Notes under the pieces: model-generated | The model's database searches: none | The model's input: the letters and a program-made list of their open reading frames with translations, nothing else | What the model was told of the DNA's origin: nothing | Translations under genes and position numbers: made by a program | DNA from: Candidatus Dormiibacterota bacterium | Lineage (GTDB): Bacteria; Chloroflexota; Dormibacteria; DASZGP01 | Direction: 5' to 3' | Length of the DNA: 64,000 nucleotides | Assembly: GCA_036741395.1 (NCBI GenBank) | Contig: DAINSI010000001.1 | Span: 14,999 to 78,998 of the forward strand | Shown: positions 1 to 64,000 of the stretch, piece after piece | Layout of the letters: every line of letters begins with the position of its first letter | How positions within the stretch are numbered: the first letter of the stretch is position 1

Positions 1-293
1 CCGATGCGGCGGTTGCGCACCCCCGCGAGCTCGGTCTCGCTCATCCGGCTGACATCCACGCCGCCAAAGAGGTAGCTCCCCGACGTGGGCACGTCGAGGC
101 AGCCGAGGATGTGCATCAGGGTCGACTTGCCTGACCCCGACGGCCCGATCACGGCCACGAAGTCGCCCTCGGTGACGCTGAATGAAACGTCGGTCAGGGC
201 GTGCACCTCGCCGTCGCCCCGCCCGTAGACCTTGGTGATCGATTGCAACCGGAGCAGGTCACCGGCGGCGCGGGGTCTACCCTCCGCCGCCAC
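1..293 (-). CDS. ABC transporter ATP-binding protein, MacB/LolD type (N-terminal part only; the gene runs off the window start)
   Basis: Reverse translation of 1-293 reads ...ITKVYGRGDGEVHALTDVSFSVTEGDFVAVIGPSGSGKSTLMHILGCLDVPTSGSYLFGGVDVSRMSETELAGVRNRRIG, with Walker A GPSGSGKST. A putative GTG start at 291-293 overlaps the end of the adaptor gene. Absent from the ORF track because it is truncated. Confidence 0.85.
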   Translation of the reverse strand, partial: MAAEGRPRAAGDLLRLQSITKVYGRGDGEVHALTDVSFSVTEGDFVAVIGPSGSGKSTLMHILGCLDVPTSGSYLFGGVDVSRMSETELAGVRNRRI

Positions 294-1809
294 GGCCTCC
301 ACCACCACCGAAGTTCCCCCGGCCGCCGCCGCCACCGGGGTTGAGCAGGCCACCGCCGTTGGTCGTGGTCGGGACGGTGCGGCTGACCGTGGCGATGACC
401 ACCTCGTCACCGGCGTTGATCCCGGAGACGATCTCGGTGCGCAGCGCGTCGGTGGCCCCAAGCTGCACCGGGCGTACCTGGGGCTGGCCCGCCACCAGGA
501 CCTGGACGACGCTCGCCGTGCCGGTGCTGCGCACCGCCGACGTGGGCACCGTCAGCACCTGGCTGACCTGGTTGATGATGATGCTGACCGACGCCGAGGT
601 GCCGGCGCGGAGCGTGTTGTTGGCATCGACCAGCGTGACCGTGACCGGGAACGTCGCCACCCCGGAGGTCACGGTGGCGGTGGTGGCGACCTGGGTCACC
701 TTGGCCGAGAGCGCCTGGGTGGAGCCCGCCGGGGTCACGCGTGCCGCCTGGTCGACGACGACCTTGCCGACCTGGGCGTCGCTGATCGACCCCGTCACCG
801 CGTAGGCCCCGGGGGTCTGCAGCGACACCGCGTGCGTGGTGGTGCTACTTGACGTCGCGGCGGTGCCACTGGTGGACGGGCCGCCGCCCGAGACCGATTG
901 CCCCACGGTGATATTGACGGCGCCGACGACCCCGTCGACCGGGGCGGTCAGGGTGCCCAGGTCGAGGTTGCGCTGGGCGGTGTCGACGTTGACCTGGCTG
1001 ATATCGGCCTGACTCTGGTCGATCTGGATCTGAGAGGGGGTGGCGCCGGCGACCAGCGCGGTCAGGGCCGCCTGTGCGTTCTGCAGCTGGACGCGTGCGG
1101 TGTTGACCTGTCCGAGGGCCTGGTCGTTGCTCTGCTGAGCCTTGACCACCGCCGAGTTGTAGGCGTCATTGGCGGAGCGGACGCCGTCGTTGTCGGCCTG
1201 GACGGCGTTGCGGTCCTGGGGACATTGGGCCTGCTGCTGGGTGGTCGCGGTGGGCGAGCAGTCGGTATCGCGCTGGCTGCTGTCCCGCTGCAGCTTGTTG
1301 TTGGCATTGGTGATCCCGTCCTGGGCCTGGGAAACCGCCTGGGCGTTGGCCTCCTGGGTGTCGGCGAGTGCGGTCTGCGCGTTCTGCAGCCCGACCGCGC
1401 CGGCGTTCACCGACGCCTGGGCGGAGGCCACGCTCTGCGGCGTCGCGGTGCGGTCCTGGGTCAGCTTGGCCTGGGCCGAGGCGAGGTTGGCCTGCGCCTG
1501 GGTCAGGGCTGCCTGGAGGTTGCTGAGGTCGAGGCGGGCGAGCACGTCCCCGGCCTTGACTGCGGCCCCCGCCTGCGCGTTGACCGCCTGCACCCGACCC
1601 GCCGAGCCGAAGTCGAGATCGGTCTGCGCCGCCGGGGTGAGGTTGCCCGAGAGCGGGAGCGTCTCGGTCACCGTCCCCATCGTCGCGGCGGCGGTGCGGT
1701 ACTGGACGGCACGGGTGGCACGGCCGGAATAGAAGTAGGCACCGGCCGCCACCAGGGCCACGGCGACGACCGCGGCCAGCACAACGCGCACTCGAAGAAT
1801 CCGGCTCAC
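277..1809 (-). CDS. Efflux periplasmic adaptor (HlyD/MacA-family membrane fusion protein) with a Gly/Arg-rich C-terminal tail
   Basis: 510-aa ORF. It has an N-terminal TM helix (VVLAAVVAVALVAAGAYFY), a lipoyl-like hairpin (GRVQAVNAQAGAAVKAGDVLARLD) and a long Ala/Gln coiled coil. It lies directly upstream of the ABC ATPase. Confidence 0.85.
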   Translation of the reverse strand: MSRILRVRVVLAAVVAVALVAAGAYFYSGRATRAVQYRTAAATMGTVTETLPLSGNLTPAAQTDLDFGSAGRVQAVNAQAGAAVKAGDVLARLDLSNLQAALTQAQANLASAQAKLTQDRTATPQSVASAQASVNAGAVGLQNAQTALADTQEANAQAVSQAQDGITNANNKLQRDSSQRDTDCSPTATTQQQAQCPQDRNAVQADNDGVRSANDAYNSAVVKAQQSNDQALGQVNTARVQLQNAQAALTALVAGATPSQIQIDQSQADISQVNVDTAQRNLDLGTLTAPVDGVVGAVNITVGQSVSGGGPSTSGTAATSSSTTTHAVSLQTPGAYAVTGSISDAQVGKVVVDQAARVTPAGSTQALSAKVTQVATTATVTSGVATFPVTVTLVDANNTLRAGTSASVSIIINQVSQVLTVPTSAVRSTGTASVVQVLVAGQPQVRPVQLGATDALRTEIVSGINAGDEVVIATVSRTVPTTTNGGGLLNPGGGGGRGNFGGGGGRGGGG

Positions 1810-1888
1810 CGGTCAGATCCTCGTCCGCAGCGGTGAAGCCCCGCTGAGGCACGAGTAATAAGTTGATAAGAGCGGCGGGCGGCCGACC

Positions 1889-3409
1889 TCATGCGACTTC
1901 GCGGATTTCGCTGGCACCGGCTGACGCGCCGGCCGACGCCGCCCGAGGCAGAGGCAGCGCCACCGTGAAGACGGTGCCGCGGCCGCCGGCATTGTCCTCG
2001 ACGCCGATCTGACCCCCGTGCTGGGCCACGATCCACCGCGCGATCGACAGGCCCAGGCCGGCGCCCCCGGAGCTGCGCGCATGGTCGGCGCGGTAGAAGC
2101 GCTCGAAGACGCGATCGCGGTCGTCCGCGGCGATACCCACGCCGTCGTCGCCCACCGCGAGCCGCACCCTCTGCGCCCCGGTCTCCAGGGCCACCGTGAT
2201 CCTGCCCCCGTCGTCGGTGTGGCGGGCGGCGTTGTCGAGCAGGATCCAGAGCAGCTGGCGCAGGCTGTCGGCATTGCCGGCCACCCGCGGTAGGGGCTTC
2301 CGCGAGAGGTCGACGCGGCGCCCGGGGTACGTCCGGCGGGCCTGACGGCAGACCTCCTCGCAGAGGCGCGAGAGGTCGATCGCCGTCAGCTCGAGCTGCT
2401 GGCCCGCGTCGGCCCGCGCCAGGGTCAGCAGGTCGGCGACGAGGCGGCTCATCCGCTGGGCTTCGGCATCCATGTCGTGGAGCGCCTCGGCGCGGTCCGC
2501 GGCCGAGATGTCGTTGCGGCCGCGCAGCAGGCCGAGGTTGCTGCGGATGCTGGTGAGCGGCGTGCGCAGCTCGTGGGACGCGTCCGCGACGAAGCGGCGC
2601 TGCGACTCCAGCGCGCCCTCAAGCCGACCATAGGCATCGTCCAGCCGGCCCATCATGGCGTTGAAGGCGCCCGTCAGCCTGCCCACCTCGTCCCGCGCCG
2701 GGGCCTCCGGGAGACGCCGGCGCAGGTCGCTGGCCGAGCCGATCGCCTCCACGGTCTCGGTCATCCGGTCGAGGGGGCGCAGCGCCCGGCCCGCCACCAC
2801 CCAACTGGCCAGCAGGGCCCCGAAGAGGCTCAACAGGGCCGCCACCAGCAGGTAGAGGCGGAGCAGGTTGACCTGGGCCACGGTCGCGGTCGCCGACTGG
2901 CCGACGACGACGTAAGCGAGCTCCTGCCCGGGGACCGTGGAGAGGATCTGCCCGGGGGCGACCGGGCGCACCGAGACGCGCAGCTTCAGCCCCGACTCGT
3001 CGATGGTGGTGGCCTGGCCGCCGGCGCCGGCCTGGGCCAGCAGGTTGGGGTCGATGCGCGGGAAGCCCCCGTCGAGCTCGCCGGTGCTGTAGATCGGCGT
3101 CCCGGTCCGGTCCACGAACTCGACGAAGGTGTCCCCGGTCGCGCGGATGTCGACCGGGAGCTGGGGCCGCTGAGGATTGAAGCCCAGGCCGAACCCGGGC
3201 CGCCCGTCGCGCCCACTCGCGGGCTGGGCGATCTGCTGGCTCCGCTGCAGCAGGAGCTGGTCCTGCTGGGAGTACAGGCTGCGCTCGAAGAGAACATCGA
3301 CCAGGGCCCCGAAGAGGACCACGGTCAGCAGCACGACGGCCGCGCCGAAGAGGGCGATGCGGGCGCGGATGGGCAGGGAGGCCATCAGCTCAGGCCGCGC
3401 GAAGGGCAT
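1889..3409 (-). CDS. Two-component sensor histidine kinase (HAMP-HisKA-HATPase)
   Basis: 506-aa ORF with TM segments, H-box FVADASHELRTPLTSI and ATPase boxes DDGVGI and GGAGLGLSIA. It overlaps the response-regulator gene by 20 nt. Confidence 0.9.
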   Translation of the reverse strand: MPFARPELMASLPIRARIALFGAAVVLLTVVLFGALVDVLFERSLYSQQDQLLLQRSQQIAQPASGRDGRPGFGLGFNPQRPQLPVDIRATGDTFVEFVDRTGTPIYSTGELDGGFPRIDPNLLAQAGAGGQATTIDESGLKLRVSVRPVAPGQILSTVPGQELAYVVVGQSATATVAQVNLLRLYLLVAALLSLFGALLASWVVAGRALRPLDRMTETVEAIGSASDLRRRLPEAPARDEVGRLTGAFNAMMGRLDDAYGRLEGALESQRRFVADASHELRTPLTSIRSNLGLLRGRNDISAADRAEALHDMDAEAQRMSRLVADLLTLARADAGQQLELTAIDLSRLCEEVCRQARRTYPGRRVDLSRKPLPRVAGNADSLRQLLWILLDNAARHTDDGGRITVALETGAQRVRLAVGDDGVGIAADDRDRVFERFYRADHARSSGGAGLGLSIARWIVAQHGGQIGVEDNAGGRGTVFTVALPLPRAASAGASAGASEIREVA

Positions 3410-4067
3410 AACCCACGCCCCGCACGGTGTGCAGCAGCCGGGGCCGGCCCGCCTCCTCGATCTTCGCGCGCAGGTAGCCGACGTAGACGTCCACGGAGTT
3501 GCTGGCAGCGCCGAAGCCGTAGCCCCAGACGATGTCGAGGATGCGATCGCGAGTGAGGACCTGGCGGGGGTTGCGCAGGAAGAACTGGAGCAGGTCGAAC
3601 TCCCGGGGCGTGAGGTCGATGAAGCGCTCGCCGCGCTTGACCTCGCGCGTCCCCACGTCCATCACCAGGTCAGCGAAGCCGAGCTTGTGCATCGACGTTG
3701 CCGGCTTGCGCCGCAACAGGGCCCTGACGCGGGCCAGCAGCTCCTCGTACGCGAAGGGCTTGACCAGGTAGTCATCAGCGCCGCTGTCGAGCCCGGTGAC
3801 GCGGTCGGCGGTGGCGTCGCGGGCGGTGAGCATCAGCACCGGCACGTCGTCCTCGGCGCGGATGCGACGGCAGACCTCGATCCCGTCGATGCCTGGGAGC
3901 ATGACGTCGAGGATGACCAGGTCGGGCCTGTCGCTCTGTGCCCGCAGCAGCGCGGCATGCCCGTCAGAGGCGACCGTGACCGCGTAGCCCTCGTACAGGA
4001 GCGCGCGCCGGAGCGACGCGGCGATCGAGGCATCGTCGTCAACCACCAGGACGCGGGGCTGGTTCAC
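3390..4067 (-). CDS. OmpR/PhoB-family response regulator
   Basis: 225-aa ORF. Receiver motifs VLVVDDD, DLVILDVMLPGIDG and LMLTA, followed by a winged helix LTPREFDLLQFFLRNPRQVLTRDRILDIVWG...VDVYVGYLRAKIE. Confidence 0.92.
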   Translation of the reverse strand: MNQPRVLVVDDDASIAASLRRALLYEGYAVTVASDGHAALLRAQSDRPDLVILDVMLPGIDGIEVCRRIRAEDDVPVLMLTARDATADRVTGLDSGADDYLVKPFAYEELLARVRALLRRKPATSMHKLGFADLVMDVGTREVKRGERFIDLTPREFDLLQFFLRNPRQVLTRDRILDIVWGYGFGAASNSVDVYVGYLRAKIEEAGRPRLLHTVRGVGYALRAA

Positions 4068-4158
4068 GCCGTCAGCAAACCACCTTCATGTGAAGACCGT
4101 CTAAGAACGGCGAGGTTGGGCGCCAGGGGCGTCGCCCGGTGCGTTACGGTACTCAGCC

Positions 4159-5025
4159 ATGAGGTTGGGCCTGGCGTTCGCCAGCATGGGGATCGCGACG
4201 CAGCCCGAGGCTGCGATTGAGGTGGCCCGTCACGCTGAGCAGGCAGGGTTCGACTCCCTGTGGGCGGTGGAGCACGTGGTCATCCCCGGCGACTACGGCT
4301 CGAAGTACCCCTACAGCCCCAGCGGCCGCATGGCCGGCGGCGAGGACACCGCGGTGGTCGACCCGGTCGTCTGGCTGACCTGGGTGGGGGCTCACACCGA
4401 GCGCATCCTGCTCGCCACCGGGATGATGATCCTGCCCCAGCGCAACCCCGTGGTCACGGCCAAGGAGATCGCCACCCTGGACCACCTGTCGGGGGGCAGG
4501 GCGCGGCTCGGCGTGGGCATTGGCTGGCTGCGCGAGGAGTTCGAGGTCGTCGGCGTGCCCTTCGCCGAGCGCGGCGCGCGGACCGACGAGTACATCGAGG
4601 TGATGCGGGCGCTCTGGCAGCAGCCGCAGCCCTCCTTCCAGGGCAGGTTTTTCAACTTCAGCGATGCCCGCCTCTGGCCCAAGCCGGTGAGCGGCACCGT
4701 CCCGATCGTCATCGGCGGCCACAGCGAGGCCGCGGCGCGGCGCGCCGGGCGGCTCGGCGACGGCTTCTTCCCCGCGCCCCCCACCCTGGACGAGGCGGAA
4801 CACCTGATCAAGCTGATGCGTCAGACCGCCGCGGAAGCGGGCCGCAACCCCGGCGCCATCGAGGTCACGTTCGGCACCAGGCCCACCCCGGAGGCCCTCG
4901 AACGCCTCGCGGCCCTGGGGGTTGCGCGGGTGACGGTGGCCGCCTTCGGGGACCTGGACACGGTTCGGGCCCGGCTGGACCAGGCCGCGGCCGCGGTCCG
5001 CGACACGGTGGGCCTCGAGAGCTAA
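4159..5025 (+). CDS. LLM-class (luciferase-like) oxidoreductase, probably F420-dependent
   Basis: 288-aa ORF. FDSLWAVEHV and LLATGMMILPQRNPVVTAKEIATLDHLSGGRARLGVGIGW resemble the Rv2161c-type F420-dependent LLM subgroup. Confidence 0.8.
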   Translation: MRLGLAFASMGIATQPEAAIEVARHAEQAGFDSLWAVEHVVIPGDYGSKYPYSPSGRMAGGEDTAVVDPVVWLTWVGAHTERILLATGMMILPQRNPVVTAKEIATLDHLSGGRARLGVGIGWLREEFEVVGVPFAERGARTDEYIEVMRALWQQPQPSFQGRFFNFSDARLWPKPVSGTVPIVIGGHSEAAARRAGRLGDGFFPAPPTLDEAEHLIKLMRQTAAEAGRNPGAIEVTFGTRPTPEALERLAALGVARVTVAAFGDLDTVRARLDQAAAAVRDTVGLES

Positions 5026-5032
5026 TCCCGGC

Positions 5033-5533
5033 CTAGTCGGCCTCGCCGCCCTTGGCGATCAGGTACCCTCGGGCCCGCTCCGTCAGGGGGTAACGGTTCA
5101 CCAGCGACCAGAACCTCGGGCCGTGGCTGCGATACCGCAGGTGGGCAAGCTCGTGGACCAGCACGTAGTCGATGACCCAGGACGGAAACGCCTGCATCCG
5201 GGCGCTGAGCCGGATCGCGCCGGTGTCCACGGTACAGCTGCCCCACCTCGACTGCTGCTGCTCCGACCAGCGCACCGACGCCGCCCGCAGCTCACCCGCG
5301 AAGTAGCGCCGAGAGAGTGCCTGGGCACGGCGCGCGAGGTCGTCATCGTTGGGCCCCGACTCGGCCCGCAGGATGCGGCGACGCATGCGCTCGACCCACA
5401 TCGCCTCCTCGCTCAGGGTCATGCCGGCGGGCACGGTGACCTCGATCACGCCGTCGCGGCGACGGGCGCTGATGGTGCGCCGGCGGCGCCGGCTGCGCAC
5501 CACCACGAGCTGCGGGGCGGTTGGTTCGATCAA
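5033..5533 (-). CDS. DUF45/YgjP-type (M48-like) metal-dependent hydrolase
   Basis: 166-aa ORF with a C-terminal HELAHLRYRSHGPRFWSLV zinc-hydrolase motif. Confidence 0.75.
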   Translation of the reverse strand: MIEPTAPQLVVVRSRRRRRTISARRRDGVIEVTVPAGMTLSEEAMWVERMRRRILRAESGPNDDDLARRAQALSRRYFAGELRAASVRWSEQQQSRWGSCTVDTGAIRLSARMQAFPSWVIDYVLVHELAHLRYRSHGPRFWSLVNRYPLTERARGYLIAKGGEAD

Positions 5534-5537
5534 TGCA

Positions 5538-5565
5538 TTGACTTTGTCTAAAGACGTGATAGAGT
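5538..5565 (+). promoter_or_regulatory. Putative sigma-70-type promoter (TTGACT, 16-nt spacer, TAGAGT)
   Basis: TTGACT at 5538-5543 and TAGAGT at 5560-5565, in the AT-richer spacer upstream of the small membrane-protein ORF. Confidence 0.35.
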
Positions 5566-5624
5566 GAGTGTCACGTTATGCACAAGCCGCCCCTGGTGGG
5601 TGGCTCCAAGAAAGGAGGCCAAGG

Positions 5625-5768
5625 ATGTTCTACGGTGGAGGCGGACTGCTTCTTCTGCTCGGGATTATCTTCCTCGTGATGGGCTACACCATGATCGGCG
5701 TTATCTGCATCGTGCTGGCCCTGTTTATCGGCGGCTTCGGCTTTTACGGCGCGCGGAGGCGGATCTAA
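5625..5768 (+). CDS. Small hydrophobic membrane protein (47 aa)
   Basis: The ATG at 5625 lies 6 nt after AGGAGG (5613-5618). The product MFYGGGGLLLLLGIIFLVMGYTMIGVICIVLALFIGGFGFYGARRRI has two TM helices. The track ORF 5568-5768 was trimmed to this SD-supported start. Confidence 0.5.
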   Translation: MFYGGGGLLLLLGIIFLVMGYTMIGVICIVLALFIGGFGFYGARRRI

Positions 5769-5836
5769 GCTACGACCTTGAGCCCGCACCGGCTCCGCAG
5801 GTGATCGACGGGGTCCCGACCGTCCATCGCCAGAGG

Positions 5837-5864
5837 CCCCGCTCCGCAAGGAGCGGGGTCTTCT
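5837..5864 (+). terminator. Hairpin terminator candidate
   Basis: CCCCGCTCC-GCAA-GGAGCGGGG followed by TCTTCT, between the convergent small ORF and the 5880-6374 gene. Confidence 0.45.
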
Positions 5865-5879
5865 ACCTTAACGGCCGCG

Positions 5880-6374
5880 TTAAACGCGGCCCCCCTGGTG
5901 GAGGAAGGCGCGGAAGTACCGCCGGGGATCGCCCTCACCCTGGCGGATGACGTCCTCACCCACCGCCAGGTCGGCGATCTCGGCGTCGACACGGATGAGC
6001 AGGCCGTCTCTCTGCCAGATCGAGAAGTCGGTTACCGCGTCGAATGGCGAGCCCGCACCGTCGACCCCCGCGCAGTCGGAGCGAATCACCTCGTGGTCGT
6101 CCTGGCGGGAGGTGGCGCGAGGCACCACCGCCAGCGCGGGTACGGCCTGGTTCAGCTCCATGAGGTAGCCGTGGAGCTGTGCCAGGCCCCGCAGCGACCG
6201 CGAACGCCAGATGTGTTCGTTGCGCCGCGCCTTGACGTGGGGCTCGGCGTGGACGTCAACGATGACCTCGGCGTCCACCATGAGCTCCAGCCTGTCCCAG
6301 GCACGCATCTCGATGGCGGCGAAGAGATCGCCGGCCAGCCGGGCTTCGGGACCGCCCTGGGGTGCTCTCAACAT
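5880..6374 (-). CDS. Hypothetical protein, possibly NTF2/SnoaL-like fold
   Basis: 164-aa ORF with coding-like composition. No diagnostic motif was recognised; the fold guess rests on size and pattern only. Confidence 0.45.
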   Translation of the reverse strand: MLRAPQGGPEARLAGDLFAAIEMRAWDRLELMVDAEVIVDVHAEPHVKARRNEHIWRSRSLRGLAQLHGYLMELNQAVPALAVVPRATSRQDDHEVIRSDCAGVDGAGSPFDAVTDFSIWQRDGLLIRVDAEIADLAVGEDVIRQGEGDPRRYFRAFLHQGGRV

Positions 6375-6453
6375 CTGTTTCCTCCGGGTTGCTCACGCCT
6401 CCCCGACACCCATCGTGATTATAACGCGCTGCGTTACGGCCGCGGCCCCCGGG

Positions 6454-6490
6454 CAAAAGAAAGAGGCCGGCGAGATCTCCCGCCGACCTC
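6454..6490 (-). terminator. Rho-independent terminator candidate
   Basis: On the minus strand, GAGGUCGGCG-GGAGAUCU-CGCCGGCCUC is followed by UUUCUUUUG. It begins 13 nt after the stop of the 6503-6982 gene. Confidence 0.55.
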
Positions 6491-6502
6491 TTCGAAGGCT
6501 GC

Positions 6503-6982
6503 TCAGGTAACGGCGTTGATCGCGGCCGCGACCTTCCTGCCGGCGGTTCGAGCGCCGCGACGAACAGTCCGGCGAGCCTTGGTCACGTTGCTGCCCAGCG
6601 CCTTCTCGATCTTCTTCCAGCCAGCCTCGAGCTCCTTGACCTGGGCCTTCAACGTCTTGTTCTCGTTGATCAGGTCCGAGATCTTCTTGCTCATCGCGTC
6701 GGCGGGGTTGGACGATATCGCGGCGGCCCGACGGTTGCGCGAGCCCGGGGGCCGGCCGCGCCGCTTGGCGGTTGCCGAACCGGCCGCGGCGGTGCTGCGC
6801 TTGCGCGCCGTCGCGGTCTTGGTGGCTGCGGTCTTCCTGGTGGTGGACCGCTTGCGCGTCGTTGCGCCACTGGTGGTGCCGGCGGCGCTGACGCGCCGGG
6901 CGGTTGTGCTGCGTCGCCGGGTGGTTGCGCGTTTCCGGGCGGGCGGCGTCATTCCTGCCGCGGCGTTTGGCTGCTCCGACAT
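6503..6982 (-). CDS. Highly basic protein with RKRST-type repeats, an AT-hook-like RRGRPPGSRN and a short coiled coil (candidate DNA-binding or nucleoid protein)
   Basis: 159-aa ORF. GGAGGA lies 9 nt upstream of the ATG. The N-terminal two thirds are Arg/Lys/Thr/Ala-rich, and the C-terminal part reads MSKKISDLINENKTLKAQVKELEAGWKKIEKAL. Confidence 0.6.
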   Translation of the reverse strand: MSEQPNAAAGMTPPARKRATTRRRSTTARRVSAAGTTSGATTRKRSTTRKTAATKTATARKRSTAAAGSATAKRRGRPPGSRNRRAAAISSNPADAMSKKISDLINENKTLKAQVKELEAGWKKIEKALGSNVTKARRTVRRGARTAGRKVAAAINAVT

Positions 6983-7133
6983 TAAGTGATGTCCTCCGTG
7001 GGTGAGTTTTCGTCAGCATAGTCATTTCCGGCGCATTTTGCGCAGCGGCTGCACCGGTTGTGTCCGCAACTTGTCTTCCATGCGCCGCCAGGATCGTTGT
7101 TCAGGGGCATGAGGAAATGCCGCGGAAAGCGGC

Positions 7134-8291
7134 GTGGAGAGGATGAAAATGGATGGACGGCGCGCACCACAGGGGCTGGATGCGGAGGACCGCATCGCAT
7201 TTGGTCTGACCGCGCCACACCTGTTCTACCTGGTGATCTTTTCCATGACCGGTTGGGGATTTCTATCCAGTCACCTCCCCCTGGTGGTGCGCCTGCCACC
7301 CGGCGTGGTCCTCCTGTTCGGGGGCGCGATCCTGGCGTGGGGCCGCGTCGCCGGTCGCCCGGTCGACAGGTGGTTGTTGCTGTATGGCACCTACCGTCTG
7401 CGGCCGCGTCGCTCGGTTGCGCCTGCCACCGTCGTGGTACCACCAGGGATGGTGACAATCCCGGGCGCAGCTGTCCTGCAGCTCCGCCGAGCGCCGTCCG
7501 CGCGCGGGCCGAGGGCGAGGCGGGTGGCGTTCTTCTCGATGTGCGGTGGTACCGGGAAATCAACGCTCGCTGCCGAGACGGCGATCGGACTGGCGGCCGG
7601 GGCCTGGCGCTCAGAGCCGGGAGACTCGCCCACCCGGGTCGCCCTCCTCGACCTCGACACGCGCGCATCGTCGATGGCCATTCGCCTGGGCCTCGATGGC
7701 CCCACCCTGGACGACCTGCTAGCCACGCGAGGCCTCGATGAGGCGGCTTTCGAGAGATCCCTACTGCGCCACGAGAGCGGCGCCCGCGTCCTCCTCGGCC
7801 CGGCGCATGCGGTACAGCACCCTGGGGCGCAGGCCGTGGTTGCGCCGCTGCTGGCGCACATCGATGACCGGGAATTTGACGTGGTCGTGATCGATCTCGC
7901 CTCGGGTACCGGCGACCTCAACCGCGACGTCCTCGAAGTCGTGGATGCCATCTATTACGTCTTCGCGACAACACCCACCGGGGTCCATGACCTCTACCGC
8001 GGTGTGGCTGCACTGCGACGGCTGGGTCTTCGCGACAAGATCTGCCTGGTTGAAAACCGCGCCCACGGCACCGGCGACCTCACCGAGATACTGGGGGACC
8101 TGCGCGTAACCGTGACGGCGTCGATACCGTTGGCCCGGGCGCTGGCTGACGCCGAGCTACTGCACCGCCCCGCCGTGCTTGATAGTGAAAAGAGCCAGCA
8201 GTTCCTGTGGCCGCTGGCGGAGTCGGTCTTTCCTGACCTCTGGGCCCTGGAGACCGGCTTTCTGGCGGCAGCTGGCGGCGGCAATCTCTAG
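7134..8291 (+). CDS. Membrane-anchored MinD/ParA/CpaE-type P-loop ATPase with a PrgI/TcpE-like N-terminal domain
   Basis: 385-aa ORF. The N-terminus DAEDRIAFGLTAPHLFYLVIFSMTGWGFL plus a second TM helix is followed by VAFFSMCGGTGKSTLAAETA (Walker A) and FDVVVIDL (Walker B-like). Confidence 0.65.
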   Translation: MERMKMDGRRAPQGLDAEDRIAFGLTAPHLFYLVIFSMTGWGFLSSHLPLVVRLPPGVVLLFGGAILAWGRVAGRPVDRWLLLYGTYRLRPRRSVAPATVVVPPGMVTIPGAAVLQLRRAPSARGPRARRVAFFSMCGGTGKSTLAAETAIGLAAGAWRSEPGDSPTRVALLDLDTRASSMAIRLGLDGPTLDDLLATRGLDEAAFERSLLRHESGARVLLGPAHAVQHPGAQAVVAPLLAHIDDREFDVVVIDLASGTGDLNRDVLEVVDAIYYVFATTPTGVHDLYRGVAALRRLGLRDKICLVENRAHGTGDLTEILGDLRVTVTASIPLARALADAELLHRPAVLDSEKSQQFLWPLAESVFPDLWALETGFLAAAGGGNL

Positions 8292-8295
8292 GGAA

Positions 8296-9666
8296 TCAGA
8301 GGCCGCCGGTGCGCAGAGCGTGGACCAGCTGGCGCACACCCGTGGTGTTCTCCCCCTGGTCTGACCGCGCATAAATCCGCGCGCACTCCTTACCTGGGGT
8401 GACCGGCTCTGCAGTCCGTCGCACCAGCAGCAGCAACTCATTCCCGTCACGAACATCCTCGAGGCCGGCGCCGGGTCGCAGGTACGCCGGTGGCCCGTCA
8501 TCCGAAACGCTGTAGACACCACCGCGCGGCCGCCGCGGAGGGTCGTGCGGGAATTGATGCACGATCACCTGCGACGCGACACCGACGGGCGCGGTGGCGT
8601 CCTCCGCGGACAGCGCACCGAGGTCGGCATCCAGCATCTCCAGCAGGTGAAGCAACACCAGCGGTGCGCGGCCGGCCTCGACGTCCAGCTCCGTGGCCTC
8701 CGGCAATGAGGCAACCATGCGCGGGTTGACCTCGATGACCAGCGGGCCGTCTGCGGCGAGCACGAAGTCGACGCCGAAGAGGCCGCGGTAGTTGTTGGCG
8801 GCGAGGTCGGCGCCGAGCGCGCGCACGCAGCGCTCGATCTCTGCGCGGTGCGCCACCAGGCGCCCCTCCCCCCACGCGTTGCCGCACGAACCGAGCTGCT
8901 CCGGCGTCAGCCAATCGACGCCTGTGACCTGGCGGCACGGCTCGTTGACCGCGGGGGGGTGGCCCCCCTCGATACCGGCGCCGTCGCCCCGGAAGGCGAC
9001 GCCCGAAGCGGTGAAGGGAAGGCCGTCGATCCACTCCGCGACGCGCATGCTGCCGCTCCGCTCGCGCGCGTTGACGACGTCCAGCTGCGCCTGGTTGTCG
9101 ACCAACCAGGTGCGCTGCCCGGCGTTGCCGCGAGGACCCTGCACCACCACCGGCGCGCCAAAGTCCTCGACCAGGTCGGCGTACACCAGTGGCAGCCGGC
9201 GGGCGTCCCAGCGCGGTCGCGGCACCCCGGCGCGCTCCGCCGCGGCGACAAAGGCGAGCTTGTTCTCGTAGGCCCGCGCCGCGCTGCTGGGCGCGGCCAG
9301 CAGCCTCCCGCCCAGCGCCGTGACGGCCTCGGCGATGCGCTCGGACGGTTTGAACGAGAGCACCGCGGTGGGGCCCAGGCTGCGGAAGAACTCGCCGGTC
9401 GCCGGGTGGCGCAGGAGGTCCAGCGAGGACATGCCCGCGGTCGCCTCGGGTCCGCTGTGCTCCGAGAGACAGAAGACCTCGGTGCCGCGCCCGCGCAGCA
9501 CGTCGACGGCGTCGCTGGCGGAGATGCAGGCCAGCGCCGTCCCTGGCAGAGCGCGCTGCAGGCCGGCCGCCAGCCAGATGTCGTGGGCCGCCACCACCGG
9601 GCGCAGACCGTCCTCTTCCAGCCGCGCGGTGGCCAGCGCGACGGCGGCGTCCAGGGTTGGGCGCAT
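8296..9666 (-). CDS. ATP-grasp domain carboxylate-amine ligase (456 aa)
   Basis: Motifs YENKLAFVAAAERAGVPRP, VVVQGPRGNAGQRTW and LFGVDFVLAADGPLVIEVNPRM. Its ATG overlaps the stop of the upstream PLP gene (TGATG at 9664-9668). Confidence 0.8.
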   Translation of the reverse strand: MRPTLDAAVALATARLEEDGLRPVVAAHDIWLAAGLQRALPGTALACISASDAVDVLRGRGTEVFCLSEHSGPEATAGMSSLDLLRHPATGEFFRSLGPTAVLSFKPSERIAEAVTALGGRLLAAPSSAARAYENKLAFVAAAERAGVPRPRWDARRLPLVYADLVEDFGAPVVVQGPRGNAGQRTWLVDNQAQLDVVNARERSGSMRVAEWIDGLPFTASGVAFRGDGAGIEGGHPPAVNEPCRQVTGVDWLTPEQLGSCGNAWGEGRLVAHRAEIERCVRALGADLAANNYRGLFGVDFVLAADGPLVIEVNPRMVASLPEATELDVEAGRAPLVLLHLLEMLDADLGALSAEDATAPVGVASQVIVHQFPHDPPRRPRGGVYSVSDDGPPAYLRPGAGLEDVRDGNELLLLVRRTAEPVTPGKECARIYARSDQGENTTGVRQLVHALRTGGL

Positions 9667-10607
9667 CAGCGCAGGTCCTCCAGGCTGTCGAGGACACCCG
9701 CGAACGTTGCCAGCGGCAATTCCAGCCGCGGCGCGCTGGGGTCGACCACGGCGCGCCCGGTGAGCAGCAGACAGGCCTCCCGCACAGCATCCTCACGGGC
9801 CGCCATCCGCAGCCCGGCGAGGGCCGCCCAGCACTCCGGCGCAACCGCATGCCCGGACGCCCGCAGGGCCTGGCCGGCCTCGGCTATCGACGCGTCATCG
9901 ACCCACCACGCCTCCCCGCCACTGCGGCGGACCAGGTCGACGACCTCGCCGGCGCGCGCCGACACCTTGACCCCGAGGTCGCCGACCAGGCTCCGCCGCC
10001 CATCACCGGGGCGCCCGAACTCGCGGCTGAGCCCGTTGACCAGGCCGGCCTGCACGGGGTGGAGCGGGAGCCCGCGGCCGGCCTCGCGGAGGGCCGCGCC
10101 CACGGCCTGGAAGGTGGTGCCGCTGCTGGCGTACCCGAGCAGCGCGACACCTTCCGCGAGCTCCACGGCGAGCTCCTCGCCGAGGCCCGCGAAACCCTCC
10201 AGCGCCTCCACCGACTGCGACGGACGCAGGTCCGGCCAGCCACAGACGCGGCTGAGGCGGAGGGTGAAGTTGATGGGCTTGGTGGTGACGACCACGCGCC
10301 CCCCGGCGGCGCGGATGGCGGCCGCCCTGGCGGGCTCGGTCAGCGGCGAGAGCAACGCCACCACGGTCACCCCCGCGATCGAGCCCCGGGCGGCTGCCGC
10401 CAGCGCGGCGTTGCCCGAGGAGGAGATGACGGCGACGGCGTGGCCCCGCTCCTGGCACGCCGCAATCTGCCGCGCCGCGCCGCGGTCCTTGTGCGAGCCG
10501 GTGGGGTTGAGATCCTCGCGCTTGACCCAGAGCCGATCGACGCCGGCCCAGCGCGCCAGCGCCGCATCCGCCTGCAGCGGCGTGTGTCCCGGGGATGTCC
10601 CGCTCAT
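9666..10607 (-). CDS. Fold-type II PLP-dependent enzyme, threonine synthase/cysteine synthase-like
   Basis: Track ORF 9666-11105 was trimmed to the ATG at 10605-10607, because the upstream 166 aa are Arg/Cys/Pro-rich nonsense. The resulting 313 aa carry LWVKREDLNPTGSHKDRGA (PLP lysine) and ISSSGNAALAAA. Confidence 0.8.
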   Translation of the reverse strand: MSGTSPGHTPLQADAALARWAGVDRLWVKREDLNPTGSHKDRGAARQIAACQERGHAVAVISSSGNAALAAAARGSIAGVTVVALLSPLTEPARAAAIRAAGGRVVVTTKPINFTLRLSRVCGWPDLRPSQSVEALEGFAGLGEELAVELAEGVALLGYASSGTTFQAVGAALREAGRGLPLHPVQAGLVNGLSREFGRPGDGRRSLVGDLGVKVSARAGEVVDLVRRSGGEAWWVDDASIAEAGQALRASGHAVAPECWAALAGLRMAAREDAVREACLLLTGRAVVDPSAPRLELPLATFAGVLDSLEDLR

Positions 10608-10625
10608 CTCTCTACAATCGAGGTC

Positions 10626-10775
10626 ATGGCAGCTTGCCCCGAGTGCAGCACCGAGGTCCAGGCCGACGTGCCCCAGTTGGGGGAGATCCTGGTCTGCACC
10701 GGCTGCGGCGCGGACCTTGAGGTCATCAGCCAGGAACCGCTCACGTTCGAGGTCTACGAGCAAGAGGAAAAGTAG
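10626..10775 (+). CDS. LysW/ArgW-like zinc-ribbon amino-group carrier protein homolog (49 aa) with a non-canonical C-terminus
   Basis: MAACPECSTEVQADVPQLGEILVCTGCGADLEVISQEPLTFEVYEQEEK shows a CPxC...CxxC ribbon and a GEIxxCxxCGAxLEV core. Third codon positions are GC-rich. In the track it is visible only as the tail of shadow ORF 9657-10775. Confidence 0.7.
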   Translation: MAACPECSTEVQADVPQLGEILVCTGCGADLEVISQEPLTFEVYEQEEK

Positions 10776-12315
10776 GTGGCGGAAAAGTAGGTGGCGGAGA
10801 AGTGGGGAGGGTGGCCTCCCGCACCTGCTTCTTGAAGCCGGAGTCCTCATCGGCCCCCACGTAGTAGAGCGTGAAGAAGCCCGGGCACGCCGGCGACAGC
10901 AGCACCGAGTCGCCATCCCGCGCCACCTCGACCGCCCGCCGCACCGCGGCGCCGAAGTCCGCGACACGCTCCACCTCCACACCCTCGGCGAGCAGGTTGG
11001 CGACGATCGCCTCGGTGCCGCCGCCGGGCAGGGCCAGGGCCCTGCGCACGCGGCCCTGCGCGGTCCTCGCCAGTGAGGTGCTGTCCAGGCCCTTGTCCTC
11101 GCCACCGAGGATCCAGACCACGTCCTGCCCGAGCGTCCGCAGCGCCACCTCGCTGGCCGTCGGCGTGGTGCTGTTGAGGTCGTCGTAGTAGCTCACCCCG
11201 TCGCTCAACCAGATGAACTGGATGCGGTGCTTCAGCCCCCTGAAGTCACGGATCGCGCCGGTGACGGCCGGCGGCGCCACGCCCATCGCCAGGGCGGCGC
11301 AGGCCGCGGCGGCAACGTTGAGCGCGTTGTGCCGGCCGGCCACCGGGATGCCGGCGACCTCGATCGACCACGACCGCGCGGAGGCGTCCGGCCAGGGGCC
11401 GGCGGCATTGACGGTCTCATCGCCCGCGACCACGCCCGGCCGCGCTCGCACCGGTTCGTCGGCCGCACTCTTTAGGGTCTCGCCGAACCAGTACGTTGCG
11501 GCTGGCGTCAAAGCCGCGAGACCCCGGGTGACGTCAAGGTCGCCGTTGAGCACCGCCACGTCGCCCTCCTGCTGGTACCGCACCAGCCCCGCCTTGGCGT
11601 CGACATAGCCGTCCCAGCCGCCGTGCTCCTCGAGGTGGTTGGGGTAGATGTTGGTGAGCACCGCGACCCGCGGGCTGCGGTGCAGCATCTTGAGGTGGCG
11701 GTTGCTGATCTCGAGGACCAGGTGGGTGTCCGGCGTGGCCGTCTGCAAACGGTCCAGCGCCTGCTGGCCGTGGCGATCATTGCCGGCAAATATGACGTCC
11801 CGCCCGTCGGCGACCAGCATGTCGCGCAGCAACCGTGTGGTCGTCGACTTGCCCTGGCTGCCGCTGACGCCGACCACCGGCCCGGGTGACAGCCCGAGGT
11901 ACAGCTGGACCAGGCTGAAGAAGCGCTGCTGCAGCCCAGGACTCTGGGCGAGCGGGCGATTGCTCTCGTACAGGTACCAGCCCTGGGTGACCGCGATGGC
12001 GTCGGCGCCGTCGACGCCCTCCAGGTAGCGGTCGCGGAAGACCATGCGCACCGACTCCAGCAGCTTCTCCAGCATCCGTTCCCGGTCCGCCATCGGCCAG
12101 CCCACGTGCACCCGCTTGAAGGCGCGGGGAAAGGTCTCGGGGGTGCTGAAGTCGTGCCCCACGAGCCGCTTGAACCCGTGATCGGCGAGGAAGAGCAGCA
12201 GGTGTGCCCCCTCGACGCTGCCGGCACCCACGACGTGCACCTCCCGGTCGCGCAGCGCAAAGAGGTCATCCCACGACCCGATCCGGTCGCCCAGGTTGGT
12301 GGCCGCGCCCGCCAT
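10741..12315 (-). CDS. Mur ligase family protein, MurD-like
   Basis: 524-aa ORF with GVSGSQGKSTT, TNIYPNHLEEHG, GRHNALNVAAA, GLKHRIQ, DDLNSTTP and LLSPACPGF in MurD order. Its 3-prime end overlaps the convergent lysW-like ORF by 35 nt. Confidence 0.8.
   Translation of the reverse strand: MAGAATNLGDRIGSWDDLFALRDREVHVVGAGSVEGAHLLLFLADHGFKRLVGHDFSTPETFPRAFKRVHVGWPMADRERMLEKLLESVRMVFRDRYLEGVDGADAIAVTQGWYLYESNRPLAQSPGLQQRFFSLVQLYLGLSPGPVVGVSGSQGKSTTTRLLRDMLVADGRDVIFAGNDRHGQQALDRLQTATPDTHLVLEISNRHLKMLHRSPRVAVLTNIYPNHLEEHGGWDGYVDAKAGLVRYQQEGDVAVLNGDLDVTRGLAALTPAATYWFGETLKSAADEPVRARPGVVAGDETVNAAGPWPDASARSWSIEVAGIPVAGRHNALNVAAAACAALAMGVAPPAVTGAIRDFRGLKHRIQFIWLSDGVSYYDDLNSTTPTASEVALRTLGQDVVWILGGEDKGLDSTSLARTAQGRVRRALALPGGGTEAIVANLLAEGVEVERVADFGAAVRRAVEVARDGDSVLLSPACPGFFTLYYVGADEDSGFKKQVREATLPTSPPPTFPPPTFPLARRPRT
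10766..10810. repeat. 15-bp tandem repeat, two exact copies plus one degenerate copy
   Basis: GGAAAAGTAGGTGGC at 10766-10780 and 10781-10795, then GGAGAAGTGGGGAGG at 10796-10810. On the plus strand it contains the lysW-like TAG stop twice. On the minus strand it encodes PTSPP-PTFPP-PTFPL at the Mur ligase C-terminus. Confidence 0.9.
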
Positions 12316-12321
12316 TGCGGC

Positions 12322-13233
12322 TCAGCCGCCCAGCAGCACGGGGCGCCGCCAGCCCTGGTGTTGGTAGCGCCGGCCGTTGTCTTCCAGGCTCTCCTCGATC
12401 ACCCGGCGCTGGGTGCGACAGGCGTGGAGCACGGTGGCGTCGGACGTCATCAGGACGACGTGGCCGACCTTCTGTCCCCGGGGGGTGGCGAAGAGCAGGT
12501 CGCCCGCCGCGACCCCGCCGGCGACCACCCGCAGGCCCACACGCCGCTGGTCCCTGGTGTGCCGCGGCAGGAGCACCCCCGCGACCTCGCGGACGACGCG
12601 CTGCAGCAGGCCTGAGCAGTCGAAGCCCGCGTGGGTCGTCCCGCCCCAGACGTAGGGCACATCGAGTTCGGCGCGGGCGCCATCGATGACGGCCTGCGCC
12701 CCCACCCCCTGCGGCTGGGCTTCGCGCGCGGCGCCTTCGACAGGCCGGGGGATGTCCTTCCAGGAGGCACCGCCGCCCTCGGGCAGGTCGCGGAGGTCGG
12801 CGCGCGCGGCCCAGCCCATGGCCAGGTCGGGGCCCTGCACCAGCGCCCAGGCCCCGATGGCGCCCAACCGGCGCAGCGGACCGTCGGCGGCAAGGTACTG
12901 GGTCTGACGGCCCATCTCCTCACCAGCGCGCTCGGGCGTCCGCCAGAGGTCGAGCAGGCCCACGGCGATCTCCGACCATCCCTCCTCGAGCCCCGAGTCG
13001 GGATCCGCGGCGACCCTGAGGTCGACATCCGCGCCGTGCGCCCGCGCCAGCTCCGCCACCGCCCGTGCCTGGCGCGCCGTGAGCACCCTGCCGGAGACGA
13101 TCGTCCTACCATCGCCTTCCTCGAGGTGGAGCGCGACCTGCTGCAGGGCGTGGCCCGTCTGGGAGGCGGCGAAGTCGTCGAGGGCACCCGGGAGAAGACG
13201 GGAACCATCCCGCGTCGTGTCGGCGCTCGTCAC
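12322..13233 (-). CDS. NlpC/P60 (C40) family peptidase with an uncharacterised N-terminal domain
   Basis: 303-aa ORF. The C-terminal core reads PYVWGGTTHAGFDCSGLLQRV...GHVVLM. It ends 6 nt before the Mur ligase start. Confidence 0.85.
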   Translation of the reverse strand: MTSADTTRDGSRLLPGALDDFAASQTGHALQQVALHLEEGDGRTIVSGRVLTARQARAVAELARAHGADVDLRVAADPDSGLEEGWSEIAVGLLDLWRTPERAGEEMGRQTQYLAADGPLRRLGAIGAWALVQGPDLAMGWAARADLRDLPEGGGASWKDIPRPVEGAAREAQPQGVGAQAVIDGARAELDVPYVWGGTTHAGFDCSGLLQRVVREVAGVLLPRHTRDQRRVGLRVVAGGVAAGDLLFATPRGQKVGHVVLMTSDATVLHACRTQRRVIEESLEDNGRRYQHQGWRRPVLLGG

Positions 13234-13994
13234 GCCGCCGCCTCTTCGCCCTCCACCGCCCGGACCATCGCCACCAGCTCATCCAGGTTGGAGACGCGGG
13301 CGCAGTCTGGGTTGGCGAGGACGCCGTCGCGGTCGAGGAAGACGGCCTGCAGCCCCGCGGCACGCGCGCCCATGACGTCAGCCCAGTAGTTGTCGCCGAT
13401 GTGCCAGGTGTCGCGCGCCGGGACGCCCAGGCGGCGCAGGGCGATGTCCCAGATGCGTCCGTCGGGCTTCATCGCGCCGGCGTCGACCGAGGCCACGATG
13501 ACGTCGAAGTATTCGGTCAGGCCGTGCTGGCGGCAGAGCGACGGGAGCGTATCGACGAAATTGGAGACGATCGCCATCGGGATTCCCATACGACGCAGCT
13601 CCTCAAGCGCCGGCAGGGCGTCGGGGAATGCCTCCCACGCATCCGCGCTCCAGGCGCTGGTGAAGACCGCCTCGCCCAGCTCCGCGAGGCGCTCACCCTC
13701 CACGCCCAGCCCACGGAGTACGAGGAGGTTGTACTCGGTCCAGAACTCCCGGGCCAGGTCCATCGAGGCCTCGAAGTCGCGACCCTCCCGGGTGGCACGG
13801 ATGTAGAGCTCGTGGGCCGGACGGTGCGCCTGTGCGACCAGCTCCAGCGCGAACTCGTGGCCCTGCGCGGCGAGGATCCGACGGTAGAGCTCGGGGCCGT
13901 TCGGGGTGTGCCGCAGGAGTGTGTAGCCCATGTCGAAGCAGATCGCGCGCGGCCGCCGCATTTTCCAGAGCGTAGCAGCCGCAAGCCCGCTCAC
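13230..13994 (-). CDS. HAD-superfamily hydrolase
   Basis: 254-aa ORF; the start may be the second Met (MRRPRAICFDMGYTLL). Motif I reads FDMGYT, and later motifs are SNF, KPDGRIW and HIGDNYWADVMGARAAG. It overlaps the NlpC/P60 start by 4 nt. Confidence 0.75.
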   Translation of the reverse strand: MSGLAAATLWKMRRPRAICFDMGYTLLRHTPNGPELYRRILAAQGHEFALELVAQAHRPAHELYIRATREGRDFEASMDLAREFWTEYNLLVLRGLGVEGERLAELGEAVFTSAWSADAWEAFPDALPALEELRRMGIPMAIVSNFVDTLPSLCRQHGLTEYFDVIVASVDAGAMKPDGRIWDIALRRLGVPARDTWHIGDNYWADVMGARAAGLQAVFLDRDGVLANPDCARVSNLDELVAMVRAVEGEEAAA

Positions 13995-14021
13995 CGGTGC
14001 CCTCGCGGGAGGGCCCGGGCC

Positions 14022-15326
14022 CTATCCCAGCAGCGACTCCACGGCCGCGCCGTAGCTCCGCGCGGTGGTCGTGTAGACGTCGGCCAGGCGGGTCGCGGTG
14101 GCGTCCCAGCTGAAGTGCCCGGCAAGCTCCACGCCGGCGTCGCCCATGCGCCGCCGCAGCTCCTCGTCGCTGAGGAGGAGGTCGAGCGCGTGGGCGTAGG
14201 CGGCAGGTTCGTGCTCGCGGACGGTGAACCCCGTGGTGCCGTCGGCGACGACCTGGGTCAGGCCGCCCACGCGCGACGCCACCACCGGCGTCCCGCAGGC
14301 CTGGGCCTCGAGCGCCACCAGCCCGAACGACTCGCTGTAGGAGGGCACCACACAGACGTCGGCGAGGCTGTAGTAAGCGGGCAGCTCCGGGTGGTCGACG
14401 GCGCCCAGGAAGGTGACCCGGTCGGCGACGTCGAGGTCCGCTGCCAGCGCCCTCAGGCGTGCCCCCTCGCCGGCGAAGTCGCCCGCCTCGCTGACCCCGT
14501 TGCCGCTGTCCGCGCCCGCCACCAGCAGCCGCCGCGGCGATGTCGACGCCGGCAGCAGGGCCAGCGCGCGGATCGCGGTCTCGACGCCCTTGAGGCGCTC
14601 CAGCCTGCCGGTGAAGAGGATCACGCGCTCGTCGGCGCCCAGCCCCAGGCGCGCCCGCAGGGGCGCGGCGCGGGTGGGATGAAAGCGCTCGAGGTCGACC
14701 CCCAGGGGGACGACGTCGATGCACGAGCGGTCGGCGCCGTAGAGGTAGGCCAGGTCATCGACCTCGCGGACGGTGGGCGCGACCAGGCGGTTGCAGCTGC
14801 GCGCGATCTCCAGCTCGACAGCGATGCGCTGGTCGCTCTCGCGGCCGGCCCCCTCGGGGCGGTCGCGGTCCTTGACCCGGCCCAGGGTGTGCGCCATGTG
14901 GACCCAGGGGACTCCCCAGGCCTGGCTGAGGCGCCGCCCGACCCATCCGCTCAGCCAGTAGTGGCTGTGGACCAGGTCGAACGACTCCCCGGCGTCGCGG
15001 GCCCAGGCGTTGACCCCACGGTAGAACTCCGGCAGGTGATAGAAGAGGCCCGCCTTGTCCAGCTGGTGCTCGGGACCGGCGCTGACGTGGACCAGATGGC
15101 AACCCTCGGGGACGTCGAGGTCACGGGGCGACTGGGGGTACTCCTTGCGGGTGAAGATGACGCTGCGCAGGCCGCGACGGGCCAACTCCTCGGTGACCGA
15201 GCGGATGTACACGCTCATGCCGCCGTTCTCCGCCCCACCCACCTCGCTGTAGGGGCAGGAGTGCGCGGCGATGACGGCGACCGTCCGGGTCTTCTGCGCG
15301 CTGAGATCGCTCACGTCAGGATGCAA
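14022..15326 (-). CDS. mshA: GT4 glycosyltransferase, MshA-like (D-inositol-3-phosphate glycosyltransferase-like)
   Basis: 434-aa ORF that resembles MshA along its length as I recall that protein: VAVIAAHSCPY...GGMSVYIRS, HSHYWLSG, VHMAHTLGRVK, VVPSYSESFGLVALEAQACGTPVVAS. Confidence 0.75.
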   Translation of the reverse strand: MHPDVSDLSAQKTRTVAVIAAHSCPYSEVGGAENGGMSVYIRSVTEELARRGLRSVIFTRKEYPQSPRDLDVPEGCHLVHVSAGPEHQLDKAGLFYHLPEFYRGVNAWARDAGESFDLVHSHYWLSGWVGRRLSQAWGVPWVHMAHTLGRVKDRDRPEGAGRESDQRIAVELEIARSCNRLVAPTVREVDDLAYLYGADRSCIDVVPLGVDLERFHPTRAAPLRARLGLGADERVILFTGRLERLKGVETAIRALALLPASTSPRRLLVAGADSGNGVSEAGDFAGEGARLRALAADLDVADRVTFLGAVDHPELPAYYSLADVCVVPSYSESFGLVALEAQACGTPVVASRVGGLTQVVADGTTGFTVREHEPAAYAHALDLLLSDEELRRRMGDAGVELAGHFSWDATATRLADVYTTTARSYGAAVESLLG

Positions 15327-15362
15327 CCGCGACCGATCTCCACTTATGCCAATTCTGAGGGT

Positions 15363-15426
15363 GGCGAATTAGCTCACGCCAGTTCCGGTGTCGGGGCGAA
15401 CTGGCTCACGCCAGTTCGACCGTCAG
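15363..15426. repeat. Approximately 32-bp tandem duplication at the 3-prime end of the GNAT gene
   Basis: GCGAATTAGCTCACGCCAGTTC (15364-15385) versus GCGAACTGGCTCACGCCAGTTC (15396-15417), with 2 mismatches. The second copy contains the GNAT stop codon and forms the hairpin CGAACTGG-CGTGAG-CCAGTTCG on the minus strand. Confidence 0.7.
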
Positions 15427-16455
15427 GTGCACCAGGTCCACGTCGGTCGCACCCAGGTCGTATTTGTATTTCTCATCGCCGCGCAGGAAGTCCAGCTCCT
15501 CCAGGCCGGCCTCGATGGCCAGCCGGATCTCCTCACTCATCAGCACCAGGCCGGGGCTGAGGCTGAGCATCCCGGGCTCGTACCCCGAGTTGTAGAGCAG
15601 GAGCTTGTTGCCATAGACGAAGCCCAACACCGCCGCCACCGGGCGGTCCTGGTGGACCAGCAGGCGGAGGCAGAGCCAGCCCTCCTCGAGCAGGTGCAGA
15701 CAGATGTGCCGGAAGAACCGCTGGACGTCGGGGGTGAGGAAGTCGGCCTTGGCCCGGGTGCTGGCGGCGTGGAGGCGGAAGAACGCCTCGAGGTCCTCCT
15801 CCAGGCTCGCGGCGTCGGACTCCTTGACGGTCCAGCCGCCCGCATCCTCGAGGCGCCGGCGCTTGCGCCGGAGTTCGTGGCGGTCCTTCTTACGCAGAGT
15901 GGCGAAGTAGGCCTCGAAGGCGCCCGGCAGGGTGATCCGCGGGCTGACCTCCTCGTTCTCGATGTTGTAGCGCCGATCCATGTCCCGCGCCGCCTGCGTC
16001 AGGGCGGCCAGGGTGACGCCGTCGGAGCGCAGGAAATGGAGGTCCAGGACCAGGCCCGGTGACTCCAGGCAGTGCTCCAGGAAGGCGCGCCCAACCGCTT
16101 CCTCGTAGCCCCCCTCGACCAGGAATCCGGTGTAGTCCGTCACCTCCAGGCCGCCGCCGAAGCGGACCACCGGGAATCCCCCCGCCTGCTTGCGGTAGGT
16201 CGAGGCCAGGCCGACCATTCGGTCCTGGTGACGGAAGGCCAGCAGGTGGAGGTCGGCGTCGCCACCGAGCTCACGCCACCAGGCGTGCTGCCAGTGGTGG
16301 GTCATGAAGATGTTGTCCTCGGCCGACCGCCGCTCGAGGTCCTCCCACTCGGTGCGCAGGTCATCGAAACCTGAAGCGTCGCGGTGGACCTCCGTGGTGA
16401 TTTCTCCCACGGCAAGCCGGCGGCCGGCGCCCTGGAATTCGGCGGCGGCACCCAT
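15406..16455 (-). CDS. GNAT-fold acyltransferase, CelD/BcsL (FemAB-like) type
   Basis: The ORF runs to 16515. The ATG at 16455 (MGAAAEFQG...) is preferred because it avoids overlap with the divergent GT28 gene. FMTHHWQHAWWRELG and the overall architecture are typical of the CelD-like GNAT family. Confidence 0.7.
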   Translation of the reverse strand: MGAAAEFQGAGRRLAVGEITTEVHRDASGFDDLRTEWEDLERRSAEDNIFMTHHWQHAWWRELGGDADLHLLAFRHQDRMVGLASTYRKQAGGFPVVRFGGGLEVTDYTGFLVEGGYEEAVGRAFLEHCLESPGLVLDLHFLRSDGVTLAALTQAARDMDRRYNIENEEVSPRITLPGAFEAYFATLRKKDRHELRRKRRRLEDAGGWTVKESDAASLEEDLEAFFRLHAASTRAKADFLTPDVQRFFRHICLHLLEEGWLCLRLLVHQDRPVAAVLGFVYGNKLLLYNSGYEPGMLSLSPGLVLMSEEIRLAIEAGLEELDFLRGDEKYKYDLGATDVDLVHLTVELA

Positions 16456-16480
16456 GCCAAGTATCCTACGCACCGAACCG

Positions 16481-17638
16481 ATGGCGCCCCGGATCCTCTT
16501 CCTCTTCTCCGACACCGGTGGGGGTCACCGGGCGTCGGCCAACGCCGTCAATCGGGCCCTCGAGCTGGAGTATCCCGGGCGCTTCGAGGTCGAGCTTCTC
16601 GACCCCTTCGTGCAGGGCGGGGGTCCGCTGCTGGGCTGGATCGTCTACCGCTACAACTTCATGCTCAAGCACCTGCCGCGGACGTACGGCTTCATCTTCC
16701 ACGCCACCAACAACCGCGCCGTGATGCGCCTGGCGATCCGCATGTTCGGCCACCAGGTACGACCCGGCATGAAGCAGCGCATCCAGGAGATGCGGCCCGA
16801 GGGGATCGTCTCCTTCCACCCCCTGACCAACCACGTGACCGTCGAGGTGATGGACGAGGTGGGGCTGAAGGCGCCCTTCATCACAGTGGTCACGGACATG
16901 GTCGACCTGCACCGCTTCTGGCTGACGCGCCGCGCCGACCTCGTTGTCGTCCCCTCCGCCGAGGCCCGCCGCTACTGCATCAAGGTCGGCCTGGATCCCC
17001 GCCGGGTCTACGTCGAGGGTCTCCCCGTGAACCCCAACTTCAGCGGCCCGGCAACGCAGGCGGAGCGCCGGGAGATGCGCCAGAAGCTGGGCTTCGAGGA
17101 CCGGCCCACGCTGCTGCTGGCGGCCGGGGGCGAGGGCGCCGGCCGGCTGGGCGCGTTTGCCAAAGCCCTCGACAACGCGGACCTCGGGCTCCAGTTGATC
17201 GTCGTCTGCGCCCGCAACGAGAAGCTGCGCAAGAAGCTCGCCGCCCGCCGGTGGAAGGGCCCGGTGCACGCGCTCGGCTTTGTCGAAAACATGCCCGAGC
17301 TGATGCGCGCCGCCGACGCCATCGCGTCCAAGGCCGGCCCGGGCACCATCACCGAGGCGCTGGTCAGCGGGCTGCCGATCTTCCTCACCGGCTTCGTCCC
17401 CGGCCAGGAGGAGGGCAACGTCCGCTATGTGGAGGAACAGGGGGTCGGCTTCTACACCCCCAGCCCGCGCAAGCTGGTCAAGGCCATCCGTGAACACATG
17501 ATCGCGGACCCGCCGGCCTTCGACCGCATGCGCGGCCGCGCCGAGAAGGTCGCCCAGAAGGATTCATCGGTCGAGATCGCGCAGCTGATCGCGGCCACCG
17601 TCGACCCCAACCTGCCCCGAAGCGACGACCTCGACTGA
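16481..17638 (+). CDS. MGDG synthase/UgtP-like (GT28) diacylglycerol glycosyltransferase
   Basis: Track ORF 16304-17638 was trimmed to the ATG at 16481, giving 385 aa. The N-terminus reads ILFLFSDTGGGHRASANAV, and the C-terminal GT-B motif reads SKAGPGTITEALVSGLPIFL...GQEEGN. Confidence 0.8.
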   Translation: MAPRILFLFSDTGGGHRASANAVNRALELEYPGRFEVELLDPFVQGGGPLLGWIVYRYNFMLKHLPRTYGFIFHATNNRAVMRLAIRMFGHQVRPGMKQRIQEMRPEGIVSFHPLTNHVTVEVMDEVGLKAPFITVVTDMVDLHRFWLTRRADLVVVPSAEARRYCIKVGLDPRRVYVEGLPVNPNFSGPATQAERREMRQKLGFEDRPTLLLAAGGEGAGRLGAFAKALDNADLGLQLIVVCARNEKLRKKLAARRWKGPVHALGFVENMPELMRAADAIASKAGPGTITEALVSGLPIFLTGFVPGQEEGNVRYVEEQGVGFYTPSPRKLVKAIREHMIADPPAFDRMRGRAEKVAQKDSSVEIAQLIAATVDPNLPRSDDLD

Positions 17639-17654
17639 CGACCCGCCGCCGTGG

Positions 17655-20543
17655 TCACATCGCGGCGTCGCAGACCAGGCGGAAGTCGCAGCGGGCGCAC
17701 TTCCAGGGTGAGGGCTGGGGCGCGAAGTCCCCGGCGATGATCCCGGCGGCGAGGTCGCCGGCGCGCTCCTGGTCGGCCTGCAGCTGCGAGGTGGTCTTGA
17801 GCACCTCGACCTCGATGGCGTCCTCCAGGTAGCAGATCGCCAGCGTCACCGGCCGCAGGCCGAAGACCTGCTCGGCAGCGATGGCGTAGAGCCCCAGCTG
17901 GAGGTCGCGCTCCAGCTGCCACTCGTCCTTGACCTCGCCGGTCTTGTAGTCGATCAGGCGGAAGCCATTCCTGGCGCGGTCGATGCGGTCGATGCGGCCG
18001 CGCAGGCGGAAGCCCGGCAGGCTGAGGTTGAAGGGCTGTTCGGGCGCCACGTGGAGGCTGCGGCCGTCGAGGCGGCCGCGCCGGTGCAGCGCGGCGATGA
18101 AGTCCCGACCGCGTTGCTGCCAGAGGTCGAGGTTGACGGGGTCGCAGAAGCGCTCGGTGGCAAACGCGGCGTCAAAGATGGATGTCGCTCGCGCCAGCTC
18201 GGGCTGGCCGTCGATCGCCTCCTGGAGGATCAGGTTGAGGGCCTGGTGCACCGCCACACCGAACTGCTGCTCGGGGCTGGGGCGGGTGGGGAGGTTGTAG
18301 ATGTTGCGGTACTGGTAGGCGCGCGGACACGTCTGGTAGAGGTCGAGCTGGCTGTAGCTGACGGCCAGCTCGCGGACCTCCGGGTGGTCCATCGGCAGGG
18401 CGGCCTGGGCGACCGGCGCGGGGGGCGCTGCGACCGACGGCTCCAGTTCGGGGGCCAGCGGTTCGACGGTGGTGCCGTCGGGCGCGGGCAGGAAGCCCAT
18501 GTCGGCCATGAAGCGCGAGGGCTTCCACTTCTTGCTGCCCTCGTAACGCTCGGCCGCGCTCAGGAAGAGGAAGTGGCGGGCGCGGGTCACGGCGACGTAG
18601 CAGAGGCGGCGTTCCTCGGCGATGCGGGGGTCCCGGCTGAAGACCTCCTCGACGATCAACTCCTGGGGTAGGGGCAGGGCATCGCCCTGGCTGCGGAAGG
18701 GGAAGCGGTCCTCGACCAGCCCGGGGCAGATCACGGCGCCGAACTCCAGGCCCTTGGCCTGGTGCACGGTCATCAGGTTGACGGCGTCGCGACCGGTGTC
18801 GATGGGGGGGATCGACTGCGTCGACGCCGACACCGAGGCCGACTCCTCGATGGCGTCGAGGTGGGCCATGAAGCCGGCGAGGGTGGCGTCCCCGTCACCC
18901 GACGCCTCACTGAAGCCCTGGGCCATGTCGACGAACTTGTCGATGTTGGCGCCGGCCTGCCGCCGCTGGATCTCGGAGGGGTAGCTGAGCAGGTCGACGT
19001 AGCGGGTGCGCTCGAGGGCGGTGTAGAGGACCTCGTCGGCGCGGTCGCGCAGCGCCTGGTGGCGGACCTGGCGCACCAGCTCAAGCGCGCTGCGCAGCCG
19101 CTCCTGCACCGCGTGGCGCTCCTCGTCCTGGTCGTCACCGGACTGCAGCACCGGCCCGGCGGCGTCCTCCAGCGAGCCCTTGTCGCGGTCGGCGGCACGG
19201 GTCAGCGCCAGGATGTCGTCTCCCGGCAGTTCCACCCCGGGCATCCCCAGCACCCGCGCCGCGGCCTGGGTGTCGGCGGGATCCACGGCCCAGCGCAACA
19301 GCGAGCGCAGGTCCTTGATCTCCGGCTGGTCGAGGAAGCCGCGGCCACCGGACAGCTGGTAGGGGATCCCGGCGCGCTGCAGCGCCCGCGTGTAGGGGCG
19401 GAGCTGGGCGTTGGTGCGCACCAGCACCACGATCTCGCCGGCGGGTTCCGCGCCCGACTCCAGCAGCTCGGCGATGCGCTCGACGGTCCACGCCACCTCG
19501 TGGGCGGCGTCGGGGGCGAGGTAGAGGCGCGCCGGGCCGCCGTCGCGGTCGGATACGACCTCTTTTTGGACGCGCTCCTGGTTCTGCCCCACCAGCCGGT
19601 TGGCGGCGGCGATGATCGGACGGGTCGAGCGGTAGTTGGTCTCCAGGCGGACGATGCGCAGGCCGGGGTAGACCTGGCGGAAGCGTCGCAGGTTGGCCAC
19701 CGAGGCCCCGCGGAACTTGTAGATCGACTGGTCGTCATCCCCGACGACGGCGATGTTGCCGTTCTCGCCGGCGAGCATCTCGACCAGGCGCAGCTGCGAG
19801 AAGTTGGTGTCCTGGAACTCGTCGACCATGACGTGCGTCAGCCTCGCGCGCCAGCGGGCGAGGACGTCGGGGTCGCGCTCGAGCAGGCGCACGCTCCAGT
19901 AGATGGTGTCGTCGAAATCCATCAGGCCGGCCTGGGTCAGCTCGTCCTGGTAGGCGGCGTAGACCGCGGCGACCTGGACCTGGACGTCGGCACCGAGGCG
20001 GCGCTCGCCGACCATGTCGGCGGCGATGCGGTGGTAATCGTCGGGCCCGGCCATCTCCTGCTTGGCGCGCTCCAGCAACTTGAGCAGGTCGGGCGCGACG
20101 TCCCGTGGGCGGGGCAGGCGGTAGAGCTGGTCGGGTCGGAGACGCTCCAGGACGCGGCACATCAGCTGCCAGCGCTCGACGTCGGCGGCGATACGGAACG
20201 GCCGCGGGATGGGCAGGCGATGGCCCTCCTGCTGCAGGAAGCGCAGGGCGAAGGCGTGGAAGGTGCTGACGTAGAGCTCCTGGAAGCCGGTCTGGCAGAG
20301 GGCGCTGATCCGCGCCTCCATCTCCGCCGCGGCCTTGACGGTGAAGGTGAAGACGGCGATGTTGTCGGTGCTCACGCCGGCGCTCAGCAGGTTGAGGAAG
20401 CGATGCGTGATGACGCGGGTCTTACCGGTGCCCGGGCCGGCCAGCACCATCAGCTGACCGGCGAGGTGGTCGCAGGCCTCCTGCTGCTGGGGGTTGAGCG
20501 CGGCGGCCTGGGAGACCTCGGGGGCGATCGACGTCTCGGTCAT
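17655..20543 (-). CDS. UvrD/PcrA-type superfamily 1 helicase fused to a C-terminal PD-(D/E)XK (Cas4/AddB-like, Cys-cluster) nuclease
   Basis: 962-aa ORF. Helicase motifs are LAGPGTGKT, VMVDEFQDTN, VGDDDQSIYKFRGA and VHQAKGLEF. The C-terminal nuclease region has YQTCPRAY, RIDRID, DYKTG and a terminal CARCDFRLVC. Confidence 0.9.
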   Translation of the reverse strand: MTETSIAPEVSQAAALNPQQQEACDHLAGQLMVLAGPGTGKTRVITHRFLNLLSAGVSTDNIAVFTFTVKAAAEMEARISALCQTGFQELYVSTFHAFALRFLQQEGHRLPIPRPFRIAADVERWQLMCRVLERLRPDQLYRLPRPRDVAPDLLKLLERAKQEMAGPDDYHRIAADMVGERRLGADVQVQVAAVYAAYQDELTQAGLMDFDDTIYWSVRLLERDPDVLARWRARLTHVMVDEFQDTNFSQLRLVEMLAGENGNIAVVGDDDQSIYKFRGASVANLRRFRQVYPGLRIVRLETNYRSTRPIIAAANRLVGQNQERVQKEVVSDRDGGPARLYLAPDAAHEVAWTVERIAELLESGAEPAGEIVVLVRTNAQLRPYTRALQRAGIPYQLSGGRGFLDQPEIKDLRSLLRWAVDPADTQAAARVLGMPGVELPGDDILALTRAADRDKGSLEDAAGPVLQSGDDQDEERHAVQERLRSALELVRQVRHQALRDRADEVLYTALERTRYVDLLSYPSEIQRRQAGANIDKFVDMAQGFSEASGDGDATLAGFMAHLDAIEESASVSASTQSIPPIDTGRDAVNLMTVHQAKGLEFGAVICPGLVEDRFPFRSQGDALPLPQELIVEEVFSRDPRIAEERRLCYVAVTRARHFLFLSAAERYEGSKKWKPSRFMADMGFLPAPDGTTVEPLAPELEPSVAAPPAPVAQAALPMDHPEVRELAVSYSQLDLYQTCPRAYQYRNIYNLPTRPSPEQQFGVAVHQALNLILQEAIDGQPELARATSIFDAAFATERFCDPVNLDLWQQRGRDFIAALHRRGRLDGRSLHVAPEQPFNLSLPGFRLRGRIDRIDRARNGFRLIDYKTGEVKDEWQLERDLQLGLYAIAAEQVFGLRPVTLAICYLEDAIEVEVLKTTSQLQADQERAGDLAAGIIAGDFAPQPSPWKCARCDFRLVCDAAM

Positions 20544-20953
20544 GGGGTCGGTCCCATCCGGAAGCGGATGTCGGTGACCACCTTGTCGCCGATGACCTCG
20601 TTGAGCTGGTCGATGATCAGCTGACGCTGGAGGTGGAGTTGGTGGCCCAGCGCGGGGCTGTCGGTCTCCACCGTGACGCGGCCGCGGTTGTACGCCGTGG
20701 GATGGGCGCCCGCGGCCACCGCGTCACCGACGACGCCGGCCCACGCCCCCATGACCTGGAGGTGGCGGGCGCGGGTCTTCAGTCCCAGGCGCGCCAGCGT
20801 GGGCATGATCAGTTCGCCGATCGGCTGGGGGCCGTCATCGCCGCGCACCACCCGGCGCGACCGGGGCAGGGAGTCGAACACCGGCGCGTCCCGCGGGGCT
20901 CGGGGGGTCTTCTGCCGCGCGTCACCGTCGCCGCGGGGCGTCACGCGCTCCAC
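20540..20953 (-). CDS. DUF721 domain protein (DciA-like)
   Basis: 137-aa ORF in the conserved position immediately after recF. VMGAWAGVVGDAVAAGAHPTAYNRGRVTVETDSPALGHQLHLQRQLIIDQLN matches the DUF721 pattern. Confidence 0.7.
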   Translation of the reverse strand: MERVTPRGDGDARQKTPRAPRDAPVFDSLPRSRRVVRGDDGPQPIGELIMPTLARLGLKTRARHLQVMGAWAGVVGDAVAAGAHPTAYNRGRVTVETDSPALGHQLHLQRQLIIDQLNEVIGDKVVTDIRFRMGPTP

Positions 20954-22050
20954 CGCTGCACCCGGCCGCGGGCGACTTCGCGGGTGTTGACGCGCTCCGC
21001 GAAGCCCGCCGGGAAGTAGCCGCTCTCGGCCGAGGTGATGACCGACTGCGGCGATTCCTCGACCGCCTGCAGGAGGTGCTCCCGACGGGGCGCGTCCAGC
21101 TCCGACATGACGTCGTCGAGGAGCAGCACCGGGGCGCGACCACCCGCTCCCAGGACATCCACCTCGGCCAGCTTGAAGGCCAGGATCGCGGTGCGCTGCT
21201 GCCCCTGCGAGGCGTGGGCCGATGCCGTCAGGCCGCCCAGGCGAAACTCGAGGTCGTCGCGGTGAGGCCCGGCCACCGTCACCCCGCGGGCCAGCTCCTC
21301 ACGCTGGCGGGAGCGCAGGTTGGCGGCCAGCGAGGCCGCCGCCTCGTCGCCGAGCGCGACGCTGGGGGCGTAGGCGACGTCGAGGTCCTCGCCCGGGGCC
21401 ACCTCGCGGTAGCGCCGCGCGATCCGCCCCGAGATGTCGTCCACGAACGCCGCCCGGCGGTCCATGATGTCGCCGCCCACGCGGCTCAACTCGTCGGTCC
21501 ACCAATCCAGCGCGGAGGGCGGCTCGAGGTCCTCGGCGACCCGCTTGAGCAGCTGGTTGCGCTGCTCCAGGAGGCGGGTGTACCGGCTGAGATTCTCGGC
21601 GTAGGTGCCATCCAGCTGCGTCAGCACTCCGTTGAGCAGCTTGCGCCGCCCCTCCCCCGAACCGCGCAGCAGCACCATCTCCTCGGGGTGGAAGAGCACC
21701 GTGCGCACCAGCCCGCTCACCTTCTGCGGCGACACCGGCCGCTCGTCCAACCGGATCGTCCGCCTGGTCCGGGTGCTGCCGGGGTCACGCTCCAACCGCA
21801 CCTCGATCGCCCGCGTCTCGCTGCCGGTCTCGAACTCCATCACCACCCGGCCGCCGGCCTGCTCCCACATCACCATCTCGGCCAGCACCGAAGCCCGCGG
21901 TGACCGCGATGTCGCCGCCAGGTAGATCGCCTCGAGCAGGTTGGTCTTGCCCTGCGCGTTGGCCCCCAGGAAGAGGTTGACGCCGGGCGCCAGCTCCACC
22001 GTCTCCTTCATGTAGTTGCGGAAGGCGTAGAGCGATATCGATATCAGCAC
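20941..22050 (-). CDS. recF: DNA replication and repair protein RecF
   Basis: 369-aa ORF with FRNY, GANAQGKTNLLEAIYL (Walker A), SQGQQRT and LLLDDVMSELD. Confidence 0.95.
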   Translation of the reverse strand: MLISISLYAFRNYMKETVELAPGVNLFLGANAQGKTNLLEAIYLAATSRSPRASVLAEMVMWEQAGGRVVMEFETGSETRAIEVRLERDPGSTRTRRTIRLDERPVSPQKVSGLVRTVLFHPEEMVLLRGSGEGRRKLLNGVLTQLDGTYAENLSRYTRLLEQRNQLLKRVAEDLEPPSALDWWTDELSRVGGDIMDRRAAFVDDISGRIARRYREVAPGEDLDVAYAPSVALGDEAAASLAANLRSRQREELARGVTVAGPHRDDLEFRLGGLTASAHASQGQQRTAILAFKLAEVDVLGAGGRAPVLLLDDVMSELDAPRREHLLQAVEESPQSVITSAESGYFPAGFAERVNTREVARGRVQRWSA

Positions 22051-22108
22051 GGGCGAGCGTTCCCCACTACGCTCATACGAACAATTGTACGCCCCTACCG
22101 AAGGGGAG

Positions 22109-22501
22109 TCACCACACCGTTGGCGCGGCGGGGTGACGGTGGGAGCGCAGTCGCTGGTCCTTGGTCACCAACCCCCAGCCGTGCTCGACCGCGGTGGCGT
22201 AGATCAGGCGATCCGCGGGGTCACCCGGGAACGTCTGCGGCAGGGCGACCGCGGCGGCCGCGATCGCGGGCGTGACCGCCAGGGTGCGGACCTGGCCGGA
22301 CAGCCGCCTGAGCCACGCTCCGACCGGTACGGTGAGCCGGACCCGGTCATGGTGGGCCAGCCACGCCAACTCAAACCAGGTGATGTCGGCCACCGCCAGT
22401 TCCTCTGCCGCGTCCACCGCGGCGGCGGCGGTCGCGCTGAGGCGCTCGGGCTCGGCGGACCACCAGTGGAGAACGTGGGTGTCGAGCAGGACCGTGCTCA
22501 A
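22109..22501 (-). CDS. vapC: PIN-domain toxin, VapC family
   Basis: 130-aa ORF. The N-terminus LLDTHVLHWW and the acidic PIN residues are present. It overlaps the upstream antitoxin gene by 4 nt. Confidence 0.85.
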   Translation of the reverse strand: MSTVLLDTHVLHWWSAEPERLSATAAAAVDAAEELAVADITWFELAWLAHHDRVRLTVPVGAWLRRLSGQVRTLAVTPAIAAAAVALPQTFPGDPADRLIYATAVEHGWGLVTKDQRLRSHRHPAAPTVW

Positions 22502-22743
22502 GAGAGATCCCAGGCGGCTCCGGTGCTGAAAATGTCCTCGTCGTCGGCCGACGTCATGGCCACCCCCTGGAGGAGGCCCTTGAGGGAGTGCGGCCCGGTT
22601 GCCGGGACGAGGCGGGCGACCGTGCGGCCGTGCTTGGTGATCTCGACCTCCTCGCCGTCGGCGACCTGGTCGAGAAGTGCCAGCAGCCGGGCGCGGGCCT
22701 CGGTTGCCGTCATATTTTTAGTCATATGTGCACTATAGCGCAC
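22498..22743 (-). CDS. Phd/YefM-type antitoxin
   Basis: MTKNMTATEARARLLALLDQVADGEEVEITKHGRTVARLVPA. The true start is probably the ATG at 22725, which would give a leaderless mRNA, rather than 22743. Confidence 0.8.
   Translation of the reverse strand: MRYSAHMTKNMTATEARARLLALLDQVADGEEVEITKHGRTVARLVPATGPHSLKGLLQGVAMTSADDEDIFSTGAAWDLS
22728..22743 (-). promoter_or_regulatory. Near-palindrome containing a TATAGT -10-like hexamer upstream of the antitoxin ATG
   Basis: GTGCACTATAGCGCAC is palindromic apart from one symmetric mismatch pair. On the minus strand TATAGT (22737-22732) ends 6 nt before the ATG at 22725. Confidence 0.3.
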
Positions 22744-22875
22744 AGTCCTGGCGGTGCACGAGGCGCGCGCCCGGCGTCCACGGTGTCGGGAGGCGCCCCG
22801 GACCGCGCGATAGCAGACGGCCGGGACCGGATGACGCGTCCCGCCCCGTCCCGTCTGTACCCATGGCCCCTTACG

Positions 22876-24021
22876 CTACATAGCGACGCGAACGGGCATG
22901 ATCACGTAGGTGTAGTCGTCCTTCCCGGCGGGTTTCACGACCCCCGGGCTGAGGGGGCCGTTGAAGCTGAGGACGCACTTGTCCGAGCCCAGCAGGCCCA
23001 GGACGTCGAGCAGGTAGCGCGAGTTGAAGGCGATCTGGATGTCGGCGCCCTCGATCTCGGCGCTCACCGATGCCTCGCTGGAGCCCACCTCGCTGGTGGT
23101 CGCGGAGATCGAGATCTCGCCGGCCTCGGTCTTGATGCGGACGACGTTGGCGCTGTCGCGGGCGAAGATGGCCACGGCGCGGGCGCGCTCGTGGAGCTCC
23201 TTGGTCGACAGCGTGATGGTGGTGTTGGCGGGCGCCGGGGGGATCACCTGGGAGTAGTTGGGGTAGGTGCCCTCGATCAGACGGGACATCACCTCGACAC
23301 CCTCGGCCTTGAAGAAGACGTGGTTGCGGGAGCGCCCCATGGCCATCTCCACGCGGCCGTCGCCCTTGAGCACCCGGGCCAACTCCTGCAGCGCCCGGGC
23401 GGGGATGATCACCGAGTCGGCGCCGTCGGCCCCCGGCTCGTTGCCGCTGGATCCCTCGGCCGAAACGGCGCTAAGGGTCTTGACCGCGAGGCGGTGGCCG
23501 TCGGTGGCGGCCAGGGTCAGGGTCTCCGGGCCCAGCTGGGTGTAGACGCCGGTCAGCACCGGGCGGCCCTCGTCACTGCTGGCGGCGACCACGGTCTGCT
23601 CGATCGCGGGGAGCAGCTCAGACTGCTGCAACTCGACCCGCAGCCCATCCTCCCGCGCCGGCAGGGCGGGGAACTCGGCGGGGTCGATGCCCTTGATCTT
23701 GACGTTGTGGTACGGGCCGCAGTTGACGCTTAGGGTCTGGGTTTTGGTGTCCAGCTCGATGTCCATCTGCTTCTCTTTGAGCTGGGCCACGAACTCGGTG
23801 AGGAGCCGGGCCGGCAGGGTCACCGATCCCTCCGAGTGGACCTCGGCGGCGACGTGGTTGACGATGCCGATCTCGAGGTTGGTGCCGGTCAGGCGCAGCC
23901 CCTTGTCCGACGTCTCGAGGAGGACGTTGTTGAGGATCGGCAGGGTGGTCCGGGGACTCACGGCCCGCGAGACCACCTGCAGTGCCTGGCTGAGCGCTTC
24001 GGGCGAACAGGTCAGCTTCAT
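22876..24021 (-). CDS. dnaN: DNA polymerase III beta sliding clamp
   Basis: 381-aa ORF. MKLTCSPEALSQALQVVSRAVSPRTTLPILNNVLLE and the three-domain length match DnaN, and it lies directly downstream of dnaA. Confidence 0.95.
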   Translation of the reverse strand: MKLTCSPEALSQALQVVSRAVSPRTTLPILNNVLLETSDKGLRLTGTNLEIGIVNHVAAEVHSEGSVTLPARLLTEFVAQLKEKQMDIELDTKTQTLSVNCGPYHNVKIKGIDPAEFPALPAREDGLRVELQQSELLPAIEQTVVAASSDEGRPVLTGVYTQLGPETLTLAATDGHRLAVKTLSAVSAEGSSGNEPGADGADSVIIPARALQELARVLKGDGRVEMAMGRSRNHVFFKAEGVEVMSRLIEGTYPNYSQVIPPAPANTTITLSTKELHERARAVAIFARDSANVVRIKTEAGEISISATTSEVGSSEASVSAEIEGADIQIAFNSRYLLDVLGLLGSDKCVLSFNGPLSPGVVKPAGKDDYTYVIMPVRVAM

Positions 24022-24309
24022 GACTTACACACCCATCCCATTTAAGTGACCGCCTGCAGATTAACTATTCGTAGTAGGGATAGGGCGGTGTACAACTGGG
24101 AAAAGCCCCGCTTCCGTATTCCGAATCCCGACAAATTATAGGTCGCGATGCTGTGGACGGCGGCGCTACAAAAGTTCGTAAGTCGGGGCCCGGGGGAGGT
24201 TGTTGGACGCCCGCACAGCTTCTCCCCCGTTTCCAACAGTCGCGCCTGTGGCCTCGATCGCCGGGTGGGGTGCTGGTAAGTGATGAGTGCGTCGGTGTCG
24301 GCCATCATG
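24022..24309. other. dnaA-dnaN spacer with locally AT-rich stretches and weak DnaA-box-like words (possible oriC or DUE component)
   Basis: 24040-24150 is about 50% GC by eye, against about 70% background (TTTAAGTGA, AGATTAACTATTCGTAGTAGGGATAGG, ACAAATTATAGG). Only degenerate boxes are present, such as TGTGGACGG at 24152-24160. Confidence 0.35.
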
Positions 24310-25662
24310 TCAGCGGTAGAGAAGCTCACGGATCTTGGCGACCTCGCTGCTGACCCGGGGGTCGTCCTGGCAGTCCTGGACGATCTTCTCGTAGGAGTGC
24401 AGAACGGTGGTGTGGTCGCGGCCGCCAAAGGCCTGGCCGATGGCCGGCAGTGACGACGCCGTCTCCTCGCGGATGATGAACATCGCCACCTGCCGTGGGA
24501 AGACGATGTGGCGGTCACGGCGCTTGCCGCACATCTCCTCGACGGAGAGGCCGTAGAAGTTGGCGACGACCTTCTTGATGCCGTCCACGGACAGCGAGCG
24601 GGTGTCGGCGGTGGGCAGGATGTCCTCGAGGACGCGCGCGGCGATCTCCATGGTCATGGGCTGGTGGGTGACCGAAGCGTAGGCCAGGACGCGGATCAGG
24701 GCGCCCTCCAGCTCGCGGATGTTGCGCTGGATCTTGTGGGCGATAAATGTCAGCACTTCCTCGGGGACGAGCCGGTTGTGGGGCCCGACCTTGGACTTGA
24801 GGATGGCCACGCGGGTCTCGAAGTCGGGGGGCTGGATGTCGGCGATCAGGCCGCCCTCAAAACGAGAGCGCAGGCGGTCCTCCAGGGTGGGGATCTCCTT
24901 GGGGGGGCGGTCCGAACTGATCACGATGTGGCGGTTCAGCTCGTGCAGCGCGTTAAAGGTGTGGAAGAACTCCTCCTGGGTGCGGTCCTTGCCGGCCAGG
25001 AACTGGATGTCGTCGATCAGCAGCACGTCGCAGTTGCGGTAGCGCTTGCGGAACTCGTTCATCGAGTTGCGCCGGATCGATTCGATCATCTCGTTCATGA
25101 ACCGCTCGCTGGTGACGTATGCGACCTTGCGGCGGCGGCCCTTCTTCATCACCGCGTGGCCGATGGCGTGCATCAGGTGGGTCTTGCCCAGGCCGACACC
25201 GCCGTACATGAAGAGGGGGTTGTAGGCCTCGCCGGGGGCATCGGCAACGGCGCGCGCCGCGGCGTGGGCGAAGCGGGAGTTGTGGCCCGGGACGAACGAG
25301 TCGAAGGTGAACTTGGGGTTCAGTTGGCTTGAGTGGGGATCGTACTCGGGCTCATCCATGACTGGGGTGTCATCGACGATCTCCTCGAAGACCTCCTCGA
25401 GGTGGCGCTGCTCGGTGACCTCGAAGGTCAGCTCGACGTCGCCGGCCATGATCGCGCTGAGGGTCTCTTTGATCAGCGCCTGGTAGCGATCCTCGAGCCA
25501 GTCCTTGGCGAGCTTGGTGGGGACGCCGATGTGGAAGGAGCGCCCGTCGAGCGAGATCAGACGGGTGTTCTTCAGCCAGGCCTCGTAGCTGGGCTTGGCG
25601 ATCTGGTAGCGCCACTCCTCCTGGGCCGCCTGCCAGATGTTTTCGGCGTTTACTTCCTGCAC
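24310..25662 (-). CDS. dnaA: Chromosomal replication initiator DnaA
   Basis: 450-aa ORF with a GTG start. Motifs are NPLFMYGGVGLGKTHLMHAIG, LLIDDIQFLAGK, SDRPP and a C-terminal DNA-binding domain with HTTVLHSYEKI. Confidence 0.97.
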   Translation of the reverse strand: MQEVNAENIWQAAQEEWRYQIAKPSYEAWLKNTRLISLDGRSFHIGVPTKLAKDWLEDRYQALIKETLSAIMAGDVELTFEVTEQRHLEEVFEEIVDDTPVMDEPEYDPHSSQLNPKFTFDSFVPGHNSRFAHAAARAVADAPGEAYNPLFMYGGVGLGKTHLMHAIGHAVMKKGRRRKVAYVTSERFMNEMIESIRRNSMNEFRKRYRNCDVLLIDDIQFLAGKDRTQEEFFHTFNALHELNRHIVISSDRPPKEIPTLEDRLRSRFEGGLIADIQPPDFETRVAILKSKVGPHNRLVPEEVLTFIAHKIQRNIRELEGALIRVLAYASVTHQPMTMEIAARVLEDILPTADTRSLSVDGIKKVVANFYGLSVEEMCGKRRDRHIVFPRQVAMFIIREETASSLPAIGQAFGGRDHTTVLHSYEKIVQDCQDDPRVSSEVAKIRELLYR

Positions 25663-25689
25663 TTTAAAGGCCTTCCCCCCGCTTCCGAC

Positions 25690-25753
25690 TTATCCACAGT
25701 TACGCCCTGGAGGTGGAAAACTGAACCTGAGCGCGGGCTTGGGGTGTGGACAA
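25690..25753. promoter_or_regulatory. Cluster of three DnaA boxes in the dnaA-rpmH spacer
   Basis: A perfect TTATCCACA lies at 25690-25698. GGTGGAAAA at 25712-25720 is TTTTCCACC in reverse complement (7/9). TGTGGACAA at 25745-25753 is TTGTCCACA in reverse complement (8/9). Confidence 0.6.
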
Positions 25754-25934
25754 CCTGTTCATCCCGCCGCCTTTCATTTCCCCTGGGGCCGGTGAAGCAT
25801 AGCGATGCGTCCGGGGCCCTGCAAGTGGCGAAAATCCGTTCGTGGGAGACCCTCACGGAGGCCTCGAGCGCGCCCCCGCGCAAGGGTGGTGAACAGGGTG
25901 GTGAAGCGGTCACCCGATATACTCCTCCGGCCTT

Positions 25935-26090
25935 ATGAAACGCACGTTCCAGCCCAAGAAGCTCCACCGCCGGCGCGTCCACGGGTTCCTGACCCGCATG
26001 GCCTCTCCTGGTGGCGTCCGCGTGATCAAGGCTCGCCGGTTCAAGGGGCGCAAGCGCCTGACCCCCGGCGGCCGCAAGCTCCTCCCCTAG
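25935..26090 (+). CDS. rpmH: 50S ribosomal protein L34
   Basis: 51-aa ORF below the track cutoff: [51 protein letters not shown], ending in TAG. Confidence 0.95.
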
Positions 26091-26107
26091 GCGCAGGGGC
26101 CTTCCTC

Positions 26108-26440
26108 ATGCTGGCGCGGTTGCGCCTGCGACGTGGCATGGACTTCCGCCACGTCTACTCCAGCCGCCAGGCCCGGCACGGCAGGCTGATGGTGGTGCAC
26201 TGGCGGGACAACGCGCTGGACCATCCCCGGGTCGGGTTCTCGATCTCCACCAGGGTCGGCGACGCCGTTGCCCGCAACCTCGTCAAGCGGCGGCTGCGGG
26301 AGATCTCGAGGCCGGTCCTGGAGCGATCCGACCGGGGCGTCGACCTGGTGGTGGTGGCCCGCCCGGCGGCGGCGGCGGCGGGGTTCGCTGAACTCGATGC
26401 TGAATTCGGGGCCCTGGCGGCCGCGGTGCTAGGCTTGTGA
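26108..26440 (+). CDS. rnpA: Ribonuclease P protein component
   Basis: 110 aa from the ATG at 26108, inside track ORF 25805-26440. It carries GFSISTRVGDAVARNLVKRRLRE (RNR-type motif) and follows rpmH. Confidence 0.9.
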   Translation: MLARLRLRRGMDFRHVYSSRQARHGRLMVVHWRDNALDHPRVGFSISTRVGDAVARNLVKRRLREISRPVLERSDRGVDLVVVARPAAAAAGFAELDAEFGALAAAVLGL

Positions 26441-26447
26441 AAACTCG

Positions 26448-26663
26448 ATGGCCCGTGTTTCCCTCGTCCTGATCCGGGCCTGGCAGCTCACCCTCGGGCC
26501 CGTCCTAGGCGTCCTAGGCGGCTGCCGCTACCACCCGAGCTGCTCTCACTACGGGTACGAGGCCATCCACAAATATGGGTTCTTCAAAGGCTGGAAGCTC
26601 ACGGTGTGGCGGATTCTCCGCTGCAACCCGTTCACCACGGGGGGCTATGACCCGGTGCCCTGA
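26448..26663 (+). CDS. yidD: Membrane protein insertion efficiency factor YidD
   Basis: 71-aa ORF with CRYHPSCSHYGYEAIHKYG and RILRCNPF. Confidence 0.9.
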   Translation: MARVSLVLIRAWQLTLGPVLGVLGGCRYHPSCSHYGYEAIHKYGFFKGWKLTVWRILRCNPFTTGGYDPVP

Positions 26664-26675
26664 TTTGGCCTGCCA

Positions 26676-27665
26676 GTGACGCTGACCAGCCTGGTCATCG
26701 CCGCGAGCAGCCCCCTCAACTTCCTGAAGCCGATCGGCGATGCCATCGGCCTGCTCAAGATCCCCTTCACCTTCGTCCTCAGCCACCTCTACGACGTCTT
26801 CAACGCGGTCGGCCCGCTCCGCGCCATCGGCGCCTACGGCCTGGCGGTCATCTTCCTCACCGTCATGATCAAGCTCTGCCTCTTCCCGCTCTACCAGAAG
26901 CAGCTGACGATGTCCAAGAAAACCCAGGCGGAGCAGCGGCGCGTGGCCCCCGAGCTGGCGGCTCTGCGCAAGAAGTACAAGGGGAAGACCACCACCCAGG
27001 AGTTCATCCAGGCCCAGCAGGGCCTGTACAAGGAGCACGGCATCAACCCCCTCGGCGGGCTCGCCGGCTGCCTGCCGACCCTCGCCCAGCTGCCGATCCT
27101 GATCGGCCTCTACCAGTCGATCTACAACTTCCACGGCAACGTCGACCCCCACTTCCTCTGGATCGCCGACCTCACCCACCCGGCGTCCTACACGCATCCC
27201 ATCACCTGGATCCTGCCCGCGCTGGCCGGCATGACCACGTTCGTCCAGTCGAAGATGATGACGCCTGCGCCGGCGGCCAAGGGGGATGACTCCCAGGCCG
27301 CCCAGATGGCCCAGATGAGCTCGACGATGAGCCTGATCATGCCCGTGGTGATCGTGTACTTCGCCTTCAACTCGCGGATCGGACAGGGGCTGGTCCTCTA
27401 CTGGGTGATCAGCAACCTGTTCTCGATCGGGCAGCAGTACTTCGTCAACGGCTGGGGCCAGCTGCCCATCCTGGGCACCAAGCCCGAGCCGATGGCGGCC
27501 CCCGCGGGCAACCGCAACGGCAGGGGCAATGGCAAGGCAAGTAACAGCGGGAGCGACGTGCGCGGCACGGCGGACATCACCGGCAACGGCAACGGCAGCA
27601 ACGGCAACGGCTCGGGGGGCGGGCGCAAGCAGCCGGCCGGAGGCAGGCGCAACAAGCGCCGTTAG
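26676..27665 (+). CDS. yidC: YidC/Oxa1-family membrane protein insertase with an Asn/Gly/Arg-rich tail
   Basis: 329-aa ORF with multiple TM helices. It carries PLYQKQLTMSKKTQAEQRRVAPELAALRKKY and GCLPTLAQLPILIGLY and sits in the conserved position after yidD. Confidence 0.9.
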   Translation: MTLTSLVIAASSPLNFLKPIGDAIGLLKIPFTFVLSHLYDVFNAVGPLRAIGAYGLAVIFLTVMIKLCLFPLYQKQLTMSKKTQAEQRRVAPELAALRKKYKGKTTTQEFIQAQQGLYKEHGINPLGGLAGCLPTLAQLPILIGLYQSIYNFHGNVDPHFLWIADLTHPASYTHPITWILPALAGMTTFVQSKMMTPAPAAKGDDSQAAQMAQMSSTMSLIMPVVIVYFAFNSRIGQGLVLYWVISNLFSIGQQYFVNGWGQLPILGTKPEPMAAPAGNRNGRGNGKASNSGSDVRGTADITGNGNGSNGNGSGGGRKQPAGGRRNKRR

Positions 27666-27719
27666 GCGCACCAGAACAAACCCGCCCGGCCAGACCGCCG
27701 GGCGTGAGGGAGACCGAAT

Positions 27720-28448
27720 ATGCCTTCAATCGAGACCACCGGCAAGACCATTGAGGAGGCGCTTGACGGCGCCCTCACCCAGCTCCAGGTGCCCCCGGAG
27801 CGCGTCGAGGTCGAGGTGCTGCAGGAGCCCAGCGGCGGCGTGCTGGGGATGGGGGGCACCGAGGCCAAGATCCGGGTCACCGTGCTGCGGGCGCACGCCC
27901 TGGTGGCAGAGCGGCTGCTGGTGGAGGTGCTCGAGCGCATGGGTATCGAGGCCAGCGTCGAGCACCGCCTCGACGGCCGCGACGAGGGTCCCGCGATCAT
28001 CGACATCCGGGGCGCCGACCTCGGGGCGCTGATCGGCTGGCGGGGCGACACCCTGCGCGCGCTCCAGTTGCTGCTCAACAACATGGTCCGGCGGGAGATG
28101 CCCGAGTCCGAACCCGTGGTCCTGGACATCGAGCGCTACCGCGCCCGGCGCGAGGACTCCGTCCGCGACCTGGCGCTGCGCGTGGCCGACCGCGCCAAGC
28201 AGAACCAGGAGCGCATCGGGCTTGAGCCGATGCAGCCCTTCGAGCGCCGGGCGGTCCACACCGCGCTGGCCGACGATCCCGAGGTGACCACCGAGAGCGA
28301 GGGCGAGGAGCCTGATCGCCGGGTCGTGATCAGCCCGCTGAACCCCCGTCGACAGGAGGTCGTGAACTACGGCAACCGGCGGACCATGGAGGGCGGCGAC
28401 CGCGGCCGCGGTGGCTTCGGCGGTGGCGGCGGCCGAGGACCCCGCTAG
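27720..28448 (+). CDS. jag: Jag/KhpB RNA-binding protein (Jag_N-KH-R3H) with an RGG-type tail
   Basis: 242-aa ORF with GGAG-type SD. The N-terminus reads ETTGKTIEEALDGALTQL, the KH-like motif GADLGALIGWRGDTLRALQ, and the R3H motif ERRAVHTAL. It follows yidC. Confidence 0.85.
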   Translation: MPSIETTGKTIEEALDGALTQLQVPPERVEVEVLQEPSGGVLGMGGTEAKIRVTVLRAHALVAERLLVEVLERMGIEASVEHRLDGRDEGPAIIDIRGADLGALIGWRGDTLRALQLLLNNMVRREMPESEPVVLDIERYRARREDSVRDLALRVADRAKQNQERIGLEPMQPFERRAVHTALADDPEVTTESEGEEPDRRVVISPLNPRRQEVVNYGNRRTMEGGDRGRGGFGGGGGRGPR

Positions 28449-28484
28449 GGCCATCCTGACCTCACCGTCAGGCTGAGCCAGGTC

Positions 28485-29111
28485 GTGGCCGAGCGCAGCT
28501 TTGTGCCCGACGATCCCGACTGCGTCTTCTGCGCCCAGGCAGCTCAACCGGTCGCGCTGCGCCGTGGCCGGCACGTTCACACCATCCCCGATCTCTACCC
28601 GGTGGTACCCGGGCACCTCCTCCTGGTCAGCCGCGAGCACCTGCCCAGCTACGGTGCGGCGTCGCCGGTGGTCACCGAAGAGCTCCAGTCCGAGGCCGAC
28701 CTGGCGATGCGCTTCGTCCACCAGAGCTACGGGGTCGAGCCGCTGCTCTGGGAGAACGGCGGCGCGGGCCAGACCGTCTTCCATGCCCACCTCCACGTGA
28801 TGCCGGTGGCGCTGCACGAGCTCGAGGAGGTGATCGAGTCCGAGCACATGACGGAGGTGGGCGGCTGGGACGACGTGCGCCGTCACTGGGAGGCGGGCGG
28901 CTCGTACCACTACCTGCAGTTCCGGGGCCACCGCCGCCTCGCCGAGGGCAACGGCGCGGCCAACTGGGAGTTCCGGCGCCGGGTGGCGATCGCCGCCGGG
29001 CTGCGCTACCAGGGCGGGCGCTGGGTCCGGCCCACCACCGCGGATGACGTCGGTGATGTCCAGCGCCGCTGGGGGGAGTGGGTAGGCGTCGCGGGGGAGA
29101 CCTCCGGCTAG
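28485..29111 (+). CDS. HIT-family nucleotide hydrolase/transferase
   Basis: 208-aa ORF with the histidine triad HAHLHVMP. Confidence 0.75.
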   Translation: MAERSFVPDDPDCVFCAQAAQPVALRRGRHVHTIPDLYPVVPGHLLLVSREHLPSYGAASPVVTEELQSEADLAMRFVHQSYGVEPLLWENGGAGQTVFHAHLHVMPVALHELEEVIESEHMTEVGGWDDVRRHWEAGGSYHYLQFRGHRRLAEGNGAANWEFRRRVAIAAGLRYQGGRWVRPTTADDVGDVQRRWGEWVGVAGETSG

Positions 29112-29422
29112 TTCCGGAGCCCCTCCCTGCCGGCCATCACCTCCAGGGCGACGGCGTCGGCGGGCTCGCCGTCGTCGAGCAGGTCCCGCGCCTCGTGGAA
29201 GTGCTTTCGGGCGGCCACCAGCCGGGCCTTCCAGGTTCCACGATTGGCGGTGGTCAGCTCGGCGCAGGTTGTCTCGAGCCGTCCCAGGGCCTCGGCGAGC
29301 TCCTGGAGGTCGGCGTCGCTGTCGTCCCCGGAGAGGCGCAGCGCCACCACCTCGGCGGCGTCGCGAAGCGCGGCGACGCCTTCACTGGCGCTGTTTCGGG
29401 CCGCGGGGCGAGAAGAGGGCAC
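29108..29422 (-). CDS. Hypothetical helical protein
   Basis: 104-aa ORF that fits exactly between its neighbours. No motif was recognised. Confidence 0.4.
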   Translation of the reverse strand: MPSSRPAARNSASEGVAALRDAAEVVALRLSGDDSDADLQELAEALGRLETTCAELTTANRGTWKARLVAARKHFHEARDLLDDGEPADAVALEVMAGREGLRN

Positions 29423-29441
29423 GCCGGTATAGTAAGTTCCG

Positions 29442-30737
29442 ATGCCCTCCAGCGAAATGGTGGCTTCAGGTCACACCCTGGAGGTCCTCGATTCCGGCGC
29501 GCGGTTGATCACCGCGCCGATGGCCGCGCGAGCGTCGGTCAGCGTCGCCCTGATGTTCAGCGTGGGCTCCCGTTATGAGTCCAGGGAGCTGGCCGGGATC
29601 AGCCATTTCGTGGAGCACATGCTCTTCAAGGGCTCCGACCAGTACCCCGGCTCCAAGGAGATTGCCGAGGCCATCGAGGGCATCGGCGGAGAGCTCAACG
29701 CGGCCACCGACAAGGAGGCCACGATGTACTGGGCGCGGGTCTCCGGTGACCGCCTCAAGGAGGCCGTCTCAGTTCTCTGCGACATGGTGCTGCACCCGTT
29801 GATGCAGCCCGAGGAGGTCGATAAGGAGCGCGAGGTGATCATCGAGGAGCTGCGGATGTACCGCGACTCCCCGGGCGACCACGTCCACACCGTCTTCGAG
29901 GAGATGATGTGGCCCGACCATCCCCTCGGGGTGGACATCGCGGGCACCGAGGAGAACCTCCCGGGCGTCGACGGCGACCGCATGCGCGAGCACCTGCTGA
30001 CCCACTACGCCGCCCAGAACCTGGTGGTGGTGATCGCGGGCAACGTCGATCCCCAGGAGGCGCTGCACGTGACCGCGCCCTATCTCGACGGCTGGCGCCG
30101 CGGCGAGCGCGCCGCCTTCCCCGCCGCCGCACCGCTGGGCGGCGACGTCGGGGTCCAGGTCGTCCAGCGCCCCACCGAGCAGGTGCACCTGGTGGTGGGC
30201 ACGCGGTGCATCGACTACTTCCACCCCGACCGCTACGCCATCGACATGATGAACACCGTCCTGGGCGAGGGGATGAGCTCGCGGCTGTTCCTCGAGGTCC
30301 GCGAGAAGCGCGGGCTCTGTTACGACGTCCACTCGTGGGCCGGGAAGATGGCCGACACCGGGTCGGCCGGGGTCTACATAGGCACCGACCCCAACCGCGC
30401 CGACGAGGCGCTCAAGGCCGTGATGCACGAGCTCCACCGCATCGCCGAGGAGCCCGTCGGCAGCGACGAGCTGGAGAAGGCGCGGGCCTACCTCAAGGGG
30501 CGGATGGTGCTGCGCCTGGAGAGCACCGGCGCGGTCTCGACCTGGTTGGGGGGGCAGGAACTCCTGACCGGGCGGATCATCGAGATGGAGGAGACCCTGG
30601 CGTCCCTCGACCGCGTCACCGCTGAGGACGTGACGCGCCTGGCGCGGGAGACATATGCGGAACAGCCGATGCGGCTGGCGGCCATCGGGCCGCTCAGGAA
30701 CGAGGACGGGCTGCCCGGACTCATCAATTGGAGCTGA
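29442..30737 (+). CDS. M16 (pitrilysin) family zinc peptidase
   Basis: 431-aa ORF with the inverted zinc motif HFVEHMLFKG and a downstream REVIIEE. Confidence 0.9.
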   Translation: MPSSEMVASGHTLEVLDSGARLITAPMAARASVSVALMFSVGSRYESRELAGISHFVEHMLFKGSDQYPGSKEIAEAIEGIGGELNAATDKEATMYWARVSGDRLKEAVSVLCDMVLHPLMQPEEVDKEREVIIEELRMYRDSPGDHVHTVFEEMMWPDHPLGVDIAGTEENLPGVDGDRMREHLLTHYAAQNLVVVIAGNVDPQEALHVTAPYLDGWRRGERAAFPAAAPLGGDVGVQVVQRPTEQVHLVVGTRCIDYFHPDRYAIDMMNTVLGEGMSSRLFLEVREKRGLCYDVHSWAGKMADTGSAGVYIGTDPNRADEALKAVMHELHRIAEEPVGSDELEKARAYLKGRMVLRLESTGAVSTWLGGQELLTGRIIEMEETLASLDRVTAEDVTRLARETYAEQPMRLAAIGPLRNEDGLPGLINWS

Positions 30738-30773
30738 CAACATGAGCGACAGGATCTCTTCTCATCCTCTGAA

Positions 30774-32156
30774 GTGACCCGCTCCCTCGTACGTTGGCGC
30801 GCTTGGATAGAAGTCAGACCCCATGGACTCGCGCTAACCGCGACTGGGGAGATGGTGGTGGCTGGCGGACTGGGGTGGCATGCTCTGGGCGCCCGTGGGC
30901 TCTGGTTTGACGAGGCCCTGGGCTGGGTCCTGGCCGACACCACCTGGACCTTCTTCACCAACGCGATAACGGGTCGCTTCATGGGTTCTGGTTTGTATTA
31001 CGCCCTCCTGCGCTCATGGTCGGTTTTTGGGGACAGCGAGGTCGCAATGCGATCGCTATCCGTGGTGTTCGTGGTGGCTACGCTGCCGGTTCTGGTGGTT
31101 CTCGCTCGCGAGCTATTCGGAGGCTTCGCCGCGGCGGCCGCCGGACTGGCGTGGGCGTTCGACCCTTTCGCCCTGTATTACGCTCAGGAGGCCCGACCCT
31201 ACGCGATGGTGATGTTCCTGGCGGTTCTGGCGTCTCTCTTCTTCCGTCGTGCCGTCGCCACCGGTGGCAGAGGCAATTGGATGGTCTACGTTCTGATCGT
31301 CCTGGGGCTTGCGTACACCCAGACCCTCTGTCTCCTCCTTGTGGCGGCCCACCTCGCCACGGTCCCCCTGCACAGTCGCCGTCCAGTACGACAAGCGTGG
31401 TTAGCAGGGCTGGCGATCCTCCTTGGACTGCTCCCCCTCGCCCGGTCGTTCATCCGCGGCGCTACTCAGGGTTTCGACTTCATCCCACCGCTTTCCCTCC
31501 GCGGCTTCCTGGCCGCCATCGCCGTCGTCGCTGGCGGCCAGCGATGGCTCGTCGCGCTTCTGGCGCTCGTCGCCACCGCAATCATCGCGGCGCTTCTGAG
31601 GGAGGGAGTCGGTCCTCTGATGCGCTGGGAATTCGGCTTTCTCGGAGCGTGGATGCTGGTGCCGCTACTCCTCCTGGGTCTGCTCTCTCTTCGCATTCCA
31701 TTATTCATACCGCGCTACCTCGCCGAGATCGCGCCTGCCGTCGCCATTCTCGTGGGATTGGTGATCTCGCGGCAGAGTCCAGTTGCTCGTTCTCTGCTAC
31801 TGGTCGCGGTCGCAGCCCTAGGGTTGAACAGCGCCCGCAGCTACTACCCGATTCGGAAGCAGGATTGGCGTGAGGCCACCGGCTTCATCGCCGCCAACGT
31901 GCAGCCTGGCGATCGGCTCATCGCAGACCCGGGGTGGGCTCTGAGCGGCACTTACTATTACTTCAGGGCACTTCCGAACAGTCAAGCACTGGCCGACCTA
32001 ACTTCGGCACCGCGTCCAAGCCACCGCACGTGGCTCATCCGGCTCGATGGTGCCGCGGCGCCGGGAGCCACGCCACCTTCCGCCGATCCGGGCTCGCACT
32101 TGGTGGTGCGACGCCATTACAGCGGTCTGGAGGTTGACCTTCTGAAGGTCAATTGA
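30774..32156 (+). CDS. Polytopic GT-C membrane glycosyltransferase, GT39/ArnT-like
   Basis: 460-aa ORF with about 10 predicted TM helices. An N-terminal loop reads GLWFDEA, and there is a C-terminal soluble domain. Confidence 0.65.
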   Translation: MTRSLVRWRAWIEVRPHGLALTATGEMVVAGGLGWHALGARGLWFDEALGWVLADTTWTFFTNAITGRFMGSGLYYALLRSWSVFGDSEVAMRSLSVVFVVATLPVLVVLARELFGGFAAAAAGLAWAFDPFALYYAQEARPYAMVMFLAVLASLFFRRAVATGGRGNWMVYVLIVLGLAYTQTLCLLLVAAHLATVPLHSRRPVRQAWLAGLAILLGLLPLARSFIRGATQGFDFIPPLSLRGFLAAIAVVAGGQRWLVALLALVATAIIAALLREGVGPLMRWEFGFLGAWMLVPLLLLGLLSLRIPLFIPRYLAEIAPAVAILVGLVISRQSPVARSLLLVAVAALGLNSARSYYPIRKQDWREATGFIAANVQPGDRLIADPGWALSGTYYYFRALPNSQALADLTSAPRPSHRTWLIRLDGAAAPGATPPSADPGSHLVVRRHYSGLEVDLLKVN

Positions 32157-32237
32157 ATACGACGCCATATTATTCACCTGACTTGCTGGACACCCAAGAG
32201 GACCGCCTGGGCGGCCCCACCAACTGGAGCTGAAAAC

Positions 32238-32693
32238 ATGAGCGAACAGACACTCGTGTTGGTGAAGCCGGACGGCGTGCAGCGCGGCCTGGTCGGCGAG
32301 ATCATCGGCCGCATGGAGCGCAAGGGCCTGCGGCTGCACGCGCTGAAGATGATGAAGATGGACGAGGCCCGGGCCCAGCGGCACTATTCCGAGCATCTCG
32401 AGAAGCCCTTCTTCAAGGACCTGGCGGCCTTCATCACCTCCGGACCGCTGGTGGCGATGGTGCTGGTGGGCCCCAACGCGGTCAGCAACGTGCGCCAGAT
32501 GATGGGCGTGACCGACCCTGCCAAGTCGGCGCCGGGGACCATCCGTGGCGACCACGGGCTGACGATCGGGATGAACCTGATCCACGGCTCGGATTCCCCG
32601 GAGCGGGCCAAGCAGGAGATCGAGATCTTCTTCGAGCCCGCGGAGGTGCTGGAGTACAGCCGAGACGTCGAGCGCTGGATTTTGGAGGGCTGA
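32238..32693 (+). CDS. ndk: Nucleoside diphosphate kinase
   Basis: 151-aa ORF with TLVLVKPDGVQRGLVGEIIGR and NLIHGSDS (active-site His). Confidence 0.95.
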   Translation: MSEQTLVLVKPDGVQRGLVGEIIGRMERKGLRLHALKMMKMDEARAQRHYSEHLEKPFFKDLAAFITSGPLVAMVLVGPNAVSNVRQMMGVTDPAKSAPGTIRGDHGLTIGMNLIHGSDSPERAKQEIEIFFEPAEVLEYSRDVERWILEG

Positions 32694-32848
32694 GATGAGC
32701 GCGGACACCCTGGAGGTGGCCAGGAGGCCCCCGACCTGGGCTTTGCCAACCGGGGCACCTTCGTGATCGACCGGGAGGGCAGGGTGGCCCACGTCGTCGT
32801 CACGTCGGTGGACGAGTACCTCGAGGCCCTGGCGTTGTGTCCGAGCTG
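32694..32848 (+). pseudogene. C-terminal remnant of a peroxiredoxin/Bcp-like (AhpC-TSA) gene
   Basis: It is in the same frame as ndk, immediately after its TGA: DERGHPGGGQEAPDLGFANRGTFVIDREGRVAHVVVTSVDEYLEALALCPS. RGTFVIDREGRV...EALA is the typical C-terminal strand-helix of Bcp-type peroxiredoxins. No start codon and no N-terminal catalytic part are present. Confidence 0.4.
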
Positions 32849-32865
32849 ACCGTGAACCGCCTCAG

Positions 32866-33744
32866 GTGAAAGTGCTCGTCGCGGGGCCGGGGCGCTCTGG
32901 GACGACGTGGGTCGGGGAGGCGCTGTCGGCAGCACTCCGTTCCGCTTACGTGCACGAGCCGGATAACCCGGTGTTGGAAAAAACCGCCCAGGACATGGTG
33001 GCCTCGTGCGGGCTATGGCCCTTGGTTGCCGTCGGGGACGATCGCCCCATCTATGCACATGTCTGGGGGCGAGCCTTCGCCGTCCGCCCGTCCCTTGGAA
33101 CGACGCCCGTGAGCCTGAGGCATCGCCTGGCCATCGTCGCAGGCCGCCATGGTATCCAGCGGCGCCGCGATGTCGTCGTCAAGAGCGCCTACTGCGCGTT
33201 CTCCCTCGAATGGATTGCCGAGCGTTTCCGCCCCGCGATGGTGCTCGTTCGCAGGAACCCGTTGAACCTGGTGGCGAGCTGGCTTCAAATGGGCTGGCAT
33301 GTCAGGCCCGACCTCTACGGCCAGGAAAGCGAGATCGTGCGGGCCATCGTGAACCCCATGGGCCTACCCGACAAGCCTGGCGGATCGGAGGTCACCCTGC
33401 TCTCATGGTGGATCGCCCTCCAGCTTGAAGTCCAGGAAAGGGTTGCCGCGAGGCATCCCGAGTGGACGTTGCTGTCGCATGACGAGGCGTGTCGAGACCC
33501 CCTCGAGGCATTCGCGGCGGTTACCAGGAGGTTGGGGCGCGGTGATGTCGACCGGCTGGCGCAGTACCTCGCCCAGGCGAACCAGGCCGGGTCGGGTTTC
33601 CAAACGCGGCGGGTGACGGCGGACCAGCCGGCGAATTGGAAGAGCTTCTTGAGTGCGGAGCATGTTGCCGAGGCGCGAACCGTCTTCGGTTCATTTCCCG
33701 CTTCCAAATGGAGAATCGAGTTGGAGCAGGCCCTCAGTTCTTGA
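32866..33744 (+). CDS. Sulfotransferase-family protein
   Basis: 292-aa ORF with a GTG start. The N-terminal PGRSGTTW resembles the PAPS 5-prime-phosphosulfate-binding loop (PKxGTTW). Confidence 0.6.
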   Translation: MKVLVAGPGRSGTTWVGEALSAALRSAYVHEPDNPVLEKTAQDMVASCGLWPLVAVGDDRPIYAHVWGRAFAVRPSLGTTPVSLRHRLAIVAGRHGIQRRRDVVVKSAYCAFSLEWIAERFRPAMVLVRRNPLNLVASWLQMGWHVRPDLYGQESEIVRAIVNPMGLPDKPGGSEVTLLSWWIALQLEVQERVAARHPEWTLLSHDEACRDPLEAFAAVTRRLGRGDVDRLAQYLAQANQAGSGFQTRRVTADQPANWKSFLSAEHVAEARTVFGSFPASKWRIELEQALSS

Positions 33745-34321
33745 AGTTCGAGACCGGGTTGAAGACGGTCAGCGAGCTCAGCGGCCAGATCCTCACCCAC
33801 GCCTTGCCCAGGAAGGCGTCCTTGCGCTGGTAGCCCAGGAAGCGTGAGTCGGTGGAGTGATTGCGGTTATCGCCCATGACGAAGTACTGGCCGGAGGGGA
33901 CGGTGTCCTCGTTGCCCTGGTTCCAGGTGTCCGACCAGGTCCAGGGCTCGGGGAGGTAGGTCTCGTTGAGCTGATGGCCGTTGATGAAGATCTGCGCGTG
34001 GGCGATGCGCAGGTGATCCCCCGGCGCCGCGATGATGCGCTTGATGTAGTCGTGCTGGGCGTCGATGCTGGGTTTGAAGATGATGATGTCGCCCCGCTGC
34101 GGCTCGTGCAGCCGGTAGCTGATCTTGCTGGCGATCAGGAAGTCGTTGTTCTGCAGCGTGTTCTCCATGCTCGGTCCCATCACGTGGATGGTCTGCACGG
34201 CGAACGAGATGATCACGAACAGCGCCAGCGCGAGCAGGACAACCTCGATGAAATCCCGCAGCCACGACTTGGATTGCCTCTCGGCGGGCGGGAAGGTGGT
34301 CAGAGAGGGGTAGCTGGACAT
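33734..34321 (-). CDS. lepB: Signal peptidase I
   Basis: 195-aa ORF with a TM anchor, GPSMENTL (catalytic Ser box), YIKRIIAAPGD (Lys box) and GDNRNHSTDSR. Confidence 0.9.
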   Translation of the reverse strand: MSSYPSLTTFPPAERQSKSWLRDFIEVVLLALALFVIISFAVQTIHVMGPSMENTLQNNDFLIASKISYRLHEPQRGDIIIFKPSIDAQHDYIKRIIAAPGDHLRIAHAQIFINGHQLNETYLPEPWTWSDTWNQGNEDTVPSGQYFVMGDNRNHSTDSRFLGYQRKDAFLGKAWVRIWPLSSLTVFNPVSNFKN

Positions 34322-34408
34322 CTCTCAGGTCCGGGGCGGCGTGGCCCGGGCGTGCCCTGGTGAGCCGGCGAGGGCGCGGCTGGACCGCAATGGAGGCACC
34401 GGGCGATT

Positions 34409-34783
34409 CTACCCCGCCTGCTCCTCCCCACCTTCGATGCGATCGATGCTGATGCCGTAGTTGGCGCACATCGTGGCAAACCGCCCGGCGGCGTGGTCAT
34501 CGAGCTCGGCCAGGCGACCACCGATCAGGGGGGCCAGGTGCTGGCGCAGGTATTTACCGCGCGCCATCCACTGGTAGTAGCTGCGCCCCCCGTGGTGGTA
34601 AGGGCCGTAGAGGCGGCCACCCGGGAACGTCTTCTCCAGCCAGCGGAACATGCGCTCGTGGCGGGTGTGCATCCGCAGGGTGACCTCGGGCTGACGCCCG
34701 TCGCCGCCGAAGTGGCCCTCCCCGGCGAGGATTCCCAGCAGGAAGCCAACCTGGAACTCGCTGGGAGGCTGGTCGATCGCCAC
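34409..34783 (-). CDS. Free-standing single-motif LAGLIDADG-like protein (homing-endonuclease fold candidate)
   Basis: 124-aa ORF. VGFLLGILAGEGHFGG resembles a LAGLIDADG motif and is followed by a strand/helix pattern (EVTLRMHTRHERMFRWLEKTF...YYQWMARGKYLRQHLAPLI). It is not inside an intron or intein. Confidence 0.5.
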   Translation of the reverse strand: MAIDQPPSEFQVGFLLGILAGEGHFGGDGRQPEVTLRMHTRHERMFRWLEKTFPGGRLYGPYHHGGRSYYQWMARGKYLRQHLAPLIGGRLAELDDHAAGRFATMCANYGISIDRIEGGEEQAG

Positions 34784-34804
34784 CGGGTAATCGTGCCACG
34801 GCCG

Positions 34805-34817
34805 TGTTTCACCGTCA
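34805..34817. promoter_or_regulatory. Isolated parS-like half-site, TGTTTCACCGTCA
   Basis: Identical to the first 13 nt of the split-parS-like element at 34885. It lies 22 nt upstream of the LAGLIDADG-like gene start. Confidence 0.35.
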
Positions 34818-34882
34818 ACCGGTCGGGTGCCGGGAGAAGGGCCAGGAAGAACCGCCCCGCCGCCCGAGCCGCGTGGACAATT

Positions 34883-34913
34883 GTTGTTTCACCGTCATGT
34901 CGCACGTGAAACT
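34883..34913. repeat. Split parS-like element, copy A
   Basis: GTTGTTTCACCGTCATGTCGCACGTGAAAC(T) carries the parS half-sites TGTTTCAC and GTGAAAC(T), separated by the 13 bp CGTCATGTCGCAC. A 30-nt stretch is identical to the reverse complement of 38599-38628. It lies 37 nt downstream of the parB stop. Confidence 0.55.
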
Positions 34914-34949
34914 CTGATCTGCGGAGATCCATGCCGGTGGGCTTCCCCG

Positions 34950-35828
34950 CTAGGGCGTGGCGCGTTCTCCGAGCACCACCAGCCGATAGAGGGCGTCCAA
35001 TTCCTCGTCGGTGGCGAACTGGATCACCAGCCTGCCCCCCTTGCGCCCGCGGCTCAGGCTCACACGGACCTGGAGGGCATCTCGGAACTTGGATTCCAGC
35101 GCCCGCGTGTCCGGGTCCTGCTCGCGGCTTCGCTGCCGGCGCGGCGCCCGGGCATCTCCCGCGGCCAGCTCCCGGGAGAGCGCCTCGGCCTCGCGAACGC
35201 TCATCTCCTCCCGGAGGATGCGGCGCAACGCCTCCTCCTGGAGGTGCTCCGGCACGCCGGCGATCGCCCTCGCGTGGCCGGCGGTGATGGCGCCGCTGAG
35301 GAGGGCTCCCTGCACCGCGGATGCCAGGCCCAGCAGGCGCAGCACGTTGCTGACGTGCGTTCGGCTCTTGCCAACCTGCCGGGCGATCGCCTCGTGGCTG
35401 AGACCGTACTCATCGAGGAGGCGCCGGTAGGCCTCGGCCTCCTCCAGCGCGTTGAGATCGTGGCGCTGGATGTTCTCGATCAACGAGAGGGCCAGGGACT
35501 CCTGGGGCGCCGCCTCGTCGCGAAGCACCACGGGCACCTCGGCAAGACCTGCCGCACGTGCCGCCCGCAGGCGCCGCTCGCCGGCGATGAGGCGGTAGCC
35601 GGCGCCATGACGGGTCACGACCAGGGGTTGGAGCACCCCGTGCTCCCGCACCGAGGCCACCAGGCCCTCCATCTCGGCGTCGTTGAAGGCCTGCCGCGGC
35701 TGGTCGGGGTTGGCCTCGATCGAGTCCACCGGCAGGGTCGCGACCCCCGGCGCCCGCGCCGTCAGCTCGCCACCGGGGATGATCGCGCCCAGGCCCCGCC
35801 CCAGGCCACCATGTCGCTGGTTTGCCAT
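34950..35828 (-). CDS. parB: Chromosome partitioning protein ParB
   Basis: 292-aa ORF with GGLGRGLGAIIPG, GVLQPLVV, IAGERRLRAARAAG (ParB box/CTPase motif GERR) and an HTH region. Confidence 0.93.
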   Translation of the reverse strand: MANQRHGGLGRGLGAIIPGGELTARAPGVATLPVDSIEANPDQPRQAFNDAEMEGLVASVREHGVLQPLVVTRHGAGYRLIAGERRLRAARAAGLAEVPVVLRDEAAPQESLALSLIENIQRHDLNALEEAEAYRRLLDEYGLSHEAIARQVGKSRTHVSNVLRLLGLASAVQGALLSGAITAGHARAIAGVPEHLQEEALRRILREEMSVREAEALSRELAAGDARAPRRQRSREQDPDTRALESKFRDALQVRVSLSRGRKGGRLVIQFATDEELDALYRLVVLGERATP

Positions 35829-36667
35829 CAGGTGTCGATTTTATGGCCCGCGGCGGCCCGGGCCGCCGCCGCGGTCTCGCTGGAGAATTCGTTCTCCCCG
35901 CCGGGGGCCAGTCGGGACAGCACCTCGCGGGTGAGGGCCTCGTAAGCACGGCCGCCGCGGGAGCGGGGGTCGTACTGGGCGATGCTCTGACCGTAGCTGG
36001 GCGCCTCGCTGAGGCGGACGTTGCGGGGTATCACCGTCTCGAAGACCAGTTCGGGGTAGCCGCGCCGCACCTCGGTGACGACCTGGCTGCTGAGCGTGGT
36101 GCGGCCGTCGAACAGGGTCATGACGATTCCCAGCACCCGCAGCGCCGGGTTCGACGACCTGCGCACCAGGTCCAGCGTCTGGGTCAGGTGCCCCAGCCCC
36201 TCCAGCGCATAGAACTCGCATTGGAGGGGGATCAGCAGGTGGGTGGCCGCGACCAGCGCGTTGATCGTCAGCAGCCCCAGCGACGGGGCACAGTCGACGA
36301 GCACCAGGTCGTAGCCGTCGGTGACACCCTCGAGGGCGTACGCCAGGCGATTTTCGCGCCGGGCCACGTTGATCAGCTCGATCTCGGCGCCGGCGAGGGC
36401 CAGGTCCGAGGGCAGGATGTCGAGGCCGCTGACGCCGCTGGCGACGATCGCCTCGCCCGCCGGCTGCCCGTCGATGACGACGTCATACACGCTCGCGCGG
36501 TCGGGGTCGCGGCGCAGCCCGAGGCCGCTGCTGGCGTTCCCCTGCGGATCGAGGTCGACGAGCAGGACGCGCCTGCCTCGGCCGGCCGCAAAGGCCGCCA
36601 CGTTGACCGCGGTGGTGCTCTTGCCGACGCCGCCCTTCTGGTTGGCAACGGCCACGATCACGTCCAT
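35828..36667 (-). CDS. parA: Chromosome partitioning ATPase ParA/Soj
   Basis: 279-aa ORF with the deviant Walker A ANQKGGVGKSTTAVN and YDLVLVDCAPSLG. It overlaps the parB start by 1 nt. Confidence 0.93.
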   Translation of the reverse strand: MDVIVAVANQKGGVGKSTTAVNVAAFAAGRGRRVLLVDLDPQGNASSGLGLRRDPDRASVYDVVIDGQPAGEAIVASGVSGLDILPSDLALAGAEIELINVARRENRLAYALEGVTDGYDLVLVDCAPSLGLLTINALVAATHLLIPLQCEFYALEGLGHLTQTLDLVRRSSNPALRVLGIVMTLFDGRTTLSSQVVTEVRRGYPELVFETVIPRNVRLSEAPSYGQSIAQYDPRSRGGRAYEALTREVLSRLAPGGENEFSSETAAAARAAAGHKIDT

Positions 36668-37681
36668 CTAGTGATGGCCGACGACGAATGGGATCATCAG
36701 CAGGATCAGATCGTAGCCGGAGTGGGCGATGATGGCGCCGGTGGTGCCGGCGCGCCGGCGTAGCCAGCCCAGGGCCAGCCCGAGGATGAAGATCTCCAGG
36801 CTCGCCAGGCTGATCGCGTATTGGGTATGCAGCACCGCGAAGAGCAGCGCCGCGGGGACATTGCCCAGGCGGGGCATCAGGGCGCCGCGGAAGAGGATCT
36901 CCTCGCCAATCCCGGCCGCCAGCGCCAAAACGGCGGCCGCCAGCGGGGTGCTGACGTTGCTCAAGAGCTGCTGGCTGACCTCGTTGATGCTCTTGGACTG
37001 CTCGGGCGTGAGGCGGGTCATCAGCAGGTCGAAGGCCACCCCGAAGACGACCAGGACCACGGCGAAGCCTGCCGAGGTCAGGATCCAGCGCCACCCGGGC
37101 CAGTAGAGGCCGAGGCGCTGAAGCGTCTGCGCCGGGCTGCGGCGCACGAAGAGGCCGACCCCGACGATGGAGACGACCAGGAAGGGCAGCTGGTTGGTGC
37201 CGATCACGAAGAGCAGCGAGGGGGAGGTGCCGCTCTGCTTGATCGCCCGCAGCTGGTCGGTCGAGACCTGCAGGCTCAGGAAGAGCGTCACGACCAGGAG
37301 GTACATGCTCGCCGCGACGGCGTTGATCGACGACTCGGGCCGGAACTGGCGGAGGACGCGGCCGAGTCGTGCTCGCACCGCGGGAAAGAGGAGTGATGGC
37401 GCCACCACCGCCCCGGCGAGCTGCAGGACGTTCCCCGCGATCACCCGGCCGGCACCGAGGCCGGTCGAGGCCAGGACCTCGCCGGGCAGGGCCACTGCCG
37501 TGGCGATGTTGAGCAGGGCCAGGACGGCGACGATGAGGCAGAGCCCGACCTGCCCCGAAAACGCGACGATGCGCCAGGCGCCGCTGCGGTCGCCGAGGTT
37601 GGCGGCCACCAGCACGAAACAGAAGGTCAGCAGCCCCAGGCCGACCTCGATCAGCTGCCCCAGCTCCGAGCCCGAGATCAT
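36668..37681 (-). CDS. CPBP-family (CAAX/Abi) intramembrane glutamic endopeptidase
   Basis: Track ORF 36668-37810 was trimmed to the ATG at 37681 (MISGSELGQL...), because the upstream part is Pro/Arg-rich and overlaps the SPFH gene. The protein is polytopic, with motifs EEILFRG, FAVLH and AHSGYD. Confidence 0.8.
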   Translation of the reverse strand: MISGSELGQLIEVGLGLLTFCFVLVAANLGDRSGAWRIVAFSGQVGLCLIVAVLALLNIATAVALPGEVLASTGLGAGRVIAGNVLQLAGAVVAPSLLFPAVRARLGRVLRQFRPESSINAVAASMYLLVVTLFLSLQVSTDQLRAIKQSGTSPSLLFVIGTNQLPFLVVSIVGVGLFVRRSPAQTLQRLGLYWPGWRWILTSAGFAVVLVVFGVAFDLLMTRLTPEQSKSINEVSQQLLSNVSTPLAAAVLALAAGIGEEILFRGALMPRLGNVPAALLFAVLHTQYAISLASLEIFILGLALGWLRRRAGTTGAIIAHSGYDLILLMIPFVVGHH

Positions 37682-37700
37682 CGGGCTCACGGGTCGACGA

Positions 37701-38534
37701 TCAGGTCGGCGGGGGTTCGGGCTTGGGGTGGCTGGGGGCGCGGGCCGGCTCGGGGGCGCCCGCGCTCCCCGCCTCGCGGCTGGCACGCCGGCGCAACCCC
37801 AGGAGGGCATCGATGATGTCCACGGGGAGCGGGAAGATGATCGTGGTGTTCTTCTCGACGCCGATCTCGGTCAGGGTCTGGAGATACCGCAGCTGGAGCG
37901 CGGCGGGCTCGCGCCCGATGACCTCGGCGGCCTCCATCAGCTGCTGGGAGGCCTCGAACTCGCCCCGGGCGTGGATGATCTTGGCCCGCTTCTCGCGCTC
38001 GGACTCGGCCTCCTTGGCCATCGCCCGCTGCATCGTCTGGGGCAGCTCGACGTCCTTGACCTCGACGGTGGTGACCTTCACCCCCCATGGTTCGGTGTGC
38101 TCGTCGATGATCAGCTGGAGGCGGCGGTTGACCTCCTCGCGCCCCGCCAGCAACTCGTCCAGGGTCGACTCGCCCAGGACCGACCGCAGCGTGGTCTGGG
38201 CGATCTGGGATGTCGCGTTGACGTAGTTCAGGACCTGGGTCACCGCCTTGCCGGGGTCGACGATCTTGAAGTAGATGACCGCGATGACCTTGATCGTCAC
38301 GTTGTCCCGGGTGATGACCTCCTTGGGGGGAACCTCGAGGGTGACGGTGCGGAGGTCGATCTTGACCAGGCGGTCGACGCCGAGTGGGATGATCAGGACG
38401 AAGCCCGGGCCCTTGATCGGCATCAGCCGGCCCAGCCGGAAGACGACGCCGCGCTCGTACTCCTGCAGGATCCGCACGGACATGAAGAAGAGGACGGCGA
38501 CAACGACCAGGACAATCCCGAGAGCAAGGAACAC
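37701..38534 (-). CDS. SPFH/Band 7 (stomatin/slipin-like) protein
   Basis: 277-aa ORF with an N-terminal TM helix, a [11 protein letters not shown] start to the SPFH domain, and a coiled coil [19 protein letters not shown]. Confidence 0.9.
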
Positions 38535-38597
38535 AGCAGCCTCCTGAGCCAGGTAATTGTCACTCCTGGAGACAATCGAGTGCGCGGCGCCGTTTCT

Positions 38598-38628
38598 GTT
38601 TCACGTGCGACATGACGGTGAAACAACC
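38598..38628. repeat. Split parS-like element, copy B
   Basis: TGTTTCACGTGCGACATGACGGTGAAACAAC. The first 11 nt equal the canonical parS TGTTTCACGTG, and both half-sites (TGTTTCAC and GTGAAACA) are intact, 13 bp apart. It lies in the NfeD-SPFH spacer. Confidence 0.55.
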
Positions 38629-38659
38629 CACCTGCACACCGGCGAGCTACGTCCGCCAG

Positions 38660-40012
38660 TCAGGCCGGCTCAACTTCCAGTCGAAGACCGTCGATTGAGC
38701 TGACCCTGACGCGCGATCCGCGCGCGATCGCGACGGCCGTGCTCGCCTGCCATAGGGCGCCATCGACCATCACCAGTCCTCCCTCCGGCCCGAGGTCCTC
38801 CTTGGCCTCGCCCTCGATCCCCACCATCGACGCCGGGCCCAGGCGGAGCGGCCGGCTGCGGGCGATCACCGCGCGGGAGATCAGGAACGCCAGGATCAGG
38901 CCGACCGCGATCGGCGGGAGCACCGCCAGCCAGAGGTTGGGTTCGAGGAAGGGCGCGCCGGCATCGAGGATCAGGAAGGAGCCCAGCGCCAGCGAGAGCA
39001 CGCCGCCGCCCGTCAGAACCCCGTGGCTGGGCGAGTGGACGTCGACCGCGAAGAGGACCAGCGCAAAGGCCACCAGGGCGACCCCCGCGAGGCTGACCGG
39101 CAGGCTCTCGAAGGCCACCAGCGCCAGCGCCCCGGCGATCACCCCGACCACACCGGGCAGGATCGCCCCCGGGTGGGTGATCTCAAACCCTATCGCCAGG
39201 ATCGCCAGCAGGAAGAACAGATACGCCACCTGGGGGTCGGCGAGCGCGTGCAGCAGGCTCTGGGTGTAGCCCATCTGCTGCTGGTCGACGAGCGCGCCGC
39301 CCGAGTGAATGGTGATGGTGGTGCCGTTCTTGCTCAACTGCTGGCCCTCCACGTCCCGCAGCAGCGCCGGCAGGTCCGGCGCGAGGCGGTCGGCGACGTG
39401 CAGCTCGACCGCTTTCTCGGCGGTGACATTGGCGCTGTTCTTGACCGCGTCGGTGGCCCAGTCGGGGTTGCGGTGGTGGAGGTTGGCCAGGCCCTGGATG
39501 TAGGCGACGGAGTCATTGAGCACCTTCTGGTCCTCGACGTTGGACCCGCTCCCCCCGGCCGACCCGCCGGCGCCGATGAACACCGGGTGCGCGGAGCCGA
39601 TGTTGGTCCCAGGCGCCATCGCCACGATGTCCGCGGCCTGGCTGATGTAGAGCCCCGCACTGGCCGCGCGGGCCCCCGACGGCCCCACGTAGACCGCCAC
39701 CGGGATCGGACTGGCGAGCATCGCCCGGATGATCTTGCGCATCGACGAGTCGACCCCGCCGGGGGTGTCCATGCCGATCACCACGAGGTCGGCGCCGCTG
39801 GACCTGGCGGTGTCGAGGCCATTGACGATGTAGTCGGCGGTGAAGACGTTGATCACACCGTCGATGCGCAGCATGGTGACCTTCGGCTGGGCGGCCCGAG
39901 CGCCGCTGGACAGGAGCAGCAGGAGGGCGGCAGCGCAGAGCAGGACGGCGCCCGCGCCAGGGGCCGAGAAGCGCCCGCGTGCCCGGGCCGCCGACATGGC
40001 CATAAGTGGCAT
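38660..40012 (-). CDS. NfeD-family membrane-bound ClpP-class serine protease
   Basis: 450-aa ORF with a signal/TM segment, a ClpP-like domain (IDGVINVFTADYI, GARAASAGLYISQAADIVAMAPGTNIGSAHP), a multi-TM region and a C-terminal OB-like NfeD domain. It lies upstream of the SPFH gene, the classic pairing. Confidence 0.85.
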   Translation of the reverse strand: MPLMAMSAARARGRFSAPGAGAVLLCAAALLLLLSSGARAAQPKVTMLRIDGVINVFTADYIVNGLDTARSSGADLVVIGMDTPGGVDSSMRKIIRAMLASPIPVAVYVGPSGARAASAGLYISQAADIVAMAPGTNIGSAHPVFIGAGGSAGGSGSNVEDQKVLNDSVAYIQGLANLHHRNPDWATDAVKNSANVTAEKAVELHVADRLAPDLPALLRDVEGQQLSKNGTTITIHSGGALVDQQQMGYTQSLLHALADPQVAYLFFLLAILAIGFEITHPGAILPGVVGVIAGALALVAFESLPVSLAGVALVAFALVLFAVDVHSPSHGVLTGGGVLSLALGSFLILDAGAPFLEPNLWLAVLPPIAVGLILAFLISRAVIARSRPLRLGPASMVGIEGEAKEDLGPEGGLVMVDGALWQASTAVAIARGSRVRVSSIDGLRLEVEPA

Positions 40013-40056
40013 GTTACGCGGCCGGGAGGGCGCAGCCCGTACCTATCATTCAAGAC

Positions 40057-40707
40057 GTGTCGCAGGAACGTGCCCATCAGGAGCGGGAACGGCAGCTCGA
40101 GGCTGAGCTACGCGGCCAGGCCGACGCCTACAAGCGACTCAGCCCTGACGAGGAACGTGAGCTCCTCGGTCGGCGCCCCGACGCCGGGACCACAGCGACG
40201 CTGGTGGAGCACAACCTCGACCTCGTCGTCATCCAGGCGGAGTCCCACCGCGGACGCGGCCTGCCCTTCTCGGACCTCTACCAGGAGGGCACGGTGGGAC
40301 TCGTCGATGCCATCGGCGCGTACACCGGCCGGGGCGATTTCCGCGACTTCGCCAGCCTCCACATCGGCCTCCAGATTGACTCCCTGATCCAGGCTGAGGC
40401 AGAGGACCGCAAGGAGGCCGAGGTCGACATTCTCGACCTCAAGACCCTGGAAACGGCCCAGGTCATGTTCCGGCGGGGCAACCGCCGCGAGGCCACGCCG
40501 GAGGAGATGCTGAAGCTGCTGGGCTGGGAGGAGACGCGCCTCGAGCGCATCGAACGGATGCTGGACCTGGCCCGCGAGCACAACGACGCCGCCACCATCA
40601 GCTTCCTCGACGACTCGGACGCCGAGGACCTGGGAATCGACTTCGTCGAGGCGGACGAGGCGCCGGACCCCCGACGCCGCCCCACCGGCGCCGGCCCCGA
40701 TGACTGA
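40057..40707 (+). CDS. Sigma-70-like protein with regions 1.2-3.2 only (no region 4)
   Basis: The track ORF starts at 40006, overlapping the divergent NfeD start, so the GTG at 40057 is preferred (TATCAT at 40044-40049). LVEHNLDLVVIQAESHRGRGLPFSDLYQEGTVGLVDAIGAY matches region 2.1-2.2. ATPEEMLKLLGWEETRLERIERM and DAEDLGIDFVEADEAPD match region 3.0-3.2. The ORF stops where region 4 should begin. Confidence 0.6.
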   Translation: MSQERAHQERERQLEAELRGQADAYKRLSPDEERELLGRRPDAGTTATLVEHNLDLVVIQAESHRGRGLPFSDLYQEGTVGLVDAIGAYTGRGDFRDFASLHIGLQIDSLIQAEAEDRKEAEVDILDLKTLETAQVMFRRGNRREATPEEMLKLLGWEETRLERIERMLDLAREHNDAATISFLDDSDAEDLGIDFVEADEAPDPRRRPTGAGPDD

Positions 40708-40731
40708 CTGAGGCGGTTCGGCCTCCTTCGC

Positions 40732-41451
40732 ATGAACCTCGAAGATCTCCTCGCCACCAGGCCGCTGTTCCACGTCCACGAGAACCAGCCGCATTCGTGG
40801 CAGCTCTCCACCGACGTGCTCAAATTCATCGACGCCGAGGTATTGCCGGGGCTGCGTACGATCGAGACGGGCGAGGGGTACAGCACAGTCCTGTTCGCGC
40901 TGAAGCGGTGCCACCACACCTGCGTCACGATCAACGCGCCGGGGGTGGAGCGGATCCGGGAGTTCTGCGCTGAGCACGCGATATCCCTGGACACCGTGAC
41001 CTTCGATACCCGCCCTTCGCAGGTGGCCCTGCCTGGCCGGGAGATGGGCACCCTGGACGTCGTCCTGATCGACGGCGGTCATGGATTCCCGACGCCGATG
41101 GTCGACTGGTTCTACATGGTTCCTGCACTGCGGGTCGGGGGGATCGTCGTCGTCGACGACACTCAGATCTGGACCGGCAAGGTGCTCCGGGACTTCATGG
41201 CGGCGGACTCCGCCTGGGGGCTGGTATTCGAGCATCCCGGTCGGACGGCGGTGTTCCGCAAGCTCGCCATCGTCGACGTCGCAGCCGAGTTCTATGCCCA
41301 ACCGTACGTGATGCAGCACACCAGGCAGAATGACCGCTGGCGCCGGCGTGCCCGGGTGACCGGCCAGCTGATCCGGGCCGGTCATTGGGACGCACTGGCG
41401 GGCAAGGCAATTGGTTATGGCGCGCGCGCGGTGCGCCGGCTTGTTGGCTGA
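40732..41451 (+). CDS. Class I SAM-dependent methyltransferase (Methyltransf_24-like)
   Basis: 239-aa ORF with IETGEGYSTVLFAL and VVLIDGGHGFPTPMVDWFY. Confidence 0.65.
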   Translation: MNLEDLLATRPLFHVHENQPHSWQLSTDVLKFIDAEVLPGLRTIETGEGYSTVLFALKRCHHTCVTINAPGVERIREFCAEHAISLDTVTFDTRPSQVALPGREMGTLDVVLIDGGHGFPTPMVDWFYMVPALRVGGIVVVDDTQIWTGKVLRDFMAADSAWGLVFEHPGRTAVFRKLAIVDVAAEFYAQPYVMQHTRQNDRWRRRARVTGQLIRAGHWDALAGKAIGYGARAVRRLVG

Positions 41452-42550
41452 TCCCGAGTTGGCCGAGACCCTGAGGACATCGCTCTACGATCGCCACCTG
41501 GCGGCGGGTGCGCAGATGGTCGAGTTCGGCGGCTGGAGCATGCCGCTGCAGTACTCGTCGATGCGCGAAGAGCACCAGGCCGTGCGCCAGGCCGCGGGGC
41601 TGTTTGACGTGTCCCACATGGGTGAATTCCACATGCAGGGACCGCGGGCGGAGGCCACGCTGGAGCGAATCGTCACCAACCGCGTCGGCGACCTGGTTGA
41701 CGGCCAGGCGCGCTACAACCTGCTCTGCAATGAGGCGGGGGGAATTGTCGATGACACCCTCGTCTACCGCCTTGCGCCGGAGCGCTACATGGTCGTGGTC
41801 AACGCCGGGCCTCGTGAGCATGACCTTGCCCACATCGTCGCGGTGGCCGGCGACCAACCGGTCGACGACGCCACCACGACGACCGCCCTGCTGGCGGTGC
41901 AGGGACCGCGCGCGATCGAGATCCTGCGGCCGCTTACCAACCTCGCCCTGGATGACATCGGCTATTACCACCACGCCGAGGGGCGCCTGGGGGACATCGA
42001 GGGACGGTTCAGCCGCACCGGGTACACCGGGGAGGATGGGTTTGAGATCTTCATGCCCTGGGACGCAGCCCCCACGGCCTGGGACCTGATCCTCGAGGCC
42101 GGCGCACCTGCCGCCCTCCGTCCGTGCGGCCTCGGCGCCCGCGACACTCTGCGGCTGGAGGCCTCGATGCGGCTCTCCGGCCAGGACATCGGCGAATCGA
42201 CCAACCCCTTGGAGGCGGGGCTGGGGTGGGCGGTCAAGCTCGACAAGGGCGACTTCATCGGCCGGGAGGCGATCCAGCGGATCAAGAATGACGGCCCGGC
42301 GCGCGCCTACATCGGGCTGGCGCTGGAGGGCAGGGCGATCGCGCGTCACGGCTACCGGGTCAACGACGGCGGGCGCGACGTGGGCGAGGTAACCTCGGGG
42401 ACGTTTTCATTTACTCTCGGCAGGGCGGTGGCGACCGGCTATGTCGAGCGGGGGTCGGCCGACTCGGCGGCACTCTCCGTGGAAGTTCGTGGGCAGGCGG
42501 TCGCCGCGCGGCGGGAGCCGATGCCCTTCTACAAACGTCAGAGGAGCTGA
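41411..42550 (+). CDS. gcvT: Glycine cleavage system aminomethyltransferase T
   Basis: SLYDRHLAAGAQMVEFGGWSMPLQY, FDVSHMGEF and TGYTGEDGFEI. An alternative TTG start at 41459 (MAETLRTSLYD) would remove the 41-nt overlap with the upstream gene. Confidence 0.92.
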   Translation: MVMARARCAGLLADPELAETLRTSLYDRHLAAGAQMVEFGGWSMPLQYSSMREEHQAVRQAAGLFDVSHMGEFHMQGPRAEATLERIVTNRVGDLVDGQARYNLLCNEAGGIVDDTLVYRLAPERYMVVVNAGPREHDLAHIVAVAGDQPVDDATTTTALLAVQGPRAIEILRPLTNLALDDIGYYHHAEGRLGDIEGRFSRTGYTGEDGFEIFMPWDAAPTAWDLILEAGAPAALRPCGLGARDTLRLEASMRLSGQDIGESTNPLEAGLGWAVKLDKGDFIGREAIQRIKNDGPARAYIGLALEGRAIARHGYRVNDGGRDVGEVTSGTFSFTLGRAVATGYVERGSADSAALSVEVRGQAVAARREPMPFYKRQRS

Positions 42551-42928
42551 ATGGACCTATCCAAACACTGCTTCAGCAAGAGCCACGAGTGGGTCGTCGT
42601 GGACGGCGAAACAGCTCGGATCGGCATCACCGATTACGCCCAGGCCCAGCTCGGCGACGTCATCTACGTGGAGCTGCCCAAGCCGGGTACCGAGATCACC
42701 GCCGGTGGCAAGTTCGGCGTCATCGAATCGGTGAAGGCGGCCTCCGACCTCTATTCACCGGTGAGCGGGCGGGTGAAAGCGGCCAACGACGCCCTGACGC
42801 AGACCCCCGAAGCCGTCAACAGCGACCCCTACGCCGGCGGCTGGATGCTTCAGCTGGAGCTGACCGGGCCCCCGTCGGACGAGTTGCTCGACGAGGCGGG
42901 CTACAAAGCCTTCACCGAGGGACTCTGA
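42551..42928 (+). CDS. gcvH: Glycine cleavage system protein H
   Basis: 125-aa ORF with HEWVVVDGETARIGITDYAQ and the lipoyl-lysine motif ESVKAASD. Confidence 0.95.
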   Translation: MDLSKHCFSKSHEWVVVDGETARIGITDYAQAQLGDVIYVELPKPGTEITAGGKFGVIESVKAASDLYSPVSGRVKAANDALTQTPEAVNSDPYAGGWMLQLELTGPPSDELLDEAGYKAFTEGL

Positions 42929-42948
42929 CGGCCCTCACCGAACCCCAC

Positions 42949-44286
42949 GTGGACCACCGCTACCTGCCGCTGTCCGAAGCCGACCGCCGCCAGATGCTCG
43001 ACACCATCGGCGTGGCCAGCCAGGAGGATCTCTTCGCCTCGGTGCCCGAGGACCTCAAGGGCCGGGTGCACCTCCCGGACGGCCTGTCGGAGCTGGAACT
43101 GACCGAGGAATTCGCCTGGTTTGCGCGCCGCAACCAGGACCTCACCCAGTGGCACAGCTTCCTCGGCGCCGGCGCCTACCGGCGCTTCACCCCGGCCGCC
43201 GTGCTGCAGGTCATCTCGCGGCCGGAATTCTTCACCGCCTACACCCCCTACCAGGCCGAGGCCAGCCAGGGCTGGCTGCAGACCATCTTCGAGTTCCAGT
43301 CGATGATCGCCGAGCTCACCGGCATGGACTACGCCAACGCCTCGATGTACGAGGGCGCGACGGCGCTGGCCGAGGCCGCCATGATGGCCGTTGCGCACAC
43401 CGGGCGGCACAAGGTGGTCGTCGCCGGGGCGGTTCACCCCGAATACATTGCGGTGCTGCGAACTTACGCCGCCGGTCGCGGTGTGGAGGTGGAGACGGTG
43501 CGCGGCGACCACGGCCGCGCCGACCTGGAACGGTTGCAGCAGGAGCTCGCAACGAGCGCCGCCGTGGTCTTCCAGTACCCCAACTTCTTCGGCCTCCTGG
43601 AGAACGCCGAGCAGCTCTGCGCCATGGCCCACGACGCGGGCGCCCTCGCCGTCGTGGCCTCCGACCCGGTGGCCCTGTCCGTGCTCAGGCCCCCCGGCGA
43701 GTTCGGCGCTGACATCGCCGTCGGCGAGTGCCAGTCGCTGGGCATCCCGCTCTGGTACGGCGGTCCGTACTGCGGCTACCTCGCCGCCCGCGAGCCCCTG
43801 CTGCGCCGCATCCCGGGCAGGCTGGTGGGCCAGACCGTCGACCACGAGGGGCGGCGCGGCTTCGTGCTCACGCTGCAGGCGCGGGAGCAGCACATCCGCC
43901 GCGAGTCGGCCACCAGCAACATCTGCACCAACCAGGCCCTGATCGCGCTCGGCGCCACCGCCTACATGGCGGTGATGGGCGGGGAGGGGCTGCGGCGGGT
44001 GGCCGAGATCAGCACCCAGCGCGCGCACCACCTCGCCGCTGCCGCCGCTGCCCGCCCGGGCTACTCGCTGGCCTTCGACGCACCCTACCTCTGGGAATTC
44101 GTGCTGCGCTGTCCGCACCCCGCGGCAGAGGTGCTGGCGGCAATGCGCCAGAGGGGCGTTCTCGGCGGGGTGGACCTGGGATCGCTGCGTCTGCTGGAAA
44201 CGCCGATGGCCGACTGCCTGCTGGTGGCGGTGACGGAGATGAACGGCCGCGCCTCACTCGACGCCTTTGTGGAGGCGCTGCCATGA
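42949..44286 (+). CDS. gcvPA: Glycine dehydrogenase (decarboxylating) subunit 1
   Basis: Track ORF 42589-44286 was trimmed to the GTG at 42949 (VDHRYLPLSEADRRQMLDTIGV), giving 445 aa. FLGAGAYRRFTPAAV and TPYQAEASQG are typical. Confidence 0.9.
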   Translation: MDHRYLPLSEADRRQMLDTIGVASQEDLFASVPEDLKGRVHLPDGLSELELTEEFAWFARRNQDLTQWHSFLGAGAYRRFTPAAVLQVISRPEFFTAYTPYQAEASQGWLQTIFEFQSMIAELTGMDYANASMYEGATALAEAAMMAVAHTGRHKVVVAGAVHPEYIAVLRTYAAGRGVEVETVRGDHGRADLERLQQELATSAAVVFQYPNFFGLLENAEQLCAMAHDAGALAVVASDPVALSVLRPPGEFGADIAVGECQSLGIPLWYGGPYCGYLAAREPLLRRIPGRLVGQTVDHEGRRGFVLTLQAREQHIRRESATSNICTNQALIALGATAYMAVMGGEGLRRVAEISTQRAHHLAAAAAARPGYSLAFDAPYLWEFVLRCPHPAAEVLAAMRQRGVLGGVDLGSLRLLETPMADCLLVAVTEMNGRASLDAFVEALP

Positions 44287-45848
44287 GCGCCGAGGTCCGG
44301 AGCGAGGCGTCATGGGCCGGTGAGGAGCCGCTCATCATTGAGCTCCGCCATCACCCGCATGGGGGTCCGCAGCTGCCTCCGGCCGGCGTCGCCACGACCG
44401 CGCTCGAAGAGCTGGTCCCCGCCGCGCAGCTCCGCACCGTGCCGCTGCCGCTGCCCACCACCAGCGAGCCGGAGGTGCTGCGGCATTTCGGCCGCCTGGC
44501 GCGGCGCACGTTCTCACTGCAGCAGGGTCTCTACCCGCTGGGCAGCTGCACCATGAAATATAACCCCGCGGTGAACGAGGCGCTGGTGCGGCTCGAAGGC
44601 TTCGCGGCGCTGCACCCTTACCAGCCCGAGGACACCGTCCAGGGCGCGCTGGGGATGCTCTGGGAGCTGCAGTCGTGGCTTGGCGAGATCACGGGCATGG
44701 ACCAGGTCAGCATCCAGCCGGCGGCCGGCGCTCACGGCGAGTGGACCGGGTTGCGCATCATCCAGGCCTACCTCGCGGACACCGGGCACACTCACCGCGA
44801 CACCGTTCTGGTCCCCGACTCGGCCCACGGCACCAACCCGGCCTCGGCCACCATGGCGGGGCTCAAGAGCGTGACCGTGAAGTCGACCTCCCAGGGCCTG
44901 GTCGACCTCGATGACTACCGCGCCAAGCTCGGCGACCACGTGGCCGCGGTGATGCTGACCAACCCCAACACCCTGGGCCTCTTCGAGCGCGACATCAAAG
45001 AGATCGCGCGGCTGGCCCACGAGGCCGGCGCCCTGCTCTACTACGACGGCGCTAACCTCAACGCGCTGGTGGGCCTGGCGCGGCCGGGTGACATGGGCTT
45101 CGACGTCGTCCACCTCAACCTCCACAAGACCTTCTCGACCCCCCACGGCGGCGGCGGCCCGGGTGCCGGCCCGGTGGGGGTGAAATCCCGGCTGGCGCCG
45201 TATCTCCCGGTCCCCGTCCTGGCGGCCAGGGACACCGGCGCTGAGGGCCCGACCGAGATCTACCTCGACTGGGAGCGGCCCAGCAGCATTGGCAAGGTGC
45301 GCAGCTTCATCGGCAACTTCGCGGTGCTCGTGAAGGCCTTCGCCTACATGCGCGCCTACGGCGGCTCAGGGCTGCGCCAGGTCGCCATGGACGCCGTCCT
45401 CAACGCGAATTACCTCAAGGCGCGCCTGAGCGAGGTGTTCGACGTCGCCTCCGACGAGCCCAGCCTGCACGAGTTCGTCCTCACCACCAAAAAGGCCAAG
45501 GAGCATGGCGTCAAGAACATCGACATCGCCAAGCGGCTGCTCGACTACGGCTTCTACGCGCCGACCGTGAGCTTCCCGCTGACCGTTCCGGAGGCGCTGA
45601 TGGTGGAGCCCACAGAGACCGAGTCCCGGGAGACGCTGGACGCGTTCGTGGCCGCCATGTCCCAGATCTGGGGCGAGATCCAGGAGGATCCTGCCTTCGT
45701 CCAGTCGGCCCCCCACGAGACCCCGGTGAGCCGGTTGGACGAGGTGCAGGCGGCCCGGCAACCGCGGCTCACGTGGCGCTCAGTCAGGCCAGGTGCGACG
45801 CCACCCATCGCGAAAGGCGTGGATAGCGCGAGAGCAGACTCGCGATGA
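44283..45848 (+). CDS. gcvPB: Glycine dehydrogenase (decarboxylating) subunit 2
   Basis: The ATG at 44283 overlaps the gcvPA stop (ATGA). Motifs include YPLGSCTMKYNP and NLHKTFSTPHGGGGPGAGP (PLP lysine). The 3-prime end overlaps the convergent GT2 gene. Confidence 0.9.
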   Translation: MSAEVRSEASWAGEEPLIIELRHHPHGGPQLPPAGVATTALEELVPAAQLRTVPLPLPTTSEPEVLRHFGRLARRTFSLQQGLYPLGSCTMKYNPAVNEALVRLEGFAALHPYQPEDTVQGALGMLWELQSWLGEITGMDQVSIQPAAGAHGEWTGLRIIQAYLADTGHTHRDTVLVPDSAHGTNPASATMAGLKSVTVKSTSQGLVDLDDYRAKLGDHVAAVMLTNPNTLGLFERDIKEIARLAHEAGALLYYDGANLNALVGLARPGDMGFDVVHLNLHKTFSTPHGGGGPGAGPVGVKSRLAPYLPVPVLAARDTGAEGPTEIYLDWERPSSIGKVRSFIGNFAVLVKAFAYMRAYGGSGLRQVAMDAVLNANYLKARLSEVFDVASDEPSLHEFVLTTKKAKEHGVKNIDIAKRLLDYGFYAPTVSFPLTVPEALMVEPTETESRETLDAFVAAMSQIWGEIQEDPAFVQSAPHETPVSRLDEVQAARQPRLTWRSVRPGATPPIAKGVDSARADSR

Positions 45849-46752
45849 TCCAGCCCGTCCGCAGGTAACTCATGAACTCTTCGTCGGCCTGGGCGACCGT
45901 GACCGAGCCGCGGCGCCTGCGCCAGGCGTTCATGAGTCGCCGCCGGTTCGCGCCGCCATACATCCGGACCGCGAAGTAGGTCCGGATGGGCGCACCCAGC
46001 ACGTCGGCGCCGATCCGCTCCAGGTGGCGGGCGTGCCCGAAGCCCCGTTGGAAGTACATCCTCCGGATCCATGGCCACTCGAGACGGCGGCTGTCGATGC
46101 GGTGCAGGACCACCGCGTCGGGCGCATAGGCGATTTCGGTAACGCGGGCCATCTCGCTGATCAGCACGAACTCCTCGTAATCCACCTTGAGCGCGCCATT
46201 CGGCCCGAGGGTGGGGTCGAAGGGCGCGGCGTGCCCGCCGAACATCGGTCGGGCAATGGCCATGTTCGCGCCGATGACGCCACGCGGCTCGAGCCGTCGG
46301 GGTGCTTCCCCGTGGTCCCGCACGCCAAGGTCGTCGATCGTCGTCCCACCCATCCACGGCGGTGGATCGCGCGGCCATTGTGGCAGGACGCGGCCCCCGA
46401 CCACGCCGGTCTTGGCGGTGATTGCGCCCGTCAATGCGTCCGCCCACCCGTCCTGGACGATGACGTCGTCGTCGGTGAAGAGCAGGATCGATCCGGTCGA
46501 TGCAGCCAGGCCGGTGTTCAGCGCCGAGGACTTTCCGGGCGTTTCTTCGCGGAGATAACGGACCGGGATCGCGGCCTTTGCGCCGACCGCCTCGACGATC
46601 ACCCGGGTGTCGTCCGTCGACCCGTTGTCGACGACGACCACCTCGCGGGTTACGACCGAGGAGTCGGCCTGGATCGACCGCAGGGCATCGGCCAGCCGGC
46701 CGGCGCGGTTCAGCGTGCAGATGATGATTGACGCGGTGGGCTGCGTGCTCAT
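45784..46752 (-). CDS. GT2-family glycosyltransferase
   Basis: Trimmed to the ATG at 46752 (MSTQPTASIIICTLNRAG), which overlaps the upstream GT4 stop (ATGA). VVVVDNGSTDDT and FTDDD are present. Confidence 0.8.
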   Translation of the reverse strand: MSTQPTASIIICTLNRAGRLADALRSIQADSSVVTREVVVVDNGSTDDTRVIVEAVGAKAAIPVRYLREETPGKSSALNTGLAASTGSILLFTDDDVIVQDGWADALTGAITAKTGVVGGRVLPQWPRDPPPWMGGTTIDDLGVRDHGEAPRRLEPRGVIGANMAIARPMFGGHAAPFDPTLGPNGALKVDYEEFVLISEMARVTEIAYAPDAVVLHRIDSRRLEWPWIRRMYFQRGFGHARHLERIGADVLGAPIRTYFAVRMYGGANRRRLMNAWRRRRGSVTVAQADEEFMSYLRTGWIIASLLSRYPRLSRWVASHLA

Positions 46753-47891
46753 CGCTCGCTGCCCGCAGCGTAGAGCCGGCTGAAGTCCGCCGCCAGGTTC
46801 TTCCAGTCGAACCGCTCGGCAGAGGCGCGGCAAGCTGCCGTGGTCCCGGGTCGTGATGAGATGTCAAGGGCCTGCACCAGGGCCTCGGCGACCGAGTCGT
46901 CGCTGCCGGGGTCGCAAAGGACGCCTGTCACGCCGGGGCTCACCAGCTCGGGCAGGGCGGCGTCGTTCCCTGCCACCACCGGCGTACCGCATGCGAGCGA
47001 TTCCAATATCGCCATCCCAAAGGAGTCACCGTACGACGGTAGCGCCGTCACCCAGGCCCTCCCGTACCGCTCTGCCTGGTCACCCGAGCCTCCGATTGGG
47101 AGGGCATCGACCGCGTCGCGGACTTCGGCAGGCGCCCCGGCGATCAGAGCGGTGGCGTCCCCGGGCCCGCTCAGCCACACGCGCAGACCCGGGTGACGCC
47201 GACGCACGACGGCCGCCGCTCGCAGCAGCCGGGCGACGCCCTTGTGTGGCTCGTCGAGCGCGCCCGAAAATAGGATCGTGGGCTGCGACGCTCGCGCCGG
47301 GGCCGGCATCAGCTCGTCGGTGTTCACGCCACCCGGGGTCAGCACCCCGTCGCGACCATATTCCTCCTCGAGGATGCGAAGGCCAAACCGCGACATGCAG
47401 CCGTAGACGTCCACCTCCCGCACCACGCGTTCATGGGCGCGCCCGTCCGGCCGGGGCTCCCACCACGCGCGCCAGGGAATTCCGAGGTTGGTGTACACCG
47501 AGCGCCCGCAGCGCCCCAGCCGCGCCGCGCGAATCGCGGCCACCGCGTCACGCGGGCCGAGGGCGTGGACGGCGTCGAAGCGAGCCTTCGCCAGCCGCGG
47601 GACGAGCGCGAGCCCGAAGAGCATTTCGTGGCGCGCTCCGGCCGGCGCGAGCTGACGGAGTCGCACGGTGGTGACCCCGCCTGTTCGCTGCACCCCCGGA
47701 TGCCGGCCGGCGGTGTATACGGTCACCGTGTGGCCACCGGCCGCGAGCGCCCGACTCAGCTCGTAAATGATTCGTTCTGCCCCCCGGCGAACCTCGGGCC
47801 AGGAGTACGCGTGGGTCAGGGCAATTCGCAACTGTTCAGCCTGTTCCTCTGGTCTGCAAGGCCGGTTTCCCGGCACGGCGGAGGCAAGCAT
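46749..47891 (-). CDS. GT4/GT1-family glycosyltransferase
   Basis: Track ORF trimmed to the ATG at 47891. The GT-B C-terminal motif reads ALPSYGDSFGMAILESLACGTPVVA. Confidence 0.8.
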   Translation of the reverse strand: MLASAVPGNRPCRPEEQAEQLRIALTHAYSWPEVRRGAERIIYELSRALAAGGHTVTVYTAGRHPGVQRTGGVTTVRLRQLAPAGARHEMLFGLALVPRLAKARFDAVHALGPRDAVAAIRAARLGRCGRSVYTNLGIPWRAWWEPRPDGRAHERVVREVDVYGCMSRFGLRILEEEYGRDGVLTPGGVNTDELMPAPARASQPTILFSGALDEPHKGVARLLRAAAVVRRRHPGLRVWLSGPGDATALIAGAPAEVRDAVDALPIGGSGDQAERYGRAWVTALPSYGDSFGMAILESLACGTPVVAGNDAALPELVSPGVTGVLCDPGSDDSVAEALVQALDISSRPGTTAACRASAERFDWKNLAADFSRLYAAGSER

Positions 47892-47948
47892 AGGTGCCCG
47901 GGAGGTTCGCGCTGCCGACGACGAGCCGTCTATATACTCCGCAGTCCG

Positions 47949-48671
47949 ATGACCAGCGCGCCGCCCGCTGCAGACCCCGGGGCCTTCGTCCAGGACCGTC
48001 CGAACAACCTCCGCAACGCCGTGCCCTGGCACCCCTACGCACAGCTCATTCGTGAGCTCCCGGCCGCCATCGAGACACTGGTTTCGGACCTGCACCTGGG
48101 CCCCGGATCGCGCGTCCTCGACTATGGTTGCGCCGAGCTGCCGTACCGCCATCTATTCCCGGACGACGTGGAAGTTGTCGGCGCCGACCTCCCGGGAAAT
48201 CCCCACGCCAGCGTGCTCATCCGGCCCGACGGGACCCTACCCGTCGAGGACGGCAGTTTCGACGCCATCCTCTCCACCCAGGTTCTGGAACACGCGCGCG
48301 ATCCGCGCCTGTACGTCGCGGAGTGCTTCCGAGTCCTGCGCCCGGGCGGGCGGTTGCTGCTGACCACCCACGGGGTGTTCGTCTACCATCCCGACCCGGT
48401 CGACTACTGGCGATGGACCTGCGCCGGCCTCCGCTGCGAGGTCGAGTTGGCGGGCTTCGAGGTGGCGCGCTTCCGGGGGATCGTCGGGCTCCTCGCGACC
48501 GGGCTGCAGCTGGTCCACGACGGCCTCTACACCAGGTTCCCGCGCTGGCTGCGCCCCCTCATGACCTACTGCCTGCAGGCCCTGATGACGGCGGCCGAGA
48601 GGTGGGACACCACGGATCGCGAGCTCAACGCCATGGTGTACGGCCTGGTGGCGCTCAAGCCCGCGGACTGA
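47949..48671 (+). CDS. Class I SAM-dependent methyltransferase (Methyltransf_11-like)
   Basis: From the ATG at 47949, 240 aa. Motifs VLDYGCAELPY, FDAILSTQVLEH and LRPGGRLLLTT. Confidence 0.8.
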   Translation: MTSAPPAADPGAFVQDRPNNLRNAVPWHPYAQLIRELPAAIETLVSDLHLGPGSRVLDYGCAELPYRHLFPDDVEVVGADLPGNPHASVLIRPDGTLPVEDGSFDAILSTQVLEHARDPRLYVAECFRVLRPGGRLLLTTHGVFVYHPDPVDYWRWTCAGLRCEVELAGFEVARFRGIVGLLATGLQLVHDGLYTRFPRWLRPLMTYCLQALMTAAERWDTTDRELNAMVYGLVALKPAD

Positions 48672-48676
48672 CCGGG

Positions 48677-49610
48677 GTGCGGCGCCTGGACGTGGCCTGC
48701 GCCTCTGACGCCGCCTACGTCCCCCACACTGCGGCGATGCTGCACTCGATCCTGGCGATCGATGGTGCGGCGGTGCACGTCCACTACCTCCACGGTCCGA
48801 GCTTCCCCGTCGACCTCCAGCGACGCCTGACGCGGATGGTGCAGGGAATGGGGGCTGAACATCTCCTTCATCGCCATACCGGACCAATGGATCGCCGGGC
48901 TCGCCGCTCCCGGTGGGCACCAGACGCTGGCGACGTGGTACCGGATATTCCTCCCCGCCCTGCTGCCCCAGGTTGACCGCATCCTCTACCTCGACGGGGA
49001 CACCCTGGCCGTCGAATCGGTCGCGCCGCTGTGGGAGCTCGACCTCGGTGATGCCTACGTCGCCGCGGTGACCAACGTCTTCGAGCCCTGGTTCCTGCAC
49101 CGGCCCGGGGTGCTCGGACTGACCGGACCGCAAGCCTATTTCAACGCCGGGATCCTGCTGATGAACCTCGACCTGATGCGCAAAGATGGCTCAACCGAGG
49201 CGCTGCTCAATTACTCGCTCGACCACATCGACAAACTGATGTGGGTGGACCAGGACGCGCTCAACGTGGTCCTCGGGCACAGACGCCACGTGCTCCGCCC
49301 GCGCTGGAACTGCATGAACGCGGTCATCCATCTGCCGTGGGCCACGGACGCGTTCGCCATCGAGGAGCTGGAGGAGGCACGAACCCACCCGGCCATCCGC
49401 CACTTCGAGGGGCCGCCGGTGTGCAAGCCGTGGCACTACCTGTGCGAGCAGTCCATGCGCGACCTGTATTTCGAGCACCGTCAACAGACGCCGTGGCCGG
49501 ATGTCCGAATCGAGGGCCGGACGCCGCGCGCCATCGTGTCGCGCCTGCTGCGCGACGCCCGCCTCCGGGTCGCCAGCGCCCGGGCGGCGGCCCCACCGCC
49601 CGGCGGTTAG
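48677..49610 (+). pseudogene. GT8-family glycosyltransferase interrupted by a frameshift at a G5 run
   Basis: One frame gives the N-terminal part (VRRLDVACASDAAYVPHTAAMLHSILA...LTRMVQGMG). The +1 frame gives the rest (LNISFIAIPDQW...ATWYRIFLPALLP...RILYLDGDTLAV...YFNAGILLMNL...DQDALN). The switch is at ATGGGGGCTG (48848-48857). Deleting one G restores a continuous GT8 ORF. Confidence 0.7.
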
Positions 49611-49615
49611 ACGCC

Positions 49616-50359
49616 TTAATGCTTGATGGCGATCCTGCCGGTGTAATCAATCCGGTTGAGCAGGATCGCGGGCTGGCCCTCGAAATATTCGTCGACGGCC
49701 CGCCGGCAACCCTCCCAATGCCCGTAGTCGTCGAGGATCAGCACCCCCGAATCGACCAGGCGCGGGTAGAGATGGACGAGCTCGTGGCGTGTGGATTCAT
49801 ACCAGTCGGTGTCCAGGCGGAGGAGGGCGATGGATGCCGGTGCCATCTCTGGCACGGTTTCCTCCACGGGCCCCCGCACCAGGTGGATCCGCTCGGGTGG
49901 GTATCCCGTGGCCAGGACGGTCGCCCGGACGACTTCCTCGCTGAAGGCCTCCGGGCCGTAGGCCTCTGCCCACGGCTGCTGGCCCGCGCGCTGAGCGGCG
50001 TCCCACTCTTCGAGCGCACTGGGACCGAATGACGAGACGTCGTGCTCTGTGGGCAGGGTCATCCCCTCGAAGCTGTCGAAGAGGTAGATGTCCCGGCTGA
50101 CGTCGTCCGCCTCCTGCAGCGCTGCGATCATCGCGACGACCGACCCGCCACGCCAGACGCCGCACTCCACGAGCGCGCCGGGAACGTCCCGGCGCGTGCA
50201 GTAGCGGGTCGCATCGACGAGCGCCTTTACGCGAGCTGCGCTGGTCATCGTGTAGGGCGCGGCGCGGGCGATGATCTCGCGGTCCGCGGGCGTCAGGTCG
50301 AGCATCGCCTCCGCGAGCTCGGCGGGCGGCGGCGCCTTCCCGGTCAGGCGGTTGGCCAC
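49616..50359 (-). CDS. TylF/MycF/NovP-type O-methyltransferase
   Basis: 247-aa ORF with GALVECGVWRGGS and LRLDTDWYESTRHELVHLYPRLVDSGVLILDDYGHWEGCRRAVDEY. Confidence 0.85.
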   Translation of the reverse strand: MANRLTGKAPPPAELAEAMLDLTPADREIIARAAPYTMTSAARVKALVDATRYCTRRDVPGALVECGVWRGGSVVAMIAALQEADDVSRDIYLFDSFEGMTLPTEHDVSSFGPSALEEWDAAQRAGQQPWAEAYGPEAFSEEVVRATVLATGYPPERIHLVRGPVEETVPEMAPASIALLRLDTDWYESTRHELVHLYPRLVDSGVLILDDYGHWEGCRRAVDEYFEGQPAILLNRIDYTGRIAIKH

Positions 50360-50368
50360 GTCAACACG

Positions 50369-51037
50369 TCAGCGTGTGCGGCGCAGCCAGCCATCCGGGC
50401 TGTGGCTGACCAGGTAGCGCTGGGACCGGTCGCGATCGACCTCGAAGCGGTCATCCTGCGCCAGGAACTGTCGCGTGGCGACCAGTGGCCCGGGCCGGGA
50501 GTCGGCGAATATCTCGAGCTCGTCGATGACGCCGTCCTGGACGAAGATGTATCCCCCGACAGGGACGAGGTCGGCGTAGCTGTGGAGTTCGGCGAGCACA
50601 TGCGGCGCGGAGTGATCGCTGTCGAGGAAAACCAGGGGACGCTTGGCGCCGTGCTCGGCGACGAGCTGGCGCACCCGGTCGACCACGTCCGGCGCGATCG
50701 ACGATCCCTCCAGGAACGTGATCCGCGGATGGGTGAAGTCGACCCTTTTGGCGATGTCGATGGTCGCGACGTGGCCCCGCCCGAGGAGGTCGAACAGTGA
50801 CGCGAAGAAGAAGGCCGACCCGCCCTGGTTGGTCCCGCACTCAATGACAAAATCGACGTCATCGTCGTAGATCGACTCCTGCAGCGTCCACGCGTCGGCG
50901 AGGTTCTGCCAGATCGGTTTGCCCAGCCATTTGACCGTCTGGTAGTTGCGGGTGTGGCTGATCAGCGCGAGCTTGGCGGCGAGCGTCACCGAGAGTGCAT
51001 CGGGGGGGCGCAACGCGGCCCGCATGCGGTCGAGCAT
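50369..51037 (-). CDS. CmcI/cephalosporin-hydroxylase-family methyltransferase (sugar O-methyltransferase-like)
   Basis: The ORF runs to 51160. The ATG at 51037 is preferred because it avoids overlap with the divergent gene. GKPIWQNLADAWTLQE and IECGTNQGGSAFFFA are present. Confidence 0.75.
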   Translation of the reverse strand: MLDRMRAALRPPDALSVTLAAKLALISHTRNYQTVKWLGKPIWQNLADAWTLQESIYDDDVDFVIECGTNQGGSAFFFASLFDLLGRGHVATIDIAKRVDFTHPRITFLEGSSIAPDVVDRVRQLVAEHGAKRPLVFLDSDHSAPHVLAELHSYADLVPVGGYIFVQDGVIDELEIFADSRPGPLVATRQFLAQDDRFEVDRDRSQRYLVSHSPDGWLRRTR

Positions 51038-51071
51038 CGGTCGCGAGACTATCAGCAGGGCCTCGGGTAGG

Positions 51072-51857
51072 ATGGCGCGGGTGCGGATCTGGAGATCGCT
51101 GCGGGAGCGTGCATCGAACTCATCCGCAGAGATCGACCAGCTCGACAACCTCGCCGCCAACCGCCGGATCTGGAACGAGTATGCGGCGGCCTGGACGCCG
51201 CGGTTCCGAGGCTACGAGGCCGACCACGAGGGTGAGGTTCCGATCGAATATTCCTACCTCGGCGACGAGTGGGGCCACCCCCGGGATGTCGACGACGTGG
51301 TGCGCCAGTTCGTGCTGCCGTACATCGATCCGCAGGCCCGCGTCGCGGAGGTTGGTGCGGGCGGCGGACGGGTGGCCGCCCGCGTGGTCGACCACACCCG
51401 TGAGCTCTGGTGCTTCGACATCTCCGAGAACATGCTCGACCGCGCCCGAGTCGCCCTGGCCGGGAAGTCCCAGGCCCGGTTTGTCCACATCGAGGGGCCA
51501 GGCTTCCCGCCAGAGCTGGCCGGTACCTTCGATTTCATCTATTGCTTCGACGTCATGGTGCACTTTGACCTGCACATGATGTGGCGATATCTGAGCGAGT
51601 TTGCCCGGTTGGTGCGGCCCGGTGGCAGGTTCCTGGTGCACACCGCCAACATCGCGACGAGCGCGGGCTGGGAGCATTTCGCGTCCCAGGAGAAATTCAC
51701 GGTGCCGACGCATTATTTCGTCACCCCCGAGACGGTCCTGACCCTGGCCTCGCACCTGCCGGTGACACTGGTGCACCGGGCCGAGGAGGACCCCGCCAAC
51801 TTCTACCTCGGGCGCGACCTCCTGATGGTCTTCGAGAGAACCGCCGGGCAGGCCTAG
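51072..51857 (+). CDS. Class I SAM-dependent methyltransferase
   Basis: Track ORF 50946-51857 trimmed to the ATG at 51072. Motifs VAEVGAGGGRVA, FDFIYCFDVMVH and VRPGGRFLVHT. Confidence 0.7.
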   Translation: MARVRIWRSLRERASNSSAEIDQLDNLAANRRIWNEYAAAWTPRFRGYEADHEGEVPIEYSYLGDEWGHPRDVDDVVRQFVLPYIDPQARVAEVGAGGGRVAARVVDHTRELWCFDISENMLDRARVALAGKSQARFVHIEGPGFPPELAGTFDFIYCFDVMVHFDLHMMWRYLSEFARLVRPGGRFLVHTANIATSAGWEHFASQEKFTVPTHYFVTPETVLTLASHLPVTLVHRAEEDPANFYLGRDLLMVFERTAGQA

Positions 51858-52849
51858 ATCAGAGGGCGGCGATACCTCAAGCTGCCGTATATCAGCGCCC
51901 CGAATTCCACGGCCTCCGTCAGGGCGCGGTCCGACATCCTGTCCCAGATCTGGGCGGCGCCCCTGCGTTGGTTGGAGTAGTAGAGGCTGATGCCCAAGAT
52001 GACGACGGTCCCCCCAATCCGCCGCCGACCCGACCGCCGGAGGGCCAGGCCGGTCGCGACGGTGCCCATCCCCGCCAGCATCACGACGTGGCGGCGACGC
52101 ACGAAGTAGCCGCGGTAGAAGGAGCGTCGCGCCTCCGGGGTCTGGCGAAATATTCGCGGATAGTGGCGCAGCCGCGCGCTGTAGGCCAGGCGGCCCATCA
52201 GGTTCCGTCGCTGGACCTCGTGCTCCACGACGGCCTCGGGCACAAAGGCCGGCACCGCCCCGTGGCGGATCATCCGCCAGCCCCATTCCACGTCCTCGCC
52301 ATACTGCGCGCCCTTGCGTCCCTGGCTGTTCCAGGCCTCATCGAACGGACCGGCTCGGTCAATCGCCGGGCGCCGCGCGACCAGGTTGCACGTCTCCCAG
52401 CGCCAGGACGGCGGGTCGACGGAAACGGTGTGGTCCAGCAGCCCGACCGGCCCGGAGGGGACCGTCGTCCCCTGTACCAGGTCGGCGTTGCTCAGTCCGC
52501 CCAGCGCCGCGGCGAGCCAGCCGGGCCGAGCGACGCAGTCATCGTCGACAAAGGCGACCGCCTCGCCGTGGCTCACCTCGATCCCGGCATTGCGCGCCGC
52601 ACCCGCACCCCGGGCGGGCGCCAGGACCACGTTCACCCTGCTGTCCGACGCCAGGGTTGCCGCTGCGGCGACATCCTCGGTGGCGGCAGGGTCGCTGACG
52701 GCGATGAGCACTTCCAGGGTCACGCCGGTGGGCAGTTCCTGTCCCAACACCGAGTCGACCGCGCGCGCCAGTTCAGCGGGGCGGCCGAGCGTTGGGATGA
52801 TCACCGAGACCAGCCCGATCGGCGGCCTGGGGATCTTTATGGCCTCCAC
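51854..52849 (-). CDS. GT2-family glycosyltransferase with C-terminal TM segments (tandem paralog 2)
   Basis: 331-aa ORF with a GTG start: VSVIIPTLGRPAELARAVDSVL, ARNAGI, AFVDDDC. Its start abuts the stop of the upstream paralog. Confidence 0.8.
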   Translation of the reverse strand: MEAIKIPRPPIGLVSVIIPTLGRPAELARAVDSVLGQELPTGVTLEVLIAVSDPAATEDVAAAATLASDSRVNVVLAPARGAGAARNAGIEVSHGEAVAFVDDDCVARPGWLAAALGGLSNADLVQGTTVPSGPVGLLDHTVSVDPPSWRWETCNLVARRPAIDRAGPFDEAWNSQGRKGAQYGEDVEWGWRMIRHGAVPAFVPEAVVEHEVQRRNLMGRLAYSARLRHYPRIFRQTPEARRSFYRGYFVRRRHVVMLAGMGTVATGLALRRSGRRRIGGTVVILGISLYYSNQRRGAAQIWDRMSDRALTEAVEFGALIYGSLRYRRPLI

Positions 52850-53836
52850 TCAGACCAGCAGCCGGCGCCAGCGCAGGCTGCCATACACCGAGGCCCCGAG
52901 CTCAACGGCCTCGATCAGGGTGAGCTTGAGGACCGATTCAACCCACGGGATGGCGATGTCCCGGGCCGGCGACAGGTAGGTGGCCGTACCCGCCGCCGTC
53001 AGGGCCGCACCGAGCGCGCGCTGCCGTCGGGACCGCGCCACGGCTCCCGCGCCCACCAGCGCCGCCGATGCCACGACCGCGGCATGACGCCTGCTCAGGA
53101 AATACCGACCAGGGAAATGCCTTCGTGACTCCGGGGCGACCCGAAAAAGCCACGGCAGGTAGCGGGCGCGGGCCTTGTAGCGCAGGTGCCCCGCGCGGCC
53201 GCGCCGGGTGACCTCGTGCTCCACCACGCTCGCCGAGACGAAGGCGGCTCGAGCTCCCGATCGCACCATTCGCCAGCCCCATTCCACGTCCTCGCCAAAA
53301 TGATCGCGCGGATTCCCGGTGGGATACACGGTGTCGTCGAAACCGCCGTAGCGGTCGATGATCTCCCGCCGAGCGACGATGTTGCACGTCTCCCAGAGCC
53401 ACGACGGCGGATCGACCCAGAGGGTGTGGTCATGGCGGCCGACATGGTTGCCCATGGGGGTCGTCCGTCCCTGGACCAGGTCGGCCGAGCGCAGGGCCTC
53501 GAGAGCCGTGGCGAGCCATCCCGGGCGGGCCCGGCAGTCGTCGTCGATGAATGCGATCACCTCGCCTCTCGCCGCGGCGATGCCGGCGTTGCGCGCGGCT
53601 GCCGGCCCGGGCCGTTCCGCCGGGACCACCCTGACGCGGCTGTCGGCAGCCGCCAGCGCTGCAGCCGCCGCCATGTCAGCGCCCACCGCGGGGTCGCTGA
53701 CGCATACCAGCACCTCGATCAGCGAACCTGGCGGGAGCTGCTGTTCCAGGACCGAGCGGACGGCGGTCGCCAGGCCGCCGGGGCGGCGATAGGTCGGCAC
53801 CAGGACCGACACCAACCGGGCTGGCTCCGCCTTCAC
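52850..53836 (-). CDS. GT2-family glycosyltransferase with C-terminal TM segments (tandem paralog 1)
   Basis: 328-aa ORF: VSVLVPTYRRPGGLATAVRSVL, ARNAGI, AFIDDDC. It is colinear in sequence with the 51854-52849 product. Confidence 0.8.
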   Translation of the reverse strand: MKAEPARLVSVLVPTYRRPGGLATAVRSVLEQQLPPGSLIEVLVCVSDPAVGADMAAAAALAAADSRVRVVPAERPGPAAARNAGIAAARGEVIAFIDDDCRARPGWLATALEALRSADLVQGRTTPMGNHVGRHDHTLWVDPPSWLWETCNIVARREIIDRYGGFDDTVYPTGNPRDHFGEDVEWGWRMVRSGARAAFVSASVVEHEVTRRGRAGHLRYKARARYLPWLFRVAPESRRHFPGRYFLSRRHAAVVASAALVGAGAVARSRRQRALGAALTAAGTATYLSPARDIAIPWVESVLKLTLIEAVELGASVYGSLRWRRLLV

Positions 53837-53851
53837 AGCATCGGAGCATAC

Positions 53852-55093
53852 TCACTGACGAAGGGACTGCGCGCGTGCCTCCTCGTCCTCGGCGAGAACG
53901 TCGGTATCGATTCCGTCGACCAGCACCACCCCGCCCAGGTCGGCGGCTCCTGAGGCCCCCTTGGTCGGCTCGATGAAGAACGCTTCCCCGCGGTCGTCGA
54001 GGGCAAGAATCCGCCGGCCGTCATTGCTCAAGACCACGCATCGAGCCCAGTAGGTCCCGCCTCCCAACGCGGGGTCGAACTCGCACGACATCTCCGCCTC
54101 CTGGCCCGCGCGGTAGCGGTGGTACTCGAATGAGATCCGTGAGTGCTTGGCGTAGACGACGTGCCCCGACTGGTCGATGACCTGCATCGCGAACATTGGG
54201 CTCTCGACATCGGTATCGAACCGCACCGAGGCCTCCACCCGCAGGCGTTGGTCGCGGTGCGCGTAATGCATCGGTCCGTGCGGGCCGATCAGTCGCCGCT
54301 CCACGATGGTGGCTCCGCCGGTGTAGATCTTTTCGCCCTCGCTCATGACCCGCTCGAGATTCTCCGAGCGATCGCTGGACAGCAGCTCGTGGTACCTGCC
54401 GATGCCCTCTTCGACGTCGCCATCCGACCTGACCTCGCCGTGGTCCAGCAGCAGGACGCGGTCGGAGATGGCGCGGACGGCGCCGATGGCGTGGCTCACC
54501 ATCACGACCGTCGCGCCCCGGTCCTGGATCTCGCGGATCCGCTCGGTGCACTTCACCTGGAAGGCGATGTCGCCCACCGCCAGCACCTCGTCGACCAGCA
54601 GGATGTCGGGCGACGTGTGCACGGCGACGGCAAAGCCAAGACGGACGAACATCCCCGACGAGTAGAACTTCACCGGTGTGTCGATGAAATCCCAGAGTTC
54701 CGCGAAGTCGACGATCTGGTCGAACCGCTGCCTCACCTCGGTCCGCGTCAGTCCCAGCAGCATGCCGTTGAGCAGCACGTTCTCGCGGCCCGTCATCTCG
54801 GCACGGAATCCCACCCCGACCGAGACCAGCGGCGCCACCCTGCCGACCACGCGGATCCTGCCGTGGGTGGGCTGGGTGATGCCCGCCAGCAGCTTCAGCA
54901 GGGTGGTCTTGCCGGAGCCATTCCGCCCGATCACCCCCAGCGCCTCACCGGCGTGAAGCGTCAGGCTGACGTCGCGGAGCGCCCAGAGCTCGGTCCTGCT
55001 CGAGCGATTCAGCAGCGAGCCGACCAGGGTCGGCGCCTCATCGAGCTTCCAGAAGCGCTTCGAAACCGCGGTCGCGGTGATCGCTTCGCTCAC
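53852..55093 (-). CDS. wzt: Polysaccharide ABC exporter ATP-binding protein (Wzt/TagH type) with a C-terminal extension
   Basis: 413-aa ORF with GVIGRNGSGKTTLLKLL, YSSGMFVRLGFAVA and LLVDEVLAVGD. About 165 extra C-terminal residues have a beta-rich pattern, as in Wzt carbohydrate-binding domains. Confidence 0.85.
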   Translation of the reverse strand: MSEAITATAVSKRFWKLDEAPTLVGSLLNRSSRTELWALRDVSLTLHAGEALGVIGRNGSGKTTLLKLLAGITQPTHGRIRVVGRVAPLVSVGVGFRAEMTGRENVLLNGMLLGLTRTEVRQRFDQIVDFAELWDFIDTPVKFYSSGMFVRLGFAVAVHTSPDILLVDEVLAVGDIAFQVKCTERIREIQDRGATVVMVSHAIGAVRAISDRVLLLDHGEVRSDGDVEEGIGRYHELLSSDRSENLERVMSEGEKIYTGGATIVERRLIGPHGPMHYAHRDQRLRVEASVRFDTDVESPMFAMQVIDQSGHVVYAKHSRISFEYHRYRAGQEAEMSCEFDPALGGGTYWARCVVLSNDGRRILALDDRGEAFFIEPTKGASGAADLGGVVLVDGIDTDVLAEDEEARAQSLRQ

Positions 55094-55947
55094 ATCAGGT
55101 CCGAGACCAGGCGGTCGTGGCGACGGTACAGCTCGAGCGCAAGAGCGGTGATGACCACAACCGTCACCACTGAGACGATCACCGCGCGGGTGATGTCCCC
55201 CTCCCCTCCCATCGCCGCCTGCGTCGCCGCGGGGCCCAGCGTGGCGAGTCGGAAGAGGTCGACCATGCCGGTGACCGGGTTGAAGTCAAAGAGCCCACCC
55301 GGTAGGTGCACCACCCGCGCCGGGTAAATGATCGGCGTCGCGTAGAACCACACCAGCAGGCCCGCCTGGACCATGTAACGAAGGTCGCGCAGGTAGACGT
55401 GGAGCACCGCGATCAGCGCGGAGAGCGAGAGGGTGAAGAGCAGGACGAGGGCACACGCCGGCAGCAGCCAGAGCAACTGCGGTCCCAGCCCCACGCCCAG
55501 CAGAGGAGTGATGATCACCAGGGCGACGATCGACGCCAGGAAACCCACCGCGTTGGTGGCCGTGGGGATGGCCGGCAGGATCAGGCGCGGGAACCAGACC
55601 TTGCCCGTCAGGTCCGCGCCGTCGACGATCGCCGCCGACGCGGTCCCGAAGGTCATCGCGAAGTAATTCCAGGCCAGCACCCCGCTGATGACGTAGACGG
55701 GGTAGTTGAAGTCGCGGCCGCCGAGGTGGGCGATCCTGGCGAAGACCACCGCGATCACCGCCGCCTGGAGGAGCGGTACCGCGAGAGCCCAGAGGATTCC
55801 GAAGGACGCCTGCTTGTAGCGAGCCCGGAAGTCCGTGCGCGACAGTTCATAGGCGACGTCGCGGTAGCGCCAGAGCTCCCGGAGCAGGCTTCCCCACGAT
55901 TGAGGGCGGTTGTCCAGCTCGAGAATCGACGGAGGTGCGGCCACCAA
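55090..55947 (-). CDS. wzm: ABC-2 type polysaccharide exporter permease (Wzm/TagG type)
   Basis: 285-aa ORF with FRARYKQASFGILWALAVPLL and six TM helices. It overlaps the ATPase start by 4 nt. Confidence 0.85.
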   Translation of the reverse strand: MVAAPPSILELDNRPQSWGSLLRELWRYRDVAYELSRTDFRARYKQASFGILWALAVPLLQAAVIAVVFARIAHLGGRDFNYPVYVISGVLAWNYFAMTFGTASAAIVDGADLTGKVWFPRLILPAIPTATNAVGFLASIVALVIITPLLGVGLGPQLLWLLPACALVLLFTLSLSALIAVLHVYLRDLRYMVQAGLLVWFYATPIIYPARVVHLPGGLFDFNPVTGMVDLFRLATLGPAATQAAMGGEGDITRAVIVSVVTVVVITALALELYRRHDRLVSDLM

Positions 55948-55954
55948 ACCCGGC

Positions 55955-56797
55955 CTAGAAGCGGGGCCGGGTCAGGTGGGCCCGGTGCAGGTGCCCACCC
56001 GCGGTCGCGTCGCCCGAGAACACCCAGCTGAGAACCCTGCGGCCCAGCTCACGGCGGGTGTTGTGGTTGATTTCCCTGTTGCCTGCCCATGGGCCCGGTC
56101 GCAGCAGGTATGCGGGCGACGACTCAAGGATCTCGAACCCGGAGACCCAGAGCATGTGACGCAGCCCCGCGTCGCTCGCCATCCACCATTGGAAATCCGC
56201 ACCGGTGGCGCGTAATTCGAACAGCGGGCGCCGGCGCGAGAGCAGGTTGAGCCGCGGATGGACGTAGTCCATCGACAGCATCTGCCCACGGGTCACCCTG
56301 CGCACGGCATCGAGCGCGCGAACCGGGTCGCGAAGGTGCACCAACAGGCTGCCGATGACCACCACGTCGAACTGCCCAATGACGGCCGGGTCGAGGTCGT
56401 AGATGTTGATGTCGCGCCAGGTCACGGATGAGTTGAGGATCTCGTGCAGGAGCTCGAACCCGGCGCGCCGCGGCTGCGACTCGGCGTCACCCGGAGCCTG
56501 TCCGGGGGCGCGCCTGAACTCCGGCGGGTAGTCCAGCTGAGAGAGGTCGGCGACGTCGATGGCAACGACCTCCGCAGCCCCCCGGCGCTCCATCTCATAG
56601 GCGTAGAACCCATCCCAGGTCCCGATGTCCAGGCAGCGCTTACCCCTGACGTCGGGGAATGGGACGATGTCCAGGGAGTGACGCAGGTCCCACCACCCCC
56701 TGGTCGTGGCGCCGGGGACGACGTCGATGGTGTGGTACCAGAGAAGCTCATCGAGGCGCACCTGGATGTCGGCGGTGCTGAGCTGCTGGCGAGCCAT
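55955..56797 (-). CDS. Class I SAM-dependent methyltransferase (WYHT-motif, DUF1698/CmoB-like), paralog of 62031-62846
   Basis: Track ORF trimmed to the ATG at 56797 (MARQQLSTADIQVRLDELLWYHTIDV). CLDIGTWDGFYAYEMERRGAAEVVAID and GSLLVHLRDP are present. Confidence 0.75.
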   Translation of the reverse strand: MARQQLSTADIQVRLDELLWYHTIDVVPGATTRGWWDLRHSLDIVPFPDVRGKRCLDIGTWDGFYAYEMERRGAAEVVAIDVADLSQLDYPPEFRRAPGQAPGDAESQPRRAGFELLHEILNSSVTWRDINIYDLDPAVIGQFDVVVIGSLLVHLRDPVRALDAVRRVTRGQMLSMDYVHPRLNLLSRRRPLFELRATGADFQWWMASDAGLRHMLWVSGFEILESSPAYLLRPGPWAGNREINHNTRRELGRRVLSWVFSGDATAGGHLHRAHLTRPRF

Positions 56798-56802
56798 GGT
56801 CT

Positions 56803-57564
56803 TCACGCCCTTGGGCGGGTGGACCGTGCCAGGACCATGCAGAACTGACCACCATCGCCGGTGGTGCGCTCGAGTTCGAGGTGGCCGGCGTGCAGCGCCA
56901 GAAGCAGGCTGTCGCGGTCGACCGCGGAACCCAGCCATTGAGGCTGCATCGTGCCGCGCGGCGCGCGTCCGGCCAGCTCGGCGAGACGGCGGCGGACCCC
57001 GCGCACCGACGGGTAGGTGTCGCGCAGGTGGACCTCGGGCGCCTCACTCACCTGGAAGAGGGCCCAGCCCCCAGGGCGCAGCACCCGGCCGATCTCGGTG
57101 ATGTAGGCGCAGGTCACCGCGGGGTCGGGGATGTGTTGGAAGACCACGAAGGAGTAGGCCACGTCGAAGCCGGCATCCGCGAACTGACCGAGGTCTCGGC
57201 CGCTGCCCAGCTCCAGCTCGACGTTGCCAACATCCTCCATGGCCTTTCGGCCCAACTCCAGCATCTCCGCGGACACATCGAGGCCGACCACCTCGCCGGC
57301 CCGTCCTGCCAGCGCGCGGGTGATCCGACCGATGCCACAGCCGATCTCCAGGACCCTGTCCGCTGGCTGCAGGGATAGTCCGAAGGGAGCCAGGGTGGCA
57401 TCCAGCGCGGCCTCACCGGAGCGCCAGAACTCGGCCACGTCAGGACTGTTGTAATCAAGGTTCGAATGGATGAACCACATCGGGTTCTCTCGCGCCCGCC
57501 GGTCCCAGAAGGCCCGCATCGCTTCGGTGGAGGCCGCGGACGGCTCCTGAGGCGCCCGTACCAT
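56803..57564 (-). CDS. Class I SAM-dependent methyltransferase
   Basis: Trimmed to the ATG at 57564 (MVRAPQEPS...). Motifs VLEIGCGIGRITRALA, FDVAYSFVVFQH and LRPGGWALFQV. Confidence 0.75.
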   Translation of the reverse strand: MVRAPQEPSAASTEAMRAFWDRRARENPMWFIHSNLDYNSPDVAEFWRSGEAALDATLAPFGLSLQPADRVLEIGCGIGRITRALAGRAGEVVGLDVSAEMLELGRKAMEDVGNVELELGSGRDLGQFADAGFDVAYSFVVFQHIPDPAVTCAYITEIGRVLRPGGWALFQVSEAPEVHLRDTYPSVRGVRRRLAELAGRAPRGTMQPQWLGSAVDRDSLLLALHAGHLELERTTGDGGQFCMVLARSTRPRA

Positions 57565-58864
57565 GGCTGGCGATGCTAGCAGCCGGCCCGCGTTGAACCT
57601 GCTGGTCCTCAGCAACAACTATCCGCCCCACGCAATGGGGGGTTACGAGCTTCTCTGCGCCGAGCACGTGGGCTGGCTGAGACAGCGCGGCCACGATGTC
57701 ACGGTGGTCACCAGCACCTTCGGCCTGACCCCTACCGATCCACCCGAGGTGATCGGTGCGTCGGGTGAGCGGGTGGTGCGTTGCCTCGATTTCCACTGGC
57801 GGGAATACCAGCACCGCCGGCCCAACATGGTGAACGTGTGGGCCGGCGAGCGGACGCAGCGGGAGGCGCTCCAGGAGGTGCTGGGTGAGACGCGCGCGGA
57901 GGCTGCGCTGGCGTGGGGGATGGGCGGGATCTCGAAGTCGATGCTGCAGGTGGTTGACGACGCGGCCATCCCGGTGATCGCCGTCGTTGGCGAGCACTGG
58001 CCGATCTGGGACGTGGATTCCGACACGTGGCTGCGCACCTGGCGCCTGTTGCGCCGGCTGCCCGGTTCCTCGTCCCTGCGCGGGTGGGCCAACCGGACGT
58101 TCGCGCCGACCGACGTCCGGCGGGTGATGGGCCACCTCGTTCCCCTCTATGTCAGTGACGAATTGCGGCGCGCCGTGGAGACGTCGCATCCGGCCTGGGC
58201 GGCGAGGGGAGCGGTCGTTCCCAACGGCATCAGACAGGACCTGTTCGGACGCGAACGACCAGCTGACGCGTCGCTGCACCAGCCGCTCCGCCTGCTGTGC
58301 GCCGGCCGCCTCGAGCGTCGCAAGGGAGCCCACACCCTGGTCGAGGCGCTCCCGGCGATGGTGGCCGCCGGCCTCGACCCCGCGATCTCGTTCGTGGGCT
58401 GGCGCGATGCCTCGTACCAGCGCGAGCTGGCGGCGCGGGCGGACCAGCTCGGCGTTGCGGACCGCATCGACTGGCGGGATAGCGTCCCCCGGGAACGGAT
58501 GGCCGATGTCTACCTGGAGCACGACATCCTGGTCTTCCCGACGATCTGGTCGGAGCCGTTCGGCCTGGTGCCCCTGGAGGCGATGGCGGCCGGGTGCGTG
58601 GTCGTGGCGACGGCCACCGGTGGTTCGGTCGAGTTCCTGCGCGACGGCGAGAACGCGCTGGTCTTCCCGGCGCAGGACGCGGCCGCCCTGGCGGGGCGGG
58701 TGATCGAGCTCGCGGGTGACGCAGCCCTCCTCCGGCGGCTGCGCCAGGGTGGGCGGCAGACCTCCGCGCAGTATTCATTCGAGCGCTACGCGGCGAGGCT
58801 CGAGGAGGAGGTCGAGCGGGTCGCGGCGGGGCGGCCGCCGCCGGACAAGTTGATATCCTGCTGA
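57563..58864 (+). CDS. GT4-family glycosyltransferase
   Basis: 433-aa ORF with LVLSNNYPPHAMGGYELL and a C-terminal FPTIWSEPFGLVPLEAMAAGCVVVAT. Confidence 0.85.
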   Translation: MAGDASSRPALNLLVLSNNYPPHAMGGYELLCAEHVGWLRQRGHDVTVVTSTFGLTPTDPPEVIGASGERVVRCLDFHWREYQHRRPNMVNVWAGERTQREALQEVLGETRAEAALAWGMGGISKSMLQVVDDAAIPVIAVVGEHWPIWDVDSDTWLRTWRLLRRLPGSSSLRGWANRTFAPTDVRRVMGHLVPLYVSDELRRAVETSHPAWAARGAVVPNGIRQDLFGRERPADASLHQPLRLLCAGRLERRKGAHTLVEALPAMVAAGLDPAISFVGWRDASYQRELAARADQLGVADRIDWRDSVPRERMADVYLEHDILVFPTIWSEPFGLVPLEAMAAGCVVVATATGGSVEFLRDGENALVFPAQDAAALAGRVIELAGDAALLRRLRQGGRQTSAQYSFERYAARLEEEVERVAAGRPPPDKLISC

Positions 58865-58868
58865 GGCC

Positions 58869-59660
58869 ATGGCCTCCGTCCCCACGATCATCCTCTGTGG
58901 CGGTCGCGGAACCCGCATCAGTGACGTGAGCCAGACGCTGCCCAAGCCGATGCTGACGGTGGGAGGAAGGCCCATCCTCTGGCACCTCATGAAGCTCTAC
59001 GCGGCCCAGGGGCACAACGATTTCATCCTTGCCCTGGGCTGGCTCGGCGACGAGATCCGCCGGTTCTTCCTGGACTACGCCGCGCTGACCTCCGACTTCA
59101 CCGTGGAGCTGGGGCGCCAGGGGTCGATCTCATACCTCGACGAGCACCCCGACGAGGGCTGGCGGGTCACATGCGTCGAGACCGGGGACGATGCCCTGAC
59201 CGGCACTCGCGTGCGGCGCGCGGCGCGGCGCACCGCGGCGCCCCGCGTCATGGTCACCTACGGCGACGGTGTCGGCGACATCGACCTCGCGAAGCTGCTC
59301 GCCTTCCACGCCGGCCACGGCCGGCTGGCAACGGTCACGGCGGTCAGACCGCCCGGCCGGTTCGGGGAGATCACGTTCGGCGACGACGGGCTGGTGCCGG
59401 AGTTCACCGAGAAGCCCCAGACCAGCTCCGGCGCCGTCAGCGGCGGCTTCATGGTGCTGGAGCGGGAGGCAATCGAGCGGTTCATCCCGGAGGACAGGAA
59501 CGTGATGCTCGAGCGCGAGCCGATGCAGGCGCTGGCGCGCGAGGGTCAGCTGGCGGCATACCAGCACGATGGGTTCTGGCAGCCCATGGACACCCCCCGC
59601 GAGCAGGAGCTGCTCAACTCCCTGTGGGATTCCGGGAAGGCACCCTGGAAGCTCTGGTGA
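58869..59660 (+). CDS. rfbF: Glucose-1-phosphate cytidylyltransferase
   Basis: 263-aa ORF with IILCGGRGTRISDVSQTLPKPMLTVGGRPILWHLMKLY, SGGFMVLE and HDGFWQPMDTPRE. Confidence 0.88.
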   Translation: MASVPTIILCGGRGTRISDVSQTLPKPMLTVGGRPILWHLMKLYAAQGHNDFILALGWLGDEIRRFFLDYAALTSDFTVELGRQGSISYLDEHPDEGWRVTCVETGDDALTGTRVRRAARRTAAPRVMVTYGDGVGDIDLAKLLAFHAGHGRLATVTAVRPPGRFGEITFGDDGLVPEFTEKPQTSSGAVSGGFMVLEREAIERFIPEDRNVMLEREPMQALAREGQLAAYQHDGFWQPMDTPREQELLNSLWDSGKAPWKLW

Positions 59661-60628
59661 GCTTCTGGCGCGACCGCCCGGTGGCCGTCACCGGCGCGAC
59701 CGGGTTCCTCGGATCGCACCTGACACGGCTGCTGGCGGACGCCGGCGCGCAGGTTGTCGTCCTGGTCCGCGACGACGTTGCGCCGACGCCGGTGGTGGAC
59801 GAATGGAAGCCGGTGAGCCGGGTGGAGGGGGATGTTCGCGACGCGGCCCTGATGGAGCGGTTGCTCGGCGAATATGAGGTCGCCTCGGTCTTCCACCTCG
59901 CGGCGCAGACGCAGGTGGCGGTCGCCAACCGCAACCCCGGCTCGACCTTCGACTCCAATGTCCGGGGTACCTGGACCGTGCTCGACGCCTGCCGGCGCTC
60001 ACCCCTGGTCCAGCAGGTCGTGGTGGCCAGCAGCGACAAGGCGTACGGGACGCAGGGGGTCCTGCCCTACAACGAGGAGATGCCGCTCGCGGCGGTGAAT
60101 CCCTATGACCTCTCGAAGGCCTGTGCCGACATGATCTCGATGAGCTTCCACCAGGTTTTCGGTGTGCCCGTCTCGATCACCCGGTGCGGCAACTTCTTTG
60201 GGCCCGGCGACACCAACTGGGCGCGCGTCGTCCCCGGTTCGATCCGTTCGCTGCTGCGTGGCGAGAGTCCGGAGGTGCGATCTGACGGCACCCCGGTGCG
60301 CGACTACCTGCACGTGGAGGACGGCGCCCTGGCCTACCTGCGCCTGGCGGAGGAGATGGCGACCAACCCCGCGGTGGTCGGTCGAGCCTTCAACTTCTCT
60401 GTCGAGCGCCCGCTCAGCGTCCTCGACGTGGTTGGGCTGGTGGCCGCCGCCTGCGGCCGTCCGGACATCGCGCCCCGCGTCCTGGGTACCGCGGCCAACG
60501 AGATCCAGGACCAGTACCTATCGTCCGCCCGTGCCCGCGGCGAACTCGGGTGGGCGCCGCGATACACCATGGAGGAGGCGCTGACCCAGACGGTCGACTG
60601 GTACCGGCGCTACCTCGACGGCGCCTGA
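59657..60628 (+). CDS. rfbG: CDP-glucose 4,6-dehydratase-like SDR
   Basis: The GTG at 59657 overlaps the rfbF stop (GTGA). Motifs are SFWRDRPVAVTGATGFLGSHL and SSDKAYG (YxxxK). At 323 aa it is shorter than I would expect for RfbG. Confidence 0.75.
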   Translation: MSFWRDRPVAVTGATGFLGSHLTRLLADAGAQVVVLVRDDVAPTPVVDEWKPVSRVEGDVRDAALMERLLGEYEVASVFHLAAQTQVAVANRNPGSTFDSNVRGTWTVLDACRRSPLVQQVVVASSDKAYGTQGVLPYNEEMPLAAVNPYDLSKACADMISMSFHQVFGVPVSITRCGNFFGPGDTNWARVVPGSIRSLLRGESPEVRSDGTPVRDYLHVEDGALAYLRLAEEMATNPAVVGRAFNFSVERPLSVLDVVGLVAAACGRPDIAPRVLGTAANEIQDQYLSSARARGELGWAPRYTMEEALTQTVDWYRRYLDGA

Positions 60629-60632
60629 CGGC

Positions 60633-61586
60633 CTGAAGCGAGTCCTGGTCACCGGCGCCGCCGGCTACATCGGGGGCCGGGTGGTCCGAACCCTGGCGTC
60701 GATCGAGGGTGTCGAGGCGGTGGCCGTGGTCCGCCGCGCGGTCGACTGGCTGGAGGATGCGCAGATGGTCGTCGCGGACCTCGGCGCCGACACCGACGTC
60801 GGCACCCTGGGGGAAGCCTTCCGCGGCGTCGACGCCGTCGTGCACCTCGCCGGGGCCAACGAGGTCGTTGTCGCGTCCCGGCCGGAGCAGGCCGTTGCCG
60901 AGACCCTTCTGGCGACCCAGCGCGTCGCCGTCGCCGCCACCGAGGCCGGCGTGAGGCGGTTGGTGTACCTCTCCACGGTGCACGTGTACGGCGCTGCCCT
61001 GACCGACGACGCCGTCATCAGCGAGGACCTGGTCCCCCAACCGCAGTCGCCCTACGCGTCCGCCCGCCTGGCGTCCGAGCAGGTGCTCGCCGCCATCGGC
61101 GACCGGACGTCGGTGGTGATCCTGCGCCTGACGAACTCGGTCGGCGCCCCGGTGCACCCCGGAGTGGATCGCTGGACGCTGATCAGCAACGACCTCTGCC
61201 GCGAGGCGGTGACGCGGGGCACTGTGACGCTGCGAACGCATGGGATGCAGTTCCGCGACTTTGTCGCCATGACCGACGTTGCCCGGGTGGTGGCCGGGGT
61301 CGCGCTGTCAGACCGGCCGCCGCCGGGCACCTACAACCTGGCGGCCGGTCGCTCCATCACCATGCGCGACCTCGCGGCCCTCGTCCAGGACTCGGTTGAG
61401 CGGCTGAGCGGCCGGCGCCCGGCATTGCTGGCGCCCGCGCCGCCGCCCGAGCCGCCTCGCCCCTACACCGTGCTCGGGGACGCACTGGCCGGCTCCGGCT
61501 ATGCCCCAGGGGATACGCTGGCGTCGGCGGTCGACGAGACCGTGGAGTTCTGTACCAGGTGGAAGGAGGTGCTGGGTGCCGGTTGA
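60633..61586 (+). CDS. NAD-dependent sugar epimerase/reductase (extended SDR), start codon unclear
   Basis: The Rossmann motif (L)KRVLVTGAAGYIGGR is encoded at 60633-60680, upstream of the first canonical start (GTG 60681). Only CTG codons are available in frame after the TGA at 60582-60584. STVHVYG and YASARLASE (YxxxK-like region) follow. Confidence 0.65.
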   Translation: MKRVLVTGAAGYIGGRVVRTLASIEGVEAVAVVRRAVDWLEDAQMVVADLGADTDVGTLGEAFRGVDAVVHLAGANEVVVASRPEQAVAETLLATQRVAVAATEAGVRRLVYLSTVHVYGAALTDDAVISEDLVPQPQSPYASARLASEQVLAAIGDRTSVVILRLTNSVGAPVHPGVDRWTLISNDLCREAVTRGTVTLRTHGMQFRDFVAMTDVARVVAGVALSDRPPPGTYNLAAGRSITMRDLAALVQDSVERLSGRRPALLAPAPPPEPPRPYTVLGDALAGSGYAPGDTLASAVDETVEFCTRWKEVLGAG

Positions 61587-62034
61587 CATCGAAGGCGTGA
61601 CGATCACCCCGCTGGGCCGGATCCCCGACGAGCGAGGCGCCATCCTGCACATGCTCCGCGAGGACAGCCCAGGCTTCCAGCGCTTCGGCGAGATCTACTT
61701 CTCGATGGTGCACCCGGGGGCCATCAAGGCCTGGCACCAGCATTCGGTGATGACCCTCAACTACGCCGTGCCGGTGGGGATGATCAAGCTCGTCCTCTAC
61801 GACGACCGGGAGGGATCCGCGACCCGAGGCGCCCTCAGCGAGATCTACACCGGCGAGCTGGAGTACGCGCTCGTCACCATCCCGCCGCTGGTGTGGAATG
61901 GGTTCAAGGGCATCGGCGACCGACCCGCCCTGGTCGCCAACTGCGCCACCCACCCGCACTCGCCGGATGAGATCACCCGTCGCGATCCCTTCGACCGGGA
62001 CATCGGCTATGACTGGAGCCTGCGGCACGGGTGA
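61576..62034 (+). CDS. Cupin-fold sugar nucleotide epimerase/isomerase (RmlC/WxcM-like)
   Basis: The GTG at 61576 is preceded by GGAAGGAGG (61561-61569), giving 152 aa. DERGAILHMLRED, FGEIYFSMVHPGAIKAWHQH and PPLVWNGF are present. Confidence 0.7.
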   Translation: MPVDIEGVTITPLGRIPDERGAILHMLREDSPGFQRFGEIYFSMVHPGAIKAWHQHSVMTLNYAVPVGMIKLVLYDDREGSATRGALSEIYTGELEYALVTIPPLVWNGFKGIGDRPALVANCATHPHSPDEITRRDPFDRDIGYDWSLRHG

Positions 62035-62846
62035 CGGTGACGCACGCGGAGTTGAGCGCGGAGGTCGCCGCGAACCCCGTCTGGTACCACACCCTGGACC
62101 TCGGGGCGGGGGTCGTGACACCCGGCTGGTTTGACCTCAGGCCGATCGCGGCGAGGCTACCCTGGCCGGACCTCAAGGACAAGCGCTGCCTCGACGTCGG
62201 CACCTATGACGGTTTCTTCGCGTTCGAGATGGAGCGCCGGGGCGCCGGCGAGGTGCTGGCGATGGACATCGGTGACCACCGGCATTGGGACTGGCCCCCC
62301 GACGTGCGCGGCGTGGGCGGCGAGCAGCTGGCCAGGTGGGCGGGGGAGAAGGGCGCCGGGTTCGAGATCGCGGCCAAGGCCCTGGGATCGCAGGTGCGCA
62401 AGCTCGAGGCGTCGGTGTACGACCTGGCCTCGCGGGACGTGGGTACATTCGATTTCATTTTCTGCGGCAGCCTGCTGCTCCACCTGCGCGACCCGATGCG
62501 GGCCCTGGAGGCCATGAGATCTGTGTGCCGCGGCCAGTTTCTCTCCGCCGAGCAGGTCGACCTCTGGCTCACCTTTGTCGCCCGCGGGTTCTCGGTGGCG
62601 CGTCTGAACGGGATGGGCCCCCTCTGTCAGTGGTGGGTTCCGAGCGTCCAGGGGCACCGGCGCATGGTCAGGGCAGCCGGGTTCGCCATCGAGGCCGAGA
62701 CGGGGCCCTACGTGGTGCCCTTCGGCGTGAGCCACCCCGCACCGTCCCGCGACGTCAGGACCGCGGCGCTCAGACTCGGTCGCCGCATCACCGCCGGCGG
62801 CTGGGGCGTGCCCCACGCGGCGGTGCTGGCCCGGCGCGTCGTCTGA
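62031..62846 (+). CDS. Class I SAM-dependent methyltransferase (WYHT-motif), paralog of 55955-56797
   Basis: 271-aa ORF with VWYHTLDLGAGVVTPGWFDLR, CLDVGTYDGFFAFEMERRGAGEVLAMD and GSLLLHLRDP. Confidence 0.75.
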   Translation: MTVTHAELSAEVAANPVWYHTLDLGAGVVTPGWFDLRPIAARLPWPDLKDKRCLDVGTYDGFFAFEMERRGAGEVLAMDIGDHRHWDWPPDVRGVGGEQLARWAGEKGAGFEIAAKALGSQVRKLEASVYDLASRDVGTFDFIFCGSLLLHLRDPMRALEAMRSVCRGQFLSAEQVDLWLTFVARGFSVARLNGMGPLCQWWVPSVQGHRRMVRAAGFAIEAETGPYVVPFGVSHPAPSRDVRTAALRLGRRITAGGWGVPHAAVLARRVV

Positions 62847-62871
62847 GGGCGCCGGCGGGGCGCCGTCTGCC

Positions 62872-64000
62872 GTGATATCTCCCGCTCCCCGGTTGGCGCG
62901 CGAACCGCTGTTGGTCCTGGCGCTGGTTGTCGGGCTCGGCCTGGTGGTACGCGTCGTCATCGGGTTTGCCGCGGTCGGCGTGACCTTCGACATCCAGTCC
63001 TGGGAACTGACGTACCACGTCCTCGTCAGCCACCCCCTGCACGTGTACTCCGCCGTCAACAGCGCGGTCGACCCCAACGGCGTGCCGCTGCTGCGCTTCC
63101 CGTATCCGCCGGGGTTCCTCCCCTTCCTCGCCGCCGCAGGCGCGATCGCGGCCTCCACGGGACTGCCATTCCACGGCCTGGTCAAGTTGCCGGCGATCCT
63201 GGCCGACACCGTCCTCGCGCTCGTCATCCAGGATCACCTGGGTTGGTTGGGGCGGCCGGTGCGGGAGCGGCTGGCGGCCGCGGCGTTGATCGCCCTCTCC
63301 CCCACGTTCGGCGTGATCTCGGGCTTTCACGGACAGATCGACGCTTTCGCCAGCCTGCCCGCGGTCATCGCCGTCGTGGTCTGGACGCGGATGCCCGGTG
63401 GTCGGCGGGCGGGGTGGGCGGGGCTGCTGATCGGCGCCGGGGCGGCTGTCAAGATCCTTCCGATCCTGGCGCTGTTCGGGCTCCTGCCGTCGGCCCGCAA
63501 CAACCGCGAGCGGGTGGTCCTGGTGGGCGCCACGCTGGCCGTACCGGTGGCGCTTCTGGTGCCGTTCGTGGTCGTCGATCCGCACGGCGTCTGGGGGCTG
63601 CGGCATTACGCGGGCCTCCCCGGCTTCGGGGGGATCAGCATGATCCTGCAGCCCGGCCTGGTCCGCTTCTGGCTGTACGGCGACGCCATCCCCCTGTCTG
63701 GCGCCATCCGGGCGCTGCTGGGGGCCGCCCCCCTCCTGACCCTGGTCTCAGGGTCGACGGTGGCCCTCGGTTTGCTGCGCACCAGGGTCGCGCCCGCAGT
63801 GGCAGTGTCGGTGGTCTGGCTGGCGTTCTACGTGTTCGGCGCGACGTTCGAGTTCCAGTGGCTCTGTTACGGGATCCCCTTCTTCCTGCTCGCCGGGCGG
63901 GTGCGGGAGGTGGCCGTGCTGCAGGCGCTGCTGCTGGTGCCGACGATCATGATCTACACGCATCCGCGCGTCAGCCAGGGAGCCGCGATCTATTTCGGGT
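62872..64000 (+). CDS. Polytopic GT-C membrane glycosyltransferase, DUF2029/GT87-like (runs off the window end)
   Basis: Open frame from the GTG at 62872 to the window end, not in the ORF track. VISPAPRLAREPLLVLALVVGLGLVV...RFPYPPGFLPF...GAGAAVKILPILAL contains many TM helices. Confidence 0.65.
   Translation, partial: MISPAPRLAREPLLVLALVVGLGLVVRVVIGFAAVGVTFDIQSWELTYHVLVSHPLHVYSAVNSAVDPNGVPLLRFPYPPGFLPFLAAAGAIAASTGLPFHGLVKLPAILADTVLALVIQDHLGWLGRPVRERLAAAALIALSPTFGVISGFHGQIDAFASLPAVIAVVVWTRMPGGRRAGWAGLLIGAGAAVKILPILALFGLLPSARNNRERVVLVGATLAVPVALLVPFVVVDPHGVWGLRHYAGLPGFGGISMILQPGLVRFWLYGDAIPLSGAIRALLGAAPLLTLVSGSTVALGLLRTRVAPAVAVSVVWLAFYVFGATFEFQWLCYGIPFFLLAGRVREVAVLQALLLVPTIMIYTHPRVSQGAAIYFG

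Follow-up and report, generated by a model that had tools for sequence, protein, structure and literature searches.

A LysW-fold small protein with an E-E-K tail at the centre of a conserved gene cassette: a candidate Mur-ligase-loaded carrier system

Organization of the locus

The window analysed here, meaning the whole 64-kb stretch of DNA, contains a 49-residue ORF with the sequence MAACPECSTEVQADVPQLGEILVCTGCGADLEVISQEPLTFEVYEQEEK, which faces four enzyme genes on the opposite strand (Table 1). An earlier note on this DNA had described this arrangement, and the description proved accurate: the small ORF reads as given, domain searches identify its neighbours as an ATP-grasp enzyme, a ThrC-like PLP enzyme, a Mur ligase and an NlpC/P60 protein, the small ORF and the PLP gene start head-to-head at a distance of 18 nt, and 133 nt separate the stop of the Mur ligase from the start of the PLP gene. 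The PLP and ATP-grasp genes share a TGATG overlap, likewise seen in the sequence, by which they appear to be translationally coupled. A further feature is that the small ORF shares 35 nt with the 3′ end of the ligase gene, corresponding to the last ~12 codons of the ligase. This overlap can be traced to a lineage-specific 15-nt tandem duplication at 10766-10803, which would have extended the ligase.

Table 1. Positions of the cassette genes and flanking genes in the window.
Feature	Position	Strand	Assignment
LysW-fold zinc-ribbon ORF, 49 aa	10626..10775	+	PF21344 match, CPxC...CxxC; putative carrier or substrate protein
MurD-like Mur ligase paralogue, 524 aa	10741..12315	-	Mur_ligase_M and Mur_ligase_C; proposed loading enzyme
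NlpC/P60 cysteine peptidase, YkfC/DPP VI type	12322..13233	-	NLPC_P60 domain; proposed unloading enzyme
ThrC-like fold-type II PLP enzyme, 313 aa from ATG at 10607	9666..10607	-	PALP
ATP-grasp enzyme, 456 aa, biotin-carboxylase/PurD/PurK structural type	8296..9666	-	ATP-grasp_3
HAD phosphatase	13230-13994	-	Domain search; GTGA overlap with NlpC/P60 start
MshA-like GT4	14022-15326	-	Domain search
Acetyltransf_6/FemAB-like protein	15406-16515	-	Domain search

The HAD, GT4 and acetyltransferase genes, upstream of the cassette and co-directional with it, keep their synteny in every Dormibacteria locus whose DNA reaches far enough on this side and, apart from one weak GT4 match in locus L039, were not found in other phyla; the membership of these HAD, GT4 and Acetyltransf_6 genes in the system is uncertain.

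A conserved small protein distinct from LysW

The Pfam model PF21344 (Zn_ribbon_LysW) matches the small protein with an E-value of 3.8e-13 and 49.3 bits (gathering cutoff 27), and an hhalign comparison with 20 canonical LysW sequences of the EDWGE type gave a probability of 99.6% (E 3.5e-24). Both results place the ORF in the LysW fold family, as had been proposed from its zinc-ribbon motifs. The scores from two further models lie below their cutoffs, namely 43.8 bits against 53.2 for TIGR01206 (lysW) and 28.4 bits against 75 for NF041070 (LysW/ArgW). In databases, the small gene carries the name 'LysW'.

The C-terminal tail, E-V-Y-E-Q-E-E-K, ends in lysine and not in EDWGE, as the earlier note had pointed out, and its class can be written as [F/Y/W]-E-[E/Q]-E-E-K. 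Among 42 close homologues, all of about 49 residues, the tail is invariant. A pattern scan for the tail motif over GTDB species genomes returned 56 loci from several phyla, with hosts in Dormibacterota, Chloroflexota, Actinomycetota, CSSED10-310, proteobacteria-labelled MAGs and Planctomycetota; nearly all of the records are titled as MAGs. Glu45, Glu48 and Lys49 are invariant in 57/57 distinct sequences across phyla, and position 44, though left free in the search pattern, is aromatic in every one of the 57. At the codon level, codons 42-49 differ by 2-4 synonymous and no non-synonymous changes in 13/13 comparisons within Dormibacteria, while locus L005 preserves the tail without any overlap with a ligase. 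These comparisons place the tail motif under purifying selection, independently of the stretch shared with the ligase gene.

In Dormibacteria the small gene runs antisense to the operon transcript, and no promoter-like site was found for it there. An ORF of only 49 codons in such a position, overlapping the 3′ end of the ligase in a GC-rich genome, might be suspected of being spurious. However, in other phyla the small gene is free-standing, co-directional with its neighbours and preceded by a ribosome-binding site, and this, together with the Pfam E-value and the exclusively synonymous variation of the tail, leaves the suspicion with practically no probability; comparative data refute it, as far as such data can. 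Because it has 42 close homologues, varies only synonymously in its tail, and keeps that tail where there is no overlap, the ORF is not a chance one and is, on this comparative basis, a real and conserved gene.

It is also very improbable that the small protein is the organism's canonical LysW or ArgW, serving lysine or arginine biosynthesis of the AAA type with lysX/Z/Y/J/K elsewhere in the genome. The database name and the clear homology of the globular domain would fit such an assignment, but both equivalog models score below cutoff, and the tail lacks EDWGE, is four residues shorter and has a terminal lysine instead of glutamate. An EDWGE-stop occurs nowhere in the 64-kb window, and AA_kinase, Semialdhyde_dh, Aminotran_3, Peptidase_M20 and RimK domains are absent from the 46 predicted window proteins, nearly all of which have at least 200 residues, bearing out the previous observation that AAA-pathway genes are missing nearby. 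Among the loci with annotated neighbours, no LysX/Z/Y/J/K gene lies beside the small gene, which instead adjoins a Mur ligase set. Given the TIGR01206 score below cutoff, the lack of an EDWGE tail and the absence of lysX/Z/Y/J/K-type domains from the window, the small protein is, by its sequence, a homologue of canonical LysW yet not LysW proper, and its tail class is both separate from LysW and widespread.

Composition of the cassette across phyla

Neighbouring genes were counted over 63 loci. A Mur ligase adjoins the small gene in all 53 loci with enough flanking DNA (53/63 overall), and in the remaining 10 the block or contig stops within ~1.3 kb on the expected side. Of the other enzymes, NlpC/P60 occurs in 48 loci, the ThrC-like PLP enzyme in 43 and the ATP-grasp enzyme in 33, and 25 loci have all four. 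Catalytic motifs are conserved in each of the four enzymes. At least 13 proteins are fusions of NlpC/P60 with the Mur ligase. To judge from gene neighbourhood, the invariant partners of the small protein are the MurD-like ligase and the NlpC/P60 peptidase, the latter often fused to the ligase.

The order of the genes varies by lineage, with the small gene placed first, between the ligase and PLP genes, or inverted as in Dormibacteria, while the content is kept. The expectation that the small ORF would be conserved and would co-occur with the same enzymes was borne out across several phyla, although the five-gene set suggested by the earlier note holds most firmly for the ligase and the peptidase: in some lineages the PLP and ATP-grasp enzymes are lacking and the small gene is accompanied by NlpC/P60 and the ligase alone (L036 and L030). 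In L036, this minimal form is a three-gene operon in which the small gene, behind a canonical AGGAG ribosome-binding site, is followed by NlpC/P60 and the ligase.

Further genes accompany the cassette in some loci. In 9 of them, the space between the small gene and NlpC/P60 is taken by a D-glutamate-cyclase-like gene (PF14336), which L006 and L016 carry as a fusion with NlpC/P60. One locus (L030) encodes an Asp/Glu racemase fusion protein upstream of NlpC/P60, a NagZ-like GH3 gene immediately precedes the small gene in 11 loci labelled as proteobacteria, and glycosyltransferases are frequent among the neighbours. Taken together, the gene content portrays the five genes as a conserved cassette centred on a LysW-fold small protein with a flexible acidic tail ending in E-E-K. 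No description of this cassette was found in the searchable literature. None of the outcomes that the earlier note had named in advance as refuting its reading (an unconserved or disrupted small ORF, its exclusion from the LysW family by profile searches, or flanking genes that are ordinary recycling genes found without it in most relatives) was observed, and the computational checks that the note had proposed all spoke for it.

Properties of the four enzymes

Comparison of the neighbours with the LysX, RimK and MurD models, as the earlier note had proposed, confirmed a MurD-like ligase but gave no LysX- or RimK-like ATP-grasp enzyme. The best model for the ligase is TIGR01087 (murD), with 222.4 bits against a cutoff of 211.95, covering only residues 136-480 (model positions 94-422), and its best PDB match is the MurD structure 3lk7 (E 1.5e-36). 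The database label of the ligase is 'MurD', and in annotated loci no dcw genes lie beside it. Its N-terminal domain is divergent from and longer than that of MurD, and the canonical C-terminal motif 'SPAcASxDxFxNF' is replaced by 'SPACPGFF...', as seen in 'SPACPGFFTLYY'; the SPACPxFF form is present in 28/47 module ligases. In E. coli MurD, Ser415, Leu416 and Phe422, in the C-terminal segment 'SPACASLDxF.NF', contact D-Glu. Their equivalents are not conserved in the ligase, and consequently the loaded amino acid may not be D-Glu. The equivalents of Thr321 and Lys348, whose roles we take to be those known from the MurD literature, are kept.

The peptidase has an NLPC_P60 domain at residues 192-287, preceded by an SH3b-like N-terminal region, and retains the DCSG cysteine and the histidine. 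It has no N-terminal hydrophobic stretch and is probably cytoplasmic. The top Foldseek matches of its AF2 model (pLDDT 79.5) are DPP VI (4r0k/3npf) and gamma-D-Glu-L-diamino-acid endopeptidase (2evr/2hbw), which align over most of the length with TM 0.53-0.55, whereas the similarity to YkfC (3h41) is lower (TM 0.38). The peptidase thus has the architecture of gamma-D-Glu-L-diamino-acid endopeptidases, and it may share their reaction, the hydrolysis of a gamma-D-Glu-L-Lys/DAP bond.

The PLP enzyme has a PALP domain score of 128 bits. In both NCBIfam and the PDB it comes closest to threonine synthases, with scores that fall well short of the family cutoffs; the best model, PRK08197, gives 64.7 bits against 303. 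The PLP-lysine motif NPTGSHKDRG is present, and NPTGSHKDR/GSHK is found in 36/41 long homologues. With the motif in place and PRK08197 under its cutoff, the enzyme is ThrC-like but probably not ThrC itself. The ATP-grasp enzyme preserves an E-x-N-P-R motif and scores 16.5 bits with the LysX model TIGR02144 (cutoff 275.6) and 27.7 bits with the RimK model TIGR00768 (cutoff 143.4). The top 50 Foldseek matches of its AF2 model (pLDDT 92) are all biotin carboxylase, PurD or PurK, with TM 0.5-0.6. By family scores and fold, the enzyme is not LysX- or RimK-like.

Relation to known systems

The cassette resembles the LysW/ArgW amino-group carrier protein (AmCP) systems, which serve lysine and arginine biosynthesis in Thermus and Sulfolobus and occur in AmCP secondary-metabolite clusters of Streptomyces, in that a zinc-ribbon domain of ~50 residues with a flexible acidic C-terminal tail is encoded in a cluster with an ATP-dependent carboxylate-amine ligase and an amide hydrolase. 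LysW proteins are covalent carriers, and in canonical LysW the terminal glutamate of EDWGE is the attachment residue. Here, in contrast, the tail is of the shorter, Lys-ended class, the RimK-type LysX and the M20 peptidase LysK have given way to a Mur-family ligase and an NlpC/P60 cysteine peptidase, the kinase, reductase and aminotransferase LysZ/Y/J have no counterparts, and the ATP-grasp enzyme is of the biotin-carboxylase/PurD type.

With peptidoglycan stem-peptide synthesis and recycling, the cassette shares a ligase nearest to MurD, the SH3b plus NlpC/P60 architecture of YkfC and DPP VI, and D-Glu-related accessory genes. Yet none of the loci examined has it in a dcw context, and its ligase, besides departing from MurD at both ends and sometimes being fused to the hydrolase, invariably has a LysW-like protein as its partner, something that to our knowledge no peptidoglycan pathway uses. 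The likeness nonetheless raises the question as to whether the enzymes could be ordinary peptidoglycan-precursor or recycling enzymes (a MurD, a YkfC-like tripeptide peptidase, a PLP enzyme supplying a D-amino acid and a dipeptide ligase) that are bound and regulated by the small acidic zinc-ribbon protein as a non-covalent regulator or adaptor, for example one that mimics the ...D-Glu-Lys end of a stem peptide. We regard this as unlikely. The ligase score above the murD cutoff and its MurD annotation, the resemblance of the peptidase to the recycling enzymes YkfC and DPP VI, the NagZ-like GH3 upstream in the 11 loci and the glycosyltransferases common nearby would agree with it, but the LysW homologues of the small protein are covalent carriers, and the invariance of its last three residues, including the terminal lysine, suits a chemical role better than a binding one. 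Furthermore, ligase-hydrolase fusions and three-gene operons outside dcw suggest a dedicated substrate cycle, and both the N-terminal domain and the C-terminal motif of the ligase are unlike those of MurD.

In cyanophycin synthetase CphA1, ATP-grasp and Mur-ligase-like domains act on one primer, and by analogy the ATP-grasp enzyme and Mur-family ligase of the cassette would act on carboxylates of one acidic peptide end. Here, however, the two are separate proteins with no sequence affinity to CphA1 (cyanophycin synthetase models give 22-30 bits against cutoffs of 850-877), a ribosomally made small protein takes the place of the polymer primer, and a PLP enzyme and a cysteine peptidase are added. 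Pearlins (TglA), RimK-S6, the tubulin tyrosination cycle and Pup/Dop/PafA may share a concept with the cassette, that of a C-terminal amino acid added to or removed from a ribosomal product. Such scaffold-peptide and tagging systems combine an ATP-dependent ligase with a papain-fold or other hydrolase; their enzymes are not known to be homologous to those found here.

The last comparison suggests a regulatory cycle without a biosynthetic product, in which the ligase would write and the peptidase erase a reversible C-terminal modification of the tail. Comparable cycles are the RimK glutamylation of S6, the detyrosination and tyrosination of tubulin, and the deamidation and ligation of Pup. Minimal operons limited to the small protein, ligase and hydrolase (L036) and an acidic tail like those of S6 and tubulin are consistent with such a cycle, and papain-fold peptidases are the erasers in systems of this kind. 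Still, in most lineages a PLP enzyme and a second ligase are present as well, as is typical of metabolite synthesis, the D-Glu-cyclase-like and racemase genes indicate small-molecule flux, and there is no obvious conserved downstream effector. We therefore consider this reading distinctly improbable.

A proposed carrier mechanism

The reading that we favour, at roughly even odds (about 0.5), is a new carrier system of the LysW fold in which a Mur ligase does the loading and NlpC/P60 the unloading. The small protein would be a covalent carrier or scaffold, to whose tail the MurD-like ligase, using ATP, would join an amino acid through an amide bond; D-glutamate or a closely related compound is the most likely one. 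The YkfC/DPP-VI-like peptidase would then cut a gamma-glutamyl-type bond, freeing the product and regenerating the carrier. The role of the ThrC-like PLP enzyme and the ATP-grasp enzyme, in most lineages, would be to supply the amino acid for loading or to build on it once it is tethered. Such a system would probably handle chemistry of the D-Glu type.

In support of the carrier reading we count the LysW homology, the invariant tail, the strict linkage across phyla, the ligase-peptidase fusions and the intact motifs, all of which are shown here, together with the minimal three-gene operons, the peptidase architecture and the recurring D-Glu-related accessory genes. Against it we count the ligase score above the MurD equivalog cutoff and the non-conserved D-Glu contact residues, as well as the antisense small gene of Dormibacteria, with no promoter-like site found, and hosts that are nearly all MAGs. 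We infer covalent loading, the roles of loader and unloader, the involvement of D-Glu and the product of the cassette. The earlier interpretation, a carrier-tethered amino-acid or peptide pathway, is partly supported; the covalent tethering, PLP 'replacement step' and amidase 'for release' that it included are hypothetical, and the comparative data move the emphasis to the ligase and the peptidase. What the cassette suggests is a pathway, not yet described, in which an amino acid or peptide is handled on a protein tether.

As rough weights for the attachment site, the epsilon-amine of Lys49 and the gamma-carboxyl of Glu48 or Glu47, the latter as in LysW, are each tentative candidates; the alpha-carboxyl of Lys49 seems a weaker one, as does a role of Lys49 as a removable cap that would expose a C-terminal glutamate. 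An amino acid whose alpha-amine is blocked by an amide is no substrate for PLP enzymes, and since the alpha-amine would be blocked in a LysW-style adduct, a role for the PLP enzyme is hard to place there. It is conceivable, though we hold it only tentatively, that this is the first LysW-fold carrier to be loaded by a Mur ligase and unloaded by NlpC/P60, with a D-glutamate-containing amino acid or peptide on its tail and, in the extreme form, attachment at the Lys49 epsilon-amine. If true, that form would be a 'carboxyl-group carrier protein', whose cargo would keep its alpha-amino acid end accessible to the ThrC-like PLP enzyme; all amino-group carrier proteins known to us have the opposite polarity.

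The small ORF is a genuine gene

The small LysW-like zinc-ribbon ORF is a genuine gene, and its translation as first read from the sequence matches the window, which has a G+C content of 69%, exactly. A homology search returned 42 homologues, nearly all of 49 residues and 65-90% identical, in which the last eight residues, E-V-Y-E-Q-E-E-K, are invariant. Those close homologues that are named at NCBI come from MAGs of Candidatus Dormibacteria/Dormibacteraeota or from MAGs labelled Chloroflexota. In comparison with the window, the tail codons of 13 Dormibacteria loci carry 2-4 synonymous changes and no non-synonymous one.

The small ORF overlaps the last 35 nt of the Mur ligase ORF. This overlap arises from a tandem repeat, GGAAAAGTAGGTGGC, which is a duplication of the small ORF's 3' end and, on the minus strand, appends PPTFP-PPTFP to the C-terminus of the ligase. 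Dual coding with the 3' end of the ligase was considered as the cause of tail invariance and rejected, because in one related locus, L005, the ligase stops 65 nt short of the small ORF, so that there is no dual coding, and yet the tail is unchanged. In L036, a locus from a low-GC Deltaproteobacteria MAG, the homologue is free-standing, with an AGGAG ribosome-binding site 7 nt upstream and an NlpC/P60 gene that begins 3 nt past its end. A promoter and terminator scan around the small ORF of the window found neither; set beside the invariant tail and the free-standing homologue, the notion that the ORF is spurious has a negligible chance of being correct.

A LysW fold with a tail of its own

The small ORF scores 49.3 against the Pfam family Zn_ribbon_LysW (gathering score 27, E 3.8e-13), and lies under the LysW equivalog cutoffs of TIGR01206 (43.8 versus 53.2) and NF041070 (28.4 versus 75). 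A search of 1.84 billion representative proteins with a profile of the Dormibacteria small-protein sequences gave 786 hits. Of the best 150, 120 have at most 100 residues; 28 of these end in the canonical LysW tail EDWGE and 23 in a second tail class, [F/Y/L/I]-E-E-E-(E)-K. Profile-profile comparison matches the EDWGE and EEK classes with 99.6% probability (E 3.5e-24), but the alignment ends ahead of the tails, of which the EEK type is shorter by four residues. By these comparisons, therefore, the small protein is of the LysW fold but belongs to a distinct tail class.

The absence of AAA-pathway genes claimed in the earlier note holds within the 64-kb window. Pfam scans of 46 of its predicted proteins, nearly all of at least 200 residues, found no AA_kinase, Semialdhyde_dh, Aminotran_3, Peptidase_M20 or RimK domain, and the window contains no EDWGE-stop sequence. 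No Rfam family was found between 8 and 17 kb, and hence no lysine riboswitch in that interval. Although the small protein passes the Pfam threshold, it is very improbable that it is a canonical LysW whose partner genes lie elsewhere.

Enzymes of the cassette

Family and domain searches bore out the earlier description of four minus-strand neighbours, and the sequence itself shows that the PLP and ATP-grasp genes meet in TGATG and that the starts of the small ORF and the PLP gene, on opposite strands, lie head to head 18 nt apart.

Coordinates of the cassette, its surroundings and selected features of related loci (L numbers)
Feature	Sequence	Position	Strand	Remarks
CpaE/ParA-like ORF	window	7134-8291		weak PrgI-like N-terminus
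ATP-grasp_3 protein	window	8296-9666	-	456 aa
PALP enzyme	window	9666-10607	-	best matches threonine synthases, all far under family cutoffs
Small ORF	window	10626-10775	+	LysW-like, 49 aa
Mur ligase	window	10741-12315	-	best model murD, 222 bits vs cutoff 212, aligned residues 136-480 only
15-nt tandem repeat	window	10766-10803		2.5 copies
NlpC/P60 protein	window	12322-13233	-
Dormibacteria-specific block	window	13230-17638		co-directional with cassette; FemAB-like Acetyltransf_6 (GNAT), MshA-like GT4, HAD phosphatase
recF	window	20941-22050	-
dnaN	window	22876-24021	-
dnaA	window	24310-25662	-
yidC	window	26676-27665	+
jag	window	27720-28448	+
parB and parA	window	34950-36667	-
Racemase fusion	L030	277-2328		683 aa; N-terminal Asp/Glu racemase domain, ~450 aa without family match
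PF14336-NlpC/P60 fusion	L006	2256-4067
PF14336-NlpC/P60 fusion	L016	2221-4032
D-glutamate-cyclase-like domain (PF14336)	L041	1585-2454		fused or adjacent to NlpC/P60
NagZ-like GH3	L013	4866-5993

The nearest solved structures to the ligase are MurDs (3lk7, E 1.5e-36), and it retains the P-loop as well as the equivalents of R302, T321 and K348. The canonical MurD C-terminal segment SPACASLDxF.NF, which we take to carry S415, L416 and F422 of the D-Glu site, is replaced in the window ligase by SPACPGFF..., and the form SPACPxFF occurs in 28 of 47 module ligases, that is, the Mur ligases adjoining the small gene in related loci. The N-terminal domain, which is longer, falls outside the alignment with the murD model. 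Since the window ligase scores 200-380 bits against module ligases from other phyla and at most 130 bits against any MurD in the PDB, the module ligases are consistent with an orthologous group apart from MurD.

The peptidase has no hydrophobic N-terminal stretch on direct reading of its sequence, and retains its Cys (DCSG) and His. Its N-terminal 178 residues have no Pfam match, and only the fold search was informative: over most of its length, the AF2 model (pLDDT 79.5) matches dipeptidyl-peptidase VI (4r0k, 3npf) and gamma-D-Glu-L-diamino-acid endopeptidases from cyanobacteria (2evr, 2hbw), with a weaker match to B. cereus YkfC (3h41). The likeness of both enzymes to peptidoglycan enzymes would suit a small protein that acts as a non-covalent regulator of ordinary members of these families; with the ligase departing from MurD in its N-terminal domain and C-terminal segment, such a role is considered unlikely.

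Unlike LysX or RimK, the ATP-grasp enzyme (model pLDDT 92) resembles biotin carboxylase, PurD and PurK (TM 0.5-0.6, 12-19% identity). In the PLP enzyme family, the PLP-lysine motif GSHK is present in 36 of the 41 long homologues.

Linkage of the cassette across phyla

Eight genes follow one and the same order on the Dormibacteria contigs, and the small gene among them lies inverted, between the genes for the ligase and the PLP enzyme. Beyond Dormibacteria, one genome per GTDB species was scanned with a degenerate DNA pattern encoding C-x2-[DE]-x-[DE]-x5-P-x6-[DE]-[EQDH]-[DE]-E-K-stop. This yielded 56 loci, nearly all in records titled as MAGs and, by title, from Dormibacterota, Chloroflexota (Anaerolineae, Caldilineae, Ardenticatenales and Ca. 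Epilinea), Actinomycetota (Thermoleophilia, Gaiellales), CSSED10-310, Planctomycetota, and MAGs labelled Rickettsiales, Proteobacteria, Deltaproteobacteria or Myxococcales; a scan of viral contigs for the small-protein motif gave no match. In 57 distinct sequences, residue 44 is always aromatic (F 37, Y 16, W 4), even though the pattern left this position free, and E45, E48 and K49 are invariant. One divergent Dormibacteria lineage has the tail AFVDEEK.

To find cassette components in 63 loci, the window proteins served as queries for tblastn and for iterated HMM searches. The small gene is adjoined by the Mur ligase in 53 of these, by NlpC/P60 in 48, by the PLP enzyme in 43, by the ATP-grasp in 33, and by all four in 25. 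In the ten loci lacking a ligase match, the 8-kb block or the contig ends within ~1.3 kb on the expected cassette side, and no counter-example to the linkage of small gene and Mur ligase was found among the 63. CSSED10-310-like and proteobacteria-labelled groups have the order small gene, NlpC/P60, ligase, PLP, ATP-grasp; Chloroflexota have NlpC/P60, ligase, small gene, PLP, ATP-grasp; and Dormibacteria have the small gene inverted in place. The arrangement changes between these lineages, but not the gene content. As this content survives rearrangement across phyla at 30-45% protein identity, the comparison argues for functional linkage rather than inherited synteny.

A contig titled Candidatus Solibacter sp. 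(L012, DATMMS010000002.1) has a cassette of the Dormibacteria type, in which the tail reads YEQEEK and the PLP enzyme shares 67% identity with that of the window; mis-binning of the contig, or a recent transfer of the cassette, probably explains this.

Lineage variants and accessory genes

A three-gene form exists, because L036 has just the small gene, NlpC/P60 and ligase between miaA and a convergent Cu-ATPase; the operon of L059 starts in the same way, up to the end of its block. In L030, a racemase fusion precedes NlpC/P60 and the ligase, the small gene is convergent, and PLP and ATP-grasp genes are absent; the C-terminal 450 residues of the fusion were ruled out as an ATP-grasp. At least 13 proteins, of 793-905 residues, are fusions of NlpC/P60 and Mur ligase. 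In nine loci, the small gene and NlpC/P60 are separated by a D-glutamate-cyclase-like gene (PF14336, up to 220 bits), and two loci have the domain fused to NlpC/P60; the papers listed for D-glutamate cyclase/DUF4392 describe mammalian work only.

In 11 loci from MAGs labelled Rickettsiales, Proteobacteria or Deltaproteobacteria (L013 and ten others), a NagZ-like GH3 gene lies directly 5' of the small gene, its stop ~20 nt before it, with a glyoxalase-fold gene and two unannotated genes farther upstream. For this lineage, such a neighbour is a hint of a connection with cell-wall recycling.

In the window, the stop of the HAD phosphatase overlaps the NlpC/P60 start (GTGA), the MshA-like GT4 scores 394 bits against a cutoff of 462, and a divergent MGDG-synthase-like GT28 lies beside the block. 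GT4, HAD and FemAB-like GNAT were rejected as part of the cassette core, since outside the Dormibacteria loci nothing but a single weak GT4 match, in L039, was found. Elsewhere, glycosyltransferase neighbours are this GT4 and a GT2, which in L048 and L021 lies ahead of the ligase, the small gene there being convergent.

A possible mechanism

The LysW-fold protein has its own invariant tail, and its gene is strictly linked to a MurD-like ligase and a YkfC-type peptidase, fusions of both included, and often to a ThrC-like PLP enzyme and a biotin-carboxylase/PurD-type ATP-grasp; D-Glu-related accessory genes recur. LysW homologues are covalent carriers, Mur ligases form an amide bond from an activated carboxylate and an amino-acid amine, and YkfC-type enzymes cleave gamma-D-glutamyl bonds to a diamino acid. 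Because of these properties, we infer that the ligase would load the small protein on its tail and the peptidase would unload it, the moiety likely being D-Glu or a relative.

Candidate sites for the bond are two groups of Lys49, its epsilon-amine and its alpha-carboxyl, and, on the pattern of LysW, the gamma-carboxyl of Glu48 or Glu47. Another option is that Lys49 caps the tail and is taken off by the peptidase, so that a LysW-like Glu would become C-terminal. As a PLP enzyme requires a free alpha-amine, that of the cassette would either prepare the cargo or act on cargo tethered via its side chain. A ligase and a peptidase acting on an invariant tail could also constitute a purely regulatory cycle of tail modification; with PLP and ATP-grasp genes so often alongside, this seems still less likely than non-covalent regulation.

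Should the tail indeed be loaded by the ligase and unloaded by the peptidase, the cassette would represent a second, phylogenetically broad class of carrier with other tail chemistry and peptidoglycan-type partners, widening the concept of protein-tethered small-molecule metabolism, and would for the first time connect a protein substrate with Mur ligases and NlpC/P60 peptidases. To our knowledge, every amino-group carrier protein described so far goes with a loader of the LysX type and processing enzymes of the ArgB/C/D/E type. No description of the cassette was found in the literature searched on LysW/AmCP carriers, Mur ligases, ATP-grasp and NlpC proteins, and a paper on Chloroflexota and Dormibacteria makes no mention of murD in Dormibacteria. 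What is rated as new, from sequence comparison, is a putative carrier of the LysW type whose tail and enzyme set are both new, and the chemistry itself could be new. Public annotation names cassette genes as LysW and MurD; these labels are probably over-annotation, and would mislead metabolic reconstructions with regard to lysine synthesis by the AAA pathway and peptidoglycan gene counts. The cassette also offers a defined, testable five-gene target in Dormibacterota, Anaerolineae, Thermoleophilia and CSSED10-310, for which we know of almost no experimentally characterised biochemistry.

Genomic surroundings and other LysW-fold proteins

The stretch from recF to parB and parA is the neighbourhood of the chromosomal replication origin, and the cassette lies ~10-15 kb from dnaA. 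The same UvrD/AddA-like helicase adjoins the cassette in L001, L004 and L005, with DciA and recF also present in L001. On the far side of the ATP-grasp gene, these three loci carry a Tad/type-II-secretion-like set (CpaE-like ATPase, T2SSE, T2SSF), and at the same position the window has only the CpaE/ParA-like ORF.

Small LysW-fold proteins among the profile hits P0116-P0264 have more tail classes than two. Many end in long poly-acidic tails with W/D/E (for example P0168, P0177, P0186, P0205 and P0233), and P0118, P0121 and P0227 contain two or three tandem LysW-like domains; these may be additional uncharacterised carrier classes.

Follow-up and report, generated by a model that had tools for sequence, protein, structure and literature searches.

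A sigma-70-derived protein without region 4, conserved across Dormibacteria, is probably a polymerase-binding regulator

A small gene in a 64,000-nt stretch of contig DAINSI010000001.1 (Candidatus Dormiibacterota bacterium, assembly GCA_036741395.1), the whole of which we call the window, encodes a protein that, judged by alignment, is derived from sigma-70 and consists of regions 1.2, 2 and 3 followed by an acidic tail resembling region 3.2. Because this short form is conserved across the Dormibacteria, the protein is probably a previously undescribed regulator that binds RNA polymerase (RNAP) and not the product of a broken gene.

Gene boundaries and domain architecture

The earlier note on this DNA began the open reading frame at 40006. 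The orthologs, however, share a start point at GTG 40057, as does a 100% identical database copy of the protein (P0001, 216 aa), and GTG 40057 is most likely the true start. The upstream extension would overlap the start of the divergent NfeD gene (40012, minus strand), includes a −10-like box and is probably not translated. This box lies 7 nt upstream of the GTG, which suggests a leaderless mRNA. Twelve relatives from the window's genus and a second Dormibacteria family (f3) were compared, and 9 of them have a TAnnAT box 5-7 nt ahead of the start codon. A consensus scan for promoters and terminators returned no full sigma-70 promoter and no matches. The features of the gene are as follows.

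40006..40056, plus strand: in-frame extension 5′ of the GTG, included in the earlier reading, without counterpart in orthologs
40044..40049, plus strand: −10-like hexamer TATCAT, with no −35 match
40057..40707, plus strand: sigma-like coding sequence, 216 aa, start GTG, stop TGA at 40705-40707 (ORF list and orthologs)
40099..40191, plus strand: region 1.2-like helices, residues 15-45 (alignment with the genome's own SigA, NCBIfam, PDB, AF2)
40192..40320, plus strand: regions 2.1-2.2, residues 46-88 (Pfam Sigma70_r2)
40321..40392, plus strand: degenerate regions 2.3-2.4, FRDFASLHIGLQIDSLI, residues 89-112
40393..40587, plus strand: regions 3.0-3.1, residues 113-177 (alignments)
40588..40704, plus strand: acidic disordered C-terminal tail, residues 178-216 (pLDDT, alignment with SigA)
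40663..40704, plus strand: C-terminal motif PDPRRRPTGAGPDD, specific to the window's taxonomic family

Profile searches bear out the sigma homology that had been proposed from alignment by eye. Pfam Sigma70_r2 (PF04542) matches residues 66-116 of the 233-aa ORF with 28.5 bits against a cut-off of 24, in agreement with the proposed likeness to regions 2.1-2.2. The NCBIfam models rpoS and RpoD_Cterm align ORF residues 49-223 to model positions 31-204 of 285, an alignment that spans regions 1.2 through 3.2 and nothing further, and PDB chains of Thermus SigA align over residues 164-341 of 423 (E = 8e-10). Both sets of alignments run through region 3.1-3.2 and show that a sigma3 domain is present; the earlier assignment to regions 3.0-3.2 holds, with 3.1-3.2 as the more exact extent. 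Pfam r3 gave no reported match to the window protein itself; PF04539 is recorded for several of its orthologs. The cut-offs of the RpoD and RpoS equivalog models are missed by a wide gap (TIGR02393, 43.5 bits versus 354; TIGR02394, 44.4 versus 378.7), and members of the sigma-like family score at least 137 bits compared with at most 100 bits for full-length sigmas. By these comparisons the gene branched off from the primary-like sigma-70 family and is specific to its clade. Its closest relatives in sequence and fold are the primary and primary-like sigmas of groups 1 and 2 (SigA/RpoD, RpoS), with which regions 1.2, 2.1, 2.2, 3.1 and the 3.2-like acidic stretch align; unlike them, it is without regions 1.1 and 4, its −10 and extended −10 contacts are replaced and its DNA-facing helix is acidic.

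In the tail, the pattern DDSDAEDLGIDFVE lines up with EEEDSHLGDFVED of SigA and is reminiscent of the region 3.2 "sigma finger", and the protein ends at the point where region 4 would begin. Across the sigma-like family the tail has a median length of 23 aa and a median charge of −8. The terminal PDPRRRPTGAGPDD motif is absent from other Dormibacteria families; across 61 sequences it shows no variation at G211, G213, P214 and D215 and hardly any at D204, P205 and R207, and it has been kept through synonymous codon changes.

An AF2 model of the protein (mean pLDDT 87.8) contains helices 3-23, 30-38 and 43-52 in the region 1.2-like part and a confident three-helix sigma3 domain, whereas pLDDT is below 65 from residue 181 onward. 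Foldseek matched this model to sigmaS and sigmaA chains in holoenzymes. Residues 95-142 are predicted to form a single continuous helix, and the TM score against holoenzyme-bound sigma is about 0.4; if real, such a helix would give a sigma2-sigma3 geometry unlike that of holoenzyme-bound sigma.

Core-binding residues and promoter contacts

Region 2.2 of sigma factors binds the beta-prime clamp helices, and region 4 binds the −35 element and the beta flap. In sigma70, Q406, E407 and N409 are involved in core binding, Y430, W433, W434, Q437 and T440 act at the −10 element, and H455 and E458 act at the TG of the extended −10 element. Judged against these positions, the sigma-like protein keeps the fold and the residues for core RNAP binding. 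The equivalents of D403, L404, Q406, E407 and G408 (D-L-x-Q-E-G) are retained in 39-51 of 52 family members; in the window protein this beta-prime clamp-helix contact motif reads D73-L74-Y75-Q76-E77-G78. Conservation across the class peaks in region 2.2 (2.64 bits, the most conserved) and region 3.1 (2.43 bits), and not in regions 2.3-2.4, and four residues of regions 3.0-3.1 (L155, W157, A172, D177) are invariant across the class. The core-binding residues that are kept lie in region 2.2, opposite the beta-prime clamp helices, and at the region 3.1/3.2 junction.

The promoter contacts, on the other hand, are lost. In the same 52 members, Trp is found at neither the W433 nor the W434 position (0/52), R436 is kept once and Q437 four times, T440, which contacts position −12, has become Asp or Glu in 46, His is never found at the H455 position (0/52) and E458 is kept in 10. 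The R441 equivalent is lost as well, and an aromatic residue occupies the Y430 position in 38. Acidic or small residues have mostly taken the place of the contacts, and the DNA-facing 2.3-2.4/3.0 segment has turned acidic: the charge over 417-463 is +4 in SigA versus a mean of −4.6 in the sigma-like family. The window protein has FRDFASLHIGLQ where FSTYATWWIRQ would be expected, as had been noticed before. This 2.3-2.4 helix is almost invariant inside the window's taxonomic family, whereas the DNA-facing residues change from one Dormibacteria family to the next.

Region 4 had been reported missing from the ORF, and indeed neither PF04545 nor PF08281 matched the ORF, any downstream frame or the neighbourhood in six-frame whole-genome scans; the downstream frames hold no displaced copy. 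The nearest PF04545 signal (E = 0.15) is 4.6 kb off on the other strand, and no member of the sigma-like family has a PF04545 match. With region 4 absent, there would be no reading of a −35 element and no anchor on the beta flap. The earlier proposal that the protein docks on core but cannot read promoters fits this class-wide pattern, which combines a near-invariant region 2.2 motif with an acidic helix and the loss of −10 and extended −10 residues.

Distribution and genomic neighbourhood

About 90 sequence clusters of 190-230 aa have the same architecture. Of 121 Chloroflexota genomes sampled, 13 are Dormibacteria, and 12 of these carry the gene; the other 108 lack it. Every ortholog frame examined across the class, from independent assemblies, stops after the acidic tail at the same end point; the orthologs are not full length, and the short form that the earlier note had wished to see checked in relatives is the common one. 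The gene is under purifying selection (dN/dS 0.21-0.30). In the literature we found nothing relevant on natural sigmas without region 4 or on Dormibacterota sigma factors. A phage or defence-system origin was considered and set aside, as PADLOC, PHROGs and BFVD gave generic sigma matches only; the sigma of the anti-phage MZA system (MzaA) matches over the common region 2 with 30-36 bits (cut-off 800), and no genes of that system are nearby.

The gene lies on the chromosome, close to parAB and gcv, and has the following neighbours.

38660..40012, minus strand: NfeD gene, divergent (Pfam NfeD domains; synteny)
40732..41451, plus strand: Methyltransf_24 gene (Pfam, 39.5 bits), between the sigma-like gene and gcvT
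41441..42550, plus strand: gcvT, start uncertain (ATG 41417, TTG 41441 or TTG 41444; tblastn synteny and sequence)
42551..42928, plus strand: gcvH (ORF; synteny)

As described before, the sigma-like gene is divergent from the NfeD-SPFH pair (ORF list, Pfam; SPFH at 37701-38534), and both genes flank it in 13 of 20 related loci from three Dormibacteria families. Downstream, the methyltransferase ATG (40732) begins 24 nt after the TGA, again as described, and the end of this gene is overlapped by gcvT. Two points had escaped the earlier note, namely that the methyltransferase gene is a one-off insertion and that the conserved downstream partner is gcvT. The methyltransferase gene is absent from this position in all 20 related loci and occurs elsewhere in 3 of 30 relatives; because it was inserted at the locus in this genome only, we rejected a functional tie to it. 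By comparison, gcvT lies directly 3′ of the sigma-like gene (from overlap to a distance of about 70 nt) in 16 of the 20 loci, spread over three Dormibacteria families, and in the genus relatives the stop codon of the sigma-like gene overlaps the gcvT start; the linkage is absent in families f2 and f5. On this synteny, the sigma-like gene ancestrally heads the glycine-cleavage operon gcvT-gcvH, and, as that operon's first gene, it is probably translated from a leaderless mRNA. A glycine riboswitch as the reason for the linkage was discarded, as none was found in the window region or in 21 Dormibacteria genomes.

Models of function

We tentatively favor, at somewhat less than even confidence, a model in which the sigma-like protein binds core RNAP, is unable to initiate, and either competes with sigma or sequesters the enzyme. 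The protein would dock in the sigma site of core RNAP, its acidic finger-like tail would go into the active-site and RNA-exit path, and the resulting complex would be unable to recognise or open promoters. The outcome would be competition with SigA and alternative sigmas, or storage of idle core enzyme. A more specific version, a "hibernation plug" that occupies the sigma site via regions 2.2 and 3.1 with its tail in the active-site and RNA-exit path, is a possibility to which we give appreciable but clearly minority weight; in Dormibacteria that grow slowly or lie dormant, it would prevent idle polymerase from engaging DNA or genuine sigmas. Such a factor would be the protein counterpart of the 6S and Ms1 RNAs. 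6S RNA, mycobacterial Ms1 RNA and Rsd-type factors withdraw RNAP or sigma from initiation, as a rule in cells that are not growing, and the likeness is a functional analogy only: the proposed outcome is the same, but these are RNAs or sigma-binding proteins, whereas the sigma-like protein would occupy the sigma site on core. A search for 6S RNA, whose absence might have pointed to a replacement role, covered 21 genomes with a model that detects 5 of 14 control genomes and found none above threshold (one genome came near it, with 44.2 versus 46.4 bits).

Several observations sit uneasily with a non-initiating role. Region 1.2 and a finger-like region 3.2 are also what an active initiation factor would retain; T4 gp55 initiates although it is a sigma without region 4; global sequestration of RNAP leaves the gcvT coupling unexplained; and the continuous AF2 helix 95-142 would, if real, mean a different geometry. 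In addition, the near-invariance of the 2.3-2.4 helix within the window's taxonomic family suggests that this surface binds something specific, which counts against a pure decoy, as that would need no such surface.

The same near-invariance, together with the retention of regions 1.2, 2, 3 and the acidic finger-like 3.2 and the frequent aromatic at the Y430 position, would speak for a genuine sigma4-independent initiation factor, in which the remodelled 2.3-2.4 helix would read a −10-type element of new specificity, perhaps with the help of another factor in the manner of T4 gp55. We regard this as unlikely, although precedents exist: sigma70 lacking region 4 still starts transcription from extended −10 promoters, and the late sigma of phage T4, gp55, which acts with gp33 and the sliding clamp, works like a minimal sigma that reads a defined −10-type motif, its roughly 200 aa comprising a sigma2-like domain for core binding but no region 4. 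The sigma-like protein shares the small size, this domain and the lack of region 4, but it is a cellular protein that is conserved throughout a class and no longer has the reading residues, and it has no specific sequence relation to gp55 (PHROGs gave only the generic sigma family phrog_351 and BFVD only generic sigma matches). Both Trp residues of the melting dyad are gone along with R436, Q437, R441 and H455, the segment carrying Asp or Glu for T440 is net negative, its DNA-facing residues vary between Dormibacteria families, no candidate cognate motif was found, and the box upstream of the gene itself is an ordinary-looking TAnnAT. Engineered sigma70 fragments without region 4 are reported to bind core and affect initial transcription without −35 recognition (PMC7948647); such fragments are laboratory-made and have the −10 reading head, whereas the sigma-like gene is natural and has lost it.

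In an improbable reading, RNAP is not the target, and the sigma shape would make the protein a decoy or adaptor that serves some other partner; an anti-sigma or sigma-binding regulator would be one example, and a local regulator linked with glycine cleavage another. The gcvT linkage with its stop/start overlap, the lack of a glycine riboswitch and the exposed 2.3-2.4 surface, conserved within the taxonomic family, would suit such a role, but the strongest conservation is in the beta-prime-binding motif, the gcvT link is missing in f2 and f5, and operon position alone is weak evidence. Lower still is the likelihood that the protein is half of a split sigma whose region 4 is supplied separately. 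Its architecture ends exactly at the region 3.2/4 boundary, and two-subunit sigmas do exist, such as SigO-RsoA of Bacillus subtilis, in which sigma functions are spread over polypeptides each lacking part of the domain set (PMC10141391, PMC8103513). The genes of that pair are adjacent, however, whereas none of the 20 related loci has a sigma4-only ORF next to the sigma-like gene, and no plausible stand-alone sigma4 partner was found in this genome, which is 84% complete: apart from one divergent ECF sigma and one YlxM-like ORF, the orphan region 4 matches without region 2 are NarL-type response regulators. The −10 residues would be missing even with a partner. Finally, a recent truncation, pseudogene or assembly artefact, for which short length alone speaks, is refuted by the orthologs, with one end point in about 90 clusters from independent assemblies, dN/dS of 0.2-0.3 and no region 4 remnant downstream.

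How sigmas share out a limited supply of core RNAP is central to control in bacteria, and the modulators of sigma competition known to us are RNAs (6S, Ms1) or sigma-binding proteins. If our favored model of a polymerase-binding non-initiator is true, a natural and anciently conserved sigma paralog that has kept its core-binding determinants while both modules for reading promoters are gone would tune this competition in a new way; if the protein initiates after all, no earlier cellular sigma is known to us that works without region 4 and with a new −10 reading head. Either way, the database labels "sigma factor" and "primary sigma factor" are misleading for it, and its small size makes it amenable to reconstitution. 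Dormibacteria are abundant, uncultured soil bacteria that are thought to persist in dormancy, and a factor that parks polymerase would thus fit the biology of these hosts.

Sigma homology and the ends of the gene

The features of the window on which the analysis centers, together with one ORF elsewhere in the same genome, are as follows.

40006–40707 (+): σ-like ORF as it stands in the ORF list (233-aa reading)
40044–40049 (+): −10-like box TATCAT, upstream of GTG 40057
40732–41451 (+): Methyltransf_24 gene
Contig C33 of the window's genome, 1865–2263 (+): stand-alone σ4-like helix-turn-helix ORF (≤133 aa), resembling YlxM/UPF0122

An earlier note had described the product as resembling σ regions 2.1–2.2 and 3. 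The former likeness is borne out by a Pfam Sigma70_r2 match above the cut-off (residues 66–116 of the 233-aa reading, 28.5 bits versus 24), and the latter by the alignment of residues 49–223 to the NCBIfam models rpoS (positions 31–204 of 285) and RpoD_Cterm (positions 3–157 of 238), which spans region 1.2 to region 3.2 and goes no farther. Both scores (43–44 bits) are far under the equivalog cut-offs of 354–379. Among PDB sequences, Thermus SigA matches best (residues 164–341 of 423, E = 8e-10). As the note also had it, the ORF ends here (stop codon 40705–40707), the methyltransferase gene starts 24 nt downstream, and FSTYATWWIRQ of region 2.3–2.4 is replaced by FRDFASLHIGLQ; everything it reported as seen is therefore correct.

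We place the start at GTG 40057: the identical database protein P0001 is 216 aa long, ortholog starts match this position, and a start at 40006 would run over the divergent NfeD start at 40012. The start codon has a TAnnAT box 5–7 nt upstream of it, both in the window and in nine of the 12 relatives compared, which represent two Dormibacteria families. The box precedes a GTG start at 40044–40057 of the window and at loci L033, L034, L038–L042, L047 and L048, often with TTCn before it and with no −35 match. It looks like a −10-only promoter, and its distance from the start suggests that the mRNA is leaderless; Dormibacteria promoters may in general be of this kind.

A region 4 displaced downstream, which the earlier note had considered, was sought in six-frame scans (Sigma70_r4 and r4_2) of the genome, a MAG from an uncultured lineage with a completeness of 84%. 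None is present in or 3′ of the gene, and the closest signal (E = 0.15) is on the opposite strand, 4.6 kb off. The genome also encodes a normal SigA (contig C21), a group-3-like σ (C11) and about a dozen ECF σ factors. Region 4 without region 2 was matched by response regulators of the NarL type, a single divergent ECF σ, an ECF fragment at a contig edge and the YlxM-like ORF on C33, the only orphan region-4-type ORF that is neither a response regulator nor an ECF σ.

Core-binding and promoter-reading determinants

We aligned 52 diverse family members with the genome's own primary σ factor, SigA, numbering positions as in E. coli σ70.

Residues and charges in the σ-like family
Position or segment: state
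D403 (region 2.2 motif): kept in 39/52; Glu in the other 13
L404 (region 2.2 motif): kept in 51/52
Q406 (region 2.2 motif): kept in 51/52
E407 (region 2.2 motif): kept in 48/52
G408 (region 2.2 motif): kept in 44/52
W433 and W434: Trp in 0/52
R436: kept in 1/52
Q437: kept in 4/52
T440: Asp or Glu in 46/52
R441: kept in 3/52
H455: His in 0/52
Segment 417–463, net charge: SigA +4; family mean −4.6
Whole protein, net charge: family mean −19
Tail past the invariant Asp: median 23 aa, median charge −8

σ70 contacts the β′ clamp helices mainly through region 2.2. Information per segment peaks there (2.64 bits) and in region 3.1 (2.43 bits), and is lower in regions 2.3–2.4 (1.92) and 3.0 (1.97). Class-invariant residues L155, W157, A172 and D177 are sited in region 3.1 and its junction with region 3.2. 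The residues lost are those responsible in σ70 for melting and reading of the −10 and extended −10 elements.

An AF2 model built from a 61-sequence alignment (mean pLDDT 87.8) has confident helices as far as residue 186 and a disordered tail beyond it. Foldseek matched it in the PDB solely to σS and σA chains from holoenzyme and initiation complexes, with TM scores of only ~0.4 because residues 95–142 are modeled as one continuous helix. Canonical σ factors carry a 'TIRIP' break between regions 2.4 and 3.0; the predicted helix is either real or AlphaFold over-building.

The tail found in the window's taxonomic family, DDSDAEDLGIDFVE, closely parallels the σ-finger stretch EEEDSHLGDFVED of SigA. 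Its end motif PDPRRRPxGAGPDE is nearly invariant in 61 sequences of that family, being maintained while synonymous codon changes occur. In other Dormibacteria families, the shared part is limited to 'AR..HDEE.L.YLD' with an acidic run after it.

Conservation and gene context in Dormibacteria

Among 5.8 billion proteins searched, ~89 relatives of 175–234 aa (48–79% identity) were found, none with a Pfam region 4; those named are nearly all labelled Candidatus Dormibacteria, with one labelled Chloroflexota and one Candidatus Solibacter. When 1.84 billion cluster representatives were searched with a profile, ~90 further short clusters (150–260 aa) emerged, acidic at the C-terminus and without a WW motif; the lower-ranked matches shade into full-length σ factors. 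The broad family profile A3 separates cleanly, with members at ≥137 bits and the next matches, full-length primary σ factors with regions 1.1, 1.2, 2, 3 and 4, at ≤100 bits. Among 121 Chloroflexota genomes, family-level matches running to the model end (136–234 bits) occur in 12 of the 13 Dormibacteria, the small genome G011 apparently lacking the family; all 108 genomes of other classes gave only 85–103-bit matches to full-length σ factors. The earlier note had asked whether relatives keep the short form: in 20 related genomes, the open frame of each ortholog terminates beyond an acidic tail. The dN/dS ratio within the genus (0.21–0.30), the ~89 short relatives and the 12 Dormibacteria genomes together rule out a recent truncation. 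At locus L043 (G027:C4) the ortholog has a basic stretch, PRPGTVPVPGRSRRPR, at its end in place of the acidic tail, and SPFH and gcvT are each split tblastn matches in differing frames; these look like indel errors of a four-contig, probably long-read assembly.

NfeD–SPFH is divergent from the order σ-like gene–gcvT–gcvH in 13 of 20 related loci (families f1, f3 and f4). Another three loci retain the gcvT–gcvH side alone, and gcvT thus adjoins the gene in 16 of the 20; in the f2 and f5 loci examined it does not. The σ-like gene and gcvT abut or overlap in relatives: within the genus, the stop codon of the former runs into the gcvT start (ATGA or GTGA), and the gap is ~10 nt in f3. Methyltransf_24, whose end overlaps the likely gcvT start, intervenes in the window genome only; homologues are sited elsewhere in three of 30 relatives, at a distance of ~20 kb in G001 and G006. 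Gene insertion has a hot spot in the divergent intergenic region: between the σ-like gene and NfeD, relatives carry lineage-specific insertions of a 451-aa polytopic membrane protein (L033, 7866–9221) and a WbaP-like sugar transferase (L036, 8093–8833). No glycine riboswitch (RF00504) was found in the window region or in 21 Dormibacteria genomes, despite the presence of a gcvT–gcvH–gcvP operon. A full-length 6S RNA match in G013 (C20, 140163–140349, −) scores 44.2 bits against the Rfam threshold of 46.4, so a divergent 6S RNA probably exists in at least some members of the class.

Possible roles at the σ site

The protein is a clade-specific derivative of a primary-like σ, under selection, in which the determinants of core binding are kept and both promoter-reading modules lost. 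We found no description of a natural cellular σ paralog with such architecture in the literature searched, and no dedicated model in Pfam, NCBIfam, PHROGs or PADLOC.

Tentatively, we favor a non-initiating occupant of the σ site. The main rival, a σ4-independent initiation factor whose reading head is new, is favored by the strong conservation of the 2.3–2.4 helix within the window's taxonomic family and by the retention of region 1.2 and the finger, and seems to us unlikely. Less likely still is a non-RNAP role or one specific to glycine cleavage. Half of a split σ is very improbable, no σ4-only gene adjoining the orthologs, and the chance of an artefact is negligible. As a non-initiating occupant, the protein would fill the σ site on the core enzyme, its acidic tail lying in the channel usually entered by region 3.2, and would either compete against true σ factors or park the core enzyme.
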